Origin: a virus
Length of the DNA stretch: 29,670 nt
IMG/VR virus record: IMGVR_UViG_3300045988_131075
Span: 1 to 29,670 of that record
Direction: 5' to 3' (one strand)
Part shown: positions 1 through 29,670 of the stretch, piece after piece
Layout: each line of letters begins with the position of its first letter
Numbering within the stretch: the first letter of the stretch is position 1
Notes under the pieces: generated by a model
Databases searched by the model: none
Told to the model about the DNA's origin: nothing
The model's input: only the letters and a program-made list of their open reading frames with translations
Program-made: the position numbers and the translations under genes

Positions 1-155
1 AATATTGCTAAAATTATTAATATTGCTATTAAAATTGCGAGAGTGTGAAAATTGTGAGAGTGTGAAAATTGCGAGAGTGTGAAAATTGCTAAAATTGCTA
101 TTAAAAGTGTGAGAGTTGTGAGAGTTGCGAGAGTGTGAAAAGTGTGAGAGTGTGG
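1..155. repeat. Degenerate tandem repeat array at the window start. The core unit is about 17 bp, attg(c/t)gagagtgtgaaa, in 3 perfect or near-perfect tandem copies at 34-84. Shorter derivatives (attgctaaaatt, attgctattaaa, gtgtgagag) flank them.
   Basis: Direct reading of the sequence; the three 17-mers at 34-50, 51-67 and 68-84 differ only at position 5 (c/t). Confidence 0.8.
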
Positions 156-211
156 TGCCGATCGATTTAACCAACCAACAACCACATTTTTCCATCTCCG
201 TTCTCCGAATC

Positions 212-252
212 TAAAAAAAAAGAGAGACTTTTTTTTAGTCTCTCTTTTTTCA
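212..252. terminator. Bidirectional intrinsic terminator: the hairpin agagagact-T8-agtctctct is flanked by an A9 run on the left and a T-run on the right.
   Basis: A perfect 9-bp stem. The A-run on the + strand becomes the T-run for the minus-strand gene that ends at 320. Confidence 0.7.
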
Positions 253-319
253 TATTAAGCAATTCTTGGTGAAATTGTCGATTCTTAGGATGAAAAGTAT
301 CTCACCCGACACATTGTGT

Positions 320-697
320 TCACTTATTGATGAACGTATTCAAAAAATCGGCAATTACATCATCATCAGTTCTCTTGACCTTCTTAACCTTTACCGGCTC
401 ACTTTTGGGAAAAAGTACGTCAAGAAGATCGTTAATCCCAGTCATAAGACCGTAAACCTCAGTAAAGATATTCTCCACATCGGACGCGGTCAACGCGGAA
501 TCCTTGTAACCATTAAGAGCGACATACTCGTTAATCCGATCAGCGATTTCCTGCGCGAGCGCGGTCTTCCGATCGGCCTGCTTGGTTTCCTTCTCCACCT
601 GCTTAACCGCATCGTTCAGAGACTTAGCCATTTCGTCCGCAATAGCCTGAGCGTCCTCACCATTTTTCAGACGAGCAATAATATCATTCATATCCAT
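320..697 (-). CDS. Hypothetical early protein of about 125 aa, beginning MDMNDIIARLKNGEDAQAIADEMAKSLNDAVKQ. The start was moved to the ATG that has an AAGAGG Shine-Dalgarno site 7 nt upstream; the ORF track's longer start at 778 lacks an RBS.
   Basis: Minus-strand ORF. Promoter TTGACA(751-756 rc)-17-TATAAT(728-733 rc) lies directly upstream. The RBS, on the + strand, is cctctt at 705-710. Confidence 0.6.
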   Translation of the reverse strand: MDMNDIIARLKNGEDAQAIADEMAKSLNDAVKQVEKETKQADRKTALAQEIADRINEYVALNGYKDSALTASDVENIFTEVYGLMTGINDLLDVLFPKSEPVKVKKVKRTDDDVIADFLNTFINK

Positions 698-1097
698 ATG
701 AATACCTCTTTTCTTATTTTCTATATATATTATATACTTTTTTTTTAAAAATGTCAAGATTTTTTTGGACGAAAACATACGCGTGAAACAATGTAAGGGC
801 GAAGCAATTTTTAATTAATCATAAGGCATATGATCCTACGCGGGCTTAAAAAAGTCTTTTTTTACCATTATAACATATTTTTTATAAAAAGTCAATTTTC
901 GGGATTTTTTTGGGCCATATGGAGAGGTGCTAGAAGTATGAAAAATTTTGCATATGGGTATACCGATCGGAAACTCGGCCCGGCACGTTCCATCGCGGGC
1001 CGGCCAAATAGACTGAGCATTCCGGGATTTTAGTCTGAGTCTATTTTAAACGTTTTTTTCGCGCAAAATTTACTAAACCTATAATTATTCCGAAATT

Positions 1098-1205
1098 CCG
1101 CCCGGAGCGTCAGTGATCGGGCGGTCCATTATACCACATTTTCCGATCGGTGTCAATAGGCAAAATGCACAAAAAAATCAGCAGGTTTTAGTCAACCTGC
1201 TGATT
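1098..1205. promoter_or_regulatory. Boundary module C1. It contains a GC hairpin ccgcccg-N13-cgggcgg (1098-1124) and a minus-strand promoter (-10 rc at 1128-1135 within GTGGTATAAT, -35 rc tgtcaa at 1151-1156). It ends with a bidirectional terminator hairpin at 1177-1204.
   Basis: Same architecture as C2-C6. Only a weak TATAAT sits on the + strand at about 1078, with no good -35. Confidence 0.65.
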
Positions 1206-1211
1206 GAATAT

Positions 1212-1628
1212 TTATGCAAGAAATGCGCTTACAATTTCATCGAACACTGTGGGGTTAATGTCCACATTAAAAAAGCGGTCGTTCTTGCGGAACGCTTTGG
1301 GGTATCGTCTAATCAGTTCCGCACGCAACGCGCTTTCCGCACCCTCGGCGGGATAGTCCCCGCAAGAACGGATTCGATGAACTTCAACGCGCGTGATAGA
1401 ATACTTTTTCGAGTATTCACCGATTTCATCACGCAAACGCCCTACAACATCTTTTGCGGAAGTGCCTACCTTGTTAAATTCAAGTTCGTCGTTGTGGTAA
1501 AACTTGAAAAAGTAAACTGCTTGTTCATTTTTCAGATTCTCGCCACAATTAGGCATAAACTCCATAGAAACGGGCGGTCTACCGTCCTTGAATCGACGTA
1601 ACTTAATAGTAATTTCTTCCATTAACAC
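1212..1628 (-). CDS. Hypothetical early protein of about 135 aa. The exact start is uncertain (GTG as in the ORF track, or the ATG two codons downstream).
   Basis: The ORF ends 7 bp from the C1 terminator. The conserved 29-nt leader element at 1641-1669 is upstream. Confidence 0.55.
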   Translation of the reverse strand: MLMEEITIKLRRFKDGRPPVSMEFMPNCGENLKNEQAVYFFKFYHNDELEFNKVGTSAKDVVGRLRDEIGEYSKKYSITRVEVHRIRSCGDYPAEGAESALRAELIRRYPKAFRKNDRFFNVDINPTVFDEIVSAFLA

Positions 1629-1745
1629 AAAATCCTCTCTATTGATTGAGGTTTACCATCGTTCTCTCAACCATTATTTTTTGCACTTTTTTGCTTGTTT
1701 TCGGGTGAAAAACCGCATTTTTCAGCGGTTTTTCACCCTTTTTTG

Positions 1746-2153
1746 TCAATTTTTGGGCTTTCGCTTCTGAATCAGGGTCAATTCATAGTCATTTTCGCCC
1801 ACATGGAACGCAATCATGCGCTCAATGTTCGTGATTTCCACATTTTCGCACGCATTTTCGCTGTTTTCACGCAAAAAAGTCGCAAGTTCAGCGATAATCG
1901 AGCGTTTTGTGGGGTTTTCCTTGCGCTGTCGCTTCTCAAACTTATAAGCGGTCGGCGCTTTGCGTGTTCCGGTCTTAGAATACTTGTTAGCTTCTTTGAG
2001 CTTTTCCGCGGACAAGTCAAAGTCTTTGGCGATTCCATGGTCAATGTCATCATCGTCCATGAGAATTTCTTTTGCTTCCTCGGCAGTACAATCCAACTTT
2101 TTCATCAGATTATCAATCTTTGCCTGAAAGTCCTTTTCACTCATTTTAGGCAT
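1746..2153 (-). CDS. Hypothetical early protein (135 aa) with an acidic, K-rich middle segment.
   Basis: RBS GGGGG 8 nt upstream of the ATG. Consensus promoter directly upstream, TTGACA(2201-2206 rc)-17-TATAAT(2178-2183 rc). Confidence 0.65.
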   Translation of the reverse strand: MPKMSEKDFQAKIDNLMKKLDCTAEEAKEILMDDDDIDHGIAKDFDLSAEKLKEANKYSKTGTRKAPTAYKFEKRQRKENPTKRSIIAELATFLRENSENACENVEITNIERMIAFHVGENDYELTLIQKRKPKN

Positions 2154-2221
2154 TTCTTTTGCCCCCTTTCAAGTATGATTATAACACCGCCGTCAGCAAA
2201 TGTCAAGAGAAATTTTTGGGA

Positions 2222-2250
2222 GCGCCTGATTTTTTTTCAGGCGCTCCCCT
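2222..2250. terminator. Strong intergenic hairpin gggagcgcctga-T8-tcaggcgctccc between two minus-strand genes. Possibly a terminator or attenuator, but it has no clear distal T-run.
   Basis: A 12-bp perfect stem with a T8 loop. It lies immediately downstream of gene 2255..2632 and upstream of the promoter at 2178-2206. Confidence 0.4.
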
Positions 2251-2254
2251 TGAA

Positions 2255-2632
2255 TCAATGCGCCATGCGGAAGTAGGACTTGCGCTTGTCCACAATCTTT
2301 TCCACCGTGTCTGCGTCAATCATCTGGCGCAGAAGAGCGGAAACGCGCTGGTTGGTGAGGTCGCCCAGACCGTCCACATTCTTAATGAGGTCGGTCACGG
2401 TATACAGCTTGTCAGGATTCGCGGACAGCTCAGCAAAGATAATGTCCTTGTAGCCGTCGTTGGCAATCTGATTCGCGGTCGGCTTCTTATCACCGGCGTT
2501 CTTGCGAGACAGCAGGTCGATTTCGTGATTGATAAACTCAACCATAGCGGGGTCAGCCTGAACCTCGCTCATTTTGAGCAAAGCCTCGAAACGGTCGCGC
2601 TTGGTGAGCTTCTTAACAGTAGAAGTAGACAT
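2255..2632 (-). CDS. Paralog A of a duplicated 125-aa early protein. The C-terminal part (KLYTVTDLIK...RVSALLRQMIDADTV) could be a winged-helix-like DNA-binding fold.
   Basis: RBS AAAGGAATTGATACT-ATG is identical to that of paralog B. Promoter TTGACA(2707-2712 rc)-17-TATACT(2684-2689 rc). About 70% identity to 4668..5048. Confidence 0.7.
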   Translation of the reverse strand: MSTSTVKKLTKRDRFEALLKMSEVQADPAMVEFINHEIDLLSRKNAGDKKPTANQIANDGYKDIIFAELSANPDKLYTVTDLIKNVDGLGDLTNQRVSALLRQMIDADTVEKIVDKRKSYFRMAH

Positions 2633-2930
2633 AGTATCAATTCCTTTCTTTGGCGGTAGGTCGCTACCCTTTTGATATTATTAAGTATACCACATTTTAG
2701 AGGGCTTGTCAAGAGGTTTCGCAAACTTTTCACACGAATTACTACCCCGACCTGACGGATAATTTATTGTTTGTTGATTCAATCTATTTGTCAGCAAAAA
2801 TGCTTCGAGGATAATTGGTTCAATCAAACTCACTTTCACGTTCAACGTTTGGCTTTACAACGTGGTGTATTATGTTTTCTTCCTATACTTTCTCAAGGTC
2901 GCGCGCCCTCGGATTTCTTGGGCTACTCCC

Positions 2931-3290
2931 TCTTGACATTTTCTATTGTAGCACACTCGCTGGGATTTGTCAAGAAGTTTTCAAGAAAAAACTCATGAAT
3001 TTTTTCTTTTATCCCGTGCGTTCCGCTCCGAAGAGACCTTAACGTAATAGGTGAACGGTCTATTGCTACTTCCAACCGTAGCCCCACACCGACCTGTGGC
3101 TCAGGGGTTTCCCTCTTGACATTATTTATTGTAGCACTTTTCGCGCTACTTGTCAAGAGGGAATTTCAAATTTCTTTGAAAACGGGTCAGTTACCGAGTT
3201 ATCACACCCATCAGCGAAGCCGTTCGGCAATTCACTGTTCCCTCCTGACATTATCTATTATAGCAGATTGCCCACAGATTACAATTGACA
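2931..3290 (-). promoter_or_regulatory. Non-coding array of three palindromic promoter-like elements, E1 (2931-2975), E2 (3114-3160) and E3 (3243-3290). Each has the form cTCTTGACAtt-N6-ATTGTAGCA-N12-TTGTCAAGA. On the minus strand each reads as TTGACA-17-TGCTACAAT (E1, E2) or as a perfect extended -10 TGCTATAAT (E3).
   Basis: No ORF with an RBS lies within 2690-3340. The elements are spaced about 185 and 130 bp apart. The ORF-track 77-aa ORF at 2923..3156 is just a translation of these repeats. Confidence 0.6.
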
Positions 3291-3342
3291 AAATAACCAA
3301 ATTACGGGAAAAAATTTTCTTCACTTTTGGTCAACTTTTCTC

Positions 3343-3490
3343 TTGACAAAATTGGCGGGGCGTGGTATAATGGAAAATTCGGACCGCCACGTGCGCCAGC
3401 GGTCCGCCAATTTTATCACAAAAATCCGCGTTTGTCAATAGGCAAAATAGACAAAAAAAACTGCCCATTTTTGGGCAGTTTTTTATTTTA
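3343..3490. promoter_or_regulatory. Boundary module C2. It has a + promoter TTGACA(3343-3348)-17-TATAAT(3366-3371) with TG extension, and a GC hairpin cggaccgc-N12-gcggtccg (3380-3406). A minus promoter follows (-10 rc 3410-3415 with TG, -35 rc 3433-3438), then a bidirectional terminator (stem 3461-3478, T-run to 3484).
   Basis: All elements were read directly. The convergent promoters face each other across the hairpin. Confidence 0.75.
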
Positions 3491-3673
3491 GTCCAGCAGG
3501 TTAATCTCGCCAGGAATCCTAAAAGAATCCGCGTCCAGCGTGGAATTATAGTCCTCGGTAAAGAGTTCAATCATTCCACACTCTGCGCAGATAATATAGT
3601 CATGGTCGATTAAAATGCCCATGTGAGGGTCATTGTCATCAGGGACTACAAAAAGGACTTGTTTAGCGTTCAT
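3488..3673 (-). CDS. Small early protein of about 61 aa (MNAKQVLFVVPDDNDPHMGILIDHDYIICAECGMIELF...), with CxxC plus His and Asp residues that might bind metal.
   Basis: Start re-assigned to the ATG with AAGAGG 8 nt upstream. The gene ends inside the C2 terminator. The hairpin-embedded promoter at 3722-3750 is upstream. Confidence 0.6.
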   Translation of the reverse strand: MNAKQVLFVVPDDNDPHMGILIDHDYIICAECGMIELFTEDYNSTLDADSFRIPGEINLLD

Positions 3674-3750
3674 GTAAAACACCTCTTTCATTTGATACAT
3701 TGATTATACCATAGGGAATAGGACTTGTCAAGCCCTATTCCCTATTTTTT

Positions 3751-4527
3751 TTAGCTCATGTTTATCATGGGATTTTCCTTAATGTTTCGCATGAGCGCGC
3801 GCTGAAACTCGGTAGGCTTGGGGCGTTCCACCGTGGGAGTTTTGAAAAGGGACTTTTCCATTTCCTTGTGCTGTCGGACGCAATAGCGCAGAATCTCAAC
3901 TTCAATGAGGACATCTTCTAATCCCGTGTGGGATTCATCAAAACTGTCCTCGCCGCTGATAAAGCGATAGAGAATTTCTGCGGTGAAACGGAGCTGTCCG
4001 TTCTTGGTCTTGTAGCCGTTCTTTTCGCAATAGTCGCGGTAAGTGGGCATTTTGCCGATAACCTGACGTGCCATTTTCAACGTGTCCCAAATTTCGAGGT
4101 CGTAGGGGAAGAAATAGCGATACTTGCTTTTCGTGTCCCATCTTTGCGCGTTGTTACAGGCGTTAAGGTCGAACCGCATATTATGAGCGCAGACAAAAGA
4201 GCAGTTGTAGCGCTCGACACATTCGCAGAACGCAAGACGAATTTCGTAAAGGTCAGCCATAATGCGAGTGCCGTTTTGAATGTCCTCGACATAGCGGGGA
4301 ATCTTGTCGGCATAGTATGCGGACTGCATGAGGTCGCGCTCGTAGCAGAAAATGTCGCGATTCACAAAAGAATGAGTTTCATAAACATTTCCCTTGGAAT
4401 CAATGACCGCCCACCCAAAGTCGTAGGGCAATACATTTGACATATCCAGCTTATCGCCGTCCTGAATGGTGTTTGCGGTTTCCGTGTCCAGCATAATACC
4501 GTAGTTTCTGCGCCTATCAATACCCAT
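3751..4527 (-). CDS. DEDDh-family (DnaQ-like) 3'-5' exonuclease, 258 aa.
   Basis: Motif Exo I is IMLDTETAN. The C-terminal segment YRFISGEDSFDESHTGLEDV carries the His-x4-Asp of Exo III. Promoter TTGACA-17-TATACT, then the conserved 29-nt leader and AGGAGA RBS upstream (4540-4620). Confidence 0.7.
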   Translation of the reverse strand: MGIDRRRNYGIMLDTETANTIQDGDKLDMSNVLPYDFGWAVIDSKGNVYETHSFVNRDIFCYERDLMQSAYYADKIPRYVEDIQNGTRIMADLYEIRLAFCECVERYNCSFVCAHNMRFDLNACNNAQRWDTKSKYRYFFPYDLEIWDTLKMARQVIGKMPTYRDYCEKNGYKTKNGQLRFTAEILYRFISGEDSFDESHTGLEDVLIEVEILRYCVRQHKEMEKSLFKTPTVERPKPTEFQRALMRNIKENPMINMS

Positions 4528-4667
4528 TTTATCGTCTCCTATTGGAAAAGTAGATTGAGGTTTACCATCGTTCTCTCAACCTCTAAATATAGTATAGCAC
4601 TTTACTATTGGTTTGTCAATAGTTTTTTTGTGGGGCAGGGGATTTTTTTATCCCCTGCCCTTTTCCC

Positions 4668-5048
4668 TTATGCGCGGGAGAAGTAGGACTTGCGGTTGCC
4701 AACCGTCTTGACAACCGTGTCTGCGTCAATCATCTGACGCAGAAGAGCGGAAACGTGCTGGTTGGTATACTCCGCAAGCTTGGGAACGCCCTTGATGAGG
4801 TCGGTCACAGTATACAGCTTGTCGGGGTTTGCGGTCATCTCGTCCAGAATGACCTGCTTCACAGCGTCATTCTCCATCTGCTTGGCCGTGGGCTTCTTGT
4901 CGCCCGCGTTCTTTTTGACGAGCAGTTCAATCTCATGCTCGATGAACGCCACCATATCAGGATTTGCCTGAACCTCGCTCATTTTGAGCAGGGCCTCGAA
5001 ACGGTCACGCTTGGTGAGCTTCTTAGTCGTAGTAGTAGAAGTAGCCAT
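4668..5048 (-). CDS. Paralog B of the duplicated 125-aa early protein. It starts at MATSTTTTKKLTKRD, not at the ORF-track M 17 codons upstream, because the promoter -10 at 5101-5107 would put the TSS inside that extension.
   Basis: RBS aaaggaattgatact-ATG is identical to that of 2255..2632. The two proteins are about 70% identical with conserved ends. Confidence 0.7.
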   Translation of the reverse strand: MATSTTTTKKLTKRDRFEALLKMSEVQANPDMVAFIEHEIELLVKKNAGDKKPTAKQMENDAVKQVILDEMTANPDKLYTVTDLIKGVPKLAEYTNQHVSALLRQMIDADTVVKTVGNRKSYFSRA

Positions 5049-5545
5049 AGTATCAATTCCTTTCTGGTTTTTGAGACTGTCCTTGTCTATGGTAGTCATT
5101 ATATCATAGGCGGGAGTAGGTTGTCAATAGGTTTTTGCAATTTTTTTTAAGGGCGGTCGCGAGGTTTATTACTATACATCTTGTTTATACCTACCTTTAT
5201 CTATACTCTTAATCCAATTCAATTTACTAAGCCATTAGTTTTTAAGGCGGTGGACGAGCATTAGAAGTCATCTTGTTTTTACCTCTCTCATTTGATGTAT
5301 TCATTATACCCTACGTAGAACGATTTGTCAAGGGGTTTTTCAAACTTTTTTGAAAGTTTGTTCGGCACGCCACGCTTGGAACATTCCGTCGGATTTTGGT
5401 ATAATGGTCAAGGGAACTGCCTTTCCGCAGGTCTTACTCTTTCCTCCTGACATTATGTAGTATAGCAGATTGGTAATGATTTGTCTATTGGTAAAATGAC
5501 CAAATAACGGGAAAAAATAAAATTGAAATTTGTGCGAAATTTCTC

Positions 5546-5690
5546 TTGACAAAAATGCTGGCAGGGTGTATAATGGTAAATTCCGGCCGTAGCGCGCGGA
5601 AACGGCCGGCCCATTATATCACATTCAAGGAACTTTGTCAATAGTCAAAGTAAACAAAAAAATCTCCCCATTTTTGGGGAGATTTTCTTT
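5546..5690. promoter_or_regulatory. Boundary module C3. It has a + promoter TTGACA(5546-5551)-17-TATAAT(5569-5574), a hairpin ccggccg-N13-cggccgg (5583-5609) and a minus promoter (-10 rc ATTATA at 5613-5618 with TG, -35 rc at 5636-5641). It ends in a terminator, tctcccca-T5-ggggaga at 5664-5682 plus T-run.
   Basis: Direct reading. Confidence 0.75.
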
Positions 5691-5947
5691 TAGCCAATCA
5701 CATTGACTTCGGTTTTGACAGGCGTTACCATCTTGTCGCGCGAGAACTCGCGAACCTGACCCGTTTCAAGATTCACCGCGTAGCAATACTGCAAACCTCT
5801 CGACCGGACAAACGGCGTGTTGTTGTTGCTGTCAATTTTGAGATACATTCCCATACCGACCCCATTGGAGCGCAGAGTGGTGAACGTGCCACCGCTGGGA
5901 ATGTTGATAATTTGGAGCTGACCCTTAGTGCCAAAATTTACTTTCAT
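5690..5947 (-). CDS. Hypothetical early protein of about 85 aa (MKVNFGTKGQLQIINIPSGGTF...). Start set at the ATG with AAGAGGG 7 nt upstream.
   Basis: Ends at the C3 terminator. The following gene (5962..6276) lies 15 bp upstream. Confidence 0.55.
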   Translation of the reverse strand: MKVNFGTKGQLQIINIPSGGTFTTLRSNGVGMGMYLKIDSNNNTPFVRSRGLQYCYAVNLETGQVREFSRDKMVTPVKTEVNVIG

Positions 5948-5961
5948 TTTTATTCCCTCTT

Positions 5962-6276
5962 TCAAAATTCTTCTAAAAAGTGAATCGGCTTATGGTTTGG
6001 TCTAAAAAATGCCATTCCCTCGGTATAAAGAGAATTAAACAAATCTGCGGACACTTCAAACCATTCCGTGCCGCTAATGCGATTGCCTAACTCACTTAAA
6101 GTCAGATGACAAGAATTTTCCATGTCTCGACTTCCAGCGCAAGTGCTACGCATTATTGCTTTTGGATTATGGCTATAATAGCTTTTACGACGCTTTGCAA
6201 GGTTTTTAGTGCCGTCAGAATAGCCAACTTTAACCAAATGGCTATTGGTTAAATTATCCATCATCAAATACAGCAT
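5962..6276 (-). CDS. T5orf172-domain (GIY-YIG-like) protein, 104 aa.
   Basis: N-terminal LVKVGYSDGTKNLAKRRKSY and the C-terminal TEWFEV motif are typical of the T5orf172 family. RBS GAGG 5 nt before the ATG. Confidence 0.5.
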   Translation of the reverse strand: MLYLMMDNLTNSHLVKVGYSDGTKNLAKRRKSYYSHNPKAIMRSTCAGSRDMENSCHLTLSELGNRISGTEWFEVSADLFNSLYTEGMAFFRPNHKPIHFLEEF

Positions 6277-6283
6277 TTTTACC

Positions 6284-6427
6284 TCACAGCAGATGGATAT
6301 TAACCCATTCTGCGGTCACAAGTCCGATTTCCTTAGAGACAACCGTTTCATAGCGGTAATTACCGCCATCAGTTCGTCCGGTCACTTTGGCGAGAACGCC
6401 AAGAGTAAGCCAAAAATAAGGCATCAT
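6284..6427 (-). CDS. Small protein of about 47 aa (MMPYFWLTLGVLAKVTGRTDGGNYRYETVVSKEIGLVTAEWVNIHLL). The ORF-track 97-aa ORF is an N-terminally over-extended version that overlaps the upstream gene.
   Basis: RBS AAAGGGG 8 nt upstream of the ATG. The preceding gene ends 6 bp upstream. Confidence 0.45.
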   Translation of the reverse strand: MMPYFWLTLGVLAKVTGRTDGGNYRYETVVSKEIGLVTAEWVNIHLL

Positions 6428-6432
6428 TTTTA

Positions 6433-6639
6433 TCACCCCTTTGGACCGACCGTAAAGAGCGAACGCAGAAGCAACAGAACAATCCAAATTGCGAGTGCCA
6501 GCTTCCACGAGAACACAATGACGAAAGTGCCGATTGCGGTGATACCGAGGGCGGGAAGAAGCCAACAGAGAAGCCAAACCAGACCAGAGGTGAGCAGGAA
6601 CGAAATTGCGAGAGACAGCAGAATCAAAAGAACAAACAT
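6433..6639 (-). CDS. Small polytopic membrane protein, 68 aa, almost entirely hydrophobic.
   Basis: Promoter, then the conserved leader (gaatacatcaaatgaaaaggaga) and RBS upstream at 6640-6700. The -35 lies in the gggctttgtcaagccc palindrome. Confidence 0.6.
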   Translation of the reverse strand: MFVLLILLSLAISFLLTSGLVWLLCWLLPALGITAIGTFVIVFSWKLALAIWIVLLLLRSLFTVGPKG

Positions 6640-6694
6640 TTTATTTTCTCCTTTTCATTTGATGTATTTATTATACCATTGGAGTAGGGCTTTG

Positions 6695-7195
6695 TCAAGC
6701 CCTTTTCTCCAAAAGTTCCGAAAGTTTTTCGATAATGTTTACTGCGGTCGGGTCAATGGTAGCGCCCAAGTGCCAACCATTCCGAACTTTTTCATTATCG
6801 TCAACCAAGATGGACACGTCATAGCGGTCGCGCACGCTGTCGGCCTTAGTTGCGCCATACTGGACGCCATGGAAGTGGTCATAGTGGAAGCCCTGTTCTT
6901 CAAGCCATGCGCGCTTTGCTTCACGCACGAGGCTTTTGTATTCCTCGCTCGAATCCTTAGAGAGCCAAGTAATGATATTGATTTCCCAGCCCTCGGCGCG
7001 GAGAAGTTCGCAAACCTCATTCAATTCAGCCATGTCGCACATGGGAACGGCAGTTCGATAGGGCTTAGGATTTTCCGAACGGAGAAGCGCAAGCCAATCC
7101 TTGACGCCGTAGAGGTCAGCGATAGTGCCGTCCATGTCAAAGTTGATGGAGCGCCGACGAGCCACAACGTGGGACTTGATGTAAGTGATTTTCAT
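6695..7195 (-). CDS. HAD-superfamily 5'(3')-deoxyribonucleotidase-like protein, 166 aa.
   Basis: HAD motif I is FDMDGTIAD (DxDGT). Motif IV is ILVDDN near the C-terminus. The size and layout match the NT5C-type phage nucleotidases. Confidence 0.6.
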   Translation of the reverse strand: MKITYIKSHVVARRRSINFDMDGTIADLYGVKDWLALLRSENPKPYRTAVPMCDMAELNEVCELLRAEGWEINIITWLSKDSSEEYKSLVREAKRAWLEEQGFHYDHFHGVQYGATKADSVRDRYDVSILVDDNEKVRNGWHLGATIDPTAVNIIEKLSELLEKRA

Positions 7196-7201
7196 AGACG
7201 T

Positions 7202-7444
7202 TTATCTCTCCCCATTATCGTCTTTTTTAATAGCAACGCAGTCGTTTGACAGGTCATAGCAGAGCATAACCATAGTGTCAATAGCTTCGCGGTTGAAGCA
7301 AGTGCCGTTAGCTTCAAATGTTGCGGTGTCCTGATGGTTGAGTTCAGCACGAATACTTTCAAGAATTTCACTCATGCGGTCGATAGTATCGAGTTCTTCA
7401 TCAGTGAATGTGATGATGGCTTTCGAGCAAGAGTTGATAATCAT
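7202..7444 (-). CDS. Hypothetical acidic early protein, 80 aa.
   Basis: Consensus promoter TTGACA-17-TATAAT upstream (7455-7510 rc) and GGGG RBS. Stop and start abut the neighbouring genes. Confidence 0.55.
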   Translation of the reverse strand: MIINSCSKAIITFTDEELDTIDRMSEILESIRAELNHQDTATFEANGTCFNREAIDTMVMLCYDLSNDCVAIKKDDNGER

Positions 7445-7535
7445 TTTGGTTTACCCCTTTCCTTTACTATACTTGTATTATACCACTATTGGATTTGCTT
7501 GTCAAGTGTTTTTTTCAAAATTTTCGCGGTCTTTC

Positions 7536-7679
7536 TCAATACACGAAAGATAAGAAATTAAGCAAAATCAGCACAGGAATAGCGTATACGATATTGAAAT
7601 AGTCCCACCCGAGACTTTCACAGGAATAAGCAAAAATAAAGCCAAAAACGAGGCCGAAAATGCCGATTAAAATAATCAT
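7536..7679 (-). CDS. Small membrane peptide of about 47 aa (MIILIGIFGLVFGFIFAYSCESLGWDYFNIVYAIPVLILLNFLSFVY). Its start ATG overlaps the stop of the upstream gene (ATGA).
   Basis: AGAGGA 6 nt upstream of the ATG. This is the C-terminal part of the ORF-track ORF 7536..7721. Confidence 0.45.
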   Translation of the reverse strand: MIILIGIFGLVFGFIFAYSCESLGWDYFNIVYAIPVLILLNFLSFVY

Positions 7680-7939
7680 TCTAAATCCTCTATATGACCA
7701 TAGTGTTCGTTGATATGCCATTCAAGATAGGTATTAGTCGCAATCTGAATTTCTCTATCCAGCCAGTCATAAAAATCCTCGGGGTCGCGGGCCATGCGTT
7801 CATCAATGATATCTTTGAGAGAAACGCGGTGAGCAAGGAATTCCGAAATATCAAGAGAATCCATAGAAGAAAGAAGTTCTTCCACACATTCTCCGCGAGT
7901 AGAGAACTTTTCAGTAGAAAAATCGTGAGTGTAATACAT
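7676..7939 (-). CDS. Hypothetical acidic early protein, 87 aa.
   Basis: Promoter TAGACA-17-TATACT (7960-8000 rc) and GGGG RBS. The longer overlapping ORF 7690..8124 reads through this promoter and is rejected. Confidence 0.55.
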   Translation of the reverse strand: MYYTHDFSTEKFSTRGECVEELLSSMDSLDISEFLAHRVSLKDIIDERMARDPEDFYDWLDREIQIATNTYLEWHINEHYGHIEDLE

Positions 7940-8057
7940 TGTTTGTATCCCCTTTCTTTATGGTAATTATAGTATAGCAGATTATTACATTCTTGTCTAT
8001 TGGTAAAATGCCCAAATTCGGGAAAATAATTAGTTGGACTTTTGGCTAAATTTCCTA

Positions 8058-8200
8058 TTGACAAATTGCTGAGATGGTGGTATAATGGAATTTCCGGCCG
8101 TGGCATGCGCGAACGGCCGGCCATTTTATCACACTATTGGATTTTTGTCAATAGGCAAAATAGCTAAAAAAATGAGGTGAAAATTCACCTCAAATTTTAT
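8058..8200. promoter_or_regulatory. Boundary module C4. It has a + promoter TTGACA(8058-8063)-17-TATAAT(8081-8086) with TGG extension, a hairpin ccggccg-N13-cggccgg (8094-8120) and a minus promoter (-10 rc 8123-8128, -35 rc 8146-8151). The terminator is gaggtgaaaattcacctc at 8174-8191.
   Basis: Direct reading. Confidence 0.75.
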
Positions 8201-8376
8201 CTGTGATAACTGGTAGTAATGGTTTTGAAAATCTGATAGATATTTTCATCTTCCATCAACTTTTGGATAAAAGCATCAGCTTCTTCTTCGGAATCAAAAC
8301 TAACTCGATTATCATAATACTGGTCCCAAGGATTTTTACCGCTGTAATCAACCCGGAATGTCTTTTCAATTTCCAT
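8197..8376 (-). CDS. 59-aa acidic protein missed by the 60-aa ORF threshold (MEIEKTFRVDYSGKNPWDQYYDNRVSFDSEEEADAFIQKLMEDENIYQIFKTITTSYHR).
   Basis: RBS AAAAGGGG 8 nt upstream. Hairpin-embedded promoter at 8410-8447. The gene ends at the C4 terminator. Confidence 0.55.
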   Translation of the reverse strand: MEIEKTFRVDYSGKNPWDQYYDNRVSFDSEEEADAFIQKLMEDENIYQIFKTITTSYHR

Positions 8377-8451
8377 TTTATTTGCCCCTTTTCTTTGATG
8401 CTTTTATTGTAGCACAAGGGACTTGTTTTGTCAAGCCCCTTGTGCTATTTT

Positions 8452-8904
8452 TTAACGTTCAGACACAATGCTAAGGTAGCGGACAATCATGTCCATTTCG
8501 CAACCCATGTCTTGCTGGTCGCAAACCGCATAACCCACAAGGTCGCCGTCCGCACAAATCGGGTAAACACCATAAGTGTTATTGAAAACAAATGGCTTTC
8601 TTTTAAAATCCCACTGGGTCGAAACATAAGGCGGAAAGTTTTCCATACCCCGCAGTTTCACGGTAGTATCATAGATTGCGATGGGACGCAGACCGGAATT
8701 CGATGCCATTGTAATAGCGGTTCGCAGAGCTTCTTCGGTCAGCGAACCAAGCACCGAATATCTCTTGAAGCAAACGCAGTCGTTGTCTTCAATGAAGATT
8801 TCAAGCGGGTCGCCCTCGCGAATCTTCAAAGTCCGGCGAATCTCTTTCGGAATGACCACACGTCCAAGGTCATCAATTCTGCGAACAATACCAGTAGCTT
8901 TCAT
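8452..8904 (-). CDS. SpoVT/AbrB-family transcriptional regulator, 150 aa, with an N-terminal swapped-hairpin AbrB domain.
   Basis: The N-terminus MKATGIVRRIDDLGRVVIPKEIRRTLKIREGDPLEIF is near-identical in pattern to Bacillus AbrB and SpoVT N-domains. Promoter and conserved leader upstream. Confidence 0.75.
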   Translation of the reverse strand: MKATGIVRRIDDLGRVVIPKEIRRTLKIREGDPLEIFIEDNDCVCFKRYSVLGSLTEEALRTAITMASNSGLRPIAIYDTTVKLRGMENFPPYVSTQWDFKRKPFVFNNTYGVYPICADGDLVGYAVCDQQDMGCEMDMIVRYLSIVSER

Positions 8905-8968
8905 TTTAATTTTCCCCTTTCACTTGATACGTTAAGTATAGCAGAACAAAAGGCTTTTGTCAAGCCCT

Positions 8969-9451
8969 TTATTCAAGATTTTTGCTTTCTGCGACAAAAT
9001 ATTTTGCTTCATATTGATTGGCAATAGCCTTGACTTTTGCACTTTCCTTTTGGGTCGCGCAGTAAAAATTGAAAAGCGTATGTTTATCGCTTAATTTAAT
9101 GTAAGAGTGTGGAACGTCATGCAAGCCAAAGTCAATGGTATTAGTGTATCTTGTCGGGACAGTCAGCTCGACTTTCCATAGCTTGTCTTTGCGGGCTTTC
9201 TCTTCAATCCACTTGACAAAGTAGACGCCTACGAAATTACAAACAGCAGTAATAGCCATTTTCAACCAGATAGGCATACCGTCCGCGGAAGTCAGCACAA
9301 TCACATAGGAATAAAAACCATAAGTGATAGCATTGATAAGAGATGCGCTAATTTTTCCGCCGTTGACAGTCAAAATGCTTTTGATAGTTGACAGAACCAC
9401 ATTTACCGCCGTGCAAAGCGCGAACAGAAGAATTGTATTCATTATTATCAC
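8969..9451 (-). CDS. Membrane protein of 160 aa with about 3 TM segments in the N-terminal half.
   Basis: ORF with RBS AAGGAAAGGG. A promoter is upstream at 9480-9505. Confidence 0.55.
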   Translation of the reverse strand: MIIMNTILLFALCTAVNVVLSTIKSILTVNGGKISASLINAITYGFYSYVIVLTSADGMPIWLKMAITAVCNFVGVYFVKWIEEKARKDKLWKVELTVPTRYTNTIDFGLHDVPHSYIKLSDKHTLFNFYCATQKESAKVKAIANQYEAKYFVAESKNLE

Positions 9452-9515
9452 CCTTTCCTTTTTCTATTATAATAATATCATATTATAATAGAAATGTCAA
9501 TAGAGAATTTTTAAT

Positions 9516-9674
9516 TTACTCTTTTAATTTTTCTAATAGAGCATCAGCACATTCATAGCTGGTACTTCTGCGGTCGCACTCGTTGGACAAAGGACAACAC
9601 GCGCAGTCGTTAAAGGTCTCTACCCAAGCGCGCAACCAGTCAATCAAGCGCAAAGTATTAACTTCCTCATACAT
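9516..9674 (-). CDS. Cys-rich 52-aa protein (MYEEVNTLRLIDWLRAWVETFNDCACCPLSNECDRRSTSYECADALLEKLKE) that is translationally coupled: its ATG sits inside the 3' end of the upstream gene.
   Basis: AAAGGAG 10 nt upstream. An ATGTATGA overlap with the stop of 9667..10014. Confidence 0.4.
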   Translation of the reverse strand: MYEEVNTLRLIDWLRAWVETFNDCACCPLSNECDRRSTSYECADALLEKLKE

Positions 9675-10014
9675 TGTTATCATTCTCCTTTACTCGGACA
9701 AAAAAGACCTTGTTATAGATTTTTGTTGCTTTAAGGTCAATCCAGAAATACACGTTTCCGCATACTCGATAGATTTTACAAGTCTCTCCGCTAACCTTTT
9801 TGACTTCCTCAAATTTCTCTGGTGTTGTAGGGTGGAAAACCGTCAGTTTGAGAAATATGCAATAGAAAGCCAAAGGAACGAAGCCGATAATCATAGCAAT
9901 CCATGCGAGAACATCAGTTAAAGTGTTTTCCCATTCACACTACTCATCGGTAATTGTAGCGAACGCAATACCTACGCAAAACGCGAGAATTAACCAATAC
10001 CATGCAACCATCAT
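9667..10014 (-). CDS. Two-TM membrane protein. It is 115 aa if the in-frame TAG at 9940-9942 is read through; otherwise it is a 24-aa peptide plus the ORF-track 75-aa ORF.
   Basis: The only strong RBS (GGGGG 6 nt before the ATG) is at the upstream start at 10014. The ORF-track start at 9894 has no Shine-Dalgarno site. The two ORFs are in the same frame and separated only by TAG. Promoter TAGACA-17-TAAGAT upstream. Confidence 0.45.
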
Positions 10015-10118
10015 TTTGTTCCCCCTTTATTTGTTGTATACATCTTACCACATTATAGGATTTTTGTCTATTGGCATTTTACACAAAAATTCGTGCGAAA
10101 ATTTGTTGAACTTACCTC

Positions 10119-10240
10119 TTGACAAAAAACTCGGCGCGCCACAATCGTCCGCGCGCCGCCAATTTTATCACATTCAAGGAACTTTGTCAATAGTGAAAGT
10201 AAACAAAAAAAATCACCCAAATTGGGTGATTTTTCATTTA
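10119..10240. promoter_or_regulatory. Boundary module C5. It has a + TTGACA (10119-10124) directly abutting the hairpin cggcgcgc-N11-gcgcgccg (10132-10158), with no + strand -10. A minus promoter follows (-10 rc 10162-10167, -35 rc 10185-10190), then a terminator tcacccaaattgggtga (10213-10229) plus T-run.
   Basis: Compared with C2-C4, about 23 bp between the + -35 and the hairpin are missing. Confidence 0.7.
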
Positions 10241-10414
10241 GTTTCCTACGGCTTCGAGGTCGACGAGAATGGGAACGAGCTTGTCTTCAAGAAGCGCGAC
10301 ACGCTCAATCATTTCATTTGCTGCTGTTCCGCCCGACGGGTATCTCTTCTGAATGCCGTATCGAGCCATTCTGCACACCGTTTCAACAACCTCGCTCAGT
10401 TTCTCATTCTTCAT
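10238..10414 (-). CDS. Small protein of about 58 aa (MKNEKLSEVVETVCRMARYGIQKRYPSGGTAANEMIERVALLEDKLVPILVDLEAVGN).
   Basis: GGAG 9 nt upstream of this ATG. The ORF-track start 5 codons upstream lacks an RBS. Confidence 0.5.
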   Translation of the reverse strand: MKNEKLSEVVETVCRMARYGIQKRYPSGGTAANEMIERVALLEDKLVPILVDLEAVGN

Positions 10415-10526
10415 TTTTCTTATCTCCATTCAATTTATTTTTTGGAAAGGGTGGCGGTTGTTTCAGGCACAACCGCCAAAGCCATAGGAAAGGGGGAGAA
10501 AAAACACGAACAAAAGTTCGGTTTTG

Positions 10527-10775
10527 TCAAGGGATAATCAGTTCCGCATCGTAGACAGGTCGAACCATGCAGGGCGCGCTGAAGCAGTCAAGATTGTAAG
10601 TGTCCAAATTGAGAGCGTTCCATTTTTCTGCGCCGGTATCTTCATCAACCACAGACGCAGTTTTGATGTAATAGACGTTTCCGGAAGCGGGGTCTTGAAA
10701 AATCATACCCTCGAGGAGGTCTTCAAATGCAACCATTTTGTTGCTATGCTTAACAGTAATTTTCATTTCATTCAC
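10527..10775 (-). CDS. Hypothetical protein of 82 aa or slightly shorter, overlapping the upstream gene by ATGA.
   Basis: ORF coupled to 10772..11125. A weak hairpin plus T-run is downstream at about 10500-10520 (minus strand). Confidence 0.5.
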   Translation of the reverse strand: MNEMKITVKHSNKMVAFEDLLEGMIFQDPASGNVYYIKTASVVDEDTGAEKWNALNLDTYNLDCFSAPCMVRPVYDAELIIP

Positions 10776-11125
10776 CCTTTATAATAGTATTTGTAAGCCC
10801 ATTCGATGATTTCATGACTTGTGGTAGTCCATTCCTCTTTGGGGCTATCGAACTTTTCCGCATACTTTTTGATGTAGTTATTATACTCCATGCGTGCGGT
10901 GTCGTATGCTCCAATAGCCACAATTAAGGCGTGCTTCGCTTCTTCGGCATCAGAGACGGCTTTCTTGCGGTCGGGGCAGTCAGGATAGAGGTTAATCACC
11001 CCTACGCGCGTAATGACTTGCCTTGTCTTTTCATAAAGGCGGTCGCGCGTTTCCCATACTTCATAGAGCTCATCATCTGCACGTTTTTCATAAGGGTTGA
11101 AAGGCTTCTTTTTCTTACCGAACAT
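10772..11125 (-). CDS. Hypothetical protein of about 117 aa (MFGKKKKPFNPYEKRADDELYEVWETRDRLYEK...). The ORF-track N-terminal extension runs into the upstream gene and is rejected.
   Basis: AAAAGGAG about 11 nt upstream of the ATG. Overlaps the stop of 11115..11453. Confidence 0.5.
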   Translation of the reverse strand: MFGKKKKPFNPYEKRADDELYEVWETRDRLYEKTRQVITRVGVINLYPDCPDRKKAVSDAEEAKHALIVAIGAYDTARMEYNNYIKKYAEKFDSPKEEWTTTSHEIIEWAYKYYYKG

Positions 11126-11453
11126 TTTTCTTTTTCTCCTTTTCCTGTTTATTCCACATTCTATCAAAGAACGCATTTGCGAGAACACGCTTGTAAAGGT
11201 TGTCAGGCATGGGGCGCTCGCCGTGCTTGTTTCTCCAAATCGCGGTGATTTTATCAATATCCGCGATATAGGCTGTAATGAGTGTGCCGTCCTTGGCGCT
11301 ACGAATAAGAAGAATACCGGTTGTAGTGATAGTGTAGAGAACATCGTCCTCAACGCTGTCGATATACGGTTCGCCGATTCCTACATTATCGTAGATGAAG
11401 AGCAGGCGGTCAATGCGGTCTTGCGTGGCGTGTTTTGACATTTTGATAAGCAT
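11115..11453 (-). CDS. Hypothetical protein of 112 aa.
   Basis: AAGAGG 8 nt upstream of the ATG. Extended -10 TGGTATAAT upstream (11468-11480 rc). Confidence 0.55.
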   Translation of the reverse strand: MLIKMSKHATQDRIDRLLFIYDNVGIGEPYIDSVEDDVLYTITTTGILLIRSAKDGTLITAYIADIDKITAIWRNKHGERPMPDNLYKRVLANAFFDRMWNKQEKEKKKNVR

Positions 11454-11514
11454 TTGTTTTACCTCTTTCTTTTCCTCTTGGATTGATTATATTATACCAT
11501 GCGGAAGGGCTTTT

Positions 11515-11550
11515 TGGAAAAAGAGGGAAAAATTTTCCCTCTTTATTTAT
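11515..11550. terminator. Bidirectional terminator agaggga-aaaatttt-tccctct with a flanking A-run and T-run.
   Basis: Downstream of the minus gene 11547..11819. The hairpin is at 11522-11542. Confidence 0.55.
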
Positions 11551-11819
11551 CCCCAATAGATTGAAAGAATCTTGTCAATGTAGCTGGCTTTATAGCCATA
11601 ATTCTGCATAATATCTTTGCAAGCCTGCTTGACCCTCTTGTCATTTATTGAAGCAAGAGAACATTCGTAAAGTGTTTCTCCCGTTCCGGCCACACGCTCA
11701 ATTTCTGGCATGATGTGGTCTTCAATGAACGCACGCGCAAGGGCATTATTTTTAGCTTGGATTTCTTTGCGAACTTCCTCGGCTTTGCGCGTCATTTCAT
11801 AAGCATATTTAATTTCCAT
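11547..11819 (-). CDS. Hypothetical protein of 90 aa.
   Basis: Promoter TTGACA-17-TACAAT sits in the hairpin gcatataggg/ccctatatgc (11852-11895). RBS AAAGGGAG. Confidence 0.6.
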   Translation of the reverse strand: MEIKYAYEMTRKAEEVRKEIQAKNNALARAFIEDHIMPEIERVAGTGETLYECSLASINDKRVKQACKDIMQNYGYKASYIDKILSIYWG

Positions 11820-11897
11820 GGTGTTTCTCCCTTTCCTTTATTGTATCTTTATTGTAGCATATAGGGCTTGTTTTGTCAAGCCCTATATGCAATTTTT

Positions 11898-12206
11898 TTA
11901 GCAATAGGCGAGATTCCCGCGTGCCCAGCCATATACGCTGATTTGATTGCACGCCTTGCCAATTTCAAGCGCCTGCTTTTTGGTCTGCACCCTCTTGGAC
12001 TTGTCAACATAATAGATGCCGTTCGCAAGCCATACACCGCAGTTTCCGCCGAAGCCCTTAACCGCATTGATAGCTTCGCGGGCGGTCTTGCACTCAACGC
12101 CGTTGGTAGCGACCTGCCAACCGGACTTGTAGTTGACTTTCTTGCCATATTTGAGGGTCATGCCGTCGTTTTCAGCGAGCTTGCGAATAGAACGAATGTT
12201 AATCAT
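11898..12206 (-). CDS. Hypothetical protein of about 102 aa (MINIRSIRKLAENDGMTLKYGKKVNYKSGWQVATNG...), with the start re-assigned.
   Basis: AAAGGGA 7 nt before this ATG. Promoter TAGACA-17-TATACT upstream. The ORF-track 156-aa version starts upstream of that promoter. Confidence 0.5.
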   Translation of the reverse strand: MINIRSIRKLAENDGMTLKYGKKVNYKSGWQVATNGVECKTAREAINAVKGFGGNCGVWLANGIYYVDKSKRVQTKKQALEIGKACNQISVYGWARGNLAYC

Positions 12207-12334
12207 GTTGTTATCCCTTTCCGGTTTGGTAGGTTTTCCTTCCCTTACTGTGATTATAGTATAGCACCGATTCGGGATTCTGTCTATTGACATTATGCAC
12301 AAACTTTCGTCATAAAAATTGTTGAACTTGCCTA

Positions 12335-12455
12335 TTGACACAAAATTCCGGCCGCGCCTGGCGTGCACGGCCGGCCGATTATATCACCAAGTTTTGAAAT
12401 TGTCAATAGGCAAAATATACAAAAAAATCTCCCCATTTTTGGAGAGATTTTTAAT
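12335..12455. promoter_or_regulatory. Boundary module C6. It has a + TTGACA (12335-12340) abutting the hairpin ccggccg-N13-cggccgg (12348-12374) and a minus promoter (-10 rc ATTATA at 12378-12383 with TG, -35 rc at 12401-12406). The terminator is tctcccca-T5-ggagaga (12428-12447).
   Basis: Like C5, it lacks the + strand -10. Confidence 0.7.
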
Positions 12456-12498
12456 TCAAAAAATTTAATTTTAACCATCAACATAAATGATAAGAACA

Positions 12499-12711
12499 TC
12501 ATCTTTGGCTTTCAAACCGCTGACAGGCAAATCCCAGCACCCATTCTTCGCTTACGCCCAAAACATCACCATTCAGAGTCATGCGACCTTTGCGGTCTTT
12601 GAGATAGCGCCCGCAAGTGTTTTCATTTATCACTTCAATGCCGTTCCCCTCATAGAACATCAGTGCGCCTTTTACCAGACCAATCACATTTTTAACCATG
12701 CCCAAAGTCAT
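12499..12711 (-). CDS. Hypothetical protein of about 70 aa (MTLGMVKNVIGLVKGALMFYEGNGIEV...).
   Basis: AAAGAGG 8 nt upstream. Promoter TTGACT-17-TATACT. Ends 45 bp from the C6 terminator. Confidence 0.55.
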   Translation of the reverse strand: MTLGMVKNVIGLVKGALMFYEGNGIEVINENTCGRYLKDRKGRMTLNGDVLGVSEEWVLGFACQRFESQR

Positions 12712-12820
12712 TTTATCAACCTCTTTCGTTTTTAATGTCGTTCCCTTGGAACAATTATAGTATAGCACAAGGTGTAGCAAAAGTCAACTTAAATTTTGGG
12801 ATTACCAATAGATAAAATGT

Positions 12821-12867
12821 ATAAAAATTCGGCAGGATTTTGTGTATCCTGCCGAATTTTTTTTATT
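12821..12867. terminator. Bidirectional terminator ggcaggat-tttgtgt-atcctgcc followed by T8.
   Basis: Stem at 12831-12853, with A/T runs on both sides. Confidence 0.6.
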
Positions 12868-13057
12868 CTTCCCAACTTTCGATGACTTCGCCGGTCATTG
12901 CATCGATGATGTCAACCGAGAGGACGTTGTCTGCGTCCATGACCTTCTGCCCGAGGGCATATGCGTTTTCCTGTCCCGCGACAGACACTTCATAGCGATA
13001 GCGGTTGTTATCGCCAGCCTTGTAATTGTAGTAGTTGACAGAAACAATAAATGACAT
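12863..13057 (-). CDS. Hypothetical protein of 64 aa.
   Basis: RBS AAAGGGGA. Promoter TTGACA-16/17-TATAAT upstream (13090-13130). Confidence 0.6.
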   Translation of the reverse strand: MSFIVSVNYYNYKAGDNNRYRYEVSVAGQENAYALGQKVMDADNVLSVDIIDAMTGEVIESWEE

Positions 13058-13161
13058 TTGGCTTATCCCCTTTCTTTTTATACTCTTATTATACCATAGA
13101 TTCAGGATTTGTCAATAGGTTTTTGAAAAAAGTTTGAAAAAAAATAAGGGCGTTTCCGCCC

Positions 13162-13419
13162 TTATTCTTCATAAATAATAATATTATTTTGTAGCAGTTT
13201 CACGCGAGAATCTTCACAAAAGTGATAGGTAAAACTCACGGAGAGGTGTTTGAGAAATTCGCGTCTCCATGTGCGGGACTTCGGCTCTAATTCAAAGAGA
13301 ATGTAAAGCGTTTCTTCTAACCGGTCGAGGAAGTTTTCAGTGTCCGCGACGTTGAACTTACCCGCGAATTTCGGAATAGGATTAGAAGTCCCAACAGTAA
13401 TAATGTTGTAAGTTGTCAT
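13162..13419 (-). CDS. Hypothetical protein of 85 aa.
   Basis: Conserved leader plus AAGGAG 8 nt upstream. Promoter TTGACA-17-TATAAT (13440-13475 rc). Confidence 0.6.
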   Translation of the reverse strand: MTTYNIITVGTSNPIPKFAGKFNVADTENFLDRLEETLYILFELEPKSRTWRREFLKHLSVSFTYHFCEDSRVKLLQNNIIIYEE

Positions 13420-13506
13420 GGAAAAATCTCCTTTTCATTTGATGCTTTTATTATACATGATAGTGTGGAACTTGTCAATACTTAAAATAGAAAAAAGAGA
13501 AGTTTT

Positions 13507-13611
13507 TCAACTTCTCTTTTTCAGTTTCTTTTCTGCCCATTCAATGAGCGCACCCACGGCGATTGTACCGGTATAAATGAAAAGTAAAACTAAACCATCA
13601 TGTAGACTCAT
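13507..13611 (-). CDS. Alternative model, gene 2 of 2: a 34-aa single-TM peptide (MSLHDGLVLLFIYTGTIAVGALIEWAEKKLKKRS).
   Basis: GGAGG 9 nt upstream of the ATG. Same frame and stop as the ORF-track 76-aa ORF 13507..13737. Confidence 0.4.
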   Translation of the reverse strand: MSLHDGLVLLFIYTGTIAVGALIEWAEKKLKKRS

Positions 13612-13612
13612 T

Positions 13613-13741
13613 TTAATATTCCTCCACATACTCTGTAAAAACAAGCTCCCAGTCAGGGCCAAGATCCGGAGCTTTGCAGTATCGCGACTGTCGAATGTCA
13701 TGCTCATTAGTGATTTTGTTGATAAACTCGAATTCATACAT
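13613..13741 (-). CDS. Alternative model, gene 1 of 2: a 42-aa acidic protein (MYEFEFINKITNEHDIRQSRYCKAPDLGPDWELVFTEYVEEY).
   Basis: AAAGGAGA about 10 nt upstream of this ATG (14 nt for the ORF-track ATG in another frame). Its TAA is followed after 1 nt by the ATG of gene 2. Confidence 0.4.
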   Translation of the reverse strand: MYEFEFINKITNEHDIRQSRYCKAPDLGPDWELVFTEYVEEY

Positions 13742-13830
13742 TTTTTATTATCTCCTTTTCTTTACTGTACCAATAGTATAGCAGATAACAGGGTATTTGT
13801 CAATACCATTTATAAAAAAATGTACGAGGT

Positions 13831-14127
13831 TTAATCCTCGTACATTTCCATTAACGATTTGATTTTTTCGATTGTATTTTCAATTTCTTCTACATAGTCG
13901 GCCTGTTCCTCACTTGCGCGCATTGCCTGTTCATATGCGTCATAGATAGCTTCACACTGTTCGCGGGTGTAGTCTTCTTCTGGAGCGTGTTCCATGGTGA
14001 CGACTGCCGTCCAAGCGAGCGTTTCCTTATCGTCAAGGTCATCGGCTTTTTCCGTGGCAGTGGTAAGCTCATGTTCGAGGCGCGTCTTTTCGAGCGAGAG
14101 GGTCTTGAGAAAATCCTTGTTAGTCAT
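13831..14127 (-). CDS. Acidic coiled-coil protein of about 98 aa (MTNKDFLKTLSLEKTRLEHELTTATEKADDLDDKE...).
   Basis: The ORF-track start is the ATG inside the conserved leader (caaATGaaaaggaga). The real start is 8 codons downstream, after that RBS. Confidence 0.6.
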   Translation of the reverse strand: MTNKDFLKTLSLEKTRLEHELTTATEKADDLDDKETLAWTAVVTMEHAPEEDYTREQCEAIYDAYEQAMRASEEQADYVEEIENTIEKIKSLMEMYED

Positions 14128-14328
14128 TGCGGTGTATCTCCTTTTCATTTGATGCCTTTATCATACCACTTCTGGACTGAATGTCAATAGGTTTTTGAAA
14201 AAAATATTTATTCATCAGGGCTGTATAAATATTCATGTATAAATATTCATTTTCGGGTGTATAAAGGCGACTGGCATAATGCACAAAATGGTTTCAAAAT
14301 TTTTGTGCAATATAACTATTGCAAAACT

Positions 14329-14355
14329 CGGCGCGCTGCGACCCACAGCGCGCCG
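14329..14355. promoter_or_regulatory. Orphan copy (C7) of the module GC hairpin, cggcgcgc-N11-gcgcgccg. It has no associated promoter or terminator.
   Basis: Same stem as C5, with a different loop. Flanked by AT-rich tandem repeats. Confidence 0.55.
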
Positions 14356-14382
14356 GCCAAATGCATATGTATGATTATTCAT

Positions 14383-14440
14383 GTATATTCATTGTATATT
14401 CATTGTATATTCATTGTATATTCATTGTATATTTATTCAT
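14383..14440. repeat. Tandem 11-bp repeat gtatattcatt, 4 perfect copies plus a variant. A second pair of 14-bp repeats, tgtataaatattca x2, is at 14222-14249.
   Basis: Direct reading. Confidence 0.8.
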
Positions 14441-14450
14441 ACATAATATG

Positions 14451-14484
14451 CAAAAATAGAGAGAGACTTAATAAGCCTCTCTCC
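14451..14484 (-). terminator. Intrinsic terminator for the minus-strand operon: hairpin gagagag-N11-ctctctc, followed on the minus strand by a T-run.
   Basis: The stop codon of 14468..14830 lies in the hairpin loop. Confidence 0.55.
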
Positions 14485-14830
14485 ACACCTTGATTATTTC
14501 ATCATCTGCTATATCATCTGTGTCATTGTCGTTTATCCACAAAAGCAGAAAATCATTATCATCAATGGTCATATTCTCAACTTCCCATTGGTTGCCACGT
14601 TCGTCCAGTAGCGTGATGGTGTTACCATTTCGGGAAACGACCTCTGCACCGATAAAGCGTATGCTTCCTCTCTCTGTGCCAGCGCCACACCATTCATCTA
14701 ATGCGGTGAGGTCGTAGGACTGGGGCGCTTCCTCACAGGCTTCCGCGGTTGTGTGGTCGTGAAATCCGAAGAAAGACACGGAGAGAATGATGGCAATGGC
14801 CATGGTGATGATTTTGGAAACGTTTTTCAT
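14468..14830 (-). CDS. Secreted or membrane-anchored protein of 120 aa with an N-terminal signal/TM segment (MKNVSKIITMAIAIILSVSFFGF).
   Basis: AAGAGG 9 nt upstream of the ATG. Hydrophobic N-terminus followed by an acidic domain. Confidence 0.6.
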   Translation of the reverse strand: MKNVSKIITMAIAIILSVSFFGFHDHTTAEACEEAPQSYDLTALDEWCGAGTERGSIRFIGAEVVSRNGNTITLLDERGNQWEVENMTIDDNDFLLLWINDNDTDDIADDEIIKVWREAY

Positions 14831-14852
14831 TTTGTTTTACCTCTTTCTTACT

Positions 14853-14996
14853 TTATAGGTTAGTAGCGATAGTGACAACAGCAATAAGCATGAGCGTGCT
14901 TGAGACAGCTTTGCCTACATTCTTGCTATCTATGGCATAGACAAAATTATATGCGCTTATAGCGGTAAGCACAATAATAGCGGCAATGATAGACAT
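14853..14996 (-). CDS. 47-aa membrane peptide (MSIIAAIIVLTAISAYNFVYAIDSKNVGKAVSSTLMLIAVVTIATNL).
   Basis: GGGGAG 8 nt upstream of the ATG. Lies between two larger genes with about 25-bp spacers. Confidence 0.45.
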   Translation of the reverse strand: MSIIAAIIVLTAISAYNFVYAIDSKNVGKAVSSTLMLIAVVTIATNL

Positions 14997-15026
14997 GGCA
15001 TATGCTCCCCTCTTTGAGCGAGTGGG

Positions 15027-15500
15027 TTAAACCCACTCGCTGAATAGCTCACTGATGAAGTCATCGTGGACGTCATCAGGCAGTTGGTCGATGGTACACT
15101 CATAGGTGCTTACCACGGTAAGCGATGAGCCATTTTCAAGGTTCTCACGCTCAAACTTATCCCGTTCGCCAGATGAAAGAAAAAATGCGGTATAATCGTA
15201 AGTGTCTTCTCCATCATTGATGGAATAATCCACTACCTTAAAGCGCGTCTTGTTCCAGAGGTTCGCTATGATGGAAAGATCCATGGCCAGCTCTTCCTCG
15301 TGGCGAACAGCTTCGAGAGACGCCTTATACTTGCGCCATGCGGCTACCGTAAAGTCTCTTATGCCGCACCCGATAAGACAATGGTATTCCTCTAAGTCTT
15401 TGATAACCAGTTTGCGTCCCTCGCGCACCATTTCCCAAGCGTTTTCTGCCATTGCGTTGATGGTGACAGCATCATATTTATGCAAGCCCTGAATTTTCAT
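15027..15500 (-). CDS. Hypothetical protein of 157 aa.
   Basis: Long ORF in the operon and no overlapping alternative. Confidence 0.55.
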   Translation of the reverse strand: MKIQGLHKYDAVTINAMAENAWEMVREGRKLVIKDLEEYHCLIGCGIRDFTVAAWRKYKASLEAVRHEEELAMDLSIIANLWNKTRFKVVDYSINDGEDTYDYTAFFLSSGERDKFERENLENGSSLTVVSTYECTIDQLPDDVHDDFISELFSEWV

Positions 15501-15581
15501 TGTGTAGCCCTTCCCGCGCTTTTTGCGCTATCGTGTTATATGTAGGTATGTTCCCCTTGTGGGGAGTGAGGGCTTACGCCC

Positions 15582-15875
15582 TCACTTTGCAATCTTTGCA
15601 GTAACGGAAGCCGCACGCGGCGCGCCAGTCTTCTTGTACTTTTCAAAACACTCCGCATAGAGTTTCGGAGCTTTGTTGCGGAACATTACTGTATCGAGTG
15701 TTTCAGTAGCCTTGCCACCCTTGCCGACGATAACAGTAAACTTATTGTAAGTAAAAGTAACGCTTTCGCCGTCGGCTTCCTCGCGGGCTTCCGCCTTGAG
15801 CAATTCTAACTGTTCCTTGAGCGCATCTATCTGCGCGGAAAGCTCACACATCTTTTTAATTTTGTTGTTCGTCAT
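15582..15875 (-). CDS. Hypothetical protein of 97 aa with an N-terminal coiled coil (LSAQIDALKEQLELLKAEAREE).
   Basis: ORF. A weaker promoter (TTGTAT-17-TACCAT) upstream at about 15905-15945. Confidence 0.5.
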   Translation of the reverse strand: MTNNKIKKMCELSAQIDALKEQLELLKAEAREEADGESVTFTYNKFTVIVGKGGKATETLDTVMFRNKAPKLYAECFEKYKKTGAPRAASVTAKIAK

Positions 15876-15959
15876 TTTTGAATCCTCGTTTCATGTAATT
15901 TACCGTTCGGTGTTTCGCCGTTCAGCATGGTTACATGGTAGCAGATTCAGCCACGGAAT

Positions 15960-16280
15960 ACAATTGACGGATTGCACAAAGATTTGTTTTATACGGGGCG
16001 GGCTTTTGTGCAATCTACCGCCGGGCGGCACCCTTACATCATACCTTTGCATTTTTATTCATTCAAGAATGAATAAAACCTGCATAGAGGGGGGGTGTAT
16101 TTCGGGAAAAATAAATTTTTATTTATCGTTTTTTCTTTTGCCTGGTCAAAACGCAATCTAAATCAATTTTCAATTTCAGATTACGAAGAATAATTTAAAT
16201 TTATCATAATCAATTTTCAATTTCAAAATACGGTTTAAAACAATAAATCAATTTTCGATTTCAAATTACGACTTCTTTTT
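15960..16280. promoter_or_regulatory. Non-coding region between the two genome modules. It holds a perfect 11-bp inverted repeat gattgcacaaa/tttgtgcaatc (15970-15980 and 16005-16015), a 22-bp palindrome ttattcattc-aa-gaatgaataa (16055-16076) and a palindrome aaaaataaatttttattt. Three iterons aatcaattttc(a/g)atttcaNaWtacg lie at about 16160, 16209 and 16246.
   Basis: Direct reading. No ORF with an RBS apart from the small gene at 16266-16400. Confidence 0.6.
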
Positions 16281-16400
16281 TCTACCTCTTTTAGGCTTCT
16301 CACCCCACATAAGAGTGTATAATCCAGAAGTAGCAGAGTAAGTAGCCTTCTGCTGATACTTTTTAGCGACTGCCTTCAAGGGACTGAGTGGTTTCCGCAT
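16266..16400 (-). CDS. 44-aa basic peptide (MRKPLSPLKAVAKKYQQKATYSATSGLYTLMWGEKPKRGRKKKS).
   Basis: GGAGG 9 nt upstream of the ATG. TAA stop. Its 3' end overlaps the third iteron. Confidence 0.4.
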   Translation of the reverse strand: MRKPLSPLKAVAKKYQQKATYSATSGLYTLMWGEKPKRGRKKKS

Positions 16401-16424
16401 TTAATTTTTCCTCCATATATTCGA

Positions 16425-16745
16425 TTAATTTATCTTTATATTTACAACTATCAATATATCTATTAATAATTTTTCCATTAAGTGTTCTAATACATATTTG
16501 TATTTATTCAACTGATATTCTTCTTGTTCTTCTTTGGTGCTTAATTGAGCCTTTTCCGCGTCTGATAAAGGTCTGTAAGTAATCGTTCTTGACCCATTAT
16601 CCTTTTGCTCAATACGTATTGTTTTAAATAATTTCCAATCTCTTACAAAAGGGTCTTTATCTCTTGTAGTGTTAAAATATTCTTGTTCTAATCTAAATAT
16701 TACCGCGTCTATCCCTCTTACTTCAAAAGGCTGGTTCCATCCCAT
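16425..16745 (-). CDS. Hypothetical protein of about 106 aa (MGWNQPFEVRGIDAVIFRLEQEYFNTTRDKDPFVRDWKLF...).
   Basis: GGGAGG 9 nt before this ATG, inside the 3' end of the upstream gene. The ORF-track N-terminal extension has no RBS. Confidence 0.5.
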   Translation of the reverse strand: MGWNQPFEVRGIDAVIFRLEQEYFNTTRDKDPFVRDWKLFKTIRIEQKDNGSRTITYRPLSDAEKAQLSTKEEQEEYQLNKYKYVLEHLMEKLLIDILIVVNIKIN

Positions 16746-17115
16746 CTTCAATATCCTCCCATTCAAATGTTCCATCATCTAATTCATATACAAATGCTTG
16801 TTTATAAAATGATGAAACAATTCCATCATTTGCGATTCCTTTTGGACTATTTTTCACATCATGAAAACAATTATAAACAATTAATCCTTGCGTTTCATAT
16901 CGTGAAAAATCTACTGCCCTTCCCTCAAAATCATAATTATAAAATATGTTTAATAATAGCATACACTCATATTGTGCGATTGGCCATTTATTTAATTCTT
17001 TTTGCTAATTTACCATTTTTTGATATAATACCAAAAAGGCTTTTCTATATAACCATAAAAAAAGAAGTGATGCTACTAACGCACAACTCAATAATACAAT
17101 AAAAATAGTTTCCAT
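16723..17115 (-). CDS. N-terminally membrane-anchored protein. It is about 130 aa if the in-frame TAG at 17005-17007 is read as sense; otherwise it is a 36-aa TM peptide plus the ORF-track 79-aa ORF.
   Basis: GGAG 5 nt before the ATG at 17115. The ORF-track start at 16962 has no RBS. The two ORFs share a frame and are separated only by TAG. Confidence 0.45.
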
Positions 17116-17264
17116 AAATACTCCTTTTCTTTTTTCTTTTTTTTTTCTTATAATAATAATAAAATAAAAATAAAGAAATGTCAAATCGTAGCGTGATTGG
17201 GCAAAAGTTATTTGTTTTGTTAAAAAAATTTTTAAATATAAAAAGAAAAAATTTTAAATAAAAC

Positions 17265-17293
17265 TTGACAAAAAAAATTTTTTCGAGTATAAT
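17265..17293 (+). promoter_or_regulatory. Consensus promoter of the late (structural) operon: TTGACA(17265-17270)-17-TATAAT(17288-17293). GGAGG lies 6 nt before the ATG at 17318.
   Basis: Direct reading. An extremely AT-rich UP-like region lies upstream (17100-17260). Confidence 0.75.
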
Positions 17294-17317
17294 ATAAATA
17301 TAGACTGGAGGTAAAAA

Positions 17318-18373
17318 ATGATAAAACTTGATTATTCTTTACAAACTCCAGAAGAAAGAAATCAATTAGTCGAACAAATTTTGGCTGATAATCCAGATCC
17401 GCCTGAAAAGTATTTAGAAATTTTAGCAGACTATTTGGTTCTTTGTATGGAGAAACAAGAAAAAAAGGAGAAAAAATTATTAACTGATAATCGTATGGCT
17501 ACAGTTAATAAGCGTGAGACTTCTTTTGAAGGTCTTGTTTCCCAACTCGAAAATGGCGAAGATGGAATTTATAATTTAATTACAGATAATAGAAATACAA
17601 TATTTCAACCACATATTACAATTACAAAAAAAGATTTAGAAGAGATACCAAGTTTAAATTAGTTAAGAGAAGCCATTAATGTTTGGGAGGCTAAATTAAA
17701 AGTAACAGAAGGTAAAGATGCTTTTGTTATTAAAAAGGCTCTTATTGAAATGCGTAAAGATTAGTATGTTATGAAAAATGCTTATCGTCGTCCAATAGTG
17801 CCTACAAAATTAACCAGATCAAAGTCTTATATTCCATTAGATGATAAAACATTTATTTTTGATGATGATGGTTTTCCCATTCCTGATGGAATTAGTTTAT
17901 TAAGACCTGAAATATGTTCTGCGGTTTTATGTAATTATTCCCGATTAAAACAAGATAGTTGGGGCGAATATGATAAAGATTTATGGTATTTAATGGAGGA
18001 TTTTGATAAGCTTTGTGATAAAGCGTTAGCTAATTATCCTCTTTATGATAGAATCGTTGAATATAAAATTGATGGTTTACAAAATATTGACATTCAAGAG
18101 AAAATACAAATGGAATTTGGTATTAAGCACAGCCTTGAATATATTTCAAGTTTATGGCGTAATAAAATTCCAAAATTAATTGCTTCGACTGCGGAAGATG
18201 AATATTTAGATAATTATTATTTAAATGTTGAAAAAGGTAAATATAAAAAATGTAGTCGTTGTGGTAAAATAAAATTAGCTCATAATAAATATTTTAGTAA
18301 AAATAAAACAAGTAAAGATGGCTTTTATAGTATTTGTAAAAGTTGTCGAAATTCTAAGGTCAAAAAATCTTAA
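17318..18373 (+). CDS. First late gene, about 351 aa with 2 in-frame TAG codons (at 17660 and 17762). It has a C-terminal Zn-ribbon, CSRCG...AHNKY...CKSCRN, possibly an HNH-like nuclease or a regulator.
   Basis: ORF-track ORFs 17318..17662 and 17771..18373 are in the same frame and are separated only by TAG codons. TAA stop. Confidence 0.55.
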
Positions 18374-18422
18374 TATTGTCTTTTTGTTTATAATAAATAG
18401 TTGAAAGGAGAATATTTTATTT

Positions 18423-19610
18423 ATGGCTGAAACATATTATTGCGAAAAATGTAATCGTACAATGAATAGCACGGAATTTTATTCGTCTAATAATTTAGAA
18501 AAATATCCTAATGATGGTAAATTTCCTGTGTGCAAAAAATGTATGACAATGCACGTCGATAATTGGAATCCAGATACTTATTTATGGATTTTACAAGAAG
18601 CGGATGTTCCTTATGTTCCAGATGAATGGAATAAATTAATGGAAAAATATGGGCGCGATCCGCAGTCTATGACTGGTATGACAATTCTTGGACGTTATTT
18701 GTCAAAAATGAAACTCAAATAGTTTAAAGATTATCGTTGGAAAGATACAGAATTTTTATAGTAGATGGCGAATAATAAATTAGAGCAAACTATGAAGCGT
18801 CAAGGATATGATGCTCAATAGATTGCAACCGCTATTGAAAAAAGTTCTATTGCTATTCCAGGAGGAGAATTAAAAGAACCGGTTTATGCTCCACCACCTA
18901 ATGCCCCTACGGAAGATTATTTCGCACAATAGAGTGGTAAAGTGGAACAAGAATTAGACTTAACTGATGAAGACCGCACTTACTTAAGACTTAAATGGGG
19001 TAAAACTTATAAACCTGAAGAATGGGTTAAGCTTGAATAGTTATATGAAGAAATGATGGCTTCTTATGATATTCAAGGCGCCGGACATAAAGATACGCTA
19101 AAATTAATATGTAAGACATCTTTAAAGGCAAATCAATTGATCGATATTGGTGATATTGAAGGTTTCCAAAAGATGAGCAAAGTATACGATAGCTTAATGA
19201 AGTCTGGTAAATTTACTGCTGCTCAAAACAAAGCAGAATCAGGTGAATTTGTTGATTCAATTGGTGAATTAATTGAATTGTGTGAAAAAGAAGGATATAT
19301 TGAAAGATATTATGTTGAATAGCCACATGATAAAGTGGATTTAACTATTCAAGATATGCAACGTTATACTCGTACTCTTATTGAAGATGAAACTAATATT
19401 AGCACAATGGTAGAAAAAGCTTTACGCGAAAATGCTAAAGAAGATGAAGAGAAAGCAAAGAACGCGGAAAGCGATATCGTTGATGATGCTGATTTAAGTA
19501 TTGAAGAACTTGAAAAAACTATTAAAGATAGTGATTACGCGGATTTTGAGGAATTTAAAGAATAGGAGTCCGCGCAAGATAATGAGTTCTTATAGAGTTT
19601 GGATAAATAA
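18423..19610 (+). CDS. Late protein of about 395 aa with about 8 in-frame TAG codons and an N-terminal CxxC...CxxC Zn-ribbon. Its position immediately upstream of terL suggests the small terminase subunit; this is speculative.
   Basis: ORF-track pieces 18423..18722, 19053..19322 and 19335..19565 share one frame. Only TAG separates them. Ends with TAA at 19608-19610. Confidence 0.55.
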
Positions 19611-21349
19611 TGGCATTACAAGATTTGTTATAGTTAAGTGATAGCCGTAGAAAAATAGGTCTATCACCTGAGCGAGTAGAAGCGGTAATGCCTACTATCC
19701 GCAAATACGTTGCCTTTTGGAGAGAATATCCTGATTTATTTGTAGATTTTATGGTGCGAGGAAGACGCACTGAAATAAAAGATGGAGAATTTAATTTTTA
19801 TTTTTATTAGAGAGTATTTCTCCGTTCTGTTATGCGTTATTAGTATGTTTACGCGGTTTTCCCTCGTGCTTATTCTAAATCATTCTTGTCTGTTATGGCA
19901 TTAATGATTAGATGTATTTTATATCCTGGTGCGCACTTGTTCGTTACTTCTGGAGGTAAAGAGCAAGGTGCTAGTATTCTTCATGATAAAGTTCAAGAAA
20001 TATGTGAACTTGTTCCAAGCTTTAATCGAGAAATTGATTGGAGTCGAGGAAAAACTCTTGAAGGAAAAGATAAAGTTAGATATGTGTTTAAAAATGGTTC
20101 AGTTTTGGATAACCTCGCAGCTCGTGAAAGCACTCGTGGTCAGCGTCGTCATGGTGGATTAATGGAAGAATGTGTCGGTATTGATGATACTATTCTTCGT
20201 GAAGTTATTATTCCTGTTATGGCAATTTCTCGTAGAGCTAAAGATGGCACTACCAATGAACAAGAGCCATTAAATAAATCACAAATTTATATTACTACTG
20301 CTGGTTATAAGGGCACATTCCCTTATGATAGACTTATTGGTTTCTTAGTTCGTATGGTGACTTAGCCCGATCGTTGTATGGTATTAGGCGGAACATGGCG
20401 AACTCCTGTTGCAGTAGGATTACAAAGTAAAACATTTATTACTGACCAAAAGAATGAAGGAACTTATAATGAAGCTTCATTCGAACGTGAATATGAATCT
20501 AAGTGGTCAGGAACTGTTGAGGATGCTTTCTTTAATGGAGAGCATTTTGATAGAAATAGAAAACTATTATAGCCTGAATATGAAGCTTCTGGGCGCGCGG
20601 GCGCACAAGCTTATTATGTGCTTTCTGTAGATGTAGGTCGTAAAGGATGCGATTCAGTAGTTTGTGTATTTAAAGTAACACCACAAGCTCAAGGTCCAGC
20701 TATTAAATCATTAGTAAATATGTATACTATGTCAGATGACCATTTTGAAGATTAGGCTATTAAATTAAAGAAATTATTTTATAAATATAAAGCTAAAACT
20801 TTAGTTATAGATGGTAATGGTTTAGGTATTGGACTTTTAGATTATATGGTAAAATCTCAAAATGATGAAGATGGTGAATTTTTACCTGATTTTGGTGTTG
20901 AGAATGATGATGATGGATATTATAAAAAATATCGCACACCAAATACTCAATTTGATGCTATGTATGTTATTAAAGCAAATGCTCCAATAAATACTGAATG
21001 TCATGCTAATGCTCAGACTCAATTGCAAGCGGGTAAAGTAAAATTCTTAATAGATGAGAGAACAGCTAAAGAAAAATTATTAGCTACTCAAAAAGGTTCA
21101 AAAATGACTTCTGAACAAAGGGCAGATTATTTAAAACCATTTACTTTAACCTCCATATTAAAAGAAGAAATGATGAATTTACGCGAAGAAAATGAAGGTA
21201 TTAATATTATCCTAAAACAGGCAAATCGCGGAATTCGTAAAGATAAATTTTCGGCTTTTGAATATGGATTATATTATTTAAAACTTGAAGAAGATAAAAA
21301 GAAAAAACGTAAAAAGTTTAATGCGGCTGATTGGTGCTTTTTAAATTAA
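19610..21349 (+). CDS. terL: Terminase large subunit, about 579 aa with at least 6 in-frame TAG codons.
   Basis: ATPase motifs PRAYSKSF (Walker A-like) and GLMEECVGID (Walker B). Nuclease motifs YVLSVDVGRKGCDSVVCVFK and LVIDGNGLGIG. The pieces 19886..20365, 20378..20572 and 20846..21349 are in the same frame. The start overlaps the upstream TAA (TAATG). Confidence 0.8.
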
Positions 21350-21361
21350 GGAGGGTGGAAA

Positions 21362-21718
21362 ATGCGTGCTTCAAGAGGAGAAATTAAAATTGAAGAAATC
21401 TTAGAAGAAGCAGGACTACCTTTTAAAATGGAATATATCTTTCCAGATTTAAAAAGCCCAAGCGGGCGTCCGCTTCGTTTTGATTTTGTTATATTTGATG
21501 ATGATGGAAAAATTGATTTCATTATTGAGTATTAGGGAAAATAGCATTATGAAGCCAGTTCTAAATTTGGTGGAAAACGCGGTTTATACCAATAGCAATA
21601 TAATGATAATCAAAAAAGACGTTTTTGCGCTTTACATGATTTTAGATTAATAGAGATTCCATATACCGACGAAAACCTTATTTCTTATGATTATATAATG
21701 AAATTAGCAGGTTATTAA
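21362..21718 (+). CDS. DUF559/Vsr-like (PD-(D/E)xK) endonuclease of about 118 aa with 3 in-frame TAG codons.
   Basis: RFDFVIFDDDGKIDFIIEYQGKQHYE matches the hDF...hIEhDGxQH signature. GGAGG 7 nt before the ATG. TAA stop. Confidence 0.45.
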
Positions 21719-21731
21719 AGGAGGTGGAACT

Positions 21732-23381
21732 TTGGATACGCAAGATCGTAATGATTAGATTCACGCTAAAGGTTTTGATATTTATAATAGTCGTTATGAA
21801 TATAATTATAATGACACTATGGATTATGCCAATAGAAAAATAAAAGTTGGCACAAAAACTTTAGATGATGCTATTTTAAAACTTGGTGATTATAGTAAGA
21901 TTAGATACCCAGGTCAAACTCGTATTATCACGAAACCTGATGTGCTTCGCGCACTAGCAGAAAGAGATTTAAATGCTTTGCGATATATTTCTAATCTTTA
22001 TTATGATATAAGTGGTGTATATCAACGAGTTTGTAATTATGTTGCTTTTTTATACCGCTATGATTGGTATATTGCAGCTGAAACTTATGATGATAATGTA
22101 AAAGAAGAAAAAGTTTTAAAAGATTTTTATAGAATGTTGAATTATTTTGATAATAGTTATATTAAAAAGATTTGCGGAGATATTGCTTTACAAGTCGTTA
22201 AAAATGGATGCTATTATGGATATATAGTTCCTTCAGAGAAAAATCTAATTTTACAAGAATTGCCAGTTAGATATTGTAGAACACGTTATAGTGTAAATAA
22301 TACCCCAGTTGTCGAATTTGATATGCGATTTTTTGATACTTTTAGAGATATGAATTACCGTTTAAAAGTATTAAAATTATTCCCAGAAGAATTTGCTAAA
22401 GGTTATGTTTTATATAAGCAAGGAAAACTTGCTTTAGATGATGCGGTTGGATGCTAGCATACTGGTAGTTGGTATGTTCTTGAGCCAGAAAATTGTATTA
22501 AATTTAATATTAATAATAGTGATGTTCCTATTTTTGTAAATTCCATTCCTACTATTATGGATTTAGATGCAGCGCAAGATCTTGACCGCAAGAAACAAAT
22601 GTAGAAGTTGCTTAAAATTTTAGTCCAAAAACTCCCAATGGATAAAAATGGTGATTTGATATTTGATGTTGATGAAGCCAGAGATATCCATAATAATGCC
22701 GTTTAGATGTTATAGAGGGCTATTGGAGTAGATGTTTTAACTACATTTACTGATGTAGATTCTATTGATATGTCTGATAAAAATACTACTACAACGACAG
22801 ATGATTTAGCTAAAGTTGAACGTAGTGTTTATAATTCATTAGGTATTTCATAGAATTTATTTAATACTGATGGTAATATGGCTTTAGAAAAATCAGTGTT
22901 AAATGATGAATCTACAATAAGAAGTTTAATTTTATAGTTTAATATATTCTTTAATAGAATTATTGAAAAAAAGAGTAGTAATAAGAAATATAATTTTAGA
23001 TTTTATTTATTAGAAACTACTTAGAATAATTATCAAACACTTTCTAAAATGTATAAAGAACAAGCGCAAATGGGACAATCAAAGCTATTGTCTTAGATTG
23101 CTCTTGGACATTCATAGAGTTTTATTCTTAATGCAGCTCATTTTGAAAATGAGATTTTACATTTAAGTGAAATTATGATTCCTCCTCTTATGAGTTCTAC
23201 TATGGGTAGTGAAGATATTTTGGGTTTAAAAGATTCATCATCTAATAATAAAACTCAAAATAATTCAGGAAGTTCAGGTTCTGGAACTGCTAAAACTTCT
23301 AATGGCGAGGCAGGACGTCCGGAAAAACCTGATGATTAGAAAAGTGAAAAAACTATTCAAAATAAAGAAGCAATGAAATAA
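21732..23381 (+). CDS. Portal protein, about 549 aa with about 12 in-frame TAG codons. It probably starts at TTG, 7 nt after an AAAGGAGG.
   Basis: One continuous frame from 21732 to the TAA at 23379, with no TAA or TGA inside. The position after terL and the size fit a portal. The ORF-track sees only 21819..22457. Confidence 0.55.
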
Positions 23382-23390
23382 GGAGGATTT

Positions 23391-24968
23391 ATGAAACATA
23401 CAAGTATTAAATTAAATACACCTTGTGAGTTTATAAATATAACTCCTGTAAATCCTTTAATTTCTAAATGCCAAATTAAGGTTTGTTATGTAGATGATAA
23501 GCCTAATCGTAATAAAAGCGTAATTACTAAAGATGTAGCGACTGAGATGGCTAATAGTCTTCCAGGCAGTCCTATTGTTGGCTTTTTTAACGAAAATACC
23601 GAAGATTTTGAAGAACATAATAGGATAATTGAATTATCTAACGGCGAATTTAGAATGAGAGATAATACTCGCCCTTATGGTTTTGTTGATCTTGGAGCTA
23701 AAGTTTGGTTTTAGAAATTTTTGGATGATGGTGTTGCTGAACGTGAGTATTTAATGACTGAAGGTTATTTGTGGACTGGTTAGTATCCTGAATGTAAACG
23801 TGTAGTTGAGAAAGGGAATAATCATTCTATGGAGCTTGATGAAAAAACATTAAATGCTACGTGGGCAAAAGATAGTAATGGAAAGCCTTAGTTTTTTATT
23901 ATAAATAAGGCAATTATTTCTAAACTTTGTATTTTGGGAGAAGAAAATGAACCTTGTTTCGAAGGCTCCCAAATCAATGTGAATTTTTCATTCGATGATG
24001 GTTTTAAGAACACTTTGTTCTCCATGATGAATGAACTTAAAGAATTTATGAAAGAAGGAGGAGCCAAAGTGTTTACACAATACGCTGTTAATATTGGCGA
24101 CAATTTGTGGAATTCTCTTTATTCTTATATTGAGAATAAGTATCCTGTCGAACCAAAGAATTATTGTTCTGTTTATCGCATTGAAGGTGTTTGCGAAGAT
24201 GGTGAACAAAAGTTTGCTGTTTTGAAGAATAAACAGGATGAAAAATACTATCGTATGGATTTTTCTCTTGAAGCAGAGAATTTCGTTCCTTCTGATACTT
24301 TGATTGAAGTAACTGATTATGCTCCTGCGGCAGAGCCTCAGTTTGCTCTTAATGCTGTAGAAGAATTTGAAAATGAGTATGCTTCAAAAAAGAAAGCAGA
24401 AGAGGACAAAAATAATAAATCAAATAATCCTGACGGTGAAAATAAATCAGAGGGCAATGATAATAAAAAGAACCCTGATAATGGAGAACCCTCTAATAAG
24501 TCTGATAAAGGCGACAACGGTGAGAATGATGATGATAAAAAGAAAAAGAAAAATTATTCTCTTGAGGACGTTGTTGAATATACTGAACTTAAAGCTCAGT
24601 ATGATGAATTACAGACTAAATTCGCAGCTCTTGAAACTGAAAATAATAGCTTGAAAGAGCAAATTGCTCCACTTGCTGAATTTAAAAATGCTGCTGAGAA
24701 GAAAGATAAAGAAGATATGATTGCTAAATTCTATATGCTTTCTGATGAAGATAAGGCTGATGTTGTTGAAAATATTGATAAATATTCTCTTGATGATATT
24801 GAAGCTAAATTATCTGTTATTTGTGTTCGCAACAAGGTGAGTTTCGACCTTGACGAAAATAATAAGCCCAATGGTGCTACTACTTTTAATTTGAACGATA
24901 ATGGTTCAGAAGATGATGATATGCCCGCTTGGGTGAAGGCGGCTTTTGCTACCGCCAACAAAAATTAA
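23391..24968 (+). CDS. Scaffold-like protein of about 525 aa with 3 in-frame TAG codons. It has a globular N-terminal domain, then a coiled-coil and a highly charged K/D/E/N-rich C-terminal half.
   Basis: ORF-track pieces 23391..23714 and 23934..24968 are in the same frame. GGAGG RBS. Position between portal and capsid genes. Confidence 0.5.
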
Positions 24969-24985
24969 TAAGGAGGACATACTAA

Positions 24986-25903
24986 ATGTTTAAAGACTTT
25001 TTGAATAAGAATCTTCCTATTAAGTCTCAGGCAAAGTATGTTGAGTTTGGTTACGGTCAGGTCGAGCCTAATCACCTTTCCGCACAAAGAAATGCTCAAA
25101 TCTATGCTCAACTTCCTGCCAATAAAGACATTGAGATTCTTGAAAACGGTCAGTTTGTAAAGTATGACTATGCTGCTAATGGTAATGGTATCGGCGAAGT
25201 CAACTTCACTGGCGAAGGCGAATGGATGCTCGTTTATAACGAGATTAAGCTTTATCGTGATCATTATGATGGCAGTAAGCAGTGGGATTGCGAATTTGCT
25301 ATGATTAAAGATGACTATCAGGCTCGTGTTTATAGCCCTTATGATTGGGAGCATACCGAGGTTGAATATGGTGGTCGTTTCTGGAACGGCGTTGATGAAA
25401 AGGGTCAAACCTATAAGTTAATCAATTAGACTGTTTCCGCAGATCAGGGCTTAAAGACTGTAACTATTGCTGGTCGTGTTTATGATGTCGATGAAGCCGG
25501 CAAGTTTACTTATGATGGTAATGACTATACTCTTGATAATAATCATCAGGTTGCTAATGTTCCTGTAAAGTATTACTATGATAAGCTTCTTACTGATGTT
25601 CCTGATATGTATGAAATGAATTGGACTAATGATCCATATCATAAGTTAGGTATCTATCATGAGAAGTTCATGGAATCTGGCACTTCTATGGTTCCTCGTG
25701 TATTTAAGACCATGATTGGTGATCTTTATACTACTAATATGATTAATGAAGAGACTCTTGCTGTTGGAGATAAGCTTTCTCCTTCTGCTGCTACAAAGGG
25801 TATTCTTAGCAAAACTGGCGACGATTCAATGACCTGGCAGGTTGTTAAGGTTTATACTATGCCTGATGGTCAAAAGGGCGTCAAGGTAATGCGTATTAAG
25901 TAA
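24986..25903 (+). CDS. Structural protein of about 305 aa (1 in-frame TAG), possibly a head decoration or minor capsid protein.
   Basis: AAGGAGG 8 nt before the ATG. The pieces 24986..25429 and 25607..25903 are in the same frame. Confidence 0.5.
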
Positions 25904-25920
25904 GAAAGGAGAAAAGGATA

Positions 25921-27027
25921 ATGTTAGATAAAAATAATTTAATTGCTCTTATGAAGCAAGTTGCTAAGGCTGATCCTTCTGCTCCTGTTGCTTATAGTTA
26001 TGAGGGAAAAAATCTTAGTTATGAAGCCTTAAATGAAACTCTTCGTAATGAAATGAATGAGTTGGCTGGTACTTACGCTCTTTATCGTGAAAATAAGAAT
26101 CTTATTTTCTCTATGATTGAGCAGACTCTTGATGAGGTTCTTCCTAAGAAAGTTATTCAGCAATATGATCAGTTTGCTGAGGTTAAAACTTTCGCTCAGG
26201 GTGATAAGCCTATTTTCCGTCGTCCTCTTAATAATCGTGCTCGTGCTAAGCAGTTTGTAACTCGCGTTGGTCTTGCTGGTATTTATGAAGTCTTCAAGCT
26301 CGGACCTAAAGAGAATGAAGCCTTTGAGGTACGTACTAGCGCTATCGGCGGAGCTGCTCAGATTGGCTTCGAAGAGTTCCTTGATGGTCGTGTTGATTTC
26401 GGTGAAGTAACCAAGATCATCATGGATGGTATGGATGAACTTATTTATAAAGAAGTTGCTGCCGCTCTTAGATCTTCTATCAATCAGCTTCCTCCTGCTA
26501 ACCGCGTTGCGGCTGCCGGATTTGATGAAGCTGCTATGGATCGTTTGATCACTATTGCTTCTGCTTATGGTACTCCTACCATTTATTGTACTTATGAGTT
26601 CGCTGTTAAGATGATTCCTCATGAGGCTTGGAGATATACTGAAGCTATGAAGAACGAGCTTTGGAATAATGGTCGTCTTGCTACTTACAAGGGCACTAAG
26701 GTTATTATTCTTGAGCAGGGCTTTGAAGATGAAACCAATACTCGTAAGGTTATTGATCCTGGTTATGCTTGGGTTATTCCTACGGGCGCTGATGGTAAGC
26801 CTGTAAAGATTGCTTTCGAAGGTGGCACTATTGTTGACGAGTTCAATAATTATGATCGTTCTCGTGAGATTCAGGTTTACAAGAAGGTTGGCGTAGTTTG
26901 TATGCTTGCTAATAACATCTGTGCTTATGTTGATACTTCACTTCTCGGTCAGATGTATACTTGGAATTATGATGGAGTTACCGGTAAGGTTATCACTTAT
27001 GATGGTCGCCTTGATGGTACTGTCTAA
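25921..27027 (+). CDS. Putative major capsid protein, 368 aa, with no TAG codons.
   Basis: Uninterrupted ORF with RBS AAGGAGAAAAGG and a TAA stop, followed immediately by a strong terminator. Position after the scaffold gene. Function inferred from gene order and size only. Confidence 0.55.
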   Translation: MLDKNNLIALMKQVAKADPSAPVAYSYEGKNLSYEALNETLRNEMNELAGTYALYRENKNLIFSMIEQTLDEVLPKKVIQQYDQFAEVKTFAQGDKPIFRRPLNNRARAKQFVTRVGLAGIYEVFKLGPKENEAFEVRTSAIGGAAQIGFEEFLDGRVDFGEVTKIIMDGMDELIYKEVAAALRSSINQLPPANRVAAAGFDEAAMDRLITIASAYGTPTIYCTYEFAVKMIPHEAWRYTEAMKNELWNNGRLATYKGTKVIILEQGFEDETNTRKVIDPGYAWVIPTGADGKPVKIAFEGGTIVDEFNNYDRSREIQVYKKVGVVCMLANNICAYVDTSLLGQMYTWNYDGVTGKVITYDGRLDGTV

Positions 27028-27045
27028 TTTAATATAAATTATTCC

Positions 27046-27090
27046 ATGGGGAGAAGGGATTAAACTCCCTCTCCCCATATTTTTGTTTTA
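27046..27090 (+). terminator. Intrinsic terminator after the capsid gene: hairpin ggggagaaggga-ttaaac-tccctctcccc, then a T-rich run atatttttgtttta.
   Basis: Direct reading. Confidence 0.7.
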
Positions 27091-27113
27091 TGAGTAAAAG
27101 GAGAAATTGAATA

Positions 27114-27707
27114 ATGATTAATAATGAAGATATTTATAATGTAAAAAATAGAAGCACTAGTGTAGTTGTTTATACTATTCCTGATACTAATTTGCGTCGT
27201 GAATTTGCGCCTGGTGAAACTAAGCGTATTCCATTTGGTGAGCTAGAGAAATTAACTTATCAGGCAGGCGGCCGCGAATTAATTGCTAATTTTTTACAAA
27301 TTTTAGAGCCAGAAGTAACTCATACTCTTAATGTTCATACTGAACCTGAATATAATATGTCAGAGCAACAAGTTGCTGATTTAATTCTTAATGGCTCATT
27401 AGATGCTTTCTTAGATGCTCTTGATTTTGCTCCTATTGGAATTATTGACTTAATCAAGAATTTATCTGTTAACCTTCCTATTACTGATATTAATAAGCGT
27501 AGAGCTTTGAAGGAAAAAACTGGGTTTGATGTTGATAAAGCTATTGCTAATGATATCGCTAGTAAAGAAGAAGATACTATCGTAGAGAAAGAACCGGCAG
27601 CTAAGCGTCGTGTAGTAAGAGAAGAACCTACTACTCAAGGTCGTCGTACAAGCGGTTCTGGATATAAAGTAATTAATAAAACCGAGGAAACTTCCTCCAA
27701 GAAATAA
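27114..27707 (+). CDS. Structural or head-associated protein of 197 aa with a basic C-terminal tail.
   Basis: Uninterrupted ORF with RBS AAAGGAGA and a TAA stop. Confidence 0.55.
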   Translation: MINNEDIYNVKNRSTSVVVYTIPDTNLRREFAPGETKRIPFGELEKLTYQAGGRELIANFLQILEPEVTHTLNVHTEPEYNMSEQQVADLILNGSLDAFLDALDFAPIGIIDLIKNLSVNLPITDINKRRALKEKTGFDVDKAIANDIASKEEDTIVEKEPAAKRRVVREEPTTQGRRTSGSGYKVINKTEETSSKK

Positions 27708-27726
27708 TTTATAGGAGGGCGATTAA

Positions 27727-28299
27727 GTGGGAACATTATTCTCAACTGTTTATAATCGCTTTCTAAACAAGGTTACTGATGATATGTATCTGGAATTGAC
27801 TCCTGAAGATACTCTAAGAGATTTATAGAATCTTATAATAGATGCTATTCCTGGATTTGAATTTCCGCGAAAAAATCTTTTAGATTATAATTTAGATGTC
27901 GCTACTATTAATGAATCTGACGCTATGCCGGATGATTTTATTGTAGGAACAGTATGGGGGGAACTTCCAGAACCGGGTGAAGAACCTCAAGTTTTAGTTG
28001 ATAGATCCAGTTTTAATTGTGATCTAACTGAAGAAGAAATTAATATTTTAGCTATTTTAATGATGTGCGGTTGGACGCAAAGACAAGTCACTTCAATTGA
28101 GAATACTCGAATGAAATATAGTGGCTCTGATTTTAAATTTACTTCTTAGGCAAATCATCTATCAAAGCTATTGAATTTATTAGGTGAATGCCAAAGACAA
28201 TCTCACCATATGTAGCGTTTATATAAACGCAGACGTTTAAATAATAAAGGTGAGTATGAATCTAATTGGGATGTATTTAAAAGTCGATATGATTACTAA
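27727..28299 (+). CDS. Head-tail adaptor or connector-like protein of about 190 aa with 3 in-frame TAG codons. GTG start.
   Basis: AGGAGG 8 nt before the GTG. ORF-track 27925..28149 is its in-frame middle part. TAA at 28297. Confidence 0.45.
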
Positions 28300-28597
28300 A
28301 TATAATTTTGATATTCCAATAGAGAGTATAAAAGTAAATTGTTTGCGCTTAACCAATCAATTATGGAAATTAATTCCAATGCGCGAAAATAATGAAGATT
28401 GGCATAAATAGCTAGAAACTGTTATAAATGAAATTGTGGGGTTTAGTGTGATTTTTAACGCTGAACCCCTTTATTTATAGTTATTAAATAAACTTGAGGG
28501 ATTGTAGAATCAAGATACTGATTTTAATTTTTATCGTAAGACTGTGTTTGAAACGATTAGTCTTTTATAGGAGATAAATTATGGCGTCAGGGTTTGA
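28289..28597 (+). CDS. Possible small late protein of about 102 aa with 4 in-frame TAG codons. It overlaps both neighbours.
   Basis: It is the only stop-free frame (under TAG read-through) filling the 280-bp gap. No clear RBS. Confidence 0.3.
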
Positions 28598-29645
28598 TTA
28601 TAGTAGTAAGCAACCTTTTAGATTATAGCAAGGTCGCTTAGGAATTTATGATAAGCCACCCTTTAAAGGTAGCCCTGTTGAAGGCGTTAATTATATGGCG
28701 GTTCGGCTCGGTCAGATGGGCGGAAATCGCCAACAAGAGCGTATGATTTTATCTAAGCGTAGAAGTTTAGATAGAGCAGTATGGAATTCATACCAAGCCG
28801 CAGAAATTATTAAATAGGATGCGGAATATAAAAAACCTATTAGGTGTTTGATTAATCCTAACAAATTGAAATAGGATTATGATGATAAGATTTTGTCTGT
28901 TGGAAATGAATATTAGTTTAAACCAGGAGATATTTTTGAATGGTGTGGAACTAATACCTATTGGATTTGTTATCTTTAGGATTTGACTGAATTAGCTTAT
29001 TTTAGAGGAGATATTAGAAAATGCTCTTATAAAATAAATTGGGTAGATGAGGGAGAGAAAAAGTCTACTTATGCAGCAATTCGCGGTCCTGTAGAAACGA
29101 AAATTAATTATATTCAAAAACATGAAATTAGTGTAGATATTCCTAATTATTCATTAAATATTTTGATGCCTAAGAATAAAGATACTTTGAGTTATTTTAA
29201 GCGGTATACAAAATTTTATTTAGATAGTTAGGATGATGGAGATAATTTAATTTGTTGGCGTGTTGAAGCTGTAGATTCTATAAGTATGCCTGGTATTTTA
29301 GAAGTCAATGCGACTGAATATTATATTAATGAGTAGGAAGATAATTTAAATGATAAGACTGTTGGTTCTTTAATTGCGGAACCGATTGATCCGAATCCTA
29401 CGACAACTGATATTATAGGAGAAACATTTATCTTTCCAAAGAAAAGTTATACTTATTATTTTGATGGTGAAGTTGTTTTAGAATGGAGCATAAAGAATAA
29501 TAAGAAGTTGCCGGTTTCTTTAAAAATTATTAAAGAAGCAAAAAAACCAACAGTTGAAATAAGTTGGACTTCTGGATATAGCGGATAGTTCGATTTATTA
29601 TATGGAGATTATAAAAAAACGATAATTGTTCAATCATTGTTTTAA
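28581..29645 (+). CDS. Late structural protein of about 354 aa with about 10 in-frame TAG codons.
   Basis: GGAG 7 nt before the ATG. ORF-track 28983..29231 is an in-frame internal piece. A single frame is free of TAA and TGA up to the TAA at 29643. Confidence 0.5.
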
Positions 29646-29670
29646 GGAGAAAAAGGTGTTATGAAGATTG

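Follow-up and report, generated by a model that had tools for sequence, protein, structure and literature searches.

Reassignment of TAG to glutamine in phage genes is already well documented. Borges et al. (2021/2022) described several clades of recoded gut phages (Lak, crAss-like, Jade, Sapphire, Agate, Garnet, Amethyst and Topaz) and proposed that recoding serves to delay the late and lysis genes. Peters et al. (2022; PMC9523058) validated the recoding of code-15 crAss-like phages by metaproteomics, and Babkin et al. (2023; PMC10607447) described phAss-1 (OQ749652) and the proposed 'Phassvirus' group, assigned to the NCBI 'Caudoviricetes code 15 clade'. The Phassvirus members (phAss-1, BK046881 and BK025033) share 80–86% mutual nucleotide identity.

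The stretch of DNA analysed here, which we call the window, is 29,670 nucleotides long and matches the code-15 phages of Ivanova (2014), Borges (2021/22), Peters (2022) and Babkin (2023; phAss-1); its phage group has been published before. We are highly confident that it derives from an SPbeta-like tailed phage of ∼190 kb from the human gut that reads UAG as glutamine, putatively with a phage-encoded tRNA(CUA) and with a consequent delay of its late genes. This phage is very common in the gut.

Like phAss-1, the window phage is a human-gut phage of siphovirus type with an SPbeta/Enterococcus-EF1-like head module. In both, TAG is read as glutamine in the genes for the terminase large subunit (TerL), the portal and other virion proteins, the GC content of the late region is below that of the rest of the genome, and a dedicated synthetase is not reported. 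The 127–134 kb region of phAss-1 is homologous to the early block of the window, and phAss-1 carries long-arm (91 nt) and short (75 nt) tRNA(CUA) genes that are 77–78% identical to the two alleles described below. The two phages differ in genome size (∼190 kb versus 136 kb) and in number of tRNA(CUA) loci (one seen here versus three in phAss-1, two of them beside NrdD), and only in the window is the early block transcribed divergently from the late operon. Membership of the genus Phassvirus was considered and rejected, since the window gives no megablast match to phAss-1 or to the phage collection and the portals are just 37% identical; these sequence comparisons place the window phage in one broad group with phAss-1, although not in one genus.

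With the clades of Borges et al. the window phage shares a concentration of TAG recoding in structural genes, a phage-encoded suppressor tRNA, TAA-dominated stops, low GC content and close standard-code relatives, and its size fits their 150–210 kb clades, although the sequence read here shows neither an RF2 nor a synthetase gene. The crAss-like phages of Peters et al. likewise read TAG as glutamine in late genes of gut phages, as that study proved at the protein level; they are an unrelated, podovirus-like lineage with Bacteroidota hosts, whereas the head module here is SPbeta-like. The families and gene order of the window are those of the Bacillus prophage SPbeta, Enterococcus EF1, Bacillus PBC2, Brevibacillus Sundance and Lactococcus PMBT69, namely YonG, TerL (YonF), portal, YonD and YonB, followed by YomW/V/U and the tape measure, but SPbeta and its cultured relatives use the standard code and, unlike the phage described here, have portals without TAG.

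The + strand from 17318 to 29645 is a head-and-packaging operon in which TAG is read as glutamine. Under the standard code (table 11) the + strand between 17.3 and 29.7 kb is split into short ORFs, but with TAA and TGA as the sole stops it resolves into 12 contiguous, back-to-back genes:

17265..17293, + strand: sigma-70-type promoter match TTGACA-17-TATAAT (12/12), immediately 5′ of the first recoded + strand gene; a putative promoter by consensus match
17318..18373, + strand: gene 1, 351 aa, 2 TAGs (17660, 17762), C-terminal Cys4 zinc ribbon; phrog_5767 (E 9e-55, residues 31–347)
18423..19610, + strand: gene 2, YonG-like protein, 395 aa, 9 TAGs; phrog_3314 (E 6e-59, residues 2–341)
19610..21349, + strand: TerL, 579 aa, 6 TAGs; phrog_2 (residues 43–438)
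21362..21718, + strand: 118-aa ORF resembling homing endonucleases, lying between TerL and portal; 3 TAGs; phrog_9084 (E 1e-26) and phrog_559
21732..23381, + strand: portal protein, 549 aa, TTG start, 11 TAGs; phrog_2739 (E 1e-80, residues 80–553)
23391..24968, + strand: YonD-like protein of 525 aa with coiled coil, possibly a scaffold; 3 TAGs; phrog_3313 (E 7e-41), PF27290 YonD_N on gene calls
24986..25903, + strand: head-module protein, 305 aa, 1 TAG (25427)
25921..27027, + strand: putative major capsid protein of YonB type, 368 aa, without TAG; phrog_4088 (E 1e-58), PF27364 YonB
27114..27707, + strand: 197-aa protein, no TAG
27784..28299, + strand: 171-aa protein, 3 TAGs; gene call of equal length in contigs L002–L009
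28256..28597, + strand: 113-aa protein, 4 TAGs, the sole late gene with a TGA stop
28581..29645, + strand: 354-aa protein, 8 TAGs; phrog_31155
29661..29670, + strand: first nucleotides of the following gene, cut off by the window end; YomW-like in full contigs

These 12 genes contain 50 in-frame TAGs, distributed as listed, and no in-frame TAA or TGA, the latter by construction since the ORFs were defined with TAA and TGA as stops. In the other frames, however, the same DNA carries ∼400 TAA and 366 TGA against 145 TAG, and that all 50 in-frame stops are TAG therefore excludes chance or decay. A preliminary description of the window had proposed that the late operon is amber-recoded, with every long late gene broken into two to six fragments and ending on TAA or occasionally TGA. 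The recoding holds, each check that the description proposed having come out in its favour, as does the use of terminators (11 TAA and one TGA), but the fragmentation needs correction: TAG-sense frames are needed by 10 of the 12 genes, the capsid-like gene 25921–27027 and the gene 27114–27707 being free of TAG, and the pieces number up to 12, with 11 TAGs in the portal gene and more than six pieces also in the gene 18423–19610. None of the ∼39 genes in the window ends on TAG, and the stops stay TAA or TGA across strains.

With TAG translated as glutamine, the portal, TerL, gene 1, gene 2 and the YonD-like protein each match a PHROG family in a single stretch across the TAG sites, and profile searches with the remaining late proteins gave end-to-end matches to their own families; full-length homologues were also found. 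The coordinates first given for TerL and the portal proved right. The portal alignment covers residues 80–553 of a 556-aa query begun at 21711, and the TerL alignment to phrog_2 is one stretch spanning five TAG sites, with phrog_15503 and phrog_24618 matching the N and C halves. The portal TTG start lies 7 nt 3′ of AGGAGG, and tblastn matches to this gene are portals of Enterococcus, Bacillus and Lactococcus phages. Gene calls of the public collection share the full lengths of 351, 395, 579, 118, 520 aa and so on in more than 20 independent contigs, and PF27269 YonG_N is found on the gene call of the same length as gene 2 in other contigs.

That TAG means glutamine, which the preliminary description had considered probable, is borne out by comparison of strains. 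Among eight near-identical strains (94–97% nucleotide identity), the window's TAG sites read TAG 336 times, CAG 20 times and CAA 12 times, and nothing else; conversely, TAGs of the other strains lie over CAG (15) or CAA (14) codons of the window and nothing else, so that all 61 of 61 differences are CAG or CAA. Such polymorphism is seen at the TerL sites, and site 25427 is CAG in all eight strains compared. Across 80 IMG/VR relatives, the window's TAG sites are TAG (36%), Gln (35%), Glu (10%), Lys (5%) or Asp (4.5%), and control CAA sites in the same relatives are Gln (62%), Glu (9%), TAG (7%) or Lys (6%). Relatives that are TAG-free in the four genes compared have glutamine at 16 of 28 TAG sites (57%, versus a 4% background), the others being E, D or K, and the portals of the standard-code cultured phages EF1, PBC2, Sundance and PMBT69 have glutamine at the conserved columns 371, 399, 459 and 533. 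In the homing-endonuclease-like ORF, which also gives a DUF2726 match under the Pfam cutoff, two of the three TAGs fall inside the motif EY-TAG-GK-TAG-HY; TAG-free endonuclease paralogues encoded by this phage have EFDGEQHF and EYNGKQHY there, so that G-x-TAG-H corresponds to G-x-Q-H. TAG, CAA and CAG interchange freely between strains, and individual TAG sites look like neutral synonymous codons rather than fixed regulatory switches. The assignment to glutamine is one of comparative genomics.

A tRNA search of the window (1–29,670) found none, in keeping with the expectation that the suppressor lies outside it. A tRNA(CUA) gene is present at 14400–14489 of the same-species IMG/VR contig 3300045988_126669 (L050; 57.8 bits against the Rfam tRNA model), a contig that is 94–98% identical to window positions 139–3215, with gene 1 at 99% amino acid identity. 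It lies in an array of ∼20 tRNAs, placed by this contig ∼41 kb past the left end of the window on the early-gene strand, and it is at the same position in all eight related contigs scanned at the locus (the conspecific contig and seven relatives). The commonest allele is 90 nt long with a long variable arm (∼21 nt) and adjoins a 90-nt tRNA-Tyr(GUA); some strains carry a 73-nt allele instead. The tRNA has a U1 unpaired with position 72, G73, G2:C71 and G10, which we take, after E. coli tRNA-Gln, to resemble Gln-type identity elements. A long variable arm is a mark of Ser, Leu and Tyr tRNAs in bacteria and is unusual for tRNA-Gln. The ∼90 kb of phage sequence examined showed no gene for a release factor or a synthetase. 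In E. coli, supE is a chromosomal mutant tRNA-Gln allele with a CUA anticodon that reads UAG as glutamine at partial efficiency in competition with RF1. The decoding chemistry here may well be the same, although this tRNA is phage-borne, one of its alleles is long-armed, and dozens of essential codons would depend on it.

The other half of the window differs from the late operon in its use of TAG and in its codons:

1..16200, − strand: GC-rich, TAG-free early block of ∼25 small ORFs, all with TAA or TGA stops
8452–8904, − strand: AbrB/MazE-like regulator (PF04014 on gene calls)
16723..17115, − strand: membrane-anchored protein, 130 aa, GC 0.30, 1 TAG (17007); recoded, with TAG/CAA swaps between strains at codons 31 and 36
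17184–17156, − strand: putative divergent promoter (11/12) upstream of gene 16723..17115

The GC-rich early ORFs have no in-frame TAG in ∼3,050 codons, versus 50 in ∼3,900 late codons, even though they use glutamine 63 times; none of the 25 stops is TAG, and the TAA and TGA stops are conserved in up to 14 strains. Third-position GC (GC3) is 0.53 in the 16-kb − strand block versus 0.22 in the late genes. The suggestion that the early half needs no recoded reading is sound for the 25 GC-rich − strand ORFs but not for the gene 16723–17115, with its one TAG. The early ORF 9667–10011 has TAG at a site that is TGG in seven other strains. Outside the window, TAGs occur also in early-strand genes and in genes beside the tRNA array, and the split is thus not strictly one of late versus early. 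We counted ∼27 sigma-70 promoters close to consensus in the early block, which also has numerous terminators and intergenic modules that are repeated. Promoter-like sites number 87 (versus 38 ± 7 in shuffles), with fifteen perfect 12/12 matches, 12 of them on the − strand, and terminator-like sites number 40 (versus 17 ± 4). Promoter-like sites are not enriched in the late region (63 versus 60 ± 8), where the match at 17265..17293 is the sole 12/12 match on the + strand.

These features suggest a mechanism in which the phage tRNA(CUA) would read the in-frame TAGs of the late operon, 50 in all, and yield full-length terminase, portal and other proteins. Termination never depends on TAG, because all genes stop at TAA or TGA, and the GC-rich − strand block, being without TAG, is readable under either code. 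Rich in consensus host-type promoters, this block could be expressed at the outset of infection by a host that is still unmodified. The TAG-bearing genes would yield nothing but truncated proteins until the tRNA(CUA) had built up, so that virion production would be delayed. In the Borges et al. model early genes are readable under both codes and late genes need the alternative one, as are 25 TAG-free ORFs and 10 of 12 late genes, respectively, in the window. The timing we infer from promoters and gene content only, and the charging enzyme of tRNA(CUA) and any effect on release factor 1 are likewise conjectural.

Three other explanations deserve consideration. The fragmentation of the genes under table 11 is what would be expected if the TAGs were real stops in a decayed or pseudogenised operon, or an assembly or sequencing artefact. 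However, TAG alone breaks these frames, the same arrangement is found in dozens of assemblies made independently (the capsid protein itself is listed, unchanged, in 1068 index blocks of public assemblies), and the proteins are 57–99% identical across relatives, with TAG sites aligned to glutamine; taken with the TAG-sense ORFs, the public gene calls and the strain swaps, this refutes the explanation, to which we give practically no credence. It is also very unlikely that TAG encodes another amino acid (Ser, Tyr, Leu or Trp) through a type-II-like tRNA charged by an anticodon-blind synthetase. SerRS identifies its tRNA by the long arm, ignoring the anticodon, so the 90-nt tRNA with its ∼21-nt arm, G73 and G2:C71, beside a tRNA-Tyr of equal length, could be read in this way, and TAG does alternate with TGG in two early ORFs. 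Yet none of the 61 late-gene replacements is TCG, TAT/TAC, TTG or TGG, each one mutation away, the substitution profile of TAG sites is that of CAA sites, the residues in TAG-free relatives are as given above, and U1 is unpaired here, whereas Ser, Leu and Tyr tRNAs have G1:C72.

More weight, albeit still well short of an even chance, attaches to the view that glutamine recoding is real but switches nothing during infection, because TAG is already read as glutamine by the host itself or the suppressor is active from the outset. In that case TAG would have arisen neutrally, through AT pressure and codon capture, and would play no part in timing. Borges et al. link the loss of TAG to a low GC content, and here the TAG load follows low GC and not strictly gene class, with TAG-bearing genes flanking the tRNA array. 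TAG is absent as a stop throughout the window, the early block included, it exchanges freely with CAR between strains, and relatives form a graded series from no TAG to more than 10 in a gene. A phage-borne tRNA(CUA), however, argues for a host without one, and we know of no bacterial host with code 15. The promoter-dense early block lacks TAG despite its 63 glutamines, and the capsid, the most abundant virion protein, avoids TAG in the window; its gene has a higher GC content (0.40) and prefers CAG by codon counts. We favour delayed expression of the recoded late genes.

Gene 1 has 2–3 TAGs in all 17 close IMG/VR relatives (at least 97% amino acid identity). Its phrog_5767 label would make it a sigma factor, but no sigma match was found in Pfam or NCBIfam even at a permissive E-value, and neither collection otherwise supports an assignment; no PDB sequence match was obtained, and an AlphaFold (AF2) model (pLDDT 65.6) gave no Foldseek match at E≤0.001. 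For the module downstream, gene calls of the identical locus carry the SPbeta-like head/tail families PF27269, PF27290, PF27364, PF27256, PF27211 and PF27173, in the conserved order YonG, YonD, YonB, YomW, YomV and YomU. This SPbeta-like head module, the AbrB-like regulator and the Gram-positive-style extended −10 promoters suggest a Bacillota host.

Read with the bacterial code, the plus strand of the window yields only short open reading frames beyond 17.3 kb. When stops are limited to TAA and TGA, the same late region resolves into back-to-back long ORFs, almost all of them TAA-terminated. Starts were set from ribosome-binding sites and from gene calls in identical public contigs, giving 12 genes, the full-length versions of which are already predicted by the public collection's own gene caller. 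The coordinates that the preliminary description proposed for the terminase large subunit (TerL) and portal genes proved exact.

Late genes on the plus strand.
17318-18373, +, late gene 1; two conserved in-frame amber codons
18423-19610, +, late gene 2; 9 in-frame TAG codons
19610-21349, +, TerL
21362-21718, +, homing-endonuclease-like ORF inserted between TerL and portal; 3 TAG codons
21732-23381, +, portal; 11 in-frame TAG codons
23391-24968, +, late gene
24986-25903, +, late gene
25921-27027, +, capsid-like gene; 0 TAG codons
27114-27707, +, late gene; 0 TAG codons
27784-28299, +, late gene
28256-28597, +, late gene
28581-29645, +, late gene

Together these 12 genes contain 50 in-frame TAG codons and no in-frame TAA or TGA, and out of frame TAG is several-fold rarer than TAA and TGA. 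The terminator is TAA in 11 of the genes and TGA in the remaining one; TAG never serves as a stop. Amber codons had been described as splitting every long late gene; they split ten of the 12, but neither the capsid-like gene nor the gene at 27114-27707. The estimate of two to six fragments per gene was too low, since the portal and late gene 2, with 11 and nine TAG codons, break into many more.

Four independent comparisons point to glutamine at TAG. Among eight strains with 94–97% nucleotide identity, aligned codon by codon, the TAG sites of the window are occupied by TAG 336 times, CAG 20 times and CAA 12 times, and where a strain has TAG over a different window codon that codon is CAG (15 cases) or CAA (14 cases). 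All 61 TAG differences involve glutamine codons, and none involves any of the seven other sense codons one mutation from TAG. Across 80 IMG/VR relatives carrying gene 1 at 70–100% identity, compared in four genes, the window TAG sites hold TAG (36%), Gln (35%), Glu (10%), Lys (5%) and Asp (4.5%), and control CAA sites in the same relatives have the same profile (Gln 62%, Glu 9%, TAG 7%, Lys 6%). In relatives free of TAG in the four genes, 16 of the 28 sites at which the window has TAG carry glutamine, compared with a background frequency of 4%. The portals of cultured standard-code phages have glutamine at the conserved columns GIS-x-NLF, LIL-x-F, GHS-x-S and PDD-x-KSE, and the endonuclease gene motif EY-TAG-GK-TAG-HY reads EFDGEQHF and EYNGKQHY in TAG-free paralogues of the same phage. 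These DNA-level comparisons indicate that UAG serves as a glutamine codon in most virion genes, and they bear out both the earlier observation of an amber-recoded late operon and its interpretation as TAG read as glutamine.

With TAG translated as glutamine, the late proteins match phage family profiles in single stretches that cross the TAG sites. The portal matches phrog_2739 (E 1e-80) over residues 80-553 of 556 and TerL matches phrog_2 over residues 43-438, so that the continuous alignment across TAG positions proposed as a check for these two proteins was obtained; gene 2 matches phrog_3314 (residues 2-341) and gene 1 matches phrog_5767 (residues 31-347). The N-terminal and C-terminal halves of TerL also match phrog_15503 (245 aa, E 1e-61) and phrog_24618 (230 aa, E 2e-51), both labelled 'unknown function', and these families may be TAG-split TerL fragments from recoded phages annotated with table 11. 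Pfam searches with the late proteins of the window gave almost no match. In public contigs these genes carry precomputed Pfam assignments to YonG_N, YonD_N and YonB, and downstream of YonB come YomW, YomV, YomU and then a tape measure protein of ∼2,800 aa. These assignments identify the late region as an SPbeta-like siphovirus head and tail module. The nearest cultured relatives of the portal, at 24–29% identity, are in Enterococcus, Bacillus, Brevibacillus and Lactococcus phages with genomes of 120–170 kb. PDB sequence searches with TerL and gene 1 gave no match. The PHROG label of gene 1 as a sigma factor was dropped as unsupported, there being no match in NCBIfam or a permissive Pfam search, and an AF2 model of gene 1 (pLDDT 65.6) had no Foldseek match in the PDB at E≤0.001. 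The endonuclease-like gene at 21362-21718 has longer paralogues with zinc-finger repeats elsewhere in the genome, some TAG-bearing and some TAG-free.

The matching suppressor tRNA is phage-encoded. It had been expected to lie outside the window, and ARAGORN finds no tRNA gene inside it. Nor does ARAGORN detect one in the 10-kb flanks on both sides of 13 strain loci or in the 25-kb syntenic region of phAss-1, a published code-15 gut phage. A tRNA array was located by four 10-kb steps along IMG/VR contigs. Contig 3300045988_126669 (161 kb) is conspecific, being 94–98% identical to window positions 139-3215 and encoding gene 1 at 63.7–64.8 kb with 99% amino acid identity, and it carries an array of ∼20 tRNAs on its early-gene strand. 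The search for a tRNA(CUA), suggested earlier, succeeds here: the gene lies at ∼123.4 kb (14400-14489 of L050, a locus on this contig), ∼41 kb beyond the left end of the window, flanked by tRNA-Val(UAC) and tRNA-Tyr(GUA), and scores 57.8 bits against the Rfam tRNA model (gathering score 29). A tRNA(CUA) is present at the equivalent position in all eight related contigs scanned at the locus.

Two alleles of tRNA(CUA) occupy this one locus with identical flanks, one of 90 nt with a variable arm of ∼21 nt and the other of 73 nt. The 90-nt (L050:14400-14489) and 73-nt (L055:7688-7760 and L056:13580-13652, loci in related contigs) alleles look unrelated. Both have the anticodon loop CUCUAAA, a U1 unpaired with position 72, G73 and a G2:C71 pair, candidate glutamine identity elements by their resemblance to those of Escherichia coli tRNA-Gln. 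The long variable arm of the 90-nt allele is the sole feature at odds with a classical tRNA-Gln, and we therefore keep a small probability on another amino acid. We did not count a 'tRNA-SeC(tca)' called in two relatives as a sign of TGA suppression, given its poor acceptor stem and its absence from the closest contig. In contig 3300045988_126669 the array opens with a tRNA-like gene (L050:2968-3038, equal to 12790-12860 of L045 on the same contig; Rfam 46 bits) whose 6-nt anticodon loop reads CUUCAA in the contig nearest to the window and AUUUAA in the remaining relatives scanned. ARAGORN assigned it no anticodon; read as U33-NNN-A37, the candidate anticodons are UCA (reading UGA) and UUA (reading UAA).

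The left part of the window is a GC-rich block of small minus-strand ORFs.

Features of the early block.
1-16200, −, early block of ∼25 small ORFs
8452-8904, −, AbrB/MazE-like regulator
2255-2632 and 4668-5099, −, two paralogues of the AbrB/MazE-like regulator
1092-1206, 3284-3488, 5487-5691, 8041-8176, 10102-10240 and 12318-12456, copies of an intergenic module

The 25 early-block ORFs have no in-frame TAG and no TAG stop, ending instead on TAA (13) or TGA (12), and these stops are conserved as TAA or TGA in up to 14 strains. GC content in the block is 0.40–0.48, and GC3 is 0.53 compared to 0.22 in the late genes. Glutamine codons in the block are 75% CAG, as against 54% CAA, 29% TAG and 17% CAG in the late genes. 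Codon preferences for Leu, Arg, Pro and Gln are opposite between 1-16200 and 16400-29670, and the step in composition is sharp. Beyond the left end of the window GC drops back to 30–40%, so the GC-rich early block is an island. Sigma-70-type promoter matches are enriched in the block (87 compared to 38±7 in shuffles), as are terminator-like hairpins (40 compared to 17±4); 12 of its 15 perfect 12/12 promoter matches are on the minus strand, and most minus-strand matches have a TG-extended -10. The late region shows no promoter enrichment (63 compared to 60±8), and its only perfect plus-strand match, at 17265-17293, is directly upstream of gene 1. The intergenic module of ∼115–140 nt, present in five to six copies, combines a minus-strand consensus promoter with a GC-rich bidirectional terminator hairpin. 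Three copies add a perfect plus-strand promoter (3343, 5546 and 8058), which could give short plus-strand RNAs antisense to the early operons. Irregular tandem repeats of AAAATTGCGAGAGTGTG-like units occupy positions 1-154, at the window's left edge.

The statement that the early half needs no recoded reading stands for the 25 GC-rich minus-strand ORFs and not for the low-GC minus-strand gene at 16723-17115, whose single TAG alternates with CAA among strains and which is thus recoded like the late genes. TAG is also present beyond the window in several genes of the early strand, mostly low-GC ones and including neighbors of the tRNA array, so the TAG-free state belongs to the GC-rich island and not to all non-late genes. 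Two minus-strand ORFs of the block vary at codon 23. In ORF 9667-10011 the window and two contigs nearly identical to it have TAG, seven strains have TGG and one has TGA. ORF 10772-11125 shows the opposite pattern, with TGG in the window and TAG in the two near-identical contigs. Both sites have the look of ordinary nonsense variation in dispensable accessory genes, not of glutamine codons; the alternative is that a suppressor would insert glutamine for tryptophan there. Across 9,256 nt the window differs from the related locus L018 at just three positions, the site in ORF 10772-11125 among them.

Three direct repeats of ∼30 nt (AATCAATTTTCAATTTCA...) lie at 16156-16270, exactly at the GC boundary, and strains diverge there. 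Exact-protein look-ups with the two ORFs nearest the early/late junction found three contigs only, one with a scaffold gap of Ns and one ending in the 30-nt repeats. A chimeric assembly at the GC step (∼16.2 kb) was rejected: six contiguous contigs cross the repeats into the same left-hand sequence, and the single contig 3300045988_126669 links gene 1 to both the early block and the tRNA array.

A promoter-dense block readable under either code adjoins the recoded operon. In a host that probably uses the standard code, the early block would be expressed at once by host RNA polymerase and ribosomes, and the tRNA array with its tRNA(CUA) would have to accumulate before full-length products of TAG-bearing genes could appear. 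Head assembly and packaging would be held back by this wait, in line with the model in which recoding delays late gene products (Borges et al., bioRxiv 2021.08.26.457843). Gene 1, with its perfect host-type promoter and two amber codons retained in 17 of 17 close relatives, would fit a translational gate, in that its mRNA could be made at once and its protein only when the suppressor has accumulated.

In its fullest form this reading would have the genome written in two deliberate dialects acting as a translational timer. The first would be that of a 16-kb immediate-early island, TAG-free, supplied with ∼27 consensus sigma-A promoters and similar to the host in codon usage (GC3 0.53). The AT-rich remainder (GC3 0.22), including gene 1, would use the second and depend on the phage's own tRNA set with its tRNA(CUA); the interchangeable 90-nt and 73-nt alleles of that tRNA could be adaptations to host charging systems that differ. 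Two observations speak against strict site-specific regulation, namely the free exchange of TAG with CAA and CAG among strains and the gradation of relatives, whose genes contain anywhere from 0 to more than 10 TAGs. Neutral codon capture driven by AT pressure would yield both as well. We consider the deliberate two-dialect timer, with all of its parts, unlikely.

The exact capsid protein occurs in 1068 index blocks of the assembly collection, in contigs with a modal length of ∼190–195 kb, so the phage is very common in the gut and no peculiarity of a single assembly. Scaffold_25 of ERZ28663842 (ENA, 189,664 bp) is 99.97–100% identical to the window over 5171-14426 and 16208-25264. Megablast against the phage collection gave no match for either half of the window. 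Recoding of TAG to glutamine in phages was reportedly described by Ivanova et al. in 2014. It has been surveyed by Borges et al. (bioRxiv 2021.08.26.457843) and confirmed by metaproteomics in crAss-like phages (PMC9523058), and the closest described genome is phAss-1 (OQ749652, 136 kb), reported with its relatives by Babkin et al. 2023 (PMC10607447) and placed by NCBI under 'Caudoviricetes code 15 clade'. No new principle is involved here: knowledge of TAG-to-glutamine recoding by way of phage-encoded suppressor tRNAs dates from 2014, and a 2023 description covers this phage group.

The window phage and phAss-1 share the head module, TAG recoding and both types of tRNA(CUA), which in phAss-1 have homologues (77–78% identity) in tandem beside the NrdD gene, and the composition difference between regions of phAss-1 has the same direction as the GC step of the window. 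However, portal identity is only 37%, the window phage is ∼190 kb and there is no nucleotide-level match; judged by these sequence comparisons, it lies outside the genus proposed for phAss-1. Annotation with table 11 shreds the terminase, portal and tail genes of this very common phage. With its abundance, its sharply bounded TAG-free early block and relatives spanning 0 to more than 10 TAGs per gene, the lineage is a possible tractable study system that could test both recoding as a late-gene timer and stop-codon capture. The IMG/VR relatives L127-L138, L095 and L098-L100 grade from the standard code into heavy recoding: at one end are lineages whose gene 1, gene 2, TerL and portal genes have 0 TAG and in which TAG stops are rare, and lineages with one to three TAGs per gene are intermediate.

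Follow-up and report, generated by a model that had tools for sequence, protein, structure and literature searches.

The window, a stretch of 29,670 nucleotides, spans the early/late boundary of an SPbeta-like human gut phage with a genome of ~190 kb (190-200 kb). Its left half, positions 1-17000, is densely packed with small standard-code early genes on the minus strand, each accompanied by promoter-like and terminator-like sites, and no sense TAG occurs in the early genes of the window. The possibility that this half is differently recoded or non-coding was rejected, as its open reading frames remain short under every stop-codon reassignment. On the plus strand, the late operon forms a contiguous series of genes from 17318 to 29645 once TAG is counted as a sense codon (Table 1). 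A megablast search of the late module found no match among GenBank phages.

Table 1. Features of the late operon in the window, with in-frame TAG counts
Feature	Position	Strand	Assignment or basis	Remarks
Sigma-like gene	17318-18373	+	PHROG 5767	2 TAG; heads the late operon
Upstream TAG-using comparison genes	17318..24968	+	sigma-like, YonG-like, large terminase, HNH endonuclease, portal, YonD-like	2, 9, 6, 3, 10 and 3 TAG, respectively
305-aa gene	24986..25903	+	SPbeta yonC position	1 TAG
Shine-Dalgarno AAAGGAG	25905..25911	+	sequence inspection	9 nt 5' of the capsid ATG
Major capsid protein gene, 368 aa	25921..27027	+	predicted HK97 fold; Pfam YonB	ATG start, TAA stop, 0 TAG
Predicted terminator stem-loop	27046..27078	+	folding and hairpin-plus-T-tract scan	
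Predicted U-rich terminator tail, A-TTTTTGTTTT	27079..27089	+	sequence inspection	
197-aa gene	27114..27707	+	SPbeta yonA position	0 TAG
Downstream TAG-using comparison genes	27727..29645	+	190 aa, 113 aa, 354 aa	3, 4 and 8 TAG, respectively

The upstream genes were named from PHROG assignments and from the Pfam names of one relative, L001, in which YonG_N, YonD_N, YonB, YomW, YomV_2nd and YomU_Tube match the orthologues. Their arrangement is that of the SPbeta morphogenesis module (yonG-yonF-yonE-yonD-yonC-yonB-yonA-yomZ...yomU), and this order is conserved in all 81 related loci, which were collected with an alignment of close capsid homologues. The phage differs from SPbeta in its TAG recoding, its ~190-200 kb genome, and an HNH endonuclease gene inserted between the terminase and portal genes. 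Its capsid protein shares only ~22-27% identity with the counterparts in SPbeta-like phages that infect Bacillus, Staphylococcus and Mammaliicoccus. Sequence searches of Pfam and the PDB gave no match for the 305-aa protein; the C-terminal end corresponds to PHROG 35301, which is annotated as being of unknown function.

The product of the 25921-27027 reading frame had been presumed to be the major capsid protein, with a search for the HK97 fold proposed as a check. An AlphaFold2 model built from a diverse alignment of 74 sequences reached a pLDDT of 87.2 and a pTM of 0.82; with a shallow alignment (31 sequences, 87-100% identity), the pLDDT was only 40. Foldseek comparison of the model with the PDB returned 344 matches at E <= 0.001, starting from E 5.7e-9, and the best 50 are all HK97-fold capsids or encapsulins. 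Against BFVD, the best matches are likewise capsid proteins (E 4.5e-21, TM 0.73). Homologues carry PF27364 (YonB) in precomputed Pfam annotation, and tblastn recovered Phass-1 at 50% identity together with the Bacillus phages PJN02, Kirov and Thrax2/3, in which the matching protein is annotated as the major capsid protein (24-26% identity, E 1e-6 to 1e-11). The position of the gene fits as well: it follows the terminase, portal, YonD-like and 305-aa genes and precedes YomW, YomV and the tube. PDB sequence searches with the single sequence and with a profile gave no match, nor did a local Pfam copy. The protein falls in PHROG 4088, annotated as unknown function. Taken together, the modeled fold, the annotated Bacillus phage homologues, the YonB annotation and the SPbeta gene order support the earlier assignment as an HK97-fold major capsid protein.

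Several features of the late genes bear on their genetic code. Conserved essential genes, including the terminase (6 TAG) and portal (10 TAG), reach full length only when TAG is read through, and 62 of the 81 related loci show the same read-through behavior. When the 49 TAG sites of the window are aligned with 19 standard-code relatives, Q occupies 576 of 882 aligned cells. TAG has also disappeared as a stop: late genes end in 11 TAA and 1 TGA in the window, and in 342 TAA, 48 TGA and 0 TAG across 27 recoded lineages. Judged by these patterns, the late operon uses genetic code 15, in which TAG encodes Gln. Neither the window nor the loci of 20 relatives (10 kb on each side of the capsid gene, in a genome of ~190 kb) contains a suppressor tRNA, and an Rfam search returned no matches. 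The base following sense TAG (+4) is C in 0.18 of cases and T in 0.20, compared with 0.11 and 0.24 after CAA. This modest shift toward weaker termination contexts carries little weight, as the data are not phylogenetically independent.

Codon counts over 25921-27027 bear out the absence of TAG from the capsid gene and its TAA stop; Gln is encoded there by 2 CAA and 10 CAG. The preceding 305-aa gene, also correctly described in the earlier note as carrying one in-frame TAG, is open only if that codon is sense, and its Gln-type codons are 1 TAG, 5 CAA and 8 CAG (GC3 0.34). About 5 TAG codons would be expected in the capsid gene from its length, giving a Poisson probability of zero of 0.004-0.007. 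Set against a background TAG share of 0.32-0.36, the 0 of 12 Gln-type codons yields a binomial P of 0.004-0.009 and a Fisher value of 0.019. With 12 genes tested, the window alone provides borderline evidence of depletion.

The capsid gene had further been singled out as the only long late gene free of TAG, among neighbors said to carry 1-12 each. The first part holds among the window's eight late reading frames of 300 aa or more. It does not extend to the phage type as a whole, since the 197-aa gene is TAG-free and a relative that is 97.8% identical (L008) has two further genes with 0 TAG each, encoding a 350-aa tail tube and a 193-aa YomW-like protein. The positions of these two genes correspond to sequence just past the end of the window. 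As for the neighbors, most do carry TAG, and the portal frame has 12 if read from 21702; per-gene counts otherwise range from 0 to 10, the 197-aa gene supplying the lower limit.

Comparison across the 27 recoded lineages, dereplicated at 95%, turns the borderline signal into a strong one. The TAG share of Gln-type codons is lowest in the capsid gene (0.016), the 305-aa gene (0.018) and the tail tube gene (0.027), a roughly 20-fold depletion, and is 0.097 in the 197-aa gene, compared with 0.19-0.51 in 13 other late families. In the capsid gene, 6 of 371 Gln-type codons are TAG and 22 of 27 lineages have none; these lineages are related, and the pooled counts are therefore not independent. The absence is not strict, as the remaining 5 lineages carry 1-2 TAG codons. 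The 305-aa gene behaves similarly (7 of 383 codons; none in 21 of 27 lineages), and the 197-aa gene is moderately depleted, with 19 of 27 lineages lacking TAG. The ratio TAG/(TAG+CAA) is 0.05-0.07 in the depleted genes and 0.26-0.55 elsewhere (0.05 against about 0.36), so retention of CAG alone cannot account for the depletion.

The distribution of individual TAG sites follows the same pattern. The six capsid TAG columns lie at different codons and each is confined to a single lineage; in the portal, terminase and 354-aa genes, by contrast, TAG occurs in 50-67 columns, with sharing by as many as 13-21 lineages. Synonymous turnover in the capsid gene has been ample, since both CAA and CAG are found in each of its conserved-Q columns. 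Of the 16 genomes in the cluster to which the window belongs (at least 95% identity), three have a single capsid TAG, again at different codons, two of which are CAG in the window. On these comparative sequence data, the depletion of TAG from the capsid gene appears robust.

TAG avoidance in these genes is accompanied by a broader codon preference. The capsid and 305-aa genes of the window favor AAG (0.80, versus 0.23 in other late genes), CTT (0.72 versus 0.21) and CGT (0.76 versus 0.38), and they lack ATA, which is used at 0.18 elsewhere. The full set of preferred codons in the depleted genes comprises CAG, AAG, CTT, CGT, CCT, GCT and TTC. The stronger this bias, the less TAG is used: over 17 gene families, the Spearman coefficient is -0.89 against CTT/Leu and -0.73 against AAG/Lys. 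The CAG, CTT and CGT preferences are also present in the same genes of standard-code relatives, and the bias is therefore independent of recoding. The exception is AAG, at 0.26 in standard-code relatives and 0.74 in recoded ones, a difference that simple shared translational selection does not explain. To judge from codon usage, the capsid gene and two or three others share a high-expression type of bias that includes TAG avoidance. The earlier suggestion that selection keeps the most abundant protein free of TAG is sustained in general form, by a ~20-fold depletion in three genes over 27 lineages; the bias is common to three or four genes, and a special status of the capsid gene is not supported.

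Downstream of the capsid gene, a hairpin begins 19 nt past the TAA, within the 86-nt gap at 27028-27113. Its stem, described earlier as 11 bp, has 13 pairs (9 + 4), 8 of them G-C, with one bulged A and a 6-nt loop, and it is followed by A-UUUUUGUUUU. Folding of a 71-nt stretch gives a minimum free energy of -23.2 kcal/mol, a centroid of -19.5 and a z-score of -3.45. A hairpin-plus-T-tract scan of our own was used to rank such sites, as a consensus terminator scan misses the bulged hairpin. At -22.5, this is the strongest terminator-like site on the plus strand of the late module in the window, ahead of an intragenic site at 28438-28470 (-20.7). The earlier description of it as the strongest terminator holds for that strand and module, and not beyond: the early region has sites of -25.6 at 1739 and -25.2 at 11891, and in L008 the hairpin preceding the tape-measure gene reaches -25.4.

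About 77 of 80 related loci have an equivalent hairpin 3' of the capsid gene, with a conserved T-rich tail and with stem variants that preserve pairing (GGGGAGAAGAGA/TCTCTTCTCCCC, AGGGAGAGGGA/TCCCTCTCCCT and GGGGAGACGGGG/CCCCTCTCCCC). Conservation is equal in standard-code and recoded relatives, and the element is therefore unrelated to recoding. Further terminators occur downstream of the tube gene, where the site is likewise conserved, and ahead of the tape-measure gene. A conserved hairpin also lies within 28256-28597. The hairpin and U-tract at 27046-27089 thus look like a real, conserved intrinsic terminator or attenuator, at which transcription would be expected to stop. Such an element can lower the expression of the genes downstream of it, which bears on the proposal that it sets capsid-to-accessory stoichiometry. 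It cannot account for an excess of capsid over portal protein, because the portal gene lies upstream and no promoter was found in the window between the capsid gene and the terminase and portal genes.

We consider it probable that the capsid gene reflects ordinary codon optimization of highly expressed genes, extended here to a reassigned stop codon, together with a conserved terminator that is independent of recoding. The capsid, 305-aa and tail tube genes would be very highly translated virion genes under strong translational selection, as their structural roles suggest for the capsid and tube and as predicted for the 305-aa product, a putative abundant head protein. The 197-aa gene may experience the same selection more weakly. 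In the optimized genes TAG would be a strongly disfavored Gln codon, and the capsid gene would lack it because it belongs to this translationally selected set. At each sense TAG a suppressor tRNA presumably has to compete with release factor 1, which would lower and slow full-length yield, at a cost growing with the amount of protein made. New TAG codons probably arise continually, mostly through CAG-to-TAG transitions; they would be removed from highly translated genes, while in low-copy late genes, such as those for the portal, terminase and tape measure, they may drift to high frequency or even be favored. The hairpin would end or thin late transcripts after the capsid gene, leaving less mRNA for later genes, with a second such site after the tube gene, and it may also stabilize capsid-proximal mRNA. 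The terminator would be older than recoding and would not depend on it.

A more speculative reading, which we regard as possible but doubtful, is that virion stoichiometry is set in part by the number of in-frame TAG codons, acting as a multiplicative attenuator of translation within one co-transcribed late operon. If the read-through efficiency per TAG, s, is below 1, yield would scale as s^n, where n is 0 for the capsid and tube genes, ~3 for the YonD-like scaffold candidate, ~10 for the portal and at least 37 for the tape measure. Tailed-phage virions contain hundreds of copies of the capsid and tube proteins, 12 of the portal and a few of the tape measure. By analogy with these general copy numbers, the observed TAG densities run in the required direction, with fewer TAG codons in genes whose products are likely needed in more copies. 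Were this correct, the terminators after the capsid and tube genes would add a second, transcriptional layer of control, and recoding would be a dosage device rather than a timing switch alone.

Other accounts of the TAG-free capsid gene appear less satisfactory. In the published model for recoded phages (bioRxiv 10.1101/2021.08.26.457843), TAG codons block late or lytic genes until the code-switch machinery is active, and the capsid and tube genes could be exempt to allow earlier or switch-independent synthesis. The early genes of the window are indeed free of sense TAG, and the sigma-like gene that heads the late operon has 2. We nevertheless find this explanation unlikely. The capsid gene shares an operon with its TAG-rich co-assembly partners, the portal and YonD-like genes, and the 17-nt gap that separates it from the 305-aa gene leaves no space for a promoter of its own, so early capsid synthesis would bring no obvious benefit. 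In addition, depletion is graded with codon bias over the 17 families rather than all-or-none, and standard-code relatives, in which no such gate exists, show codon bias in the same genes. An account without any selection on TAG is less probable still. It would treat the low TAG content as a passive by-product of G/C-ending codons, CAG in particular, retained for unrelated reasons, and it can draw on the GC3 of the capsid, 305-aa and tube genes (0.27-0.34, against ~0.2), on a CAG share of ~70% and on the CAG-rich state of the same genes in standard-code relatives. However, CAG is one transition from TAG, and CAG-rich genes would therefore have the largest supply of new TAG codons, yet they contain the fewest. 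The low TAG/(TAG+CAA) ratio argues against it too, as do the capsid TAG codons that arise and remain in single lineages. Most of the preferred codons, moreover, end in T (CTT, CGT, CCT, GCT), so that the bias does not amount simply to a higher GC content.

The GC content of 24986-27027 (0.39-0.40, versus 0.28-0.34 in neighboring genes) and the coexistence of recoded and standard-code relatives at 78-90% capsid protein identity could instead point to recent horizontal acquisition of a TAG-free and compositionally distinct capsid cassette from a standard-code phage. We judge this very improbable. SPbeta gene order is conserved in all 81 loci, and the signature is present in all 27 recoded lineages and also in the tube gene, which starts ~5 kb past the capsid stop; one transfer cannot explain a lasting absence of TAG across such divergence while neighboring genes turn their TAG sites over. 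That one of twelve genes simply happens to be TAG-free might have been entertained on the window P values, taken before correction for the twelve genes. The scarcity of capsid TAG codons over 27 lineages and the two further depleted genes refute it, and we give chance practically no credence.

Codon optimization, the reading we prefer, has close parallels in other phages. General surveys of phage codon-usage landscapes exist. In T7, codon deoptimization of gene 10 lowers capsid protein yield (PMC5592923), and the likeness to such host-adapted bias in structural genes lies in an optimized codon set in abundant virion proteins, graded with presumed expression. The difference is that the disfavored set here includes the reassigned stop TAG, for which the likely penalty is premature termination and not slow decoding alone. 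A literature search found no explicit earlier description of a reassigned stop codon within the disfavored set. The avoidance of TAG is genuine and can be explained as a modest variation on known codon-bias biology, and the capsid gene and its terminator are otherwise ordinary.

Genetic code 15 is known from the late genes of crAss-like, Lak, Garnet, Amethyst, Topaz and Phass-1 gut phages (bioRxiv 10.1101/2021.08.26.457843; PMC7886860; PMC9523058; PMC10607447). The present phage resembles them in restricting TAG = Gln to the late module, in having standard-code early genes and close relatives, and in abandoning TAG as a stop. The depletion rule is not general to recoded phages, since the capsid gene of crAss-like phages carries in-frame TAG (PMC7886860) and one tail gene family is preferentially recoded in crAss-like phages (bioRxiv 10.1101/2021.08.26.457843). 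Phass-1, the closest named relative by capsid protein, has no annotated gene with in-frame TAG within 20 kb on each side of its capsid gene. It was not informative as an independent replicate; many upstream CDSs end in TAG and may be truncated calls. The Phass-1 paper names the terminase and tape-measure genes, and not the capsid gene, as TAG-containing.

The terminator, too, has a familiar counterpart. In T7, T-phi sits downstream of the major capsid gene 10, and T-phi and other post-capsid terminators of tailed phages share with the present element a strong hairpin and U-tract after the capsid gene, inside a long late unit. Because the late genes downstream still need to be expressed, termination would be partial, implying a higher dosage of capsid mRNA. 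Unlike T7, with its own type of polymerase, the present phage presumably employs the host RNA polymerase with its sigma-like factor, and it has the additional terminators at the tube and tape-measure genes.

Work on recoded phages has so far concentrated on TAG-enriched genes and has interpreted recoding as a switch that times late and lysis genes; published gene-level tests sought families enriched in the recoded codon, such as lysis genes and one crAss tail gene, rather than depleted ones. A clade-wide ~20-fold depletion, combined with single-lineage TAG gains that do not spread, suggests that decoding TAG as Gln carries a real cost. Suppression would fall short of ordinary decoding in efficiency, with selection acting on this cost in proportion to expression. 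TAG depletion could thus offer a simple, sequence-derived comparative measure of suppression cost, and TAG density could tune protein dosage. There is also a practical consequence for annotation: in such phages, standard-code gene calling will recover the capsid and tube genes correctly but fragment their neighbors, which can mislead marker-gene code-detection and annotation pipelines.

From about 17.3 kb to its end, the + strand of the window is fragmented under the standard code and becomes a contiguous 12-gene operon when TAG is treated as a sense codon. One of the related loci, a 190-kb gut contig from the Hadza, has orthologues with precomputed matches to the Pfam families YonG_N, YonD_N, YonB, YomW, YomV_2nd, YomU_Tube, and PhageMin_Tail; these families bear gene names of Bacillus phage SPbeta, and the SPbeta gene order is kept. 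Contigs encoding capsid protein homologues are about 190-200 kb long. The sigma-like gene heads the operon and contains two sense TAG codons, so its synthesis may depend on TAG suppression.

Features of the window (codon counts are given as TAG/CAA/CAG)
Feature	Coordinates	Strand	Evidence or remark	Codons
Paralogous early cassettes (example)	2270-2634 and 4680-5044		74-89% identity	
AbrB/SpoVT-like protein	8452-8904	-		
Promoter, directly 5' of sigma-like gene	17265-17293	+	perfect 12/12 sigma-70 consensus	
Sigma-like factor	17318-18373	+	PHROG 5767, E 9e-55	
YonG-like protein	18423-19610	+	PHROG match	
Large terminase	19610-21349	+	PHROG match	
HNH/homing endonuclease	21362-21718	+	PHROG match; between terminase and portal genes	3 TAG/118 codons
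Portal	21819-23381	+	PHROG match	
305-aa gene	24986-25903	+		1/5/8
Major capsid gene	25921-27027	+		0/2/10
Capsid terminator	27046-27078	+	in 86-nt gap 27028-27113	
197-aa gene	27114-27707	+		0/4/1
Internal hairpin	28438-28470	+	inside ORF 28256-28597	

By sequence comparison, TAG means glutamine in the late module: the window's 49 sense TAGs, aligned to standard-code relatives, face glutamine in 576 of 882 cells. Late genes end in TAA (11) or TGA (1) and never in TAG, and the same holds across 27 recoded lineages (342 TAA, 48 TGA, 0 TAG). No suppressor tRNA was found in the window or, in 20 relatives, within 10 kb of the capsid gene on either side. The 81 related loci comprise 62 with the recoding and 19 in standard code (L026-L028, L030-L038, L040, L057-L060, L062, and L063). 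Capsid proteins of the latter are 81-88% identical to the window's, which implies that the code has switched over short evolutionary distances in this clade. The standard-code L026 group shows one TAG in the portal alignment, which may be a gene-boundary effect.

The earlier note's assignment of the major capsid gene is borne out by structure prediction and homology. Searches with the protein sequence against PDB and a local Pfam copy gave no match, and a model built on a shallow alignment was not usable (pLDDT 40). A model from 74 sequences, each representing a 50%-identity cluster, reached a pLDDT of 87.2 and a pTM of 0.82. Foldseek against PDB returned 344 matches with E <= 0.001, the best 50 all being HK97-fold phage capsids or encapsulins, and the best BFVD matches were uncultured siphovirus capsid proteins (E 4.5e-21, TM 0.73). 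Homologues detected by tblastn include those of Phass-1 (50% identity) and EF1-group Enterococcus phages (39.5%), as well as proteins from Bacillus phages that carry the annotation major capsid protein.

The capsid gene contains no TAG, as the note had observed; it is not the sole such late gene, since the 197-aa gene also has none. The nine late genes other than these two and the 305-aa gene hold 2-10 TAG each (pooled: 48 TAG, 75 CAA, 9 CAG), so that TAG makes up ~36% of Gln-type codons (TAG, CAA, and CAG) and CAG is almost absent. Computed from the window only and uncorrected for 12 genes, the probability that the capsid gene would have no TAG is 0.004-0.009; the absence is real, but the window alone is only suggestive. 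The window's closest relative, L008 (97.8% DNA identity), has no TAG in its 350-aa tube gene or its 193-aa YomW-like gene, and 37 within the first 994 codons of its tape-measure gene.

Orthologues of 18 late gene families were collected from all 62 loci that are recoded, and dereplication at 95% DNA identity of the capsid gene reduced these to 27 lineages. TAG accounts for 6 of 371 Gln-type codons in the capsid gene (share 0.016; zero TAG in 22/27 lineages), 7 of 383 in the 305-aa gene (0.018; 21/27), 6 of 221 in the tail tube gene (0.027; 19/22), and 18 of 185 in the 197-aa gene (0.097; 19/27). All remaining families have shares of 0.19-0.51, reaching 0.42 in the tape-measure gene's N-terminal portion and 0.51 in YomV. 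The depletion in the 305-aa and tube genes, together with the TAG-free genes of L008, makes the capsid gene a member of a small class. The HNH/homing-endonuclease gene, which occupies this place in nearly all of the 81 loci, standard-code ones included, has 2.07 TAG per 100 codons over the 27 lineages, among the higher values.

The pattern argues that TAG depletion reflects selection against TAG. Shared ancestry is unlikely to account for it: CAA and CAG are mixed at every conserved-glutamine column of the capsid codon alignment, indicating ample synonymous turnover, and each of the six capsid TAG columns is confined to a single lineage. TAG columns number 50-67 in the portal, terminase, and 354-aa genes, many of them common to up to 13-21 lineages. 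Of the 16 genomes in the cluster to which the window belongs, three have a single TAG in the capsid gene, at different codons; in the window, two of these codons read CAG, so each is a single C-to-T transition. A compositional origin is likewise unlikely, because mutation can supply TAG most readily where CAG is abundant and yet the CAG-rich genes hold the fewest, and TAG is low even against CAA alone (TAG/(TAG+CAA) 0.05-0.07 in the capsid, 305-aa, and tube genes vs 0.26-0.55 elsewhere). The proposal that selection keeps an abundant protein TAG-free thus survives in a broader form, covering all three genes in 27 lineages, and not as a capsid-only trait.

TAG avoidance is one component of a broader bias in codon choice. 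The capsid and 305-aa genes of the window differ sharply from other late genes in AAG/Lys (0.80 vs 0.23), CTT/Leu (0.72 vs 0.21), CGT/Arg (0.76 vs 0.38), CCT/Pro (0.96 vs 0.51), TTC/Phe (0.52 vs 0.17), and ATA/Ile (0 vs 0.18). TAG use is inversely related to independent bias indicators (Spearman rho -0.89 for CTT/Leu and -0.73 for AAG/Lys; 17 families pooled over 27 lineages). The capsid, 305-aa, and tube genes of standard-code relatives are likewise enriched in CAG, CTT, and CGT, so the bias is independent of recoding. In these genes AAG is strongly preferred to AAA in the 27 recoded lineages (0.62-0.74) and only weakly in 4 standard-code lineages (0.26-0.29), a difference that could stem from different hosts or phage tRNA sets. 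The most economical reading is that translational selection acts on the virion proteins produced in the greatest amounts, TAG being a strongly non-preferred glutamine codon whose penalty would arise from competition between suppressor tRNA and release factor 1.

The hairpin 3' of the capsid gene has 13 pairs with one bulge on folding, not an 11-bp stem, and is directly followed by A-UUUUUGUUUU. A consensus terminator scan missed it because of the bulge. In a separate hairpin scan it scores -22.5 kcal/mol, the top rank among + strand sites in the late module, and the earlier claim that it is the strongest terminator holds there; several early-region terminators are stronger. In ~77 of 80 loci, all standard-code relatives included, the capsid gene is followed by a corresponding hairpin whose tail is T-rich, and stem variants keep pairing. 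The element is thus an old part of the module that has nothing to do with recoding, and the suggested link between the two finds no support. The T-phi terminator of T7 likewise lies 3' of the major capsid gene 10. The putative terminator can lower expression of genes 3' of it and cannot make capsid protein more abundant than portal or terminase. The 5' gap of only 17 nt leaves the capsid gene without a separate promoter, so any capsid excess must come from translation or mRNA stability, the level at which codon bias, and perhaps also the number of TAGs, would operate.

Further conserved strong terminators lie after the tail tube gene (behind a small ORF in some lineages) and before the tape-measure gene (16300-16347 and 18060-18101 in L008, with equivalents in the related loci L001, L041, and L026), so that the late operon falls into three blocks: head, connector-plus-tube, and tail assembly. 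The internal hairpin (12 pairs, then a T-rich tract; -20.7 kcal/mol) recurs at the same in-gene position in most of 31 lineages with differing stem sequences, which points to an internal attenuator or RNA structure that is itself conserved, not to a by-product of protein conservation. Two related loci, L050 and L076, have no strong terminator within 160 nt of the capsid stop; their gap to the 197-aa orthologue is about 490-514 nt vs about 86-126 nt elsewhere and may contain inserted sequence.

Capsid-gene codon optimisation and a terminator 3' of the capsid gene (T7 gene 10, T-phi) are well known (PMC5592923, PMC6938266), and the finding is a modest variation on known codon-bias biology. A full-text literature search of limited scope found no explicit account of TAG avoidance in abundant virion proteins. 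Borges et al. tested gene families for enrichment in the recoded codon and did not report depleted families (bioRxiv 10.1101/2021.08.26.457843). For crAss-like phages, recoding was recognised by stops lying in frame within the terminase, capsid, and portal genes (PMC7886860), so capsid-gene depletion is not universal. The Phass-1 paper lists TAG in terminase and tape-measure genes and, without comment, not in the capsid gene (PMC10607447); in the Phass-1 record, the whole capsid neighbourhood lacks TAG. In this record (OQ749652.1, 18103-59092), no tabulated CDS has an in-frame TAG, and all 15 tabulated upstream of the head module end in TAG, which may reflect calls cut at sense TAG or genuine TAG stops.

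The early region (1-17000) is not recoded: many small genes are densely packed on its - strand, and nearly all terminate in TGA or TAA (17 TGA, 17 TAA, 1 TAG). Its GC content is 0.40-0.52 vs about 0.31 in the late module. In front of each early gene stands a repeated promoter-like unit, made up of TTGACA-N17-TATAAT and a ribosome-binding site; the gene itself lies between strong hairpin terminators, and repeat families recur at a spacing of about 2.2-2.4 kb.
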